A stretch of 64,000 bases of DNA from Mytilus californianus (GCF_021869535.1 NW_026262745.1:45694001-45758000), one strand, 5' to 3'. Positions 1-64,000 are shown, counted from the first letter of the stretch. The notes: generated from the sequence alone by a model not told the origin. Numbers and translations: made by a program.

Positions 1-61
1 CTCACTGATTAATTACAACTTGTATCATGTTTTTTCTAATGAAATCATCAAATGTAATAAT

Positions 62-1375
62 AAAATGCTCCGCTGGGCGCAGCTTGATACGACCGCAGAG
101 GTCGAACCCTGAATAGTTGGGGCAAGTATGGACACAACATTCAAGCTTGATACAGCACTGAATTTGGATTGTGATTAAATATTTGACACAGCATAGGTTT
201 CTGACACAGAATGAATGTGGTCTAAGAACTTAAAAATTTTTAATTTACCTATTCAAACCATATCATTATTTTTTGCTTTTATATATAAATCAGAAATAAC
301 CAATTTAAAATGGAAAATTTTAAAGAAAAAAAAAGGAAAAAAAAATCCCTCCCCCAAATTTTTTGAACCCCCTTATGATTCATCACCCCCAAACTCAATC
401 CCAGCCTTCCCTTTGTGGTATGGTACCTTGCAGTACAATTTCAGAGAGATCCATATACTTGAACACAAGTTATTTTCTGGAAACTAGAAAAGTGCTTGTT
501 TTTAGGCCCCTTTTTGGCCCCAAATTCCTAAACTTTTAGGGCAATTACCCCCAAACTCAAACCCAGCTTTCCCTTTGTGATATGGAACCTTGTAGTACAA
601 TTTCATAAAGATCCATACACTTACACACAAGTTATTGTCCTGAAATTAGAAAAATGCTTGTTTTTTGCCCCTTTTTGGCCCCTAATTCCTAAAATTTTGA
701 GGCAATTACCCCCAAAATCAATCCCAGCCTTCCCTTTGTCGTATGGTACCTTGCAGTACAATTTCAGAGAGATCCATACACTTGAACACAAGTTATTGTC
801 TGGAAACTAGAAAAATGCTTATTTTTGGCCCCTTTTTTCTAAACGTTTTGGGCAATTACCCCCAAACTCAATTCCAGCTTTTCCTTTGTGATATGGAACC
901 TTGTAGTACAATTTCAGAAAGATCCATTCACTAACACACAAGTTATTGTCATGAAACTAGAAAAATGCTTGTTTTTTGCCCCTTTTTTGGCCCCTAATTC
1001 CTAAAATTTTGAAGCAATTACCCCCAAAATCAATCCCAGCATTCCCTTTGTGATATATATGGAACCTTGTGGTACAATGTCAGAGAGATCCAGACACTTA
1101 CACACAAGTTATGTCTGGAAGTTACAAAAATGCTTATTTTTGGCCCCTTTTGGGCCCCTAATTCCTTAACTGTTGGTACCATAACCCCCAAAATCAATCC
1201 CAACCTTCCTTTTGTGGTATTGAACCTTATGGTAAAATTTCATAGAGATCCATTCACTTAAACTAAAGTTAGAGTGTGAAAACCAATGTGTCTTTGGACA
1301 ACAACGACAACAATGACGATGCCAACGTCATACCAATATACGACCACAAAATTTTTTTTGTGGTCGTATAAAAAT
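62..1375 (-). mobile_element. Non-autonomous Helentron/HINE (DINE-1/Pearl-like) element with six ~162-bp internal tandem repeats
   Basis: Terminal hairpin tatacgaccacaaaa-tttt-ttttgtggtcgtata (1337-1370) next to a GAC/AAC microsatellite. Core units start (cccccaaa) at 386, 548, 709, 859, 1021, 1185. The other end (62-235) is the reverse complement of the tail of the 8843-9800 element. Family assignment rests on known HINE architecture. Confidence 0.8.
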
Positions 1376-1619
1376 TTGACCTCAATCACATTCTATTAAA
1401 TGTGTGGACAGATGATTCGTTTTGCATAATTTCTTGCTTTGTCAACTGCTTGTTTTTAAGAATATCTACATTTCAACATTATACATTATTTGAAATGTGT
1501 TAAAAAATCACAAGACTCAAGTATAATTATTTAGAAATTATCATTTAAATTTGAAATAATCAAATTGATTCATATTTTGTCATCCTGGGGTGGGGCTTTT
1601 TATAGCTTTTTTCTTGTAT

Positions 1620-1735
1620 GGTTTTGGCTCATTGTTGAAGGCTGTACTGTGATCTGTAATTGTTTCATATCTTCAAATTTGTCCTGTGGTTTTTATTGAT
1701 AGTTGTCTCATTGGCAAGCATACCACATCTCCTTA
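1620..1735 (+). mobile_element. SINE 3' tail fragment, high-copy family
   Basis: gatagttgtctcattggcaagcataccacatctcctt matches the tail at 52820-52870 and the reverse complement of the copies at 2156, 18863 and 43463. Confidence 0.6.
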
Positions 1736-1745
1736 TTTATAATTC

Positions 1746-1789
1746 CTGAGACTATTATACTGACTATTATACTAGTATAATAGTCCCAG
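1746..1789. repeat. Micro-palindrome CTGGGACTATTATACT-AGTATAATAGTCCCAG with internal duplication (copy 1)
   Basis: ctgagactattatactgactattatactagtataatagtcccag; a second copy is at 4783-4832. Confidence 0.7.
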
Positions 1790-2155
1790 ATATTTCTTAT
1801 CAATGAAACACTGTCTTATAACAATAGTATTATAACAGTTCTCATATTTTTTCTTAAACCAAAGTGGAAAACAGTTAAAATATCAATTTTCATTGAAGCA
1901 AAGTAAGCTTTTCTGTTAGCATGGTTAGTGGGAGTAAAATACTTTCATGCAATTTGTTTATCTTATCAGGAATATACAAATATGCACCTTATGCTTCTCT
2001 GTAAGAACCTGCTGAGTCAAATTGGAATGATTCTACTCTTCTACATTTGTACTTGCTATTCTTTTTAAATCAAAGTTAAAAACCCCTGCCTACCTGATTA
2101 CAAACTGAGTAAATTTTTCTGATGACAGTTATACATTTTATGTACAATTGTACAT

Positions 2156-2266
2156 AGATATAAGAAGATGTGGTATGAGTGCCAATGAGACAACTCTCCA
2201 TCCAAGTCAAAATTTATAAAAGTAAACAATTATAGGTCAAAGTACGATCTTCAACACTGAGCCTTG
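2156..2266 (-). mobile_element. SINE 3' tail fragment (5'-truncated)
   Basis: agatataagaagatgtggtatgagtgccaatgagacaactctccatccaagtca is identical to the starts of the copies at 18863 and 43463. Confidence 0.7.
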
Positions 2267-2760
2267 AATTTAAAATGAATTTAAAAGAAATATATGTCTG
2301 AATACTGACTAGAATAAAACATCTTAATCATTATCATATTTAATTTATACTTTAAAATGATGAACTCAAAATTATCTAACCTGTATAAATCTGAATTGAA
2401 TTATAACTGGTTGTTTTCATCCAAATTGTCTATATTAATCGTGTAAGCTTGAGGGTTACAACACAACATGTAACTTTCATTATAAAGAAAAGGTGCACTT
2501 TCTTGTGTAACAAGAAAATAAATCATATTATTATACTAATAAATGATTAGCTTAATCATGTCAATACTGATGAATCTAAAGATAATCCAAATTATAATGA
2601 TCAAATCATAAAAGCTATATTACAGGTGAAATAAATATCATTTATAGATATTAACATGACTGGTACATGTACATGTAACTGAATTTTCAGGTTTTAAAAT
2701 TATCTAATTACAGACTACAGTCACATGACAATTCATGTGTTAAAACAAAACAGTAGTTTA

Positions 2761-2930
2761 AGTCTGCACCAAAATCTTTTCAACTACTAGTCCGAAGACC
2801 AATATTCTGAAATTTTTCTTATGTGTCTAAACAAAGTAATGCAAATACTTACTTACTTACTACATGTACTAGTACGAATAAAATTTTACTAGTCTGGGGC
2901 ATTGGCCTAATGGCTAACGGTGCAGACTGA
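2761..2930. mobile_element. Small MITE-like element with 10-bp TIR agtctgcacc/ggtgcagact
   Basis: Inverted termini are visible. No TSD recognised. Confidence 0.4.
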
Positions 2931-2947
2931 TTTAAGAACAAATGAAT

Positions 2948-4195
2948 AACAAGAGTGCACACGCTGAAATGTCTCGCCTTCTTTACTAATCATTGATATT
3001 ATGTTGATAGTCCTAAATATAAAGCTTTATTACAACTGTCACATAAACTTAACATTTACCAAGTAAACTAAACATTGACCAATGAACCATGAAAATGAGG
3101 TCAAGGTCAGATGAACCATGCTAGGCAGGCATGTACAGCTAACAATTCTTCCATACAACAAATATAGTTGACCTATTGCTTATAGTTTAAGAAAAACAGA
3201 CGAAAACACAAAAACTTAACACTGAGCAATGAACCTTGAAAATGAGGTCAAGGTCAAATAAAACCTGCGTGACTGACATATAGATCATAAAATATTTCCA
3301 TACACCAAATATAGTTGAACTATTGCATATAGTATTAGAAAAAAAGACCAAAACTCAAAAACTTAACTTTGACCACTGAACCATGAAAATGAGGTCAAGG
3401 TAAGATGACACCTGCCAGCTAGACATGTACACCTTACAATCATTCTATACACCAAATATAGCTGACCTATTGCATGCAGTATTAGAAAGAAAGACCAAAA
3501 CTCAAAAACTTAACTTTGACCACTGAACCATGAAAATGAGGTCAAGGTCAGATGACACCTGCCAGCTAGACATGTACACCTTACAATCATTCCATACACC
3601 AAATATAGTAGACCTATTGCATACAGTATAAGAAAAACAGACCAAAACACAAAAACTTAACTATAACCACTGAACCATGAAAATGAGGTCAAGGTCAGAT
3701 GACACCTGCCAGTTGGACATGTACACCTTACAGTCCTTCCATACACCGAATATACTAGACCTATTGCTTATAGTATCTGAGATATGGACTTGACCACGAA
3801 AACTTAACCTTGTTCACTGATCCATGAAATGAGGTCGAGGTCAAGTGAAAACTGTCTGACGGGCATGAGGACCTTGCAAGGTACGCACATACCAAATATA
3901 GTTATCCTATTACTTATAATAAGAGAGAATTTAACATTACAAAAAATCTGAACTTTTTTTTCAAGTAGTCACTGAACCATGAAAATGAGGTCAAGGACAT
4001 TGGACATGTGACTGACGGAAACTTCGTAACATGAGGCATCCATATACAAAGTATGAAGCATCCAGGTCTTCCATCTTATAAAATATAAAGCTTTTAAGAA
4101 GTTAGCTAACGCCGCCGCCGCCGCCGCCGCCGCCGCCGGATCGCTATCCCTATGTCGAGCTTTCTGCGACAAAAGTCGCAGGCTCGACAATAAAA
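2948..4195 (-). mobile_element. Helentron/HINE-like element with seven 147-bp tandem core repeats and (GCC)9
   Basis: Nested terminal hairpin gtcgagc...ctgcgac-aaaa-gtcgcag-gctcgac (4154-4188) and (gcc)9 at 4111-4137. Core motif ccatgaaaatgaggtcaagg at 3087, 3234, 3381, 3528, 3675, 3822, 3977. Opposite end aacaagagtgcacacgctgaaatgtctcgcc. Confidence 0.8.
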
Positions 4196-4782
4196 CCAAC
4201 TCTACCAGCTAATTTCTATTCACCAATGAAAATCATAAATAGTGTATTTCTTTAAAAAGGATACATATATCATGTACATTATTATGTACACTTGTATAAA
4301 TTTTTTTTTTGGATGGGGGATGGTGGTATGGGCTTTTTGGTGACTCACATACCCTCATTGACATATATACATACATCTCCTTTCATTTATAGAAATTGGA
4401 AAAGAAAAGACATATAGGTATATATATGTAATGTCCATTTTGTTACATCTTGTGATCTGTTTATTTGGCAATCGCCAATGGCAGTCAGCAGGGTTTAAGA
4501 ACAGCCGTTCTTCGACCTGTTAGTCAAATGCGTTTTGTTTAAATATACTTTTTCACTTTTTTGGTCTTTTGGAAAATGTTGTTTGTGCTGTATTTAGACC
4601 CCTCTACCAAGAAATTTGTTTTGCATGCACACGTATAAAAATTGCAGTTTTTATCCAATGCAATCATAGGTTTGAACGTTGTTTTCAATTTAGACTTATT
4701 TATATGCAATGTGAATATATATATATATATATTTAAATCTCTTTCAATTCTGAAAACTTTATCCAGGGAATACAATTCTTAA

Positions 4783-4832
4783 CTGGGACTATTAATTTAT
4801 ACTAGTTTATTATACTAGTATAATAGTCCCAG
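4783..4832. repeat. Micro-palindrome copy 2
   Basis: ctgggactattaatttatactagtttattatactagtataatagtcccag has the same arms as 1746-1789. Confidence 0.7.
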
Positions 4833-6270
4833 GTCTTAATCATGGATTTACTGATCTTGTTCTATAGATCACTAAAAATTAAAGAAGAAGGGTGATGTTA
4901 GCATGCATTTTAATTTTATCCATTGACTATTTTCTGCATTTCAGATGAATATCAATATAAATTGAAAGGAATGTGGGTTGTATTTAACAAATGTTTAATA
5001 AGATTATTAAAGATATCAACCCCACATTACCATTACCTACAACACAAAAAAAAGGTATCAGGCATGTCATCATAGCATAACAAGAATACATGTAGACATG
5101 GAAATTTTACATCTTAATTAAATTCAACCATTGAAAAACTGAAAACAAGGGAACCACAAATCGATTATCAAAATATTTACAAACAGTTGCTTTACAGCCA
5201 CTGTAGGCGTGGTATCAAAAGTCTAAAGTGGCTAAGAATCAGGGTTGGCAAAAACTTGGTCAATCTGTATGAAGCCAAAGATTTCAATTTGTTTTTTCTT
5301 TAAAAAAATATATATAATAACTTATAGCATGTATAGTAAGAATAAACAAGTAAGAAAAAGTTTTAGCATATGTACATCACTAATATCCAAATGTTTCATT
5401 GTGAGATTGGGTCCTTCTGATACAAGGATATGTTTTGAAAACATTTTTTGTTCCCTGAAGGAACAGTTCTGATATTAACTCCAATTTTAGTTCAAACAAA
5501 ATTTTGTTCTAACTACATGGACATTCAAGAGCATAGAGCATTAATTTGGGGGATTTAAATCCAGTTTTGACATAAATGAGCACACTTAAATAATAATGGT
5601 ACAATGTATGTAAATTGTAGAACCAAGTTCTTTTTTTTCAATTTGTATTAATTATGTTTTCCATAAATATTTTGATATGTGCTTTCTAAGAATATCAGGT
5701 ATTGGAATTTTTCATAGACATAATGAAAATAAACTACTTATAATGTAATTAATTATTGCAATTTAGACAATTAATTTTAATACCCAAGCTCATCTATTGT
5801 TTTTCCAAAAAATGAAGCAGTGATTGTCACTTGTAAAACATAAGTATGTGTCAATTATGACCCCACAGACAATAAAACTACTTAATTATGATTTTTTTAT
5901 TATTCATGCTATTTGTTTAGGTCTTTTTTTTTAATTGTAAATTTGAACTGGGCTAAAAAAATTATAAAAATAATGTTATTTCTTTTACAGAGAAATGACA
6001 CTTGTCTATGCTATCAAACAATACACATGTTACACTGATCCAAGTCCCAAGTTCTTAATAACATGAATACAATGTATTTAAGATGCATGTATTTATTTTA
6101 TTAAATAAAACACAGTTTTTCACAAAAAATAGTTTTTTTTTTATGTAAGGATAGAAAAGTTTATAAAAAGTTCTTTAATATCATAGTATACAATGTAATC
6201 GTAAGTTATCCAAAGTAAAAGTAATCTAATGTAAAAATAATTACATTTAAATTTAGGTGTCATTGTAATG

Positions 6271-6398
6271 TAATTGATTACATTAAATTGGCAAAGTAAT
6301 TGTAATTTAATCGATTGCATTAAATTGGCATAGTAATTGTGATTTAATCGATTACATTAAATTGGCAAAGTAATTGTAATTTAATCAATTACATTTTA
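6271..6398. repeat. 37-bp tandem minisatellite (~3.4 units)
   Basis: taatcgattacattaaattggcaaagtaattgtaatt starts at 6271, 6308, 6345, 6382. Confidence 0.8.
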
Positions 6399-6589
6399 AA
6401 GTAATAGACACAATCCCTGGAAGGGAAAGGGGATTATTCGACTAACATGAGCCCTTTATGCTCCCTTTAAACAGGGTCTTAACTAGTCCAAATATTTATG
6501 ATGTCTTAAAAAAGGCTATTTTAGTTTTTTTTCTGTGACGCCTTCCTACCTCATAGGTCTCAACTTGCCAAACACAAACTATATAAACC

Positions 6590-6973
6590 AATAGACCACT
6601 TTCGAGTTCGTTCCATTTCCGTCAAAAACTTTGGTTTTAGTGAACATCATTTGTGCGTTTAGGGGCATCGTCACTTCCTTCCCATGTTGAGCGAGCGGTT
6701 GAAAAAAATATGATGCTATAGTGCACCAATTATTTGGCAAATTAAATTTTTATAATTGATAATCAGCACTGATGTCATTAAATTGTGATTAAGTACCTAC
6801 GGAACAAACATTATTTCTAGTTTACCCTGCATAATAACTATCATGATGACGCTTGATGAACTTTAATTGTGCAGAGATACAGGCAATCCCCTCTATCTGG
6901 TAAATGACGTCATAAAGGCGTGCATAATTGACGAAATTTTCTGGTGAAGGACATAACTCTAAAGTGGTCTATT
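6590..6973. mobile_element. MITE with 19-bp TIR AATAGACCACTTTCGAGTT
   Basis: Left aatagaccactttcgagtt, right aactctaaagtggtctatt (1 mismatch). No clear TSD, superfamily unassigned. Confidence 0.7.
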
Positions 6974-7143
6974 AACGAAATATAGTTTTAGATAAATTTC
7001 TAAACAGTTTATGAAGACTGTTCCAAATTTATGGTAATTCATTTCAGACTTAGCCAACATTTTATTTAAGTGGCAAATTATATTTATAGAAAGTAAGTTA
7101 ACTTTAAGGTAAAAGTAAAAATAAACCACTTGATAGTCTTGAT

Positions 7144-7817
7144 CAGGTCAGGAATAACCACCAATTGGTGGATTATACCTCAATTGACGTATAATCCACC
7201 AATTGACATATATTGGTATAGACCAATTGATGTATAATGCAAGTTTTTTTGTTATAAAATGCTAGTGTGAGATAGGAGCATCATTTTGCAACTTACAACC
7301 TATTTTATGACCATTATTGAGTCCTCCGAAAGTTTCAGTTTTGTCAAAGCCTGCTGCATCTCTTGAGAATGCATGTGTACAACAATTCTTTTGATGAAAC
7401 ATCTGTACTATTGACCATGATTGACTTTTAATAATGAAAGTCAAGTATTAACAAAGAGCTTCATTCACCTGTGGAGTTGTACTCATAATCACATGACTGC
7501 AGACAGTATTGATGTCCATTGACAGGTGATAAGTGATAAATTTGCCAATCAAGAATTGACAAGATAACAATAGAAGAAACTGCAAATACAATTATTGATT
7601 AAATGCAATATGTTATGTCACTATACTAAACTAGGAATGTTTGACATGTTTTCATACAATAATATGGTTTTAAGAAAACAATGCTCCATTTTGGTTGAAT
7701 AATTTGCTTTGAAAAACAAAGAATTATACGTCAATTGGTCTATACCATTATATGTCAATTGGTGGATTATACGTTAATTGAGGTATAATCCACCAATTGG
7801 TGGTTATTCCTGACCTG
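7144..7817. mobile_element. Non-autonomous DNA transposon with 95-bp TIRs and 5-bp TSD (TTGAT)
   Basis: TIRs 7144-7238 and 7723-7817 are near-perfect reverse complements (caggtcagg...cctgacctg). ttgat lies at 7139-7143 and 7818-7822. Confidence 0.85.
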
Positions 7818-8842
7818 TTGATACAGTGTCAGTGGAGATAACAATTTTTGTTTAGACTACCAAAAAAAGTTCATGACATTGGTACGATGTGTAACGTTTA
7901 CTAATGCATATACATCTGCTATTAAAATTTGTATAAGGATATGTTATTAATCTAATGTTACTTAAACTATCAGATAAAGCTTCTTTCTTATCTTACCACG
8001 TCTCCAGACAGAAATAAATCTTGAGTTGTTCCCCTTACAATCCCGGTTTAAAGATGTGTAACATGGATCGGACATGGATCATTTCCTGTTACTAAAAATA
8101 TATTTGGGGTTTTACCTAAACCAGCGTTGTTTCAATTTCAATTTCAATATAGTCATAGTCAGGTACTTTATGCTTTTACTTGGTGTGTAAGATGCTTCAG
8201 TTTAGTCTGAGTACTAAACCTTTCACACATAATTCATCTAGTTTATCTTTGAAACAAATGAAAACATTATCTTTTAGACCATAAAATTATCTCATCACTT
8301 TATAGAGGACCCTTTATAGATACATTCAAGGATTTGTACTACTACCCTTATACTCATGTATGGATGTTAGAGGTGTTCTAATCCATATGAAGCTCAAACA
8401 AATGTGAACTATACTATACAAATCCTCCATACATGTATATTGTACTTCACAACACAACAAATGATACAATATAAAAAGTACAAAAATTAGCACCATTTTT
8501 GTCTCACCAACAACTATAGTCTTTAAAGCAAGACTTAGGTGTGCTCATTTTCAGCATAAGCATCTGCAGCATAAACGGATGTTTAGGTTGTAATCGGTCA
8601 CACAGGCGAGACTTATCTATGAGATAATAGGTTAGTGTAGCTGTGTCAATGTAAATGTTCAGTTTATATTAAATTTAAAAATAGCTCAAAGCCCACAGTT
8701 TTTACAATAAAACCAGTATGCTCTAGTCAGGGATTTTGTTACCACAAGTTACTAAAGAAACCTTTCGCACCCTTTTTAAAGGTTTGTATTGAATAATTGT
8801 TTAATTGTGTTTTAGTTAGTGTATAAAGATGATTATCATAAG

Positions 8843-9800
8843 TTTTTATACGCCCGTTTACGGGACGTATTATGGTATACCGTTGTCCGTCTGTCCGTCC
8901 GTCCGTCCGTCTGTCCGTCGTCAACATGTCGGACATTAACTCAAAAATGCTTTAACCAATTTGCATAAAACTTTGGTGAATTGTTTATATCTATTGACGT
9001 GAGCTCCCTTTCGTTTTTTATAAAATTTAGATTTTACGTTTCCGAGATATGGGGTTTTATTCATTAAAAAAAGGAGGATTTTCCAGTTTTTGGACAATAA
9101 TTCAAGAATACTTTCACCAACTTGCAAGAAATTGTGGTGAATTGTTTATATCTATTGACATGAGCTCCCTTTCAATTTTTATAAATTTTAGATTTTACGT
9201 TTCCGAGTTGCAGGGTTTTATTCATGAAAAAAGGGGGGATTTTCCAGTTTTCGGACAAAAACTCAAAAATGCTTTCAGCAATTCTAATGAAACTTTGGTG
9301 AATTGTTTGTATGTATTGATGTAAGCTCCCTTTAGAATTTTATAAATTTTACATTTTACATTTCTGAGTTATGGGGTTTTATTCATTAAAAAAAGGGGTT
9401 ATTTTCCAGTTTTCGGACAAAACCTCAAAAATTCTGTCACCAATTCTCATGAAACTTTGGTGAATTGTTTATATCTATTGATGTAAGCTCCCTTTTTATT
9501 TTCATAAATTTCTAATATGACATTGAGAATTAATTGAACTTTATTTGTTTATAGTCTGACAACAGATTTACTAAGTATTGCACAACAGCAAGAAATCTTT
9601 AATTGAATATAAATTCAATTCATATAACCAATTTCAAGATCTTTGACTACATTTATTCAGAAACCAATAATATGTTAAATATTTAATTACAATCCAAATT
9701 TGGACCTGAATCAAGCTTGAATATTGTGTCCATTTTTGTCCCAACTGTTCAGGGTTGGACCTCTGTGGGCGTATCTAGCTGCGCTCAGCGAAGCAGTTTA
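8843..9800 (+). mobile_element. Helentron/HINE-like element with ~3.3 x 161-162-bp core repeats
   Basis: 5' tttttatacgcccg-ttta-cgggacgtat hairpin and (gtcc)n microsatellite at 8884-8920. Core ggtgaattgttt at 8975, 9136, 9297, 9459. The 3' tail is homologous to the reverse complement of 62-235. Confidence 0.8.
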
Positions 9801-10039
9801 TTTATAGTGTTTTAAAATAAAGTGACATACATGTACTAAAAAGGTAAAAACAAGGAATTATTTGAGTCTGATATAATTTTGAATCCTGGAAAATTGATAA
9901 GATAATGCTGTAGTACAAAATGTAAGATCTTTCACAATTATGTTTATCATGTTTATTATTACTAACATTGATTTTGAAATTAAAGAATGAAATTATTATT
10001 ACTTAATATAGTGCTATATGAATACTTATGGTGTACATC

Positions 10040-10171
10040 CTGTCTTTTCCTACCAAAGGTCGATGGTTTTCTCCGGGGACTCCGGCTTCATCCACCTATA
10101 AAAACTGACCGCCATGAAATAGCACAATAGTGTTGAAAGTGGCGTTAAACACCAATCAATCAATCAATCAA
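10040..10171 (+). mobile_element. V-SINE-like retroposon fragment with (CAAT)n tail
   Basis: ggttttctccggggactccggcttcatccacc resembles the V-domain (GGTTTCCTCCGGGTGCTCCGGTTTCCTCC). Ends gtggcgttaaacac(caat)n. Confidence 0.55.
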
Positions 10172-10586
10172 TGTACATCCTGTCAATACATTAATGTTTT
10201 TTTTTTTTGAACAAGGTCGTGCTATATTCAGATTGTTTATGATGTCTTTACACGAAAACTTGAAATTGGTTTTTAACTAGCCTGCAGAAAGTATGATACA
10301 ATAAATCATAGAATGCTCTTTATGTTCTCTGTCCTTTTGTTCATGTTGTTAGGTTTTCTTATTAATATAATTTTTAAGGCCTTGAATTCACAATTTCAAG
10401 GAACAAATACCAGGTAACGACTTTTATCATTCCTCCACTATAATTATTACCGAAGTACATGCATTTGCCATCAACACCAAATTCTTTATAAGAAATAAAC
10501 AAATTAAGATATACAGTAACTGATGCTAACTACTGGTTGAAGTTCTGACTTTGTTCAGGCACATATCAAAATGTTGGGGTTTTAAC

Positions 10587-11020
10587 TTTTTTATGCCCCC
10601 GCCGTAGCGAAGGGGGCATTAAGTTTTACCCTTGTCCGTCCGTACGTACATCCGTCCGTCCCAAGGTTGGTTTCCTTTCTATAACTTTAGTTTGCCACAA
10701 CCAAATGTTATGAAACTTATACAAAATGCTTATTACCACAAAATACAGATCAAGTTTGAATTTTGGTGGTGTAACTTTTACTGTTATAGAGTTATGCCCC
10801 TTTACAAATGGAAAAATTGCTGAATTTTTCGTTTCCGTTCTCTTAAGTTAGCCTCAACCAAATGTTATGAAACTTATACACAATACTTATTACCACAAAA
10901 CTCAGATCAAGTACAAATTTGGGTAGTGTCACTTTTACTGTTCTTCAGTTATGTCCCTTTATAGCTTTATATGATATGGAAGCAGGGGCATCATCTGTGT
11001 CCTATGGACACATTCCCCAT
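10587..11020 (+). mobile_element. Short HINE/DINE-1-like element with two ~157-bp core repeats
   Basis: 5' tttttt-atgccccc...gggggcat hairpin, tccg microsatellite, core repeats at 10698 and 10855, 3' subTIR ggggcat (10985-10991) and hairpin tgtgtcc-tat-ggacaca (10996-11012). Confidence 0.8.
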
Positions 11021-11372
11021 TTATTTAGGCTTATGACATCACTCTTCTTTTTTTTTTTATCTCCCTCAGCAGTACAACAAAAGTTTAATAGAAAAATTAC
11101 TGTGAAAATCAGATCATATAAAGCACTTAAGTCTATAAAACCGTAATCATAATAATTCTCCTTATTTTTATATAGAGATCACTCTACAGTCTTCAGCATC
11201 AAAACATAAGTCTTTTTAAAAAGTATTTACCATATATTACTTTCCCCATTAACCAGCGACTTGTGTATTTTATTATAGTACATGTAAATGTACTTAAATA
11301 GTTCTGAAGTATTAACCAACAATATCATGTTTATATGTGACATTTCTTTCTTTTGTTAGATTTGAAAAAAAT

Positions 11373-11451
11373 ATGGCAGGACCACTTCGACCAGGAGACT
11401 TGGGGGTGAATGTAAATCTTGGGGAAGGTGATCAGCTAGTGTTCACTGCAG
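11373..11451 (+). CDS. STAND-ankyrin gene, first identifiable coding exon (MAGPLRPGDLGVNVNLGEGDQLVFTA)
   Basis: Acceptor ttttgttag|11360, ATG at 11373, donor G|gtaaaa at 11452. Phase 1 joins in frame to 13585. The frame is open 5' of the ATG, so upstream coding exons cannot be excluded. Confidence 0.65.
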
Positions 11452-11559
11452 GTAAAATATTTACATGTACATACTGAGCTTTACAATTTTAACAGTGAAA
11501 AATGACAGTTATTCACTTGCTGCCCTTTAATTTGGAGAAAGAACAGGATTATGGGTTAA

Positions 11560-11995
11560 GGCCCATTAACTAAAAAAGCATACTGGTACCTTAATGGTTA
11601 GCTTTGTTGTAGAAATATGGTCACCCAAACTTTTCTCAACCAAATAAACCATACCAAAAAAAGGTGTTCTTTTGGCTTTGTGCAGGAAGTACACAGACAC
11701 AATTGGTTGGAATGGAGATGGGGGATGTCAAACAGGATGCTTCTTGCAGGGGGAGTGCCCATTCACTACATGTTACAGACAATGACAGAGACCAACAATT
11801 GATGGTCTGTTGCAAGGAAATGTTTTGCCCTGATCGAACATACCCTCTGTTACCAGTGGCAGCCTAAATTTCCCACATTTAATTTTGGTCCATGATATCT
11901 ATTTGTTGGATTTTTTAGTTTGTTCTTGTCCTAAATATATATGCAACAATTGTCACTTGATGTTAAGCAAACAGCAATCAATCAATGAATCAATC
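11560..11995 (+). mobile_element. Decayed SINE-like insertion in an intron with a CAAT-type tail
   Basis: GC-richer block ending gatgttaagcaaacagcaatcaatcaatgaatcaat, the same tail style as 10150 and 61420. Confidence 0.4.
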
Positions 11996-12117
11996 CAATC
12001 TAAAAAAAAAAGCATAGTGTTACAAACAGTTTTAACATTTTTATGATAATTCTTTTATAGACAAATTTAATGCATGTGAGTCTTGCATTGTTTCCACTTT
12101 TTTATGTGTTTAAGACT

Positions 12118-12408
12118 AAGAGGAGGGTCGTAATGGGTACCTTCATGACGAATGACGTTAATGGTAATTTTTGGCGCATGATGATAAAATGTACATTTTC
12201 TTTATGATGATAAAAAAATCGACTGATTTTGATGAATCACGTTAAATTCTTTCCAAAAATAAAGGTAACCGATAATGATTTGAGAACTCTGACGAATCAC
12301 GATAAGTATATTTTGATGAATCATGGTAAAATTTTAACCAATTTGATGCTAACATAGTTATAAATGACAGTTTGATGCCTGTCAGTAAAGGTCATTCCTA
12401 CCCTCTAA
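12118..12408. mobile_element. Degenerate MITE with aatcacg/gatgat internal repeats
   Basis: Imperfect inverted ends agggtcgtaatgggtacctt / aaggtcattcctaccct. Confidence 0.4.
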
Positions 12409-13227
12409 GAGGGTCGAAGTAATACATTTACAAATGTAGTGTGTCGCTTAGATCTATTTATCCCTTTATCTTGTCTGACAGGAAAAGGTAGTTGTCATCA
12501 ATTATGATAATTATAAATATCTCTTCTAAGACCATCTGGACAGCTTAAACCATTTAAATGGTATTTGCTGACACCTAACGGTAAACCAATATTGCAAGCT
12601 TCAGTTATTTAACTTTTAAAAAAGTGAATGGGAAGGGGGAAATAGATTTTGTATAGGCAAACACTTCAAAAGTATAGGAAGGAGGCCAATGAAATTGATT
12701 CCCACTGACAAAAAAGGAGTTTTGTGAAATTGGATAAAAAAAATTTGATTAAAACTTTTGTGGTTTATGAAAATGTCATTACGGTAGTTCATGGGATTTA
12801 AAAATTATGATTTTTTAAATAAATACATTATATCTAAAAGTAAAACATGTACTTTGTGGTTAATTTCATATCTGCTTGTACCACAATTCCAAAAAATATT
12901 GATAGCCCATAAACATACATGCATTTGTTTGCATCAGTATAAATTATTTGCTTCTTTGCCTCACACAAATAAATATACCAGCGGGTCTTTTGCTGACATA
13001 TTAGTTTTTTTTTTAATTAATAAAAATCATAAATTGCAAAAAGTACATTGTAATTACTAACCATGAAACAGCTATTTAAACTTTTTAAAAAAGGAAAGCT
13101 TTTTATTTTTGATGCAACAGAAATTGTCCATTTACCAGTTTCTTTTCTTGTTCATAGAACGTTTAACAAAAAAGTATCTAAAATGTAGAATTGTTTCTAA
13201 CGGTGTAGAATTGTATAATTTTCTTAC

Positions 13228-13521
13228 TTGATATTGTCAGATTCTTACTTGATATCATTAGATTTTTACTTGATATTGTTAGATTCTTACTTGATATTGC
13301 TAGATTCTTACTTGATATTGTTAGATTCTTATGTGATATTGTTAGATTCTTACTCGATATTGTCAGATTCTTACTTGATATTGTCAGATTCTAACTTGAT
13401 ATCATTAGATTTTTACTTGATATTGTTAGATTCTTACTTGATATTGCTAGATTCTTACTTGATATTGTTAGATTCTTATGTGATATTGTTAGATTCTTAC
13501 TCGATATTGTCAGATTCTTAC
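13228..13521. repeat. 21-bp minisatellite organised as two 147-bp (7 x 21) higher-order units
   Basis: Unit ttgatattgttagattcttac. The variant order in 13228-13374 is repeated in 13375-13521. Confidence 0.9.
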
Positions 13522-13584
13522 ATGATAATGTTAGATATTTATAATCTTGTTTCAAACTGTAGTGAAATTTATTTTTAATTCAAG

Positions 13585-13884
13585 ATGACGAGGAAAGTTT
13601 AGATGAAGAGGATGATGATTTTCACTTTGCATCAGATCAACCTTTGCAACCAGTAACACCAACCAGACCAGCACCTTCAAGTACCTTCCAGTTTTCAACT
13701 GGTCCACAGGAACCTCGATATCATCCAGCCCAGCCTCTCCAACCAATACATCCTGTACAGCCATTCGGGTTCTCACATCAGTCCAGACCTGCTCCAATCC
13801 AACCTAGACCTGAATACATAGAGATACATAAAACACCTAAAGAGCTGACACCTGATAAATACCTACAGGAATCAGAGGTTACAT
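13585..13884 (+). CDS. STAND-ankyrin gene, coding exon 2 (acidic DDEESLDEEDDDF then Pro/Gln-rich linker)
   Basis: Acceptor ttttaattcaag|13585 in phase 1, open frame matching ORF 13644-13889. Donor T|gttagt at 13885 (phase 1) or GAG|gttaca at 13878 (phase 0). Confidence 0.75.
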
Positions 13885-14050
13885 GTTAGTATTTACTATA
13901 CATTCAGAAATTATTGCATCATGCGTAAAAGTATAACAGGATTTACCCTAAAAATTGAACTGTAACAACAGACCAAACCAACAACCAACACCCAACTTCC
14001 CTAAACAATATACATACAAGCAAATACTAACAACACATATGGAAGAGTAA

Positions 14051-14759
14051 AGGCGTAGGTTCAATAAGGCCCTAAAATGGTCCCTATTTCTTGCTAACAT
14101 TTCAAATTAGGAGTTATTGACCAATATAACAGTGAATCATTGTTTTTAAACAATGACTAGATAGGAAATATACCTTTTTGTTGAAAATTTACATTTTAGC
14201 ATTCTTTTCATGAAGTCACAAATAGCACACATTTTGATTTTCCACGAAAATTTAAGAAAACTGGTAAATTTCCATTGATTTTTTTTGACTGGAAACATAA
14301 AAGCGCATGCATCTACAAGAAAGATCTTTTAACATAATGTTGGTTTTAAAATTTTACATATCTGATTTTTATATTCAGTTTGTTGAAGTCTGCGGTCAAA
14401 TTTCAACAAAATCTATATTTGGCCTATTTTGGTTGTAAATCTTAATGCTTTATAAGAAAACCTTCACAAAAATAGTTCTATTTCACTTTCTTATTTGTCT
14501 TTTCAATAAATTGAAACATTTTTTATCTTCAAACAAAGTACCTAATATTCAGGGCTAAATATGGCGCTTTTCACAAAACTGTTCTTGGTTTTTTTTTTAC
14601 CTTTATTATCTTTGGAACAACTGCTGATTAACTATGTATACATAGACTTTTGAATGAAAACGTTGGGTCAAACCATGTTTTACACATTCTCATTGTTTGT
14701 CTGGGACTATGTAACAGTTGAATGAAAACAGAAAACAAGACAAATATATTAAGTACTCT
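14051..14759. mobile_element. Possible old Kolobok-like (TTAA-target) non-autonomous element filling most of the last intron
   Basis: Left gtaa-aggcgtag, right gtactct-ttaa. The TIR is short and degenerate. Confidence 0.35.
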
Positions 14760-14776
14760 TTAAATGTCTTTTGCAG

Positions 14777-17283
14777 TGTGGAATAACTTCTTCCAGACAA
14801 CACCAATGAATCCAGAAGAAATGTATTATGAGCGTTATTATTACAATAAAGCAAGAAAGACACTATGGTATAACGGATATGTAACTATAGTTGGTTTCTG
14901 TGGTGATGGCAAGTCATCCATGGCAGAACATCTCATGATCAGCTTTATCATGAAGCCTAAAGCTTTAAAATGGGGCTCACATGCAGGGACTGAAAGAGAA
15001 TTTAAAGAAAACAGCATTCCAGAAAGTAAAAGAGAATTGTACGAATGTATCTATGTAAATTCTCCTGAGGAATGGTACATGAAAGTTGATCGAAACAAGA
15101 AGCAGGTGATCATCGTTGATGATATATTTGGTGAAGCAGCTACGAGTATGCATAAGATAGAACCCTGGATTCCTCATCTAGACACCATGGTTCAAACAGC
15201 CATTGACAATAAACCAAATCTTCTTCTCATTACAACATGTCACAAACATCAGTTTGATAAACTGCCATCTTACGTCACGAGAAAAAGAATCTTTTCCACA
15301 AACCATCTCATAGATCTCACTGCTCCTAAACCTGGCTATTCTGATCAAGGATCTGTCATTGAGAAAATCTGTGAATATTATGACTTTAAAATGGGATTCC
15401 GTGATAGAGACGAACTACAGTATGAACAAGTGAAGGAGGGCTTTCCAATCAAATGCAGACTTTTTGCTGCTGTGAAGAGTTTCCATATGGAGGGCAAACA
15501 ATATTTTGCCAATCCTAGTAGAGCATTTGAGAATGTTATCCAGAAGGTGTATAATTTTGATAAAATTATATTCTACACTTTAGCTGTTGCTGTTTTGTTT
15601 GATGGTAAACTTGATCTTGATAAAGAAGTATTTGAACAATACACAGACAGGGAACAAAAGATTTTCAGAGAACTGATAGAGCCTTTAGAAGTTTCACGAG
15701 AGGTAAATCTTGGGAAAATGAGGTTTGCAGCAACTCTACTGAATGGGGTATTCTTTATTCCAAAACAACTTCATTGCTGGGTTTTCTGCCATGAACATGT
15801 CATGCATCTTGTAGCTGAATCAATCAACCGTAAAATTCCAAAGAAAATTGTTGAACTTTGTTCACATGACTTTTTAATGGAGAGATTAAGAACGGGAAAT
15901 TATTTTGGTGGTAAAATGGAGTCATACATCACTGTATGGCCAAAAGAACATTCACAACTCGCACAACGTTTTGTATTTGAGATCCTGTCTGGAAATGTCA
16001 GGTTAATTGCTTCTCATTCTGCATTGAACAATGAAAAATGTTCAAAGGATTTCTTTGAATTTATGGGCGAGATGGGAAGTTTGTTACCAGTCATACAACA
16101 GAAAGGTCCATTTAATAGATCTTTATTTTTCTGGGCAGCATTCTATGGGCAAGAAGCTACGGTGAGGCAATATCTCACGAATGAAGAATTGAAAGAATTT
16201 AAAGAAGAACAATGGTTCCAGGATGAACTTCAAGCTGCATTGTTTGCAGTTTGCTATGGAATTACCATTTCCCATGGAAAAATGGTAAAGCTGCTCCTAG
16301 AGGAAGGAGCACCACTGACCTCAACTGAAAATCTTGCAGACGATGAGTTTAAAGAGTTGTATGGAGATGATTTACTTGATTTGATGAAGTTGAAACCAAC
16401 ATTGATGCATATTGCTGCTCAATTTGGTTCTGGAGAAACAATCAAAACTTTAAAACAGAAAGGACTGGATATCAATGCAGCACTAGAGGATGGATACACA
16501 CCAATGCATCTGGCAGTGAGAAATACTGATGATGGTGCAGCTAGAGCACTGATGGACCTAAAGTGTGATTTAGAGGCGGAAACTTCTAACGGACATAAAC
16601 CTATACATGAAGCTTTACTGGCGGGTAAAGAAAGCATAATCAGACAACTTCACTACAATGACAAAGACAGGTTGAATAAAACTACAATGGAAGGTAGCAG
16701 ATCACTCTTACATGCAGCAGCATGCACTGGAGATAAACAGATTGTTACTCTAGTCCAAGGATTGGGAACAGGTTGCAGGGGTAACAGCGTCTTTGATCCT
16801 TGGTCACCACTAGCAGAAGCAGCAGCACAAGGAGATTTAGAAACCGTAAGATATCTGGTTGAAAATAATGCAGAGGTTAATCAGTCTGGTATATCTGGAT
16901 GGACGGCACTGCATTTTGCAACACTGTTTTACCATGAAGATATCGTTAATTTCTTGTTGAGCAAAGGGGCAGATGTAAATTCAACAACATCAACAAAAAT
17001 ATCCCCACTTCATCTTGCAGCTGAAAATGGATACTCTGAACTATGTCATATCCTTTTGGATAAGGGTGCAAAACCTGAGATGTTGACAAGCCAAGGGGAA
17101 TTTGCTCTCACATTAGCAGCAAAGAATGGACATTTTCATTTGCTGCAGTTTTTCTTGGATGAAGGCATAGAACTACCTCTACCACAAGAAAGGGAAATAA
17201 CACAAAGTCAGAAAGATGAAATTTTAATAGCGATAATGCAAAGGGCAGGTCCTGAGTACAAGCACAGATATATGTTCATGTAG
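14777..17283 (+). CDS. STAND-ankyrin gene, terminal exon: nSTAND3-type P-loop NTPase plus ~10 ankyrin repeats
   Basis: Walker A GFCGDGKS (14893-14916) preceded by the typical YNKARKTL..NGYVTIVG segment. Walker B QVIIVDDIFG (15103-15132), LLLITTC strand, helical/WH-like region, then ankyrin units (TLMHIAAQFG, TPMHLAVRN, SPLAEAAAQGDLETVRYLVENNAEVN, TALHFATLFY, SPLHLAAENG, FALTLAAKNG). Acceptor ttttgcag|14777 (or ttccag|14797), TAG at 17281-17283. Confidence 0.92.
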
Positions 17284-17462
17284 CAAGAATCTTTATATTA
17301 TATTACTCAAACTTTTACTTTATAAATCAACTATTATTGTTTGCTTTGCTGTAATACTAAAAGGTGAATCAAGTAAATAACTAGATATACGTGTGAAATG
17401 TGGATTTATTACCAAGGTAGATTGAGCCAAAACAGAATGGTTTCACTTAAGTTTAATGTTAA

Positions 17463-18070
17463 GGGCATACGATACAGTTACAGAGGCGGTAATGAAGTTG
17501 CTAACGTAAAATTTAATTTTTCGCTACGTCAAACTGTGACATATTGGAAAAAGATGTATTTTTCGACTGATTTTAACCATTAGCTTGAAAGCGAGAACAT
17601 GGACATCTCTTTTTAAAAATGACATTTAGCTTGATTATGTACGAAGATTATATGTACCATTATTTATAAACAAATCACCGATGAATTTTTCAAAAATTAG
17701 ATAAATATACAGCTAAAAATGCTGTTTTAATTCTAAAATCATGAAAATTTAAGAAAAATTTAATTATTTCCAAAGAGTTTTTACACAAACGTTGAGCACA
17801 CTTGTAAAGAAGATATTCCAAATGCTTTTACAAAATCCGGTTGTGGTTATCTTTTGAAACAAAAAAGTTAGGTATGTCAGTCCAAAGGATAGAAATTTCC
17901 AAGAAATCGAAGGTTAGAGTAAATGTCTATAATTTCGACCACGTTTATCTCTAAAAGTAGCCCATGGAGGTATATATTTTAAAAATATTTATATTGACTA
18001 GGTGAAAAATAGCTTGTATGCAAATTTAAAAAAAAAAATCACTGTGGGATCAAAATTGTATCATATGCCC
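17463..18070. mobile_element. Kolobok-like MITE (GGG terminus, TTAA target)
   Basis: ttaa|gggcatacgatacagtt ... aattgtatcatatgccc|tcaa: ~17-bp TIR with TTAA/TCAA flanks. Purine-purine terminus plus TTAA fits Kolobok rather than piggyBac. Confidence 0.7.
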
Positions 18071-18862
18071 TCAAGGTTTGTTGATCAATCTTATAATGAT
18101 AATGGTAAGCTGGTTGTTCAGTTATTAGCATAGGTATGAATCTTTATTTTACCTTGAAGAAAAAAGACTTTATCTTCTTGATACACACTGGAGGTTGAAG
18201 CCATATTTTAAACATTGGAAAAATGACAATACAAACCATAAATGAAAGAAGAAAATAATAAACAAACAAGAACAGAAAGCAAAAGAATAAGCACCCACTA
18301 AGAACTTGGTCTTCTTAAAGAAAATATTGTGAGTATTAGCATATATACGGTCACCATTTGGGTACAATGAATGACATCTTGATTTAAAAGATTGATGTCA
18401 ACAATTGTTACATATTCTTAATGACAAGGCCAATGTTCACATGTAAAAAGTACTTGTAATCACCATTGAAATTTCCATTTGTGTGTCTGCTCGTCCCAAA
18501 AAAATAATTTCTTGATAATAGCATTTATAAATACATTGTACTATGACGATAAGGAAATGTAGTATGAATGCCAATGAGACAAGTATAAATCATGCCAATA
18601 CCCAAAAGACAAGGATGTAAACATTGAACTACTGGTCACTGTACAGCCTCCACACTGAGTAAAACCCATACTATAAAGTAAGCTAAAAAGATACGAGCGA
18701 GCAATAACAAAATGTTGAACATTTCAAAAGAGAAAAGTAAGAACCAGAGTTAAGCTGAACACATTATACAGAAAACAAGTATGACATGGAAACCAATGAC
18801 AACTACTTGACTACATACTACTGGATTCTGACAGGCACTTGAAGAATGCTGGTGGGATTAAT

Positions 18863-19075
18863 AGATATAAGAAGATGTGGTATGAGTGCCAATGAGACAA
18901 CTCTCCATCCAAGTCAAAATTCATAAAAGTAAACCATTATAGGTCAAAGTACGGTCTTCAACACGGAGCCTTGGCTCACACCGAACAGCAAGCTATAAAG
19001 GGCCCCACAAATTACTAGTGTAAAACCATTCAAACGGGAAATCCAACGGTCTAATCTATATAAAAAACGAGAAAA
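18863..19075 (-). mobile_element. SINE 3' portion, young copy
   Basis: Near-identical to 43463-43652 over ~150 bp. Confidence 0.75.
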
Positions 19076-19659
19076 CATGTTTGTGAATATTCAACTACCC
19101 CCTACCCATGCCAGTGGTGTAACAGCACAATATATGAACAAAAAAGTAAAAACAAAGTATGTAAAATCAGTAAGCTTTGATGGATGGATTTCACCAGTTA
19201 TTTATAAAACCCTATCCAAGAAGAGGACACCTTACTGCAATATCAACTCGACTCTGTACATGCTGTATGAGAGGTACCTGCTAAGCAAGATCTTAAAACA
19301 AACTTGCTCTAAAGGTTACAATATACAGAAAGACATCATTTTACCTTTGTAGGATATATTGTCTGAAGTCTGACCAATCTTACTTAGCGCTTGCTCCTGT
19401 ATGTCAAAAAGCAGCAATTACTTACCTTTGAAGTCTTTGACTTGACCCGACCTAGGATCAAACCTATTGCCAGTCTTGAGATAAACGCAGGCAGTTAGTT
19501 TATTTTTTACTTCCTTTTGCATTGAATAAGTCTTGGTTATGGAGGAAATATTTCATAATCACATTATTCAAATAAATAGCAATGTTCAGCATAGTTGCCA
19601 TTTGTATGAAAGAGGGTTTTCACTAAACAATTATGCATTTTTTTTAAATGAGATAGCTT

Positions 19660-20550
19660 CAATATCTGATACTTCTGTTCAACGTAACTTATAAAAAGCC
19701 ATTTATTAGTGATGTCCCATAATATTAAGCCATTGACTTCATTTTCATGCTACAGTGATAAGTTCAGTTTTCAGGATGATGTCCTTTCCCCTTTTATTAT
19801 ACACAAGGGTCAAATATTTAGTTGTGAGGATATATATCATGTGGCCTTGATCTCATTTTCATGCTCCAGTGGTCAGTTAAGTATCTTTAATTAGTTACCT
19901 CAACGTAACTTATAAAAAAGCCATTTGTTAGTGATGTCCCATAATATTAACCCAGACCTCATTTTCATGGCTACATGTGATAAGTTCAGTTTTCAGGATG
20001 ATGTCCTTTCATCTTTTATTATACACAAGGGTCAAAGATTTAGTTGTGAGAATATATGTCATATGGCCTTGGTCTCATTTTCATGCTCCATTGGTCAGTT
20101 AAGTACTAGTATCTTTTATTAGATACCTCAACGTAACTTATAAAAAAAGCCAATTGTTAGTGATGTCCTATAATATGCCGGAAGCCATTGACCTCATTTT
20201 CATTGCTACAGTGATTAAGTTCAGGTTCTTTTGTTATGCACGAAGGATCAAAGATTTAGCTGTGAGGATATATGACATGGCCTTGATCTCATTTTAAAGC
20301 TCCAGTGGTCAATTAAATATCTATTATTAGATACCTCAACGTACCTTTTAAAAAGGCCATTTGATAGTGATGTCCCATAGTATTAAGCCATTGACCCCAT
20401 TTTCATGCTACAGTGATTAAGTTCATTTTTCAGGATGAGGTCTTTTCCTCTTTTGTTATACACGAAGGGTCATACATGGGTCAAAGATAATTTGTTATGA
20501 GGATATATATCTCATTTTCATGCTCCAGTTGCCAGTTAAGTATTTATTAT
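19660..20550 (+). repeat. Four ~220-bp tandem units derived from a HINE core, with degenerate continuation to ~21200
   Basis: caacgtaact starts at 19680, 19901, 20129, 20337. Each unit carries two tgacctcattttcatg-like motifs, the reverse complement of the 147-bp core motif at 3087-3990. Confidence 0.75.
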
Positions 20551-22847
20551 TAGATTTGTTCCATAGTAGCTTTACACGCGGAGAGGTCAACCGTATTTGG
20601 AATCTAGATTGGTTGTGAAAAGTATATGCCAGTCTGACACTTATTTCATATGGCTTCGACCTCATGTTCATACTCTAGTGGTAAGTTCAGAATTCTTGAT
20701 GAAGTTTGTTCCTTAATAACTGTCCATGACAGATCAACCGTTTTTTTTCGTATCTTGATTGGTTGTGAGAGATATATTACAGTCTGACGCATTCCTATGG
20801 CCTTGACTTCACTTTCACGTTAAAGCGGATTGGTTAAATTTTCAGAATTATGTCTGTTCTACGAAGACAATAAAACACAAGTAAATAAAATTTTTGTATG
20901 TGAATTGTTGAGTAGGAGGATGTATCCGTCTGACACAATTTTGTCAAATGATCTTCCTTTTATTTGACGCTCAGTGGTAAGCAATAAGTATATTTTCCTG
21001 TGTATCTATATGAAAATGGCGTGAATTTATCTTTAGAAATATGTTTGCCAAACTTATGACCTTGACCGCATTTTTGTTCCATTTGGTGATGTTATAGTGT
21101 ATTTATTATTAGGATTGTATCTCAGAAATTCTAAGTGATAGATTTTTTTTTTGGTGTATGTGAAAAGCATGCGCAGTCCTTTACAATAATTTGATTATGC
21201 TGCAGATCATTTATGTATTACTAAGTGACTACTTGTGATGATATATATGTATTTAAATTGTGAAATTCCTTAAAATTCATATTACTTATAACTTATAAAC
21301 TGGGACCATAGACCCGTAGACAGGACGTTTCTTGGGGGGTATTTGGGGTCATGACGCTCTGACTTCAAACTGAAACTTGACTTTATGGTATTTTTGTTTC
21401 CAAGGGGGGAATAAATTAAGAGTGTATATAGTTTTAATCACAAATTTGTTATATTCATTGCACTAAATAATTATATCTTGTTTAAATTGGGGTAAATTTT
21501 ATAAATAGTCCACGTATGCGACAATATGTAATCATCGGATGTCAATGGAATATTGTGTACCTAAAGAAGAAAGAAGAAGGGGAGGGGGTTCCCGAACCCC
21601 TAAGCTACGGGTGTGAATTAATAGTTATGCATGTGTTAGGTCCCAGTGGTAATTGGGGGACCATCATTTGATATTCAGGTTGGGTGGGGATGGAAGACAG
21701 GAGAATGTTTTGCTGATTAAATATTCATTTTCATCTGTTGCTTCGCATTCTTATTTTTTTGCTTTGCCGCGCGATTTTTGTTTTTAAAATTTAATACACA
21801 ATTATTTCCTCAAAAACCTAAAATTAATGGTTCCCTGAATTACAAGTCAAGTGTACATTCTAGTGGTAAAATTAAACAGGGAAAGGAATTGGTAAAAACG
21901 CCCGAAAACCGCCATTAAGTCACTGTTTTATTGGAACTAAAATGTTTTATATGTGTGGCCATGACGGCATGGTCTATATATATAAGTCATCATCTATATT
22001 ATGGAACCCATAAAGTAAAACCTGGAACCCGGCTATAACATAAGGATGGAGACAAAAGCCCAGAGCTCGTGTTTCACGTATCCCACTATTTGCAATTTAC
22101 AATCTCGTAGGAAAATAACAGGGATAAACAAAATAGGATTGCTACAAAAAAATGCTCAAGAAAGTCTCCAAGATGATCGAGCTGGAAATATTTCGGCAGA
22201 TGAGTGTTTGCTGTATAGTTGAAATGGAGAGATTCACATCTTGTAGGAATGAATTGATTATTTTGTTCCGATCGTATAATTTCTATTGCTGAGCATTAAA
22301 GTTTAGTCATTACTCATCGATCTCCCTGATAAACACAGATCTATTAATTGCTTTTTGATTGCTTAACGTCCAATGGCAAATATTTCAATACATGTTCAGA
22401 ACGATGGTTAAACAAAGAAAAGTTTTTGATATACTGCTTTTAAACGTTTAATCAGTGTTTAGTTATGACATTGGAGAATAAGTGCCGATTTATATTGATC
22501 GAGCAGGTGGAGCATATTCTCGTATGACATTTCAATAAAATCAAAATATCGAGAAACGTTTTTAAGTACGATGGCCTCATTAAGTCAGTTTACTGTTCAG
22601 ACTAACACAACGAGCGGTTTAGAGTTTGCCATATAGTATAGGTATGACATGATATTATTAATCGAATATTTTTAAGGATTTGTGATTTGTTAAACTTGAT
22701 CACATGTACTCAGTTTGCACGCCAATACTATTGTATTTAGCTTTTAATAGGTCAAAAACAGCATATTGCACAGGGCATACAGCATGTTACTAAAAATACA
22801 TTCTAGAAATCCCTAATTTTACATTGTTCATGCAATAGTTGTTGATA

Positions 22848-23006
22848 AATAATATAACAATTGTAGCCTTTGGTTCAGGTCAATACGATGTTATATTGAC
22901 CTAGATAAGCATATCGACCTCAGACTTCGTCTTCAGTCAATATGCTTCTCTTCTGTCGATATAACATCGTATCGACCTCATACAAAGGCTATAATTGTAT
23001 ATTATT
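22848..23006. mobile_element. Imperfect ~160-bp palindromic (foldback) mini-element
   Basis: aataatata(a)caattgtagcctttgg..aggtcaatacgatgttatattgac / gtcgatataacatcgtatcgacct..caaaggctataattgtatattatt. Confidence 0.8.
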
Positions 23007-23154
23007 GAAGACTATATGTCACAGTCACCTCTAGATGCCCTTCGTTTATCATTTGTTAGCTGTCTCATTGGTGTTTATCCCATACATCCTTTAAATAAGA
23101 TCCCATTTTTGTGAAGACATTACGGCATTAAAATGCATATAAATATCGGCACTA

Positions 23155-23795
23155 AACACATTTATTTAAAACCAGTTGTTGGCATGACACGGGTTATGTT
23201 CTTCTCATATATGTTATGATGGTATGATACTAAACCCCTAACGGGAAGGATTGTGCCTGATATTCATATGATGAAGACATAATCTTTCAATCAGTTTAAT
23301 TGAAGTCTGGAGCTGGCATGTCAGTTAACTGCTAGTAGTCTGTTGTTATTTATGTATTATTGTCATTTTGTTTATTTTCTTTGGTTACATCTTCTGACAT
23401 CAGACTCGGACTTCTCTTGAACTGAATTTTAATGTGCGTATTGTTATGCGTTTACTTTTCTACATTGGCTAGAGGTATAGGGGGAGGGTTGAGATCTCAT
23501 AAACATGTTTAACCCCGCCGCATTTTTGCGCCTGTCCCAAGTCAGGAGCCTCTAGCCTTTGTCAGTCTTGTATTATTTTTAATTTTAGTTTCTTGTGTAC
23601 AATTTGGAGTTTAGTATGGCGTTCATTATCACTGAACTAGTATATATATTTGTTTGGGGGCCAGCTGAGGGACGCCTCCGGGTGCGGGAGTTTCTCGCTG
23701 CATTGAAGACCTGTTGGTGACCTTCTGCTGTTGTCTGTTTTATGGTCGGGTTGTTGTCTCTTTGACACATTCCCCATTTCCATTCTCAATTTTAT
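23155..23795 (+). mobile_element. High-copy retroposon-like interspersed repeat containing the MetaSINE-like central block
   Basis: aaacatgtttaaccccgccgcatttttgcgcctgtcccaagtcaggagcc is shared with 52560-52620 and (reverse) 47430-47510. 3' end gttgtctctttgacacattccccatttccattctcaatttta. The Meta-domain label is from recall. Confidence 0.55.
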
Positions 23796-24220
23796 GCATG
23801 TATATTGTCTGGTTTCGTTTATGTATAACATGATTACTCCAAAGAGGAATTAAGCAAAAATTATGGTATTTTTAGAAAACAAACTTTATACATGCATGCG
23901 CAATCACATGTAAAAAACATGTATAAAAAATATGTGATATTTTACAAAATAATATAAAAATGATTTGTTACCATGATTTACAAACCACAAATTAATTTGA
24001 AATCAAGCAAGACATTTTGCTCTCGTTAAATTGTTCGACAGCACTTTACCGCAACCCAAAGCAAAATTCACCCATAGATGCTTCACAAAGGCATTTTTTT
24101 TTACTTTTGATACACCTGAGTCCTTTTTCAATCATCATTAGTTATTTTGACTTGTTTAAGTTTGTAATTTATACAACTTTATGATGAAATATTAATAAAC
24201 AGACAGAACAGCAACAATAA

Positions 24221-24507
24221 TCAGCAGTTTGAATCTACTGGTTCCAATATTATAAGTGTTGTTGAACGCGGAGGAAGTGCACTGTCGTTGTAGTCCGCGA
24301 AAAGGTCATCGTCTGATTCAATTTGAATGTCATCCTCTATTGAAGGACTGACTCTTCGATGGAATGGATCAGCTCTTCTGACGTTTCTCATTCCACCATA
24401 CTTAAGTACTGCCACACCAGCACCTACACCGGTGACAATTACAGCGGCTGCTATGGCACCAATGACAATACCAACGGTTTGGATGGTATCGTCTGCTTCA
24501 TCGTTAG
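24221..24507 (-). CDS. Giant mucin gene, terminal exon: transmembrane helix and cytoplasmic tail
   Basis: Acceptor ttttttattcag|CT in phase 1, matching the giant exon donor. Encodes (A)NDEADDTIQT-VGIVIGAIAAAVIVTGVGAGVAVL-KYGGMRNVRR...VDSNC*, a hydrophobic 24-mer followed by basic residues. TGA at 24221-24223. Confidence 0.85.
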
Positions 24508-24896
24508 CTGAATAAAAAAAATTAATGACAGATAAAAGGTCGTGGCTATTAGATACGGATCCACCCAGCCCCACTCTCTAAACACATTATTACTTTATTT
24601 GTTACGTATAAATTTATTTACCATTTGACTTTGATTATAAACCTAACTGCAAACTTGATATAGAATTAGAAAATCATGAAGTGTTTGTAGATACAAATAC
24701 AAAATTGTACTAATGTACCATAAAGAGGACTGAGAGAGTGAACATCATAAGTGCACTACGGTGGATTTTTGAAATACTAAACTTAACATAATACTCAATT
24801 ATACATTCAAAAGTAGGATTTGATTGCTTATAGCTTTAAAACAATAAACTCTCAATAATGATTGCATTTCTGCATTAAAACCGAGGATACTTATAC

Positions 24897-25052
24897 AGAG
24901 GGGTGACACGGGGTGCTCATTTCCCAAATCCCGTTTTTACTATTTCCCACCTAACTTTTTAGTTCCTTCTTTTTTCCAGATCCCACTGTTTTACCCCCTT
25001 AATTCCACATCCCCACTTTTTATTACCCCCTATATCCCACATCCCAAAAGCG
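24897..25052. mobile_element. Small MITE with GGRGTGACACG termini and atcccac internal repeats
   Basis: gaggggtgacacg...cgtgtcactcc. An inverted related copy lies at 52968-53097. Confidence 0.65.
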
Positions 25053-25894
25053 TGTCACTCCTTATTACACATAGCAGTATCTGAGTAAAACGTAAGGTCA
25101 TTGTGACTTTTGTCTTGAAACTTTGAAAAGGATGATTGTGAATACGAAAATTTTATTTATCAAGGAATTTAGTGACAGAAAATGTGTCTGAAAAACAGAC
25201 TTAAACATACCTTCAGGATTGATTGATGATTTCATAACATTCAATGATAAACATTTCATACAAATAAGCATACGTTAGGGATAATCGTATTTCAATCGTT
25301 CGATCAAATAAAGTTTATGATGACAATATAGAAAAAATAGTTGAAGAAGGGCTAATATATGTATCAGCAATGTCTACGTTAGCGAAGGGGACCAATTAAA
25401 AAAAAAATATTTATCAAAGAATAAGGTGACCTTGACGTTTTTTGGTTTTTTTTCAGGAATATTAACTAATTAAGCTACTATCATTGATACGTTTGTTCCA
25501 AAGACGATAAAATACCAAAATAATTTCATTAATACTAGGACGAAAAAACTAAGATTTCGAATCTGTTCGTTTAAGGTAAACATCAGAGGGATCCACATAA
25601 CACAACCCTTTTCTTTACAAGGTATTAACCTAATGGAGCGATCTGATATGAAACAAATGACGATGCAATGTCAGAAAATACAATGCAGTCTGGTTATCAT
25701 TGACCCAGACAGGCCTACAGCAGCATATTTGTTTCAGTATATTTCATCACAATTTTGAAATTCTTATATATGCAACCCTTACTTGCCTTTCTAAACAAAT
25801 GAATAAGTACATATCAATTAGAAAAGAAACAACCAATAGTCTTAATAGCTCTACTTTGTATCACATAAAAGGGTTGATTAAGTAATTTGTTTAC

Positions 25895-28800
25895 CGAATT
25901 TAAGATTGGTTGAATTTATGCTGCCATTAGTATGTGTAGATGTTGGCAAATATTCTGTTGTTGTAGACACAATAGTTGTAGTGGTAGTTTCTGTTGTAGG
26001 TTGTGCAGTTGTAGTGGTAGCTTCTGTTGTCGTAGGTTGTACAGTTGTAGTGGTAGCTTCTGTTGTTTTAGACTCTACGGTTAAAATGGAAGCTTTTGTT
26101 GTTGTAGGTTCAGCAGTAGTAGTGATAGCTTCCGTTGTTGTAGGTTCTACAGTTGTGGTGATAGCTTCTGTTGGTGTAGGTTCTATAGTTGTACTTGTAG
26201 ATTCTGTTGTTGTAGGTGCAACAGTTGTAGTGATAGCTTCCGTTGTTGTAGGTTCTACAGCTGTGGTGGTAGCTTCTGTTGTTGTAGGTTGTACAGTTGT
26301 AGTGATAGCTTCCGTTGTTGTAGGTTCTACAGCTGTGGTGGTAGCTTCTGTTGTTGTAGGTTCTATAGTTGTACTTGTAGATTCTGTTGTTGTAGGTGCA
26401 ACAGATGTAGTGATAGCTTCTGTTGTTGTAGGTTGTACAGTTGTAGTGATAGCTTCCGTTGTTGTAGGTTCTACAGTTGAAGTAATATCTCCAGTTGTTG
26501 TTAGTTCTACAGTAGAAGTGGCAGCTTCTGTTGATGTATGTTCCACAGTTGTAGTGATAGTTCCTGTTGTTGTAGGTTCCACAGTTGTAGTGGTATCTTC
26601 CTTTGTTGTAGGTTCTACAGTTGTGGTTATATCTCCAGTTAATGTAGGTTCCACAGTTGTAGTAATTGATTCCGTTGTTGTAGGTTCTACAGTTGAAGTT
26701 ATATCTTCTGTTGTTGTAGGTTCTACAGTTGTAGCGGAAGCTACTGTTGTTGTAGGTTCCACAGTTGTAGTGATAGCTTCTGTTGTTGTAGGTTCTACAG
26801 TTGTAGTGATAGCTTCCGTTGTTGTAGGTTCTACAGTTGTAGTGATAGCTTCTGTTGTTGTAGGTTCTACAGTTGTAGTGATAGCTTCCGTTGTTGTAAG
26901 TTCTACAGTTGGAGTTATTTCTTCAGTTGTTGTAAGTTCTACAGTAGTAGTGGCAGCTTCGGTTGTTGTAGGTTCTACAGTTGTAGTGATAGCTTCTGTT
27001 GTTGTAGGTTCTACAGTTGTAGTGATGGCTTCTGTTGTTGTAGGTTCTACAGTTGAAGTTATATCTTCAGTTGTTGTAAGTTCTACAGTAGTAGTGGCAG
27101 CTTCGGTTGTTGTAGATTCCACAGTTGTAGTGATAGCTTCTGTTGTTGTAGGTTCTACAGTTGTAGTGATAGCTTCTGTTGTTGTAAGTTCTACAGTAGT
27201 AGTGGCAGCTGCTGTTGTTGTAGGTTCCACAGTTGTAGTGATAGTTTCTGTTGTTGTAGGTTCCACAGTTGTAGTGATATCTTCTGTTGTTGTAGGTTTT
27301 ACAGTTGTAGTGATAGCTTCCGTTGTTGTAGGTTCTACAGTTGAAATTATATCTTCAGTTGTTGTAAGTTCTACATTAGTAGTGGCAGCTTCTGTTGTTG
27401 TAGGTTCCACAGTTGTAGTGATAGCTTCTGTTGTTGTAGGTTCTACAGTTGTAGTGATAGCTTCCGTTGTTGTAGGTTCTACAGTTGAAGTTATATCTTC
27501 AGTTGTTGTAAGTTCTACAGTAGTAGTGGCAGCTCCGGTTGTTGCAAGTTCTACAGTTGTAGTGATGGCTTCCGTTGTTGTATGTTCTAAAGTTGTAGTG
27601 ATATCTTCTGTTGTTGTAGATTCAACAGTTGAAGTGACAGCTGCTGTTGTTGTAGGTTCTACAGTTGAAGTTATATCTTCAGTTGTTGTAAGTTTTACAG
27701 TAGTTGTGGCAGCTTCGGTTGTTGTAGGTTCCACAGTTGTAGTGATAGCTTCTGTTGTTGTAGGTTCTACAGTTGTAGTTATAGCTTCCGTTGTTGTAGG
27801 TTCTATAGTTGAAGTTATATCTTCAGTTGTTGTAAGTTCTACAGTAGTAGTGGCAGCTTCGGTTGTTGTTGGTTCTACATTTGTAGTGATGGCTTCCGTT
27901 GTTGTATGTTCTAAAGTTGTAGTGATATCTTCTGTTGTTGTAGATTCAACAGTTGTAGTGATAGCTTCTGTTGTTGTAGGGTCTACAGTTGAAGTTATAT
28001 CTTCAGTTGTTGTAAGTTCTACAGTAGTAGTGGCAGCTTCGGTTGTTGTAGGTTCTACAGTTGTAGTGATAGCTTCTGTTGTTGTAGGTTCCAAAGTTTT
28101 AGTGATAGCTCCTGTTGTTGTAGGTTCTACAGTTGAAGTTATATCTTCAGTTGTTGTAAGTTCTACAGAAGTAGTGGCAGCTTCGGTTGTTGTAGGTTCT
28201 ACAGTTGTAGTGATAGCTTCTGTTGTTGTTGGTTCTACAGTTGTAGTGATAGCTTCCGTTGTTGTAGGTTCTACAGTTGAAGTTATATCTTCAGTTGTTG
28301 TAAGTTCTACAGTAGTAGTGGCAGCTGCTGTTGTTGTAGGTTCCACAGTTGTAGTGATAGCTTCTGTTGTTGTAGGTTCTACAGTTGTAGTGATAGCTTC
28401 TGTTGTTGTAGGTTCTACAGTTGAAGTTATATCTTCAGTTGTTGTAAGTTCTACAGTAGTAGTGGCAGCTTCGGTTGTTGTAGATTCCACAGTTGTAGTG
28501 ATAGCTTCTGTTGTTGTAGGTTCTACAGTTGTAGTGATAGCTTCTGTTGTTGTAGGTTCTACAGTTGAAGTTATATCTTCAGTTGTTGTAATTTCTACAG
28601 TAGTAGTGGCAGCTTCGGTTGTTGTAGGTTCTAGAGTTGTAGTGATAGCTTCTGTTGTTGTTGGTTCTACAGTTGTAGTGATAGCTTCCATTGTTGTAGG
28701 TTCTACAGTTGAAGTTATATCTTCAGTTGTTGTAAGTTCTACAGTAGTAGTGGCAGCTTCGGTTGTTGTAGGTTCCACAGTTGTAGTGATAGCTTCTGTT

Positions 28801-31800
28801 GTTGTAGGTTCTAAAGTTGTAGTGATATCTTCTGTTGTTGTAAGTTCTACAGTAGTAGTGGCAGCTGCTGTTGTTGTAGGTTCTACAGTTGTAGTGATAG
28901 CTTCTGTTGTTGTTGGTTCTACAGTTGTAGTGATAGCTTCCGTTGTTGTAGGTTCTACAGTTGAAATTATATCTTCAGTTGTTGTAAGTTCTACATTAGT
29001 AGTGGCAGCTTCTGTTGTTGTAGGTTCCACAGTTGTAGTGATAGCTTCTGTTGTTGTAGGTTCTACAGTTGTAGTGATAGCTTCCGTTGTTGTAGGTTCT
29101 ACAGTTGAAGTTATATCTTCAGTTGTTGTAAGTTCTACAGTAGTAGTGGCAGCTCCGGTTGTTGTAAAATCTACAGTTGTAGTGATGGCTTCCGTTGTTG
29201 TATGTTCTAAAGTTGTAGTGATATCTTCTGTTGTTGTAGATTCAACAGTTGAAGTGACAGCTGCTGTTGTTGTAGGTTCTACAGTTGAAGTTATATCTTC
29301 AGTTGTTGTAAGTTTTACAGAAGTTGTGGCAGCTTCGGTTGTTGTAGGTTCCACAGTTGTAGTGATAGCTTCTGTTGTTGTAGGTTCTACAGTTGTAGTT
29401 ATAGCTTCCGTTCTTGTAGGTTCTACAGTTGAAGTTATATCTTCAGTTGTTGTAAGTTCTACAGTAGTAGTGGCAGCTTCGGTTGTTGTTGGTTCTACAT
29501 TTGTAGTAATGGCTTCCGTTGTTGTATGTTCTAAAGTTGTAGTGATATCTTCTGTTGTTGTAGATTCAACAGTTGTAGTGATAGCTTCTGTTGTTGTAGG
29601 GTCTACAGTTGAAGTTATATCTTCAGTTGTTGTAAGTTCTACAGTAGTAGTGGCAGCTTGGGTTGTTGTAGGTTCTACAGTTGTAGTGATAGCTTCTGTT
29701 GTTATAGGTTCCAAAGTTTTAGTGATAGCTCCTGTTGTTGTAGGTTCTACAGTTGTAGTGATAGCTTCTGTTGTTGTACGTTCTACAGTTGAAGTTATAT
29801 CTTCAGTTGTTGTAAGTTCTACAGAAGTAGTGGCAGCTTCGGTTGTTGTAGGTTCTACAGTTGTAGTGATAGCTTCTGTTGTTGTAGGTTCTACAGTTGA
29901 AGTTATATCTTCAGTTGTTGTAATTTCTACAGTAGTAGTGACAGCTTCGGTTGTTGTAGGTTCTAGAGTTGTAGTGATAGCTTCTGTTGTTGTTGGTTCT
30001 ACAGTTGTAATGATAGCTTCCATTGTTGTAGGTTCTACAGTTGAAGTTATATCTTCAGTTGTTGTAAGTTCTACAGTAGTAGTGGCAGCTTCGGTTGTTG
30101 TAGGTTCCACAGTTGTAGTGATAGCTTCTGTTGTTGTAGGTTCTAAAGTTGTAGTGATATCTTCTGTTGTTGTAGATTCAACAGTTGTAGTGACAGCTGC
30201 TGTTGTTGTAGGTTCTACAGTTGAAGTTGTATCTTCAGTTGTTGTAATGTCTAAAGTAGTAGTGGCAGCTTCGGTGGTTGTAGGTTCCACAGCTGTAGTG
30301 ATAGCTTCTGTTGTTTTAGGTTCTACAGTTGTAGTGATAGCATCCGTTGTTGTAGGTTCTACAGATGAAGATATATCTTCAGTTGTTGTAAGTTCTACAG
30401 TAGTAGTGGCAGCTGCTGTTGTTGTAGGTTCCACAGTTGTAGTGATATCTTCTGTTGTTGTAGGTTCTACAGTTGTAGTGATAGCTTCCGTTGTTGTAGG
30501 ATCTACAGTTATAATTATATCTTCAGTTGTTGTAGGTTCCACAGTTGTAGTGATAGCTTCAGTTGTTGTAAGTTCTACATTAGTAGTGGCAGCTTTGGTT
30601 GTTGTAGGTTCTACAGTTGTAGTGATGGCTTCCATTGTTGTATGTTCTAAATTTGTAGTGATATCTTCTGTTGTTGTAGGTTCTACAGTTGTAGTGATAG
30701 CTTCTGTTGTAGGTTCCACAGTTGTAGTGATAGCTTCCGTTGTTGTAGGTTCTACAGTTGAAGTTATATCTCCAGTTGTTGTAAGTTCTACAGTAGTAGT
30801 GGCAGCTTCGGTTGTTGTTGGTTCTACAGTTGTAGTGATGGCTTCCGTTGTTGTATGATCTGAAGTTGTAGTGATATCTTCTGTTGTTGTAGATTCTACA
30901 GTTGAAGTTATATCTTCATTTGTTGTAAGTTTTACAGTAGTAGTGGCAGCTTCGGTTGTTGTAGGTTCCACAGTTGTACTGATAGCTTCTGTTGTTGTTG
31001 GTTCTACAGTTGTAGTGATAGCTTCTGTTGTTGAAGGTTCCACAGTTGTAGTGATTGATTCCGTTGTTGTAGGTTTTACAGTTGTAGTTATACCTTCTGT
31101 TGTTGTAGGTTCTACAGTTGTAGTCAAAGCTTCTGTTGTTGTAGGTTCCACAGTTGTAGTGATATCTTCTGTTGTTGTAGGTTCTACAGTTGTAGTGGTA
31201 TCTTCAGTTGTTGTAAGTTCTACAGTAGTAGTGGCAGCTTCGGTTGTTGTAGGTTCCACAGTTGTAGTGATAGCTTCTGTTGTTGTAGGTTCTACAGTTG
31301 TAGTGATAGCTTGTGTTGTTGTAGGTTCTACAGTTGAAGTTATATCTTCAGTTGTTGTAAGTTCTACAGTAGTAGTGGCAGCTTTGGTTGTTGTAGGTTC
31401 CACAGTTGTAGTGATTGCTTCCGTTGTTGTAGGTTCTGAAGTTGTAGTGATATCTTCTGTTGTTGTAGATTCAACAGTTGTAGTGACAGCTTCCGTTGTT
31501 GTAGGTTCTACAGTTGAAGTTATATGTTCAGTTGTTGTAAGTTCTAAAGTAGTAGTGGCAGCTTCGGTTGTTGTAGGTTCCACAGTTGTAGTGATAGCTT
31601 CTGTTGTTGTAGGTTCCACAGTTGGAGTGATAGCTTCCGTTGTTGTAGGTTCTACAGTTGAAGTTATATCTTCAGTTGTTGTAAGTTCTATAGTAGAAGT
31701 GGCAGCTTCGGTTGTTGTAGGTTCCACAGTTGTAGTGATAGCTTCTGTTGTTGTAGGTTCTACATTTGTAGTGATAGCTTCCGTTGTTGTAGGTTCTACA

Positions 31801-34800
31801 GTTGTAGTGATGGCTTCTGTTGTTGTAGATTCTACAGTTGTAGTGATAGCTTCTAATGTTGGAGATTCCACACTTGTAGTGATAGCTTCTGATGTTGAAG
31901 GTTCCACAGTTGTAGTGATAGCTTCTGATGTTGAAGGTTCCACAGTTGTAGTGATAGCTTCTGATGTTGAAGGTTCCACAGTTGTAGTGATTGATTCCGT
32001 TGTTGTAGGTTTTACAGTTGTAGTTATACCTTCTGTTGTTGTAGGTTCTACAGTTGTTGTCAAAGCTTCTGTTGTTGTAGGTTCCAAAGTTGTAGTGATA
32101 GATTCTGTTGTTGAAGATTCCACAGTTGTAGTGATAGCTTCCGTTGTTGTAGATTCTACAGTTGAAGTTATATCTTCAGTTGTTGTAAGTTTTACAGTAG
32201 TAGTGGCAGCTTCAGTTGTTTTAGGTTCCACAGTTGTACTGATAGCTTCTGTTGTTGTTGGTTCTACAGTTGTAGTGATAGCTTGTGTTGTTGTAGGTTC
32301 TACAGTTGAAGTTATATCTTCAGTTGTTGTAATTTCTACAGTAGTAGTGGCAGCTTTGGTTGTTGTAGGTTCCACAGTTGTAGTGATGGCTTCCGTTGTT
32401 GTAGGTTCTGAAGTTGTAGTGATATCTTCTGTTGTTGTAGATTCAACAGTTGTAGTTACAGCTGCTGTTGTTGTAGGTTTTACAGTTGAAGTTATATCTT
32501 CAGTTGTTGTATGTTCTAAAGTAGTAGTGGCAGCTTCGGTTGTTGTAGGTTCCACAGTTGTAGTGATAGCTTCCGTTGTTGTAGGTTCTACAGTTGTAGT
32601 GATAGCTTCCGTTGTTGTAGATTCTACAGTTGAAGTTATATCTTCAGTTGTTGTAAGTTCTACAGTAGTAGTGGCAGCTTCGGTTGTTGTAGGTTCTACA
32701 GTTGTAGTGATAACTTCAGTTGTTGTAGGTTCTACAGTTGAAGTTATATCTCCAGCTGTTGTTAGTTCTAAAGTAGTAGTGGCAGCTTCGGTTGTTGTAG
32801 GTTTCACAGTTGTAGTGATAGCTTCTGTTGTTGTAGGTTCTACAGTTGTAGTGATAGCTTCCGTTGTTGTAGGTTCTACAGTTGTAGTGATGGCTTCTGT
32901 TGTTGTAGATTCTACAGTTGTAGTGATAGCTTCTGATGTTGGAGATTCCACACTTGTAGTGATAGCTTCTGATGTTGAAGGTTCCACAGTTGTAGTGATA
33001 GCTTCTGATGTTGAAGGTTCCACAGTTGTAGTGATTGATTCCGTTGTTGTAGGTTTTACAGTTGTAGTTATACCTTCTGTTGTTGTAGGTTCTACAGTTG
33101 TAGTCAAAGCTTCTGTTGTTGTAAATCCCAAAGTTGTAGTGATAGATTCTGTTGTTGAAGATTCCACAGTTGCAGTGATATCTTCTGTTGTTGTAGATTC
33201 TACAGTTGAAGTTATATCTTCAGTTGTTGTAAGTTTTACAGTAGTAATGGCAGCTTCGGTTGTTTTAGGTTCCACAGTTGTACTGATAGCTTCTGTTGTT
33301 GTTGGTTCCACAGTTGTAGTGATAGCTTCTGATGTTGAAGGTTCCACAGTTGTAGTGATAGCTTCTGATGTTGAAGGTTCCACAGTTGTAGTGATTGATT
33401 CCGTTGTTGTAGGTTTTACAGTTGTAGTTATACCTTCTGTTGTTGTAGGTTCTACAGTTGTAGTCAAAGCTTCTGTTGTTGTAGGTTCCAAAGTTGTAGT
33501 GATAGATTCTGTTGTTGAAGATTCCACAGTTGTAGTGATAGCTTCCGTTGTTGTAGATTCTACAGTTGAAGTTATATCTTCAGTTGTTGTAAGTTTTACA
33601 GTAGTAGTGGCAGCTTCGGTTGTTTTAGGTTCCACAGTTGTACTGATAGCTTCTGTTGTTGTTGGTTCTACAGTTGTAGTGATAGCTTCTGTTGTTGTAG
33701 GTTCTACAGTTGAAGTTGTATCTTCAGTTATTGTAAGTTCTACAGTAGTAGTGGCAGCTTCGGTTGTTGTAGGTTCCACAGTTGAAGTAATAGCTTCTGT
33801 TGGAGGTTCTACAGTTGTAGTGATAGCTTGTGTTGTTGTAGGTTCTACAGTTGAAGTTATATCTTCAGTTGTTGTAATTTCTACAGTAGTAGTGGCAGCT
33901 TTGGTTGTTGTAGGTTCCACAGTTATAGTGATGGCTTCCGTTGTTGTAGGTTCTGAAGTTGTAGTGATATCTTCTGTTGTTGTAGATTCAACAGTTGTAG
34001 TTACAGCTGCTGTTGTTGTAGGTTTTACAGTTGAAGTTATATCTTCAGTTGTTGTATGTTCTAAAGAAGTAGTGGCAGCTTCGGTTGTTGTAGGTTCCAC
34101 AGTTGTAGTGATAGCTTCCGTTGTTGTAGGTTCTACAGTTGTAGTGATAGCTTCCGTTGTTGTAGATTCTACAGTTGAAGTTATATCTTCAGTTGTTGTA
34201 AGTTCTACAGTAGTAGTGGCAGCTTCGGTTGTTGTAGGTTCTACAGTTGTAGTGATAGCTTCCGTTGTTGTAGGTTCTACAGTTGAAGTTATATCTCCAG
34301 CTGTTGTTAGTTCTAAAGTAGTAGTGGCAGCTTCGGTTGTTGTAGGTTTCACACTTGTAGTGATAGCTTCTGATGTTGAAGGTTCCACAGTTGTAGTGAT
34401 AGCTTCTGATGTTGAAGGTTCCACAGTTGTAGTGATTGATTCCGTTGTTGTAGGTTTTACAGTTGTTGTTATACCTTCTGTTGTTGTAGGATCTAAAGTT
34501 GTAGTCAAAGCTTCTGTTGTTGTAGGTCCTAAAGTTGTAGTGATAGATTCTGTTGTTGAAGATTCCACAGTTGCAGTGATATCTTCTGTTGTTGTAGATT
34601 CTACAGTTGAAGTTATATCTTCAGTTGTTGTAATTTTTACAGTAGTAATGGCAGCTTCGGTTGTTTTAAGTTCCACAGTTGTACTGATAGCTTCTGTTGT
34701 TGTTGGTTCTACAGTTGTAGTGATAGCTTCTGTTGTTGTAGGTTCTACAGTTGAAGTTGTATCTTCAGTTGTTGTAAGTTCTACAGTAGTAGTGGCAGCT

Positions 34801-37800
34801 TCGGTTGTTGTAGGTTCCACAGTTGTAGTGATAGCTTCTGTTGTAGGTTCTACAGTTGTAGTGATAGCTTGTGTTGTTGTGGGTTCTACAGTTGAAGTTA
34901 TATCTTCAGTTGTTGTAATTTCTACAGTAGTAGTGGCAGCTTTGGTTGTTGTAGGTTCAACAGTTGTAGTGATGGCTTCCGTTGTTGTAGGTTCTGAAGT
35001 TGTAGTGATATCTTCTGTTGTTGTAGATTCAACAGTTGTAGTTACAGCTGCTGTTGTTGTAGGTTTTACAGTTGAAGTTTTATCTTCAGTTGTTGTATGT
35101 TCTAAAGTAGTAGTGGCAGCTTCGGTTGTTGTAGGTTCCACAGTTGTAGTGATAGCTTCCGTTGTTGTAGGTTCTACAGTTGTAGTGATAGCTTCCGTTG
35201 TTGTAGATTCCACAGTTGAAGTTATATCTTCAGTTGTTGTAGGTTCCACAGTTGTAGTGATAGCTTCTGTTGTTGTAGGTTCCACAGTTGTAGTGATAGC
35301 TTCCGTTGTTGTAGGTTCTACAGTTGAAGTTATATCTTCAGTTGTTGTAAGTTCTATAGTAGAAGTGGCAGCTTCGGTTGTTGTAGGTTCCACAGTTGTA
35401 GTGATAGCTTCTGTTGTTGTAGGTTCTACAGTTGTAGTGATAACTTCCGTAGTTGTAGGTTCTACAGTTGTAGTGATGGCTTCTGTTGTTGTAGATTCTA
35501 CAGTTGTAGTGATAACTTCTGATGTTGGAGATTCCACACTTGTAGTGATAGCTTCTGATGTTGAAGGTTCCACAGTTGTAGTGATAGCTTCTGATGTTGA
35601 AGGTTCCACAGTTGTAGTGATAGCTTCTGATGTTGAAGGTTCCACAGTTGTAGTGATTGATTCCGTTGTTGTAGGTTTTACAGTTGTAGTTATACCTTCT
35701 GTTGTTGTAGGTTCTACAGTTGTAGTCAAAGCTTCTGTTGTTGTAGGTTCCAAAGTTGTAGTGATAGATTCTGTTGTTGAAGATTCCACAGTTGTAGTGA
35801 TATCTTCTGTTGTTGTAGATTCTTCAGTTGAAGTTATATCTTCAGTTGTTGTAAGTTTTACAGTAGTAGTGGCAGCTTCGGTTGTTTTAGGTTCCACAGT
35901 TGTACTGATAGCTTCTGTTGTTGTTGGTTCTACAGTTGTAGTGATAGCTTCTGTTGTTGTAGGTTCTACAGTTGAAGTTGTATCTTCAGTTGTTGTAAGT
36001 TCTACAGTAGTAGTGGCAGCTTCGGTTGTTGTAGGTTCCACAGTTGTAGTGATAGCTTCTGTTGTAGGTTCTACAGTTGTAGTGATAGCTTGTGTTGTTG
36101 TAGGTTCTACAGTTGAAGTTATATCTTCAGTTGTTGTAATTTCTACAGTAGTAGTGGCAGCTTTGGTTGTTGTAGGTTCCACAGTTGTAGTGATGGCTTC
36201 CGTTGTTGTAGGTTCTGAAGTTGTAGTAATATCTTCTGTTGTTGTAGATTGAACAGCTGTAGTTACAGCTGCTGTTGTTGTAGGTTTTACAGTTGAAGTT
36301 ATATCTTCAGTTGTTGTATGTTCTAAAGTAGTAGTGGCAGCTTCTGTTGTTGTAGGTTCCACAGTTGTAGTGATAGCTTCCGTTGTTGTAGGTTCTACAG
36401 TTGTAGTGATAGCTTCCGTTGTTGTAGATTCTACAGTTGAAGTTATATCTTCAGTTGTTGTAAGTTCTACAGTAGTAGTGGCAGCTTCGGTTGTTGTAGG
36501 TTCTACAGTTGTAGTGATAGCTTCCGTTGTTGTAGGTTCTACAGTTGAAGTTATATCTCCAGCTGTTGTTAGTTCTAAAGTAGTAGTGGCAGCTTCGGTT
36601 GTTGTAGGTTTCACAGTTGTAGTGATAGCTTCTGTTGTTGTAGATTCAACAGTTGTAGTGACAGCTTTCGTTGTTGTAGGTTCTACAGTTGAAGTTATAT
36701 CTTCAGTTGTTGTAAGTTCTACAGTAGTAGTGGCAGCTTCGGTTGTTGTAGGTTCCACAGTTGTAGTGATAGCTTCTGTTGTTGTAGGTTCTACAGTTGT
36801 AGTGATAGCTTCCGTTGTTGTAGGTTCTACAGTTGAAGTTATATCTTCAGTTGTTGTAAGTTCTACAGTAGTAGTGGCAGCTTCGGATGTTGTAAGTTCT
36901 ACAGTTGTAGTGTTGGCTTCCGTTGTTGTATGTACTGAAGTTGTAGTGATACCTTCTGTTGTTGTAGATTCAACAGTTGTAGTGACAGCTGCTGTTGTTG
37001 TAGGTTCTACAGTTGAAGTTATATCTCCAGTTGTTGTTAGTTCTAAAGTAGTAGTGGCAGCTTCGTTTGTTGTAGGTTCCACAGTTGTAGTGATAGCTTC
37101 TGTTGTTGTAGGTTCTACAGTTGAAGTTATATCTTCAGTTGTTGTAAGTTCTACAGTAGTAGTGGCAGCTTCGGTTGTTGTAGGTTCCACAGTTGTAGTG
37201 ATTGATTCCGTTGTTGTAGGTTTTACAGTTGTAGTTTTACCTTCTGTTGATGTAGTTTCTACAGTTGTAGTCAAAGCTTCTGTTGATGTAGGTTCCTTAC
37301 TTGTAGTGATAGCTTCCGTTGTTGTAGGTTCTACAGTTGAAGTTATATCTCCAGTTGTTGTTAGTTCTAAAGTAGTGGTGGCAGCTTCGGTTGTTGTAGG
37401 TTCCACAGTTGTAGTGATAGCTTCTGTTGTTGTAGATTCAACAGTTGTACTGACAGCTTTCGTTGTTGTAGGTTCTACAGTTGAAGTTATATCTTCAGTT
37501 GTTGTAAGTTCTAAAGTAGTAGTGGCAGCTTCGGTTGTTATAGGTTCCACAGTTGTAGTGATAGCTTCTGTTGTTGTAGATTCAATAGTTATAGTGACAG
37601 CTTTCGTTGTTGTAGGTTCTACAGTTGAAGTTATATCTTCAGTTTTTGTTAGTTCTACAGTAGTAGTGGCAGCTTCGTTTGTTGTAGGTTCTACAGTTGT
37701 AGTGATAGGTTCTGTTGTTGTAGGTTCTACAGTTGTAGTGATAGCTTCCGTTGTTGTAGGTTCTACAGTTGAAGTTATATCTCCAGTTGTTGTTAGTTCT

Positions 37801-40800
37801 AAAGTAGTAGTGGCAGCTTCGGTTGTTGTAGGTTCCACAGTTGTAGTGATAGCTTCTGTTGTTGTAGATTCAACAGTTGTAGTTATATCTTCAGTTGTTG
37901 TAAGTTCTACAGTAGTAGTGGCAGCTTCGTTTGTTGTAGGTTCTACAGTTGAAGTGATAGCTTCCGTTGTTGTAGGTTCTACAGTTGAAGTTATATCTTC
38001 AGTTGTTGTAAGTTCTACAGTAGTAGTGGCAGCTTCGGATGTTGTAAGTTCTACAGTTGTAGTGATGGCTTCCGTTGTTGTATGTACTGAAGTTGTAGTG
38101 ATACCTTCTGTTGTTGTAGATTCAACAGTTGTAGTGACAGCTGCTGTTGTTGTAGGTTCTACAGTTGAAGTTATATCTCCAGTTGTTGTTAGTTCTAAAG
38201 TAGTAGTGGTAGCTTCGGTTGTTGTAGGTTCCACAGTTGTAGTGATAGCTTCTGTTGTTGTAGGTTCCTCAGGTGTAGTGATAGCTTCCGTTGTTGTAGG
38301 TTCTACAGTTGAAGTAATATCTTCAGTTGTTGTAAGTTCTACAGTAGTAGTGGCAGCTTCGGTTGTTGTAGGTTCCACAGTTGTAGTGATAGCTTCTGTT
38401 GTTGTAGGTTCTACAGTTGAAGTTATATCTTCAGTTGTTGTAAGTTCTACAGTAGTAGTGGCAGCTTCCGTTGTTGTTGGTTGTACAGTTGTAGTGATGG
38501 CTTCCGTTGTTGTATGTTCTAAAGTTGTAGTGATATCTTCTGTTGTTGTAGATTCAACAGTTGTAGTGACAGCTGCTGTTGTTGTCGGTTCTACAGCTGA
38601 AGTTATATCTTCAGTTGTTGTAAGTTCTAAAGTAGTAGTGGCAGTTTCGGTTGTTGTAGGTTCCAGAGTTGTAGTGATAGCTTCTTTTGTTGTAGGTTCT
38701 ACAGTTGTAGTGATAGCTTCTGTTGTTGTAGGTTCTACAGTTGAAGTTATATCTTCAGTTGTTGTAAGTTCTACAGTAGAAGTGGCAGCTTCGGTTGTTG
38801 TAGGTTCCACAGTTGTAGTGATAGCTTCTGTTGTTGTGGGTTCTACATTTGTAGTGATAGCTTCCGTTGTTGTAGGTTCTGCAGTTGTAGTGATGGCTTC
38901 TGTTGTTTTAGAGTCTACAGTTGTAGTGATAGCTTCTGATGTTGAATATTCCACAGTTGTAGTGATAGCTTCCGTTGTTGTAGGTTCTACAGTTGAAGTT
39001 ATATCTTCAGTTGTTGTAAGTTCTACAGTAGAAGTGGCAGCTTCGAAGGTTGTAGGTTCCACAGTTGTTGTAAGTTCTACAGTAGAAGTGGCAGCTTCGA
39101 AGGTTGTAGGTTCCACAGTTGTAGTGATAGCTTCTGTTGTTGTAGGTTCTACAGTTGTAGTGATAGCTTCTGTTGTTGTAGATTCTACAGTTGTAGTGAT
39201 AGCTTCTGATGTTGAAGATTCCACAGTTGTAGTGATAGCTTCTGATGTTGAAGGTTCCACAGTTGTAGTGATAACTTCTGATGTTGAAGGTTCCACAGTT
39301 GTAGTGATAGCTTTTGATGTTGAAGGTTCTACAGTTGTAGTGATAGCTTCCGTTGTTGTAGGTTCTACAGTTGTAGTGATGGCTTCTGTTGTTGTAGATT
39401 CTACAGTTGTAGTGATAGCTTCTGTTGTTGTAGGTTCTACAGTTGTAGTGATAGCTTCCGTTGTTGTAGGTTCTACAGTTGTAGTGATGGCTTCTGTTGT
39501 AGTAGATTCCACAGTTGTAGTGATAGCTTCTGATGTTGAAGATTCCACAGTTGTAGTGATAGCTTCTGATGTTGAAGGTTCCACAGTTGTAGTAATAGCT
39601 TCCGTTGTTGTAGGTTCTACAGTTGAAGTCATATCTTCAGTTGTTGTAAGTTCTACAGTAGAAGTGGCAGCTTCGGTTGTTGTAGGTTCCACAGTTGTAG
39701 TGATAGCTTCTGTTGTTGTAGGTTCTACAGTTGTAGTGATAGCTTCCGTTGTTGTAGGTTCTACAGTTGTAGTGATGGCTTCTGTTGTTTTAGATTCTAC
39801 AGTTGTAGTGATAGCTTCTGATGTTGAAGATTCCACAGTTGTAGTGATAGCTTCCGTTGTTGTAGGTTCTACAGTTGAAGTTATATCTTCAGTTGTTGTA
39901 AGTTCTACAGTAGAAGTGGCAGCTTCGGTTGTTTTAGGTTCCACAGTTGTAGTGATAGCTTCTGTTGTTGTAGGTTCTACAGTTGTAGTGGTAGCTTCCG
40001 TTGTTGTAGGTTCTACAGTTGTAGTGATGGCTTCTGTTGTTGTAGATTCTACAGTTGTAGTGATAGCTTCTGATGTTGAAGATTCCACAGTTGTAGTGAT
40101 AGCTTCTGATGTTGAAGGTTCCACAGTTGTAGTGATAGCTTCTGATGTTGAAGGTTCCACAGTTGTAGTGATAGCTTCTGATGTTGAAGGTTCTACAGTT
40201 GTAGTGATAGCTTCCGTTGTTGTAGGTTCTACAGTTGTAGTGATGGCTTCTGTAGTTGTAGATTCTACAGTTGTAGTGATAGCTTCTGTTGTTGTAGGTT
40301 CTACAGTTGTAGTGATAGCTTCCGTTGTTGTAGGTTCTACAGTTGTAGTGATGGCTTCTGTTGTAGTAGATTCCACAGTTGTAGTGATAGCTTCTGATGT
40401 TGAAGATTCCACAGTTGTAGTGATAGCTTCTGATGTTGAAGGTTCCACAGTTGAAGTGATAGCTTCTGATGTTGAAGATTCCACAGTTGTAGTGATAGCT
40501 TCTGATGTTGAAGGTTCCACAGTTGTAGTGATTGATTCCGTTGTTGAAGGTTTTACAGTTGTATTTATACCTTCTGTTGTTGTAGGTTCTACAGTTGTAG
40601 TCAAAGCTTCTGTTGATGTAGGTTCCACAGTTGTAGTGATAGATTCTGTTGTTGAAGATTCCACAGTTGTAGTGATAGCTTCTGATGTTGAAGGTTCCAC
40701 AGTTGTAGTGATAGCTTCTGATGTTGAAGGTTCCACAGTTGTAGTGATAGCTTCCGTTGTTGTAGGTTCTACAGTTGAAGTTATATCTTCAGTTGTTGTA

Positions 40801-42532
40801 AGTTCATCAGTAGAAGTGGCAGCTTCGGTTGTTGTAGGTTCCACAGTTGTGGTGATAGCTTCTGTTGTTGTAGGTTCTACAGTTGTAGTGATAGATTCCG
40901 TTGTTGTAGGTTCTACAGTTGTAGTGATGGCTTCTGTTGTTTTAGATTCTACAGTTGTAGTGATAGCTTCTGATGTTGAAGATTCCATAGTTGTAGTGAT
41001 AGCTTCCGTTGTTGTAGGTTCTACAGTTGAAGTTATATCTTCAGTTGTTGTAAGTTCTACAGTAGAAGTGGCAGCTTCGGTTGTTGTAGGTTCCACAGTT
41101 GTAGTGATAGCTTCTGTTGTTGTAGGTTCTACAGTTGTAGTGATAGCTTCCGTTGTTGTAGGTTCTACAGTTGTAGTGATGGCTTCTGTTGTTGTAGATT
41201 CTACAGTTGTAGTGATAGCTTCTGATGTTGAAGATTCCACAGTTGTAGTGATAGCTTCTGATGTTGAAGGTTCCGAAGTTGTAGTGATAGCTTCTGATGT
41301 TGAAGGTTCCACAGTTGTAGTGATAGCTTCTGATGTTGAAGGTTCCACAGTTGTAGTGATTGATTCCGTTGTTGTAGGTTTTACAGTTGTAGTTATACCT
41401 TCTGTTGTTGTAGGTTCTACAGTTGTAGTCAGAGCTTCTGTTGATGTAGGTTCCACAGTTGTAGTGATAGATTCTGGTGTTGTAAAATCTACAGTTGTAG
41501 TGATAGATTCTGTTGTTGTAAAATCTACAGTTGAAGTTATATCTTCTGTTGTTGTAATTTCTACAGTTGAAGTAGAAGCTTCTGTTGTTGTATATTCAAC
41601 TGTTGTAGTGATAGCTTCTGTTGTTGCAGGTTCAAGAGTTGTAGTGAAGACATCTGTTGATGTATTTTCAACAGTTGAAGTGATGGCATCTGTTGTTGTA
41701 GGTTCTACAGTTGTTGTGATAGCTTCTGTTGTTCTAGGTTTCACAGTTGTAGTGATAGCCTCTGTTGTTGTAAATTCAACAGTTGTAGTGGTATCTTCCG
41801 TTGTTGTAGTTTCTACCGTTTTAGATGTTTCTTGTGTTGTTGTAGGTTCAACATTTGTAATGATAGCTTCCGTTGTTGTTAGTTCCACAGTAGTAGTGGC
41901 AGCATTTGTTGTAGGTTCGACAGTTGAAGTGATAGTCTCTGTTGTTGTAGGTTCAGCAGTTGTTATGGTATCTTCCGTTGTTGTAGGTTCTACAGTTGTA
42001 ATGATAACTTCAGTTGTTGTAGGTTCAACAGTTGTAGTGATGGTATCTGTTGTTGTAGGTGGTTCTACAGTTGTAGTTCTATCTTCTGTAGTTGAAGGTT
42101 CTACAGTTGTAACGGTAACTTCAGTTGTTGTTGGTTCAACAGTTGTAATGATAGCTTCCGTTTTAAGTTGAATAGTAGTAGTGGCAGCTTCTATTGTTGT
42201 TGTTTCCACAGTTGTAGTGATAGCTTCTGTTGTTGTATGTTCAACAGTTTTAGTGGTATCTTCTGTTGTTGTAGGTTCTACAGTGGTAGTGATAACTTCC
42301 GATATTGTAGGTTCAACAGTTGTAGTGTTAGCTTCTACTGTTGTGGGTTCAACAGTTGTAGAGATGGCATCCGTTGTAGTAGGTTCTACAGTTGTAGTGT
42401 TATAATTTGTTATTGTAGGTTCCACAGTTGTAGTGATAGCTTCCGTTGTTGTAGTTGTAGTTTCTGTTGTATTTTCCGTAGATACACTACATGAAATCGA
42501 TAGGATCAGTATGAGCCTTGTCCATAGAGTAT
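25895..42532 (-). CDS. Giant mucin gene, 16,638-bp exon: end of signal peptide plus ~460 x 12-aa VEPTTTEAITTT repeats
   Basis: The stop-free frame (ORF track 25878-42425) extends to acceptor cttcctttcag|42532 with TLWTRLILILSISCSVST. Donor TTC G|gtaaac at 25894. Length is divisible by 3, phase 1-1. 36-bp unit tgttgttgtaggttctacagttgtagtgatagcttc. Confidence 0.93.
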
Positions 42533-43462
42533 CTGAAAGGAAGCAGTAGATAAAGTGTTACTTGAACATTAGTGGTGTGTAACGAACGAATGTCATTTAA
42601 TATTTTGTTTAAAAATCAATGATATCATTTTAATTTTATGATCGAAAAACTTCTTGTGTTAGTTTTATTGTATCACATTAGATTTTGGTTATCTATATAA
42701 TGGCAGACAGGACATTATGATATATTTAAAATGAAAATGTAGTCAGTAGACAATATATTTATAATATTGTTGTGGGTGCAGAGTTATCTTTCTTAGATTT
42801 GTAAATAAGTCAGCGTCGTCAGCGACCATTCAACTTGTGTGGGTGGGGTTCTCAGCACAGACTGTTGTATCCAATTCTAATCAAATACAAACTATTTTTT
42901 CAATAACAAAAAGTAACAAGATATTATTCATTTAGAAAATCAATTTTCTTCTTTTTAATTTATTAATTTTCAAAAGAAACAAACTATTGTTTCAATACTT
43001 CCATTAGAGGTTATTTTTTCCCAAGAAATTAAGTATCAATCAAATCATTTACAAATAACATGACCCCCCCCCCCCCTCCCCTTCACCGAAACAAAATAAA
43101 AAAACTGAATGGTCGCGGTGCCTAAAATCAATGATGTGATGTGCTTCATCGTGTTGCATTGTCAGGTGAAACGCCTGATATGGTATAATTTATAAATTTA
43201 TCTTTGATTTTTGAATGGTATACATCAATTAGTGGTGGATCCAGGTGGGGGTGTTTTGTGTAGGGACATATGGTTGGAACGCCCCCCCCTTTTCTATATG
43301 ACTTGCATGTGCTGGAATCCCCTTTTTTTTTAAAGAATGGCTGGAATTAGACAGCCACCCCAAAACATAATGAAACTACAAAATGACATCTTAAAGTCAT
43401 AATAGAAAGGAGACAACAGCAGGTTAACAATAACGATTTGACAGATATTATTCTGACTACTT

Positions 43463-43652
43463 AGATATAAGAAGATGTGGTATGAGTGCCAATGAGACAA
43501 CTCTCCATCCAAGTCACAATTTGTAAAAGTAAACCATTATAGGTCAAAGTACGGCCTTCAACACGGAGCATTGGCTCACACCGAACAGCAAGCTATAAAG
43601 GGCCCCAAAAATGACCAACGGTCTAATCTATATAAAAAACGAGAAACGAGAA
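43463..43652 (-). mobile_element. SINE 3' portion, young copy, abutting the mucin start-exon donor
   Basis: Same family as 18863-19075, with an internal ~35-bp deletion. Confidence 0.75.
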
Positions 43653-43667
43653 CTTACAATGTTTTAC

Positions 43668-43683
43668 CCAATGTGTTCGACAT
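43668..43683 (-). CDS. Giant mucin gene, probable start exon (MSNTL+D)
   Basis: cagcATG TCG AAC ACA TTG G|gtaaaa, phase 1, gives MSNTLDTLWTRLILILSISCSVST, a plausible signal peptide. Upstream acceptor aatttacag|43719. Alternative ATG 43715 with donor 43657 is also in frame. Confidence 0.55.
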
Positions 43684-43857
43684 GCTGGATGGAATCTAAG
43701 AAACGTCTTCGCCATTCATCTGTAAATTACTGAAAGTAAAGTAATGTTAATTAATTAATTAAAAGAATGACAAATTGAATGAACATAAATAAAGAGATTT
43801 GCGGGGTACGAAATCACCAAGCGACACAGAAAACAGCCCCCGAATAAAAAAAACACC

Positions 43858-43897
43858 AAAACAAACAAACAAACAAACAAACAAACAAACAAACAAA
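43858..43897. repeat. (AAAC)n microsatellite
   Basis: Direct reading. Confidence 0.9.
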
Positions 43898-45639
43898 AAA
43901 CCAAGCAAACAACAAATAACCTTAACATACAAACAAACCAATTGCAAATAACAAAAATGCACAAAACATTAAAAAAAACCCAACAACAACAAACAGAAGA
44001 CCCTTAGTGTCCAAACAAAAGTATGTTATCAAGCTCATAATCGCCCAGAGTTGAGAAAAGTGGTGAATAATTTCAAAAGAGACCTACTATCAAAACGTAA
44101 TTTACTTCAAGACAAAACCCATTTAAGATAATAACAAAAGACAATAATTATGATGATCCCGAGTTTGGACTGGCAGATTTAATATATAAAATTAAGCATA
44201 ATAAAACAGGATGTTCGCTCCTCTGTTTCAAAATAACAAGCTTTTTAAAAGACTGTAACACATTGATAGTATATAAAATACGGAACTTAAAAAGCAGAAA
44301 AAATTAAAGGGCTGTGTCCTTGTTTTTGAGATATAACCAATTGAAAATTTGGCGGGAAATGAATCTCTCTAGATTTTACTTCATTTAACATTGGCACCTT
44401 TTTTCTTTCAAAAACTATGAAAATAAACCAAGGATTCTATAAAATTTTCAAAAATGGCGTTTTAAACAATATGTATTCACTTGTTTTCCAATCATAATAA
44501 AACTGTCATATTGTAATGTTTATGTTATTTTTTTCAAAATGAAATACTGTTTACACTAAATATATTAGGCCAAACAGAATGATTTTAATGAATAATTCGT
44601 AAACTTGTCGTAATAAATGCTGTGACTGTGAAAAGCTGGGAATAAAATATTATTTTTTTTTAAATTTCTGTGGCTTTTATATGTGATGAAATTTAGATTT
44701 TTTTTAACCCTATAATATAACGATAACCCTTGATGAAGAGCAACATGGGTTGAAGTATGACTGACTCACTTTTCTTTTCTTTATCATTCATTAGAGTGTA
44801 AGAAGTTGCATGGTAGCTTAGAGAAGAAAAGTTTTAAGAAGTTTTGAATAACATGGCCATTTTGCAGCGAACATAATTTATCATACAGAAATTATTAATA
44901 AGATGTGGATTATGAGACAGCAACCTAAGTATGAAATAGTAAAAATAAACAACAATTCATCCGATAAGTGTTAATACAAATGTGAAACTTTACATCGCCA
45001 CTAGCCTCGAGTTGTTTCCCTTTGTTACTTGATATCAGTCGAAAATTATTAAGTTTATTAAAAAAAATTCCCCGTTAATACATTAATTTGATACCCTAGA
45101 AATTTTAGTGCTAGATTCTTGAAAACACTATTCGATTTTAAATTTAATTAACGAAATTGTCTCGACTTTTCTAAACAACAATATAACAACTTCAGTTTCG
45201 TTAGGGTGATGCTACAATTTTTTGTTAAGGACTATCTAGTCTCAAATTTCAAGAGATCCATCAGAAAAGTGAATGGTAAGCTAATTCAAATATATATACC
45301 TATCTCCAAGAACAGATGATATATGGTGACACTGGATAGAAATTGTAGGTAATATTTTTGACCCATAATTGCTTTTATATTTAAAATGTTCTTTATATTA
45401 TGTATATTTGATGCCGTGTTACTCCTCTTTTCCGACGGGTGCTACATGCGACACAGGAACTGCTTATCCTTTAGGAGCACCTAAGTTCAGCCCCAGTTTT
45501 AATGGGGTTCGTGTTTTGAATGTCCCCTTGGTATCTTCAATTTTCTATGTGTCAACTTGTCATAGTTATTTGGCTTTTCCCGTTACTGTCTATTTTATAT
45601 TGCATGAATGGTCTTACAATAGGATTGAGTTATAAAAAT

Positions 45640-45765
45640 AAGAAATATAATATGATTGCCAATGAAACAACTATTCACAAGAGACCAGAGGGCAAGGATT
45701 GAAACAACTATAGGTCACTGTACGGCCTTTAACAATGAGCAAAACACATATCGTATAGTAAGCTA
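45640..45765 (-). mobile_element. Older diverged SINE tail copy
   Basis: ataagaaatataatatgattgccaatgaaacaactattcacaagagacc...ctataggtcactgtacggcctttaacaatgagc. Confidence 0.55.
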
Positions 45766-45772
45766 ACGTCAC

Positions 45773-46370
45773 AGTACCCAAATTGCACCTATTCAACAAA
45801 AATAGCTGAGGAAATCTTACAAGTTTTTTTGAGACTAAACAATTTGTATTTTTAAGATTTGACATTATACACTTCTTTCAACATAGGTGAATGTATTTAA
45901 ATATACACTAAACGTTTACAGTATATATCAACAGATGAAGCATTCACTGGAAAAAGTTAAACTGCGGAAACGTCACGATGCGACGTTCTCAAAAAGTCAT
46001 CTTTTAAAAATGAGCAAATAAAATAGGTTACAAGCATCCATTTCTTAAAAAATGAATAGTAAGCATAGACTAATGTCAAATTGTTCTAAATATTTGAAGA
46101 AATAAAACAAAACATCTGTTATTCGATTTTTAAGGATGTGAATTTAAGCATGGATGCAATTTGGGTACTCTTTATTACAGAATCATGGATAGTTTGGAGA
46201 TCGGTTCAAACCCATTTAACTATGATTCAATATGGATTCAAAATTAAACTGGTGGAATTAAATAGTAAATAAGAATACATCTACAAAATAAACCCATAAT
46301 GGAAACTTTTGTCTGGATCATAAAAAAAAAAGGTGAAAAAAACTGTCAAAATAGGTGCAATTTGGGTACT
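45773..46370. mobile_element. MITE with perfect 21-bp TIR AGTACCCAAATTGCACCTATT and a duplicated right end
   Basis: 45773-45793 and 46350-46370 are exact reverse complements. A further right-end copy tgcaatttgggtactc lies at 46156-46170. Confidence 0.7.
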
Positions 46371-46442
46371 CTCATGTTATATACAAAAGGTTCCGGAATG
46401 ACAAAAAGAGAAACAATTCATAAGAGAAAACAAACGATCGGA

Positions 46443-46810
46443 TCTTTTGAAGACGAAACGCGTGTCTGGCGTACAAAATTTCAAGCCTGGCATCTATGAT
46501 GGGTTTATTTGAAACCATTGGGTAGTTGCCACTACTGGTGGAGGTTTCATCTCTGAGGGTATCACCAGCCTAGTAGTCAGCACTTATGTTTTGAATTTTT
46601 CTAAATAATAAGGATTTTCTTCCCCGGGAATAGATTCCCTTATCTGTATTTGACCAAACCTTTCGGAATTTTGGGTCCTCAATGCTCTTCAACTTCGTAC
46701 TTTATTTGGCCTTTTAAACTTTTTGATGCGAGCGTCACTGGTGAGTCTTTTGAAGACCGGCAAAACGCGCGTCTAGTGTACAAAATGTTAAGCTTGGTAT
46801 CTATGATGAG
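46443..46810 (+). mobile_element. Retrozyme/Penelope-like non-autonomous unit bounded by two degenerate type I hammerhead ribozymes
   Basis: Direct repeat tcttttgaagac...aaacgcg(c/t)gtct..gtacaaaat..aagc.tgg.atctatgatg.gtttat at 46443 and 46746 (303 bp apart). Hammerhead elements are present in both copies. Confidence 0.7.
46732..46778 (+). ncRNA. Degenerate type I hammerhead ribozyme
   Basis: gcgtca CTGgTGA gtctt-ttg-aagac (cggc)aAAA cgcgcg TC tagtg. Core CUGAUGA is mutated to CUGGUGA and GAAA is disrupted, so it is likely inactive. Confidence 0.6.
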
Positions 46811-47260
46811 TTTATCTATAAATAAATATGCTAAAATCAAAAACCGAAAAACAATTCTAATGCAATTTTTATGTAACATGTCTTTTTCATTGGCATTGCT
46901 AAAAGTTACCATCAAATACACAGTTGACATGTTATAACTAAGGAGTGACCCGCCATTTTGAAATGCTTGGATCAACAAATGTTCGATAAATACAATATTA
47001 TCGAAAATAATACAGCACCTACCTCAAAAACGCCATTTTGGTGAAATTTTACCCAAAATTTGAATCGTAGAAGTAACGTAATATTTAACCTTCAGTGTGT
47101 AAGTGCTCTTTTGTATAACGTCACGTTTAGTCATGACGTCTATATGCGCCAAATTCATTCATGAAATTTCGCGGAATTTTATTTTATTTCAAATGTATGT
47201 ATACTTTTTTTTAAGCTCTAATGTATTAATTCTTTATGCAATGCCTTAGAATCGGAAAAA

Positions 47261-47387
47261 ACAGTACAGTAGTTGAAGAGTTGTCGCCGTCAATTTTGTT
47301 TTGACGGTCGCAAATATCCGTTTTACTGTCTCCGCTACGCGTCGTCAGTAAAACTTGACGGCGGCAACTCTTCAACAACAGTACTGT
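47261..47387. mobile_element. 127-bp MITE with ~30-bp TIRs
   Basis: acagtacagtagttgaagagttgtcgccgtcaa ... ttgacggcggcaactcttcaacaacagtactgt. Confidence 0.8.
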
Positions 47388-47399
47388 CATGTCTTAAAT

Positions 47400-47520
47400 G
47401 TTGCATAGAGCAACCAATGTCAACCACTGCATCACAGGCTCCTGACTTGGAACATGTACATTAAGAAAGTGGCGTGGATAAACATGTTTGTGAGCGATCA
47501 ATCCTCCCAAAACATGGGGG
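47400..47520 (-). mobile_element. MetaSINE-like central block fragment
   Basis: Reverse complement aaacatgtttatccacgccactttc...ccaagtcaggagcctgtgatgcagtggttg matches 52560-52630. Confidence 0.55.
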
Positions 47521-47551
47521 AGTTACACAGTGGTGTAACCGCTATCAGCAC

Positions 47552-47552
<1 letters not shown>

Positions 47553-47581
<29 letters not shown>
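47553..47581. repeat. (CA)n microsatellite
   Basis: Direct reading. Confidence 0.95.
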
Positions 47582-47585
<4 letters not shown>

Positions 47586-48944
47586 ACTACACACAAAAAA
47601 AAAAACTAAAAGTCAATTGGAAAAAACTTGACGCATCAGATCAGCGTGAAGCACAGCAAAAAAAAAAACGAATAACAAAAAGCAAAAAGTACTGATCAAA
47701 GATTACTCGCAGTTACTGAAAGCTACTTCAAAGCCAATTTTAACTAATAAATAAACCAGGTTTTCCCACGTTTGCACAGGAAAGGAGTAATGCTAAAATC
47801 AACGGCTGCTACTAACTAAAACTCGTTCAGTTTTAACACTCCGTTTTACTTGAAAACTTCGGGATATGAATTCGTTCTCCTGCCAAGTTGTTTAATACAT
47901 ATCACATATAAAGGATATCACAAATAACCAAAAATATTCCCATTACAACAGACCACAGCAACCACCAACACCCGACTATTCAGTTAAGAAAACGGAAAAA
48001 TGCTTCGAACTGGCCAAATCCTAAATGTTTTGTGGAACAGCTGTTTCAAGCCAATACATGTCTGCTGGCTCAGCGGTGTTGAAGTGTTTTGACTTTTCGT
48101 TTCTTTTCATCCATTAGAAGGTAAACAGTTGAGCAATTGCAAAAATAACATCAACAAAGTTTTAAGCAGTTAACGCGATTAACAATGTATTACAAAAATG
48201 ATTTATCTTTCAGAAACTCGTATAAAAATTAAGGAGAACAATCATTATTAATATGAGGAGGTGTGATGTTATTAGACGACAACCCACCAAAAAAACCCTC
48301 TGAAATACTGAACATGCATATAATATAGAATATCTGTTCTCAGCGCGGGTCTACATTCATGAAAAATTTTCTCTGATGTACGTTGAGAATCATGCCATGT
48401 ATCTTCAGTTTCGTCTTCATCACGTTTTTATCTTTTGCTTTTTTTTGTATTTTTTATGTATGTGTATTCACCTATTTTCAGAGCCATAAATGATTGATAA
48501 AACATAATTCTCAAAACAAAATTTAAGAATAGAAACATTAAAAGTTTGGCTTCTAAAAATCAGTGTAGAAGATTTCGAAATCTTTGTCCAATAAATTTAT
48601 ATTAAAAACTAATTTATGTAAGTGCTCTGAATTCAAATCAATAAAAAATCATAAACCGAAAATGTATAGAGATACTTCAAAACACGAAATGAATTCTTGT
48701 GATTTCTGTAATGTTAACAACTACTCAATTCTAAAATATACAGATATATACATTAACATCAATAGAAAATCTAAATGTTTTAAATCTATACATCGTTTAA
48801 TTTTTTTTTTCTTCGCCTAAATATAAATTTTGATATTATTAATTCTACACATACACGTAAAAGAGAAAGATGTTCCCTCTAAATTCTAAAATATCAAAAG
48901 ATAATACAAAGTAAGTTTGCCAAAAATGAAAACAACAATTTATA

Positions 48945-49160
48945 AATTTCATGCGTCCGAAGCGCTTTTCTGGATTTACCCTCATCGAGAACGCTCAAAG
49001 TCGAATATTTGAAAGCCAAGGATGTATACAAGATCCGAAAGAGTTGAAGAGCTATATGACCAAAAAGAACATATAAAAAGCCAAATCCATCTATAAGGTC
49101 AACTTTGCCTGAGTGAATTGAAACCGTAGTTTCTTAATAATTTTAAAATTTATTAACGGA
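48945..49160 (-). mobile_element. Second retrozyme-like fragment ending in a near-intact type I hammerhead (48953-48996)
   Basis: Reverse complement: gcgttc TCGATGA g-gg-taaat-cc-a GAAA agcgctt C ggacgc. Helix I gcgttc/ggacgc pairs and helix III is palindromic. Upstream gctcttcaact...ttggc..tt.aaa..tt.ga..gagcgt resembles 46684-46736. Confidence 0.65.
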
Positions 49161-50399
49161 ATGTTATATTTCCAAACTGTTGTTTGAGTTTCTTCTGTTT
49201 CAGCATAGTGCGTTCACACCCGTGACGGTCAATAGACATTACTATTTATGTGAATTTATAACGCAAATGACATAAATTTTCTATCCCCGTGAAAAACTTA
49301 TTGTTTGTGAAGCGTCAGAGATTGTAAGCACAAACAAAAGCATTATTCATTTTTACCGTTAAAAAGAAAACGATAGGCTATTTTTTTAAATAACCCGATT
49401 CGACTTAATTCATCATTATATTCATAGGATTTATTTTAATTTAGTTTAGTATCAAAGTTTACATTCTTTGTCAGTCAGGATGATGCAAACAGGTCCTTAT
49501 TGTGTCTGTCCAAAGTATAACAATGAAGAAAAATTTAATTATATAGATATTAGTATAAATCGTACGGTTACCCATGGTTAAATGTATCAAAAATCAAAAC
49601 AAACAAAAACAAAATCTTGTGTAAAGAATAGGTAGTGTTCCTACGCAGAAAATAAATTTATGAAAAAAATATAGTACTGAATAAACTTTTTAAAATCTTA
49701 TCTCGATTTAATTATTTCAATTTCAATTCTATATTTGTAACAAGAATCGTTGTTAAAGACTGATAATCGAATGTCATATTGATATTTGCAAATATTTTAT
49801 TGTTAATATCAAAAGTTTTACCGTAAAAATAGAAAATGAAAAATTACAAAGCGACGCTAAAGTACAAATTAATAATTGATTAATTTTATTTCAACTAACA
49901 TGCATTAAATGCAGATAAAATTACTTAACTCTTAGCTCAGTAGGAAATATGAAACGTATCAAAGTTTTGCAGTCTAAAAGCTTATATTGATTACGTAATA
50001 AAAAAGCGCAAAAGAAGATTATGTTACAAGAAAATCAGTGATGGATCTAGAACTTTGAAAATAAGGATAGGTGCACATTTTTATATATGTGTAAAATTAC
50101 AATTTATACGTTTTTTTAGTATTCACAATGCATTAACTATATTTAGTTCTTCAAAAGGGCCTCTAAATTCTCTGCTAAGAAAAATGAAAAATTAATGTTG
50201 CAAATACAATACGGGAGCCAAAAAAAAAAACAGGAAGGAAAACGGCCTACAAAAAGTAATAGAATCAGCAGACAGTCTATTATGTTTTTAATTTTCGGGA
50301 AAAGAATTATAACAGCTGAAATTTTTTTAGTTTTTGAGGGTGTCATCGAAATATATCTTGTTAGATTATATCGTTTGACTTAGTTTTAGAAGGTGCAAG

Positions 50400-51100
50400 T
50401 ATATTTGGTATCATAAGCCGTTGTTGTTAATGAAGGTATAAGGAAACTGTAAATTTCGGGGGGGGGGTTATCAGTAGACTGTTGGTTTCGGAGGGTATCG
50501 GGAGACTGAGGCTGTTAGTTTTGGAGGGTATCAGTAGACTGTTGTTAAGGAAGGTGATGCTTAACCCGAATAATTCAGTCCCTCCCCTTGATTGACTCTC
50601 CCACTCACTCCCACTTAATGTAGCTATCGTAGATCAGCGGAATATATCGACTGAATTATTCGGGTTAGGTGATGCTGTTAGTTTCGGAGTCAATCAGTAT
50701 ACTGTTAATTTCGGAGGGTTTCGGGAGATTACTAAGTATTAATTTCGGAGGATATCATTAGATTGTACGTTTCGGATTGTACCAGTAGATTGATATTTAA
50801 TAGACGACTGTAGGTTTTGGAGCAATTTTAACAGCAACTTCAGATGCCATGGTATCATCAGACTTAGTTTTGAGGGTACCACTAAACTAACTTTCATGCA
50901 GGGTGTATCAAAAGATTGTTACGTTTACAGGATATCATTAGACGGTCTTAGACTAGTAGTTTTGGAAGGTATCATAAGACTGCTACTTTCGTAAGTTTCT
51001 GATGACACTATTAGTCTGTTGGTGTCGGAGGGTATCAGTAGACTGCAGTTTTAGAAAGGTATCAGGAGACTGTTACGTAAGGAGGATATCAGTAGAGTAT
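50400..51100. repeat. Degenerate ~28-30-bp minisatellite (gagggtatcagtagactgttgttagtttcg-like)
   Basis: Recurrent ggtatca(g/t)tagact..gttt.ggag motif throughout. Confidence 0.7.
50562..50667. mobile_element. 106-bp MITE, perfect 19-bp TIR, 9-bp TSD (Mutator-like)
   Basis: ggtgatgct|taacccgaataattcagtc ... gactgaattattcgggtta|ggtgatgct. Confidence 0.9.
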
Positions 51101-52539
51101 TGAAACAAAGGGTCTATTTATTTAGGCAGAGTTGACTTTGAGGGGTCTATTTATTTAGACAGAACTGATATTTGACGCTTTTAAGATCGAGTCTTTTGCA
51201 AACTTCTTCATTATGAGTGTTACCAATGAATATTAATCCAGAAATCCCTAACGACAGTAGCAAATGTGTATGTTTTACAATGTATTTTGACTGCCGGATT
51301 ACAGAAAGTCAGTGGCTTCTTACTACATTCCAAAGATAAATTTAAAGAATTTTGCGTGATCGCGATGATACAAATCCAACTAAAAGATGTTTGGAAAGCG
51401 AAAGTCTTATTTACATGTTGGGAAATTCATATTCAATCGCGACCCTTTAAATAAAATTAAAAAAAACAACATTGTTCAACTTTACTCGAGGGAGTTGAAA
51501 CCTTATTTTAAGTCGAGAAAGAATTAAGAATTTGTCAAAAATTTAATTAACTCATAGGCAATGTAGAAACATTGATTTACAAAGTCACAATGATAGTAGC
51601 AAGTTGAAGTTACATGTAATACTTGCCTTTGTTCCCCCTTTTCGCTGGGGTTGCTATTACTCAATCTTATGTTGTTTTTTTTTCTTATTTTATTTGTTAG
51701 TTTTAACTATTTCAACGCTATTGCTAGATTGTATTCATGAGAAATCTGGAATTAAAAAAAAAACATAAATGCAGGGCAAATGCAGTTATTACACATTAAC
51801 TATAAAATTCAACGTGTCATTTATAAAATCCTCATTTGATATAAAATATTTAAAACAAAATAATATTTTATTCACATATTTTTATTATACCTACCTTTTA
51901 CTGAAAACCATGAGCGAAATATTCCAAATTGTTCGAAAAATAAAAATAGCCTCTACAGGAATACATGTGACGAAAGGGGACAGTGTTGTGTCATCTTTCT
52001 ATCAATTTTTTGTCCAGAAATTCATTAAGTATCCCACCGGAATCAGAAATGTTTGCGAAGACAAAAATCTATAATATTTCACTCCATCAAATGCGTAATG
52101 ATAAATGACCAATTGTTTGTTAAATTGATTAGATTTAATTGCATTTTTTAAATTTAATGGTAGATTTAGTACAATAGGTTAAAAATTCGGATACACGTAA
52201 ATGTTCTCAGCTTCCATTTAAATGCTTGAAATACTTAAAACGGGTTCGATCAAGATCTTAACCGATTATTTGGTATGTTGCAATGACATTGGTAATCATA
52301 TTTTATTCCTGATGTTGTTATTTTAAATAGTAAAACAAATACATGTAGTATTAATTAACATTCTATAATATATATAATATAAACTGTTCATAAACAAATA
52401 CTAGTACGTGACATAGTACATCTGACTTAACCTTTACATGTCTTTTGTCTTTATGTTAGTTGTTTTTTGTGCTTCGTACCAATCTGATGAATCAAGCCAT
52501 TTTAATGTTGTACTGATATACCATCAACATGTCAAGGGG

Positions 52540-52872
52540 AAAGCCAATTGAGTGTTTACAAACATGTTTAACCCTGCCACATTCTGTATGTGCCTGTCAC
52601 AAGTCAGGGGCATGTAATTCAATGGTTGTCGTTGGTTTCTGTCCATCATATTTGTTTTTCGTTTATTGTTTTGCTATAAATCATGCCGTTTATATTCTCG
52701 CTAAAAGTGTCTCATATTTTGTCATGTCGGGGCCATTTATAACTGACAATACGGTACCATGTGTTTTGGCTATTGATGAAGGTCGTACAGTATAGTTTCT
52801 TACATTCACGTCATTATGACTCCGGTGGATAGTTGTCTCTCACTAGCAATCATACCACACCATCTTATTCTT
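52540..52872 (+). mobile_element. Near full-length MetaSINE-like element (central block plus tail)
   Basis: aaacatgtttaaccctgccacattctgtatgtgcctgtcacaagtcagg is followed by the tail ggatagttgtctc...caatcataccaca..tcttattctt. This defines the orientation of the tail-only copies. Confidence 0.6.
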
Positions 52873-52967
52873 ATACTTTTATATCAGAGAAACTCTTCTC
52901 CCAAAAACTTGAGTTTGTAGCTATTATGTTGATTTGAAATAAATTTTCATTTTTAAATAGCATTCTT

Positions 52968-53097
52968 GAGCGGGATGGCACGCGTTTGGGATGTGGGATG
53001 TGAGGGTGAAAAAGTGGGATCTGGGTAAAAAAGTGAGAAGTTTAAAACAATAAAAAAGCGAGATTTTGGAAATGAGCACCCTCGTGTCACTCCCCTT
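52968..53097. mobile_element. Inverted copy of the 24897-25052 MITE family
   Basis: ggaaatgagcaccctcgtgtcactcccc is the reverse complement of the gaggggtgacacggggtgctcatttcc start. Confidence 0.65.
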
Positions 53098-54022
53098 ATT
53101 CTTACATTGTAATAGCATAAATATACCCGTATGGCTGACGTTTTTATTCGTTGTCTATCATGTTATACAAATCGCGGTTTTTTCTAGACAATGTAAACGT
53201 TGTTACCATGCATATGGAATCTGAAGTATATTGTCCGATATTAAACAAGATTATTTTTCAAATGCTATATAGTGCTGAACTAGCTTTCAGTAATATTAAG
53301 TAACATTTTTCTTTAGTTGTGGCTTGGTTTTCTGTAGTACTGACGTAATTGACTCAAGTCTTTTTTTTCTTGTTTGATTTTTCTTTTGCGTTTTCAATAC
53401 CATGGTTTGTATTCCATTTTGAATATTATCAAACTAGTTTAATAAACCTATCACATGTGTATGTGGCTCTCCCAAACTAGGAATCTTGTCATTGGCTTTC
53501 ATGCACTATACGCATGTTTCTAATTGTCTGTGGATTATTTGATGTTGGTCACACATATTTCATCGTCTTGATGAATTAATTCAGTACTTGTTTAAATTGA
53601 TTAACCTCTGTATAAAGCATTGAAAGTTAAAACAACCTCGCCGCGAACGGTTATACGTCACAAGAGGTAACCACTAAACGTTGCCTCAGTCAATAAGAAA
53701 ATTTAGCAGCCGGAGTCACTCTGATGAAACTAAATACCAAATTCGTCATCGTATTTAAAATATCAAAGCGTTATTAGGTGACGTCTTGGTCTTAATTTAA
53801 GAGGTGACGTCTTGGTCTTAATTTAAGATGTGACTGTTTGTTTTAGGTGGTAGTGGACTTTTTTGGCAAACATTACCACAATAAAAATAGCTTTGTACTT
53901 TTTATACATTTGTTATATCTTAGTATTTCGTTGTTTGTTGGATTTCAAGGCCATACAGTTGTTTACACCTTAAAATTCGTCCATTTATCTTTAGTGGATA
54001 TTTGATTCATTTGACATCATAC

Positions 54023-54190
54023 CAAAAGCTCATGATTGCTTGGTATCACGGTGCGAAGCTACTAAAGTATTAGTTTCATTCGATATTCACGCCATCTTGA
54101 AATTATTACTTTAAAATATCGGTTCTGATTGGTTGTCTTATGATGTGGCTATGGTTCTATTGGCTAGAATGAGATATAAACTGATTGGTT
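54023..54190 (-). promoter_or_regulatory. Candidate minus-strand promoter and non-coding first exon: three CCAAT boxes plus YY1-like CAAGATGGCG
   Basis: ATTGG at 54128, 54159 and 54184. cgccatcttg at ~54090-54099. Donor TTG|gtatga at 54022. Confidence 0.4.
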
Positions 54191-57100
54191 ACAGGTCCAG
54201 AACAGGAGAAAATTTTAAAATAGGAAGAGGGAATAAAATTACAGTATGGGTATTCAAGACCCGCGTTCAACAATTATTACTTCATGTTTACGTTATTCAT
54301 GATATTGCGAATCATTCCGTACATTTTTAGAAAGGTTATACTTTTGTTTTAAGATCCGTTTCACTTCTCGGATAGCATATTACTTCTCCTGAACCCCTAA
54401 AACATATATCGTCAAAATTGGCATTACTCTTGAATGGATATATATTACAATATTATATTTGATAGTGAACGGATTTTCTTATTTCCCCTTATATTTTTTT
54501 ATTTCATGCACCACAACCACACTTAAATAAAATATGAACAAATCTTCTACTCTGTTGTTGATTACATAACGCGAAAGTTAGTTCGATTAGTTCAATGTCG
54601 TTGTTTTTTAAGATCAAGATTAGACAAAGCATCATATTATAGGAAATTATATACATTTGTTATTAGTATTATATAAAACTTTTAACATGCAAGCACGTCG
54701 TACAGGTATTGTTTTGCTCCTTTGTTCGATCAAATAAAATCTTGTGAAATACAATTTATAGCATGCTAAAATCAAACACAAACAACAACAAGCACCAGAG
54801 TCATAGTTCGCATGGTGTTAGTCATCATGGATACAAAAAAAAATATTTTTTTTTTTCGAAGTTTCATTTCGTTAGCAAATTATCTCATTATTTTAGGGCA
54901 TTTATATATGTTAATTCGAACAAAGGAGATATATGGTTTATATGAACCCATCAACATAAAAAACTACAATTAAACGCTGTGAATAAATTTTACAAAGACC
55001 TAAAAAAACTGTGATCAACATGACATACACAAAATGACAAAAACACGGATTCTCAAGATAAAAAGTTGACTGTGTAGATTGTTGGAAAATTCAGTATGAT
55101 TGAGTATTAATTTTTCAATAACTTATTATTTTGAGAAATCATCATTTAAACCATTTTGTAAATATGACCGCTTTCACACGATATAATTAATTTTCATTGT
55201 TCTTTTCAAGATAACGTGTTGGAACCTAAGTATGGGCGAGAATTGGAACGAGCTGTACAGTATTCTACTTCGTGGGCGTGGGACCGTGTTCATTTCAGTT
55301 ACATTATAATCAAATGTTATCTAAAATCATCTTTAGAAATCATATGGGGAAATGATTTAAATATTTGATAATTCTATCGGTTTTACTATTCCATACAAAA
55401 TCCTTCCAAAATCAGTTATAAAATCTGTATACAGTACCTAAATTGAAATAATACAAAACTATAGTTATGTAGTTTTTTTTTAATTGATTTCTTTTTTCAA
55501 TAACCGTGATATTCGATAAGATAAATGAGATTTTTTTCTAGTTAATTCATATTTGAATCAAAGATATTTTATCTTTTAAGAGCAGTACAATTAACTATTA
55601 GAAAAATGTACTTTAAATCTGTCGTAGTGAATTCTTTTACGCTAATTCTATTTTTAACTGATTTGTATAATACGTTTAACCTGAATATTCCACTGAACCA
55701 TCTCATCATTCTATTTTTATATTAGTCAACAAAAGAAACGATAAAAGGCAAAGCAATGCATTTTCCATATATAATGAAATTGGGTACACTGTACCAAGGT
55801 AAATAATTGCCCAATTGGTCTAATATTTACAGAGTGTTATTTTCTTATCAAAACCATTGATTTAAGGCAAATACGCGAATTTTTTTGTTGTTGCAATTTT
55901 TGTTATTTAAGAAATCGTATTTTCACCCATAAAATCAAAAATCAATATTAGAACTTAAAACTTAAAACTTAAACATGGCCTGCTTAAAAATTTGAACGCC
56001 TTTGCAGATATTCGAATACTTAATATATCTTCGAAATTAAGTGCCGACTTTTGTCATCATTTTCTGCAAAATAAATTTGACCCCTGTGTTCAATAACACG
56101 GTATTTTCTCACTTTCCTATTTGGTCAGATTCTTTAAATCATATGTATTTGCTTTGCAAATGAATGTTTTTCATTGGATAATTTAACAGTTTTTCGTATT
56201 TATTATATTTTATGATAAATTGGAGTTCAAACTTGTGTAGCGTTACTTTTGTTGACTAGTATATATCTAATATGGACATGACTTAATATTTATTAGGGTG
56301 TGGATGGGACTTACAGAATAGAGATCAAAGGACAAGCAAAAATAATCGAGAAAAATGGGTAAATTAAAAGAAAAAGAAACTCGTTGAGTGCTAAAACATA
56401 AAGATAGGAGAAAAATTGAAGAAGAAAAAAAAACGAATTGAGAAAAATAGTCAAAAATAAAAAAAGCATACAAAAATGAAGATCCCCATCCAGACCTTCG
56501 TTTATAGCGACAGAAGCACCAATTTCTATTTATCATAATCACATCTAATTAACAAATAAATTACAGCAAAACTATCACCATGACATTTAATTGATCAAAA
56601 TACTTAAGTGGTATCTTTGGTTGTCAAAGTCATTGATGTTTGCTTTAAGTCCCGTGGCAAATATTTCGGACGATGGTTTCTCTGAACTTAGCCTGCTGTT
56701 GTTACATTTCAAAACCAGAAGGCAACCGTCTTTTTTTTTTTAAATCTCTTTGTCTAAGACTAGACTTCATCTAAAGGCATAGCACAATATGATCTCAAGG
56801 GTTGACTTGCGTATAGCAATATGATCACCATGACTTATTCTGTAACGTTATCGATACCCACGCATTTTAAGGGAGTATCCATTTGGCTGTGTTGTCCAAA
56901 CTTCCGGAGGGAATAGGGAAAATAAATCCTAGGCATTGTGTTCGGAAAGTGCCACACTCTTTATTAAAAAAAACTACATGACACGTTCAAATTACTCTTT
57001 GAGGGTCCGTATAACGTATGCGACATATTGTAAGACTAATTCTGTCAACACTACGCATCCTCTTTTAAGTTGCAGGGCAAATTTCCTAGGTCATAATCCC

Positions 57101-57634
57101 AGAAAAATCCTTATGGAGAACCTACCTTATCGATTCTTTAATAAATTTATTTTCGTTCTTAATATCCATGAAATATTTGTCACTGAGCGTTCTAATCTAG
57201 TCAATCAATCGTGAACAATTTTGTGATACTTTTATTTTGTGAAGTTGCTTTCCATTATGTATGTCGTCTCCAATGTATTATAATTCACTGAATTTATGAA
57301 AATAAAGAGACAATCTAATTAAAATCAATCGTAACTTGCTCATATGAGTATAACGAAATCAGAAATATATAATTAGATTGATAAAGAGATTTTCATATCA
57401 TAAACTTTTGATATTTTTAAACATTCATACATGTAAAAAATTGGAGTTCGGTATTTTTGTAATTTTACTTTTTATTACATTAAGACATTTCTTTGCTAAT
57501 GTTTTATTTGAGGCAGTTCAATATTGTGAGCTCTCTTTACAAGTGTTGAAATGCAAGATGCATGCAAAATGGTTAACTTGCCTCGTACTTTTGAGATATA
57601 TATATAGTTTAGCAAAAAAATAGTATCTATAGAT

Positions 57635-58006
57635 TTAGCTAAAATAATAATAAAAAGCGGCCATGGTGTTGTCTGCATCAGTTTCACGTACTTTGGGGTT
57701 TATATTGCCCTCTTGGTTATAGTATACTATGGTACAGTCAAATAAAAATTCATCGAGAAGAAAATTGTATAGTTGATTTAAATCAGAAAACTGCCTTCTA
57801 AAATTATTTCCAAAAGAACGACAGTTCTTAACAAAATTGAGGTGTTGTAATTTGAAAATACCCATAGAAACGGGAAGATGGAGAAACATTCCAAAAGAAG
57901 AAAGATTGTGCCATGCACTTATGTCATATTGGTATTGGCGCTGAGTAACATTATCATTTTGAGTTTCAGTTTCCGAAAGTCGTAGACATACGAAATTAGC
58001 ATATTC
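57635..58006 (-). CDS. Orphan exon-like open frame, 123 codons, product unknown
   Basis: The frame is open from ag|GAATAT (58006) to TAA (57635-57637) and extends ORF 57635-57889: EYANFVCLRLSETET...MFLHLPVSMGIFKLQHLNF...LLDEFLFDCTIVYYNQEG...YYFS*. The acceptor context is weak. Confidence 0.35.
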   Translation of the reverse strand, partial: EYANFVCLRLSETETQNDNVTQRQYQYDISAWHNLSSFGMFLHLPVSMGIFKLQHLNFVKNCRSFGNNFRRQFSDLNQLYNFLLDEFLFDCTIVYYNQEGNINPKVRETDADNTMAAFYYYFS

Positions 58007-59149
58007 CTATTTATTATACTCGATATCCAAGTTATCAACAACAAAAAAATGATAGGCTTAATTTAAAAGTATAAAAATTTGTCATTGTTATTAGTAAACT
58101 CAAACATTTTGTGAATGGACTGGATAATAATGCATTCTTTTTTCATATCCATCATTGTTTTGTATTGTTTGTATATATATATATAAATATTGTATTCCTC
58201 TTTTTACCAGTATGTAGTGCGTCTGAGTGATCAAATAAAGTAATATAAAGTATTATTATAAGGTTTTCAAGAACAATTTCTCATTTGATCACAACATTCA
58301 TATATAACTTAAAAAAAATAAGTGAAAAATGATTTCCTACCTTAAAACCAAACACCCCAGTTTGAACTTAATACCAATTACTTGCTTAGAGTTAGTTGAC
58401 TACTGTTGAAAAGTTATAAATTTATTTGGAATAATTGTTAAATTGGAATTGATAAAAAATATATTACATCTTATCAATATTTTTTATTAAAATTTCCGCT
58501 ACATTAATTCATTGCAGAGATATTAAACAGTGTATATTTTTAACTTTCAAACACGATTTTTTTCATGTAACAAATGAATATTAGAAATTTGACACCTTGA
58601 AATTATGTTAATATAATTCAGTTTGGAATCTTAACGAGTATTTTTTTATATATATATATTGATTTATATAGGAATTATATATGCATTGATTTATCTTTTA
58701 CTTGGGTCGTTCGGCTTAATAATAATAAATAAAAATAATAATTTTTATTCGGGTAAAGGCAATATATACAAATACATGATAAGATTTAGAACTTAGCTAA
58801 ATACAATCTTAAAATATAGTAATGGTTGTGACTTTAGGTACATCTAATGCCTTAACCCAAGGACGACCCATGAAAGCAAACAAGCTTATTTCCCATGGGG
58901 TCCTTGTAGTCTTGTTAATAAAATAAATAATTTATCATTTCTAATCAGTTAAACAGAAAGGTTTTCATATTGGCAGATATTATGAGTAGAAAACACAAGT
59001 GTATAAAAAATTTGAATTTTTATGTAAGGAAAACATTTTGTGTGTACAATGCAGAATATTTGTGTAACATATGAGAATATATTGATAGTACCTCAGTTGT
59101 TAATATTATTATGTCTAAAATGTTTAGTACATATGTCGATCGGTGGCAA

Positions 59150-59410
59150 TGCAATTTACAGTCAGAGAATACTTTATCTGGTATAGGTGGCAACAAACAG
59201 TCTTGAAACTGAAACATATTGTACAATTCCAATGCCATTTAAACAAAGGGATTCTTTTGCCAAATTTCGAAGTTGAGTGGCACCATTAAGAAGCGAAACG
59301 GGGAGATTTGAAAAATGACTTTTAGAGGAGCGAGTCTGTGATAATTGTAAAGATATTTTAGAAGATGAAGCCCATATTATTTTATCGTGTCCATTAAATG
59401 ACGATTTTTA
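59150..59410 (+). pseudogene. Decayed CR1/L2-type LINE ORF2 C-terminus
   Basis: Translates with stops and a frameshift to AKFRS*VAPLRSETG-RFEK*LLEERVCDNCKDILEDEAHIILSCPL, the C-terminal Cys/His segment typical of these LINE ORF2 proteins. Confidence 0.75.
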
Positions 59411-59580
59411 GAAGGAAAAAAATTGATGTAGCAAAACATTTTAATAGTGATTTTATGACTTTTTATGATAATCAGAAATTAGTGTTATTATTTTCAGATA
59501 TCAATGTGATTCGTAGCTGTGCCAAAGCCTGTTATCTTATTTAAAGAATGTACTGACTTATAAATATGTTATATAAAACA

Positions 59581-59875
59581 TTTTTTATGCCCCACCTAGG
59601 AACATTATGTTTTTTCGGTCTGTGCGTCCGTTCGTTCGTTCGTCCGTCCATCTGTCCCGCTTCAGGTTAAGGTTTTTGGTTAAAATTTTTGGTCAAGGTA
59701 GTTTTTGATGAAGTTGAAGTCCAATCAACTTGAAACTTAGTACACATGATCCCTATGATATGATCATTCTGATTTTAATGTCAAATTAGAGTTTTGACCC
59801 CAATTTCACTGTCCACTGAACATAGAAAATGATGGTGCGAGTGGGGCATCCGTGAACTATGGACATATTCTTGTT
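59581..59875 (+). mobile_element. Short HINE/DINE-1-like element, single core unit
   Basis: tttttt-atgcccc start, (tccg/ttcg)n microsatellite, atcaacttgaaactt core, 3' ggggcat subTIR (59843-59849) plus hairpin remnant and ttcttgtt end. Confidence 0.75.
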
Positions 59876-60099
59876 TATAATGTTTTAATGTAACGGTTAT
59901 AGACTCTTATAATTCTGTACAGAATGGCTCTCTTTTTTATATATTTTAACACTAAATGTAATGTATTATATATTATTGAGAGATGAGACTTAAATAGAAT
60001 ATTGAATTGAAAAATCAATAAAGAGTATCTATCACAGCTTAAATCCTTCGTATAAAACAGCAATCTGATAAAATATAAAATCTGCATCTGACATTTACC

Positions 60100-60500
60100 T
60101 GAGTTTACTCATTAGGTGTATTTTTTTTTAATTCAAACTTAAATTTATTTTTTGAATTCACATGAATACTTTTTACATGATCTGGCAAGGCAATCCAGTT
60201 TTTAATACCACTTAAAAAGAAAGAAGATTCTACACCTTTTACATTTGGAACATAAAAATTGTAAGCAGTTGTTCTAAGTATTTCTATACGTGGAAGTTCT
60301 TGAAAAAAACCCATTTTTTAAGTATTCTGGACATTCTGTCGTGAAAAACATTAATTACATGATTCAGACGAGGTTGTGTCACTCTTCTGGCTTCACTTTT
60401 TTTTATTTATAGAAACATGTGAAAAGTTGGTGATAGCTGATTAATTTTAAACTTTCTGCAAGTCATTTGCACTGTATAACACATTTTCTGAATGCTGCCA
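60100..60500 (-). pseudogene. Decayed CR1/L2-type LINE 3' end
   Basis: RVTQPRLNHVINVFH... and YNFYVPNVKGVESSFFLSGIKNWIALPDHVKSI...KFKFELKK match the characteristic W-N-x-LP...FK..LK terminus of ORF2. Confidence 0.7.
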
Positions 60501-60584
60501 AATCTTGGAATCCGGAGTGATCATAAGGCAATATTAATTTTATACATATTAACCATTTTTTTTAAACAAAGAAAATGAATTACC

Positions 60585-60720
60585 TTAAACAGGTCTACTA
60601 GTATGTAAATGTTAGTCATATCGTCATCAAGCGAAGATCTTGTAAACGCGAATCTTTCCATGGGATTAAAAAAAACTAAATTATTTCTTATATTTTCACT
60701 TTCGTCGGATTCGTATTCAC
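60585..60720 (-). CDS. Orphan exon-like segment (EYESDESENIRNNLVFFNPMERFAFTRSSLDDDMTNIYILVDLFK)
   Basis: Strong acceptor tttatttctcttag| and donor AAG|gtaatt with an open frame. The phase-0 end is compatible with the 58006 acceptor. Confidence 0.4.
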
Positions 60721-61269
60721 TAAGAGAAATAAACATATCGATTTTTAGTTTGTGAATGAATAACACAATATGTACGTGCCTCACTTGGATGAGTGGAATT
60801 ACCGTTTGTCTGTTTCCAAATTCATATTCTATAAACACCACAAATTATACTTAAAGATAATGACAAGGTACACATGTATAACATTTTTGTGTATGCTTTA
60901 AACAGAATCTGAAATTTAGTAAATATTCGTATTTCTTGGATGTAGAAACATTCAAATTGTTCGTGTAACCTTTGATCATTTAGTGCAATTTTGCAGTTTT
61001 AAATACCAAAGCACTTGCTTCGAGTTGAGTACAAAAAGTTATATATTTGGAATTTTTGAATAATATATTACATCTGATTGTATTTCTAATTAAAAGTTCC
61101 GCTACATTAATAATTGATCGCAGAGATATCGAACCGGATAATTTTTTAACTTTCAAACACGATTTTTACTTTTTTTATATATATTAAATGAATATTAGAA
61201 ATCTGACATCTTGATTATATGTGAATAGAAAATATAATTCAGTTTTGATGAACGAAAATCTTTCTCGTC

Positions 61270-61440
61270 ATGTGGTCTCTTGTTAGCGGGCTTGTTTCGA
61301 ATGCCGAGGAAGGGGTGCGTTTAAGTTGTGTGTTTCACATTTGCTGCTTTTTCGTCAATGAGATGCAATGTAGGCGAGACAGCCAAGACAGATCGTCTCA
61401 GAGCCACTAGACGTTAACCAAGCAACAATCAAATAATCAA
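61270..61440 (+). mobile_element. Decayed SINE-like fragment
   Basis: Ends gacgttaaccaagcaacaatcaaataatcaat, the tail style seen at 10150 and 11980. Confidence 0.35.
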
Positions 61441-62228
61441 TAATATAATGTGCAGGGGCAAGGTTGCACATTTCTCGGTATGTTACGCTGCACGAAGGCA
61501 TGTTGAAAATTGTGATTATGAAAGTTGGTCGGCACCAATGGTCTAATTAATAATGTACACGGCTATAACGGGTTATATTTTCATGTGTACAATTTCGGGG
61601 TGTTGGATTAAAAAGATATGTATACGAAAAGTTTTGCTTTATTTTAACGGATCAATTGCATTTTTAAATATTTATTTTGATAGATTAGATGCTGACCAGT
61701 TAAATTGACTGCAGAAAAAAAAACAGTACTGAATTGTACCAATAATTCTTTATTCTGGATCTGTATATATGCGAGATTTAAATACAAAAAGCGAGTTTAT
61801 TTACGATAATAAGCATAAATTGAGAAAAAAAAAACATTCATCATGTGAGTCTGCATTCATTTCAATTGTCAAGTATCTAATTATATAGTTTGTGAGTTAA
61901 AAAAAACCAATATCCATTTGATTAGTTCATCATCTTGTAAATTGTATAGACATAAGAGCCGTAGTCCTGACAGGATTGGGTGTTTGTTACGGTTAATCAA
62001 TGATGAATATGACAGCACCTTAAATGTACGAATAAATTGATTTTTGCTCAGGAACATATGACAAACAAATGTTTTTAACTTTGACACTAATGAATATTGT
62101 TCAACAAATTCTTAAGATACATAGATGTCAAGTGAGAAAGAACCTATATTATAAATCATGAAGTAATTTTAAATATTGAAGATGTACCGTTATATAACTG
62201 TCGACAGTACCTTAAAGAAACTTTTCCG

Positions 62229-64000
62229 TTTTTATACGACCGCAAAAATTAAAAATTTTTTGGTCGTATATTGGTATGACGTTGGCGTCGTCGTCGTCGT
62301 CGTCGTCGTCGTCTGGCGTCGTCCGGCGTCGTCCGAAGACACATTGGTTTTCGCACTCTAACTTTAGTTTAAGTGAATGGATCTCCATGAAATTTTACCA
62401 TAAGGTTCAATACCACGAAAGGAAGGTTGGGATTGATTTTGGGGGTTATGGTACCATTAGTTAAGGAATTAGGGGTCAAAAAGGGGCCAGAAATAAGCAT
62501 TTTTGTAACTTCCAGACAATAACTTGTGTGTAAGTGTATTGATCTCTCTGACATTGTACCACAAGGTTCCATATCACAAAGGGAAGGCTGTAATTGATTT
62601 TGGGGGTAATTGCCTCAAAATTTTAGGAATTAGGGGCCAAAAAAGGGGCAAAAAACAAGCATTTTTCTAGTTTCATGACAATAACTTGTGTGTAAGTGTT
62701 TGGATATTTCTGAAATTGTACTACAAGGTTCTATATCACAAAGGGAAAGCTGGAATTGAGTTTGGGGGTAATTGCCCGAAACGTTTAGGAATTGGGGGCC
62801 AAAAAGGGGCCAGAAATAAGCATTTTTCTAGTTTCCAGACAATAACTTGTGTTCAAGTGTATGGATCTCTCTGAAATTGTACTGCAAGGTACCATACCAC
62901 AAAGGGAAGGCTGGGATTGAGTTTGGGGGTGATGAATCATAAGGGGGATCAAAAAATTGGGGGGGGGATTTTTTTTTTCTTTTTTTTTCTTTTTTTCCTT
63001 TTTTTTCTTTTAAAATTTTCCATTTTAAGTTGGTTATTTCTGATTAATATTTAAAAGCAAATAATAATGATATGGTAGGAGATACACACCAAACAGGATG
63101 TGTAAATTATTATATAATAAGTATTGTGCAATAGCAAGAAATTTTCAATTGCACAGTATTGCACAATAGCAAGAAATCTTCAATTGCACAGTATTGCGCA
63201 ATAGCAAGAAATCTTCAATTGCACAGTATTGCGCAATAGCAAGAAATATCCAATAGCACAATATTGTGCAATAGCAAGAAATTGTCAATTGTACAGTATT
63301 GCGCAATAGCAAGAAATATTCAATTGCACAGTATTGTGCAAAAGAAGATACTTCGTATAAATTGCTTATTTCTTGATCAATTTCAATGGGGTTATATTCT
63401 TGAATTCTTGGGGTTCTTTAATATGCTGAATCTAACCGTGTATTAAGTTTTTGGATTTTGGGCCCCGTTTTTAAATTGGTCCACATTGAGGTCCAAAGGG
63501 TCCAAAATGTAACTTTGTTTGATTTCATCAAAAATTGAATATTGGGGTTCTTTGATATGCCGAAAATAACCGTGTATTTAGATTCTTAATTTTTGGTTCC
63601 GTTTTCAAATTGGTCTACATTAAGGTCCAAAGGGTCCAAAATTAAACTTAGTTTGATTTTAACAAAAATTGAATTTTTAGGGTTCTTTGATATGCTGAAT
63701 CTAAACATGTATTTAGATTTTTGATTATGGGCCCAGTTTTCAAGTTGGTCCAAATCGGGGTCCAAAATTAAACTTTGTTTGATTTCAACAAAAATTGAAT
63801 ATATGGGGTTCTTTGATATGCTGAATCTAACCATGTATTTATATTTTTGATTTTAGGGCCCTGTTATCAACTTTGTCCACATTGAGGTCAAAAGGGTCCA
63901 AAATTAAACTTTGTTTGATTTCATCAAAAATTGAATTCTTGGGGTTCTTTGATATGCTGAATCTAACCATGTATTTAGATTTTGGATATTGGACCATAAT
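62229..64000 (+). mobile_element. Long Helentron/HINE-like element (same family as 62-1375) carrying three different tandem arrays, truncated by the window end
   Basis: 5' hairpin tatacgacc...ggtcgtata (62233-62270), (GTC)n at 62288-62335, four 162-bp-family units (62350-62930), six 35-bp units (63121-63342) and ~126-136-bp units (63411-64000). Confidence 0.85.

What the first reader, a model, noticed from the sequence alone, without database searches (positions are those of the whole stretch)
24221..43683. Minimalist giant membrane mucin: ~5,650 aa with no folded extracellular domain
The model 43683-43668 + 42532-25895 + 24507-24221 totals 16,941 nt (5,646 aa plus stop) with consistent phases. 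The ectodomain is signal peptide, ~5,500 aa of Thr/Glu repeats and a ~35-aa stalk. It has no Cys after the signal peptide and none of the SEA, EGF, NIDO/AMOP or vWD domains that characterise vertebrate membrane mucins. At about 0.25 nm per residue for O-glycosylated mucin chains it would extend over a micrometre. About two acidic residues per 12 and very few basic ones make it polyanionic even before glycosylation, suggesting a glycocalyx, anti-adhesive or Ca-binding role. The tail has a juxtamembrane YGGM (YxxM/Yxx-phi) motif.
Basis: partly seen in the sequence, partly recalled or inferred. Interest (0 to 1): 0.7.

Follow-up and report, generated by a model that had tools for sequence, protein, structure and literature searches.

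The report
Giant mussel membrane mucin-like gene
A mussel gene most likely encodes a 5,600-residue cell-surface protein made almost wholly of about 460 threonine- and glutamate-rich 12-residue repeats, held in the membrane by one helix with a conserved inner tail; this build is already known from human MUC21 and MUC22, and no RNA evidence could be obtained.

Summary
The sequence observation holds. A 16.6-kb minus-strand exon (25895-42532) is open for 5,545 codons. It consists of about 459 in-frame TTEAITTTVEPT-type repeats with no Pfam domain. It ends in phase 1 at a GT donor. A phase-1 exon 1.4 kb downstream (24221-24507) encodes a membrane helix and a 60-residue tail.

That tail exon has four relatives in other mussel-associated DNA. 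All have a phase-1 acceptor and invariant PPRSTTLI and terminal SxC motifs, and the tail dN/dS is about 0.13. It is therefore a real, conserved coding exon.

The best reading (about 0.55) is a membrane-tethered, polyanionic, O-glycosylated mucin-like protein.

- The architecture is not new: MUC21 and MUC22 have the same layout without a SEA domain.
- The 16-nt first exon is not unique. A second phase-compatible start (43715-43658, GTAAGT donor) exists.
- YGGM is not conserved.
- AlphaFold2 folds the repeats into a confident 12-residue beta-solenoid. A second array segment gave a different, inconsistent model, and AlphaFold2 is documented to over-predict such folds for repeats. I keep this as a rival.
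- No annotated full-length relative was found.

The parts
43668..43683 (-).
   Evidence: Sequence read and phase check. Weakest part of the model, because only 16 nt are coding.
43658..43715 (-). Alternative first coding exon (ATG at 43715, 58 nt, donor GTAAGT at 43657-43652), also phase 1. It gives a longer basic region ahead of the same hydrophobic core.
   Evidence: Enumeration of ATG-to-GT candidates; sequence. An in-frame stop at 42560-42558, with no ATG before the exon 2 acceptor, shows that some upstream exon is required.
42533..43667 (-).
   Evidence: No open stretch in it resembles a domain.
25895..42532 (-). Giant exon 2: 16,638 nt, 5,545 whole codons, with no stop
42480..42532 (-). 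Signal-peptide core at the start of exon 2 (..TLWTRLILILSISCSVS, then TENTT)
   Evidence: Translation. An 11-residue window has mean hydropathy 2.65. Small residues at -1 and -3. No dedicated signal-peptide predictor was available.
25953..42454 (-). 36-nt (12-aa) tandem array of about 459 units, consensus TTEAITTTVEPT, with a weak 144-nt higher order and recently duplicated blocks of 32-45 units
   Evidence: 720-nt blocks are up to 98.8% identical to another block.
25895..25997 (-). Non-repeat stalk at the exon 2 end (..TTTTTIVSTTTEYLPTSTHTNGSINSTNLKF) with two N-x-S/T sequons. The donor G|GTAAAC follows at 25894.
   Evidence: If unspliced, the frame stops 17 nt later, at 25880-25878.
24508..25894 (-). 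Intron 2 (1,387 nt) with a T-rich tract and CAG acceptor
   Evidence: No domain-like open stretch.
24221..24507 (-). Terminal coding exon 3 (phase 1; 94 whole codons + TGA)
   Evidence: Homologues P0001-P0004 all sit behind a phase-1 AG acceptor.
24404..24478 (-). Transmembrane helix TVGIVIGAIAAAVIVTGVGAGVAVL
   Evidence: Hydropathy. An acidic segment lies outside (NDEADD) and a basic one inside (KYGGMRNVRR). There is a weak Pfam Insulin_TMD resemblance only.
24224..24403 (-). Cytoplasmic tail of 60 residues, with invariant RR, PS, F.D, PPRSTTLI, E and terminal S.C
   Evidence: Alignment A2. dN 0.030 and dS 0.231 against locus L001.
23800..24220 (-). Probable 3' UTR, conserved with locus L001
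   Evidence: 87% identity over aligned bases, against 74% for the intron flank

Best explanation
This is a real mussel protein-coding gene for a type I membrane protein of about 5,650 residues.

Shown:
- A 5,545-codon exon consists of about 459 Thr/Glu-rich 12-residue repeats, has no other domain, and is kept open and in frame.
- A downstream exon encodes a membrane helix and a 60-residue tail. That tail is conserved, under purifying selection, in several mussel-associated genomes.
- Every relative of that exon has a phase-1 acceptor that matches the phase-1 end of the giant exon.

Inferred:
- The exons are spliced as modelled. A short upstream exon supplies the start codon for a cleavable signal peptide.
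- In the Golgi, polypeptide GalNAc-transferases load the Thr/Ser (half of all residues) with O-glycans. The chain becomes an extended, strongly anionic bottle-brush of the order of a micrometre.
- At an epithelial surface it would act as a steric, hydrating, anti-adhesive and cation-binding glycocalyx layer.
- The conserved tail (RR.xPS, acidic run-F.D[FY], PPRSTTLI, C-terminal [DE]SxC) would tie it to sorting, cytoskeletal or signalling partners.
- The array evolves by unequal exchange of blocks of 32-45 units, so its length is probably polymorphic.
For: - Frame and junction arithmetic.
- 0 stops in 5,545 codons, against 4 or more in every other frame; 0 TAA against 14 CAA and 58 AAA among GAA neighbours.
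- All indels are whole codons.
- No Pfam family in exon 2.
- S+T 50.6%, P 5.5%, net charge -871.
- Signal-peptide-like and TM hydropathy peaks with positive-inside flank.
- Four tail-exon homologues found by exhaustive HMMER search (E 4e-32 to 6e-6), all behind phase-1 acceptors.
- 19 invariant tail columns.
- Tail dN/dS about 0.13, and 3' UTR more conserved than the intron.
- No other long ORF on the minus strand between 17.3 kb and 64 kb.
- Recently duplicated blocks.
- Mucin-type O-glycosylation machinery and core-1 glycans exist in molluscs including bivalves: PMC6272458.
- The same domain-less layout is an accepted transmembrane mucin in humans: MUC21, PMC11199685.
Against: - No RNA evidence of any kind.
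- No transcript-derived or annotated protein containing the tail or the N-terminus was found.
- The first exon is ambiguous.
- Phase agreement between exons 2 and 3 has a 1 in 3 chance expectation.
- In the one homologous contig with 1.39 kb of upstream sequence (L005), no Thr-rich exon is seen.
- Pro content is low and V+I+A+L is 24%. The charge-hydropathy position is exactly borderline (0.469 against 0.470).
- AlphaFold2 predicts a confident beta-solenoid for the repeats. If real, it would shield Thr from Golgi glycosylation.
Confidence: 0.55

Rival explanations
1. Folded repeat rod. The 12-residue units stack as coils of a two-sheet beta-solenoid. In the model ITTTV is a strand, which would put the two outer Thr on one face and I, T/S and V on the other; coordinates were not inspected, so which face points inward is my inference. 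The ectodomain would then be a stiff, roughly 0.2-micrometre rod with Thr ladders and Glu ladders, possibly Ca-loaded, and largely unglycosylated. It could be adhesive, mineral- or ice-interacting, or amyloid-like, rather than a mucin brush.
For: - AlphaFold2 with a pseudo-alignment of 18 array segments gives mean pLDDT 97.7 and pTM 0.90, with strands at strict 12-residue period.
- Structural neighbours are beta-solenoids: curli CsgA Z 26, MpAFP Z 15.
- The most conserved repeat positions are T1, T6 and T8 (94-97%). The residue between T6 and T8 is T or S, as in T-x-T ladders.
- T+V+I make up 59% of residues and Pro is low.
Against: [quoted passage not shown]
- The degenerate N-terminal 240 residues gave a different topology, including a 68-residue 'strand'. 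The five models ranged from pLDDT 42 to 81.
- Two Glu per 12-residue coil would stack as uncompensated charge ladders (net -871).
- There are no Cys. The solved 12-residue-coil beetle antifreeze protein relies on disulfides (my own knowledge).
- Foldseek found no solved structure at E <= 0.001.
- The pseudo-alignment rows are paralogous repeats, not independent homologues.
Confidence: 0.13
2. Secreted, not anchored. Exon 2 is not joined to exon 3. The protein ends ..NLKFGKQIT at the stop 17 nt past the proposed donor and is a secreted Thr-rich mucin. Exon 3 belongs to another transcript, or is used only in a minor isoform.
For: - The frame closes at 25880-25878 if the donor is not used.
- The donor G|GTAAAC lacks the +5 G.
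- Phase agreement alone is a 1 in 3 event.
- There is no RNA evidence.
- L005 shows no Thr-rich exon within 1.39 kb upstream of its tail exon.
Against: - Exon 3 and all its homologues start in phase 1 with only 8-20 extracellular residues. They therefore need an upstream exon that ends in phase 1 and supplies a signal peptide and ectodomain.
- Exon 2 is the only coding-looking minus-strand sequence upstream, at 1.4 kb.
- No polyadenylation signal follows the in-intron stop closely.
Confidence: 0.12
3. Incomplete model. The gene is a membrane mucin, but transcripts carry further exons, either 5' of 43715 or as cassettes in the introns. These could add a folded domain, so it would not be 'minimalist'.
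For: - The first exon is not uniquely defined. About 100 ATG-to-GT phase-1 candidates lie within 4.4 kb upstream.
- Small exons cannot be excluded without RNA data.
Against: - No open stretch of 35 or more codons in either intron, or in the 3.3 kb upstream, looks like a domain.
- No ORF of 70 aa or more with coding character lies between 43 and 64 kb.
- The hydrophobic signal core sits at the very start of exon 2, so any domain exon would have to lie before the signal peptide. That is unlikely.
Confidence: 0.1
4. Non-functional. This is an expanded minisatellite or a dead gene that happens to be open because the unit lacks near-stop codons. It is not expressed as protein.
For: - Only GAA codons are one step from a stop, so openness is partly built in.
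- The antisense frame is also nearly open, with 4 stops.
- No annotated or transcript-derived relative was found.
Against: - 0 TAA against 14 CAA at 815 GAA codons.
- Every indel is a multiple of 3 over 16.5 kb.
- A signal-peptide-like start and canonical splice sites flank the array.
- The adjoining tail exon is under purifying selection.
Confidence: 0.07

Closest known systems
Human MUC21 (epiglycanin) and MUC22, transmembrane mucins without a SEA domain
   Same: The layout is the same: signal peptide, tandem-repeat domain, short stem, one TM helix, short cytoplasmic tail (MUC21: PMC11199685). The repeats are Thr/Ser-rich, Pro-poor and contain acidic residues. AlphaFold2 also folds MUC22 repeats into a doubtful beta-solenoid (PMC11795689).
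   Different: No sequence relationship was detected. The exhaustive tail search found only four mussel-associated fragments. From my own knowledge, the array here is roughly three to ten times longer and more acidic, and MUC21 units are 15 residues against 12 here. The cytoplasmic tail belongs to a separate, bivalve-restricted family.
SEA-type transmembrane mucins (MUC1, MUC3, MUC12, MUC13, MUC16, MUC17)
   Same: A giant single-exon variable tandem-repeat ectodomain, one TM helix and a tail under 100 residues (PMC11985918). From my own knowledge, the length class is that of MUC12 and MUC17.
   Different: There is no SEA domain and no EGF module. Hence there is no autoproteolytic two-subunit design or force-sensitive shedding site.
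MUC4-type mucins (NIDO-AMOP-vWD), including invertebrate 'mucin-4-like' proteins
   Same: Long Thr-rich arrays. Such proteins (oyster, sea cucumber, acorn worm) were the only long hits to the repeat region.
   Different: Those hits are compositional only and carry EGF, NIDO or SEA Pfam domains. This gene has none.
Leukocyte and endothelial sialomucins (CD43, PSGL-1, endomucin, podocalyxin family)
   Same: Type I proteins whose ectodomain is mostly a disordered, anionic O-glycosylated stalk. They have a conserved tail that binds adaptors, and the podocalyxin family ends in a PDZ ligand (my own knowledge). Here the C-terminal [DE]SxC is invariant.
   Different: They are 10-40 times shorter, and anionic through sialic acid rather than Glu. 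No homology was found. The PDZ-type role of SxC-COOH is speculative.
Beta-solenoid ice-binding and ice-nucleating proteins and curli (TmAFP, MpAFP, bacterial INP, CsgA)
   Same: Short tandem coils with T-x-T ladders. The AlphaFold2 model of the repeats resembles these folds.
   Different: There are no Cys for the 12-residue coil. There are stacked Glu, and the prediction is inconsistent across the array. The gene is eukaryotic and membrane-anchored, and no sequence similarity was found.

Membership tests
Mucin / mucin-like protein (operational definition) | Large central exon of tandem repeats rich in Ser/Thr (with Pro) | tested here: met
   About 459 units of 12 aa in one exon. S+T 50.6%, P 5.5%. 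Pro is at the low end.
Mucin / mucin-like protein (operational definition) | Entry into the secretory pathway (signal peptide) | tested here: inconclusive
   A hydrophobic core LILILSISCSV lies at the exon 2 start, with small -1/-3 residues. The start codon lies in an unverified upstream exon with two options. No signal-peptide predictor was available.
Mucin / mucin-like protein (operational definition) | Dense O-GalNAc glycosylation of the repeats | not testable with these tools
   Needs glycoproteomics or lectin blotting. The machinery exists in molluscs (PMC6272458).
SEA-type transmembrane mucins | SEA domain next to the membrane | tested here: not met
   Pfam scan of all of exon 2 and of exon 3 found no SEA domain. 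The stalk is about 35 residues.
MUC4-type mucins | NIDO, AMOP and vWD domains, and EGF modules | tested here: not met
   No Pfam family was found. There is no Cys in the ectodomain.
MUC21/MUC22-type (domain-less) transmembrane mucin, architecture | Signal peptide, tandem repeats, stem, TM helix and cytoplasmic tail, with nothing else | tested here: inconclusive
   Met by the exon model. The exon joins are not verified by RNA.
MUC21/MUC22-type transmembrane mucin, homology | Detectable sequence relationship of the non-repeat parts | tested here: not met
   HMMER of the TM/tail exon against 1.84 billion representatives gave 4 hits, all short fragments on contigs under 2 kb from shotgun or metagenome data; two of the samples are traceable to mussel habitats, and none carries a name.
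Bivalve TM-tail exon family (defined here) | Phase-1 terminal exon: short ecto segment, TM helix, RR.xPS, acidic run-F[AG]D[FY], PPRSTTLI, [DE]SxC-COOH | tested here: met
   Alignment A2 with 19 invariant columns. Phase-1 acceptors in L001, L002, L003 and L005.
12-residue-coil beta-helical antifreeze proteins (TmAFP type) | T-x-T ladder on a flat sheet, plus a disulfide-bonded core | tested here: not met
   A T6-x-T8 pattern is present and conserved. There are no Cys in the array, and the predicted fold is not reproducible across the array.

The most novel reading that the evidence does not exclude
The repeats really fold. The array would be about 460 stacked 12-residue beta-solenoid coils, forming a membrane-anchored rod some 0.2 micrometre long with continuous Thr ladders and Glu (Ca-binding) ladders. 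That would be by far the longest beta-solenoid known. In an intertidal, freeze-tolerant mussel it could organise water or ice (ice nucleation or ice binding), or calcium mineral, at the cell surface. An antifreeze glycoprotein activity was reported in Mytilus edulis in 1976 and never assigned to a gene (cited in bioRxiv 10.1101/2021.08.30.458284). A Thr-rich O-glycosylated array could equally be the source of such an activity.
Probability: 0.07. Interest if true: 0.85.

Novelty: new member of a known kind. Interest (0 to 1): 0.35.

Why it matters
Transmembrane mucins outside vertebrates are usually searched for through SEA or NIDO/AMOP/vWD domains, so a domain-less one is invisible to those screens. 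None of the searches run here returned a full-length or named relative.

If expressed, this gene would give molluscs a MUC21/22-like glycocalyx component that arose independently. It comes with a new, conserved cytoplasmic tail family (PPRSTTLI, terminal SxC) that could be used to find partners and orthologues.

It is also a natural test case for whether AlphaFold2's confident beta-solenoids for Thr-rich repeats are ever real. The practical importance is modest until expression, tissue and glycosylation are shown.

Tried and rejected
No junction could be tested.
2. Word search with the first 40 residues of exon 2, to catch transcript fragments showing the exon 1 join: blank.
3. Word search for long relatives (3,050-9,700 aa) with the last 546 residues of exon 2: only compositional hits to EGF/NIDO/SEA/REJ proteins of echinoderms, hemichordates, an oyster and a horseshoe crab. 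I rejected these as homologues.
4. JGI metagenome scan with the tail alignment: 374 pattern matches, none confirmed.
5. Profile of the tail against PDB sequences: only Vpu at E 0.92, which is noise. Pfam gave Insulin_TMD at E 0.09, a generic TM resemblance.
6. Peptide strings in the paper library: none.
7. Findings index by sequence: blank.
8. Codon-position variability could not separate the sense frame from the nearly open antisense frame, because their third positions coincide. I used stops, flanks and splice sites instead.
9. Short linear-motif readings of the tail (YxxM, DPF, dileucine, FFAT, LIR) were rejected because the residues are not conserved among the five sequences.
10. The sources of L001 and L005 were traced to a Mytilus galloprovincialis study and to seawater over a cold-seep mussel bed. 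With dS 0.28, L001 may be a paralogue or an orthologue from another species. This is undecided.

Full report
**What is there**

On the minus strand, one open frame runs for 5,545 whole codons between 42530 and 25896. Tandem Repeats Finder describes it as a single 36-nt array, 25953-42454, of about 459 copies at 81-84% matches, with a weak 144-nt higher order. Translated, it is an unbroken series of TTEAITTTVEPT-type units. A wrap-around alignment puts 5,494 residues in register, with about ten indel events, all of whole codons.

Composition of the model: T 44%, E 14.6%, V 7.8%, A 7.6%, I 6.7%, S 5.5%, P 5.5%. The net charge of the exon 2 ectodomain is -871. Pfam finds no family in any part of exon 2 or exon 3. 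Blocks of 720 nt are up to 98.8% identical to blocks 32-45 units away. The array therefore grows by recent segmental duplication and is probably length-polymorphic.

**Is it coding, and in which frame?**

- The Thr frame has 0 stops. The best antisense frame has 4, and the other four frames have 132-1,259.
- The unit has few near-stop codons, so openness alone is weak evidence. But at the 815 GAA codons the one-step products AAA (58) and CAA (14) occur while TAA never does.
- No indel breaks the frame in 16.5 kb.
- Third codon positions of the sense frame and the nearly open antisense frame coincide, so position-specific variability cannot separate them. The flanks decide.

**The flanks**

Exon 2 begins right after a pyrimidine tract and AG (42534-42533). 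It opens with ..TLWTRLILILSISCSVS, then TENTT, which is a signal-peptide-like core. Upstream in frame there is a stop at 42560-42558 and no ATG, so a 5' exon is needed.

So does a second option: ATG 43715, 58 nt, with the consensus donor GTAAGT after 43658. The two differ only in the residues ahead of the hydrophobic core, so the mature protein is the same. The first exon is unresolved.

At the 3' end the repeats decay into a stalk of about 35 residues with two N-glycosylation sequons. The exon ends G|GTAAAC in phase 1. 1,387 nt downstream, after a T-rich tract and CAG, a phase-1 exon (24507-24221) encodes:

- ANDEADDTIQ;
- a 25-residue hydrophobic helix;
- KYGGMRNVRR;
- a 50-residue acidic tail ending ..PPRSTTLIILEPVDSNC-stop.

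**Is the tail exon real?**

An exhaustive HMMER search of 1.84 billion representatives with the 94-residue exon peptide found four relatives and nothing else: P0001-P0004, E 4e-32 to 6e-6, 94-47% identity (P0001 was also found). All lie on short genomic contigs.

- One is from shotgun data of a Mytilus galloprovincialis study (PMC11729891).
- One is from seawater over a cold-seep mussel bed (PMC9357000).

In the four contigs I read (L001, L002, L003, L005; L004 was not read), the exon is preceded by an AG acceptor in phase 1 and starts with only 8-20 extracellular residues. Nineteen columns are invariant: RR, PS, D, F.D, D, PPRSTTLI, E and the terminal S.C.

Against L001 the tail has dN 0.030 and dS 0.231. 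The 3' UTR is 87% identical and the intron flank 74%. This is a conserved terminal coding exon. It needs an upstream exon that ends in phase 1 and provides a signal peptide and ectodomain. Exon 2 is the only candidate in the neighbourhood.

It is not a conserved motif.

**What could not be shown**

No junction, expression level or tissue is known.

Searches for protein fragments containing the N-terminus and for long relatives of the repeat and stalk gave nothing beyond compositional matches. A JGI metagenome scan was blank. The only homologous contig with much upstream sequence (L005, 1.39 kb) shows no Thr-rich exon. That may only mean a longer intron.

The joined protein was translated only in a local script to check phases and was not sent to any search, fold or look-up.

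**Folded or not?**

The claim 'no folded extracellular domain' was tested with AlphaFold2.

- 240 residues of near-perfect repeats, with 17 other array segments as alignment, gave mean pLDDT 97.7 and pTM 0.90. The model is a 12-residue-period beta-solenoid in which ITTTV is a strand, EP a turn, TT a short strand and TEA a turn. Its structural neighbours are generic beta-solenoids such as curli CsgA and a bacterial Ca-dependent antifreeze protein.
- The degenerate N-terminal 240 residues, run as a single sequence, gave a different and physically odd topology: 9-residue strands and one 68-residue 'strand'. The five models ranged from pLDDT 42 to 81.

Pratt et al. (PMC11795689) show that AlphaFold2 assigns high confidence to unrealistic beta-solenoids for 41% of random perfect repeats. 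They single out human mucin 22 as a natural case, and they note stacked uncompensated acidic residues as a warning sign. Here two Glu per coil would stack.

On the other side, Pro is low, T+V+I is 59%, the charge-hydropathy position is exactly on the boundary, and T6 and T8 are the best conserved positions with T/S between them.

I treat the solenoid as a probable artefact and keep it as a rival at about 0.13.

**Most likely mechanism**

A type I membrane protein enters the ER through a cleaved signal peptide. In the Golgi it is loaded with O-GalNAc glycans on the Thr/Ser that make up half its residues. Mollusc GalNAc-transferase, T-synthases and core-1 glycans are documented, and O-glycosylation in Mytilus digestive cells is complete by the cis-Golgi (PMC6272458).

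It is then displayed as an extended, Glu-rich polyanionic brush. At about 0.25 nm per residue (a textbook figure, my own knowledge), 5,500 residues give about 1.4 micrometres.

Such a layer would hydrate, lubricate, exclude particles and microbes, and bind divalent cations at an epithelial surface. The conserved tail implies regulated sorting, anchoring or signalling. All steps after 'type I membrane protein' are inferred.

**Comparison with known systems**

It works like a transmembrane mucin. It fails the membership tests for the SEA type and the MUC4 type (no SEA, EGF, NIDO, AMOP or vWD).

Its architecture equals that of MUC21 (tandem repeat, stem, TM, tail; PMC11199685) and MUC22, and resembles the sialomucins. 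There is no detectable homology to any of them. Mucins are defined by build rather than descent. I therefore file it as a new member of a known kind, with a new bivalve-restricted tail family. It is not a new category.

**Verdict**

- Confidence in 'membrane-tethered mucin-like glycoprotein' is 0.55.
- Interest is 0.35.
- The most novel reading not excluded is a genuine giant Thr-ladder beta-solenoid at the surface of a freeze-tolerant intertidal animal (probability about 0.07).

Noticed in passing
window 14764-17283 (+): An 839-aa single-exon ORF with a P-loop-like N-terminal half and ankyrin-like repeats in the C-terminal half. It is the STAND-ankyrin gene already noted by the scan (s1-333285) and is unrelated to the mucin-like gene.
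   Followed up: no
window 13228-13578 (+): An open stretch made of a short tandem repeat that translates as LILLDSY.. units. This is probably a minisatellite rather than a gene.
   Followed up: no
window 43847-43938: An (AAAC)n / 12-nt microsatellite lies about 130-220 nt upstream of the candidate first exons, in the putative promoter region.
   Followed up: no
window 43719-43696 (-): A 7-codon upstream ORF (ATG AAT GGC GAA GAC GTT TCT TAG) overlaps the alternative start at 43715. It could matter for start-site choice.
   Followed up: no
window 24974-25046: A 32-nt tandem repeat of 2.4 copies inside intron 2.
   Followed up: no
L001 580-670: Compared with the window's 3' UTR, the related locus has about 90 extra bases made of repeated 'ataactaat..gattgaaaaaggactc' units. 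This is a small UTR tandem expansion.
   Followed up: no
L001 versus window 24224-24505: dS of 0.28 between the window and a contig from a Mytilus galloprovincialis sample is high for orthologues within the edulis complex. Mussels may carry more than one gene with this tail, or the window is from a more distant Mytilus species.
   Followed up: partly
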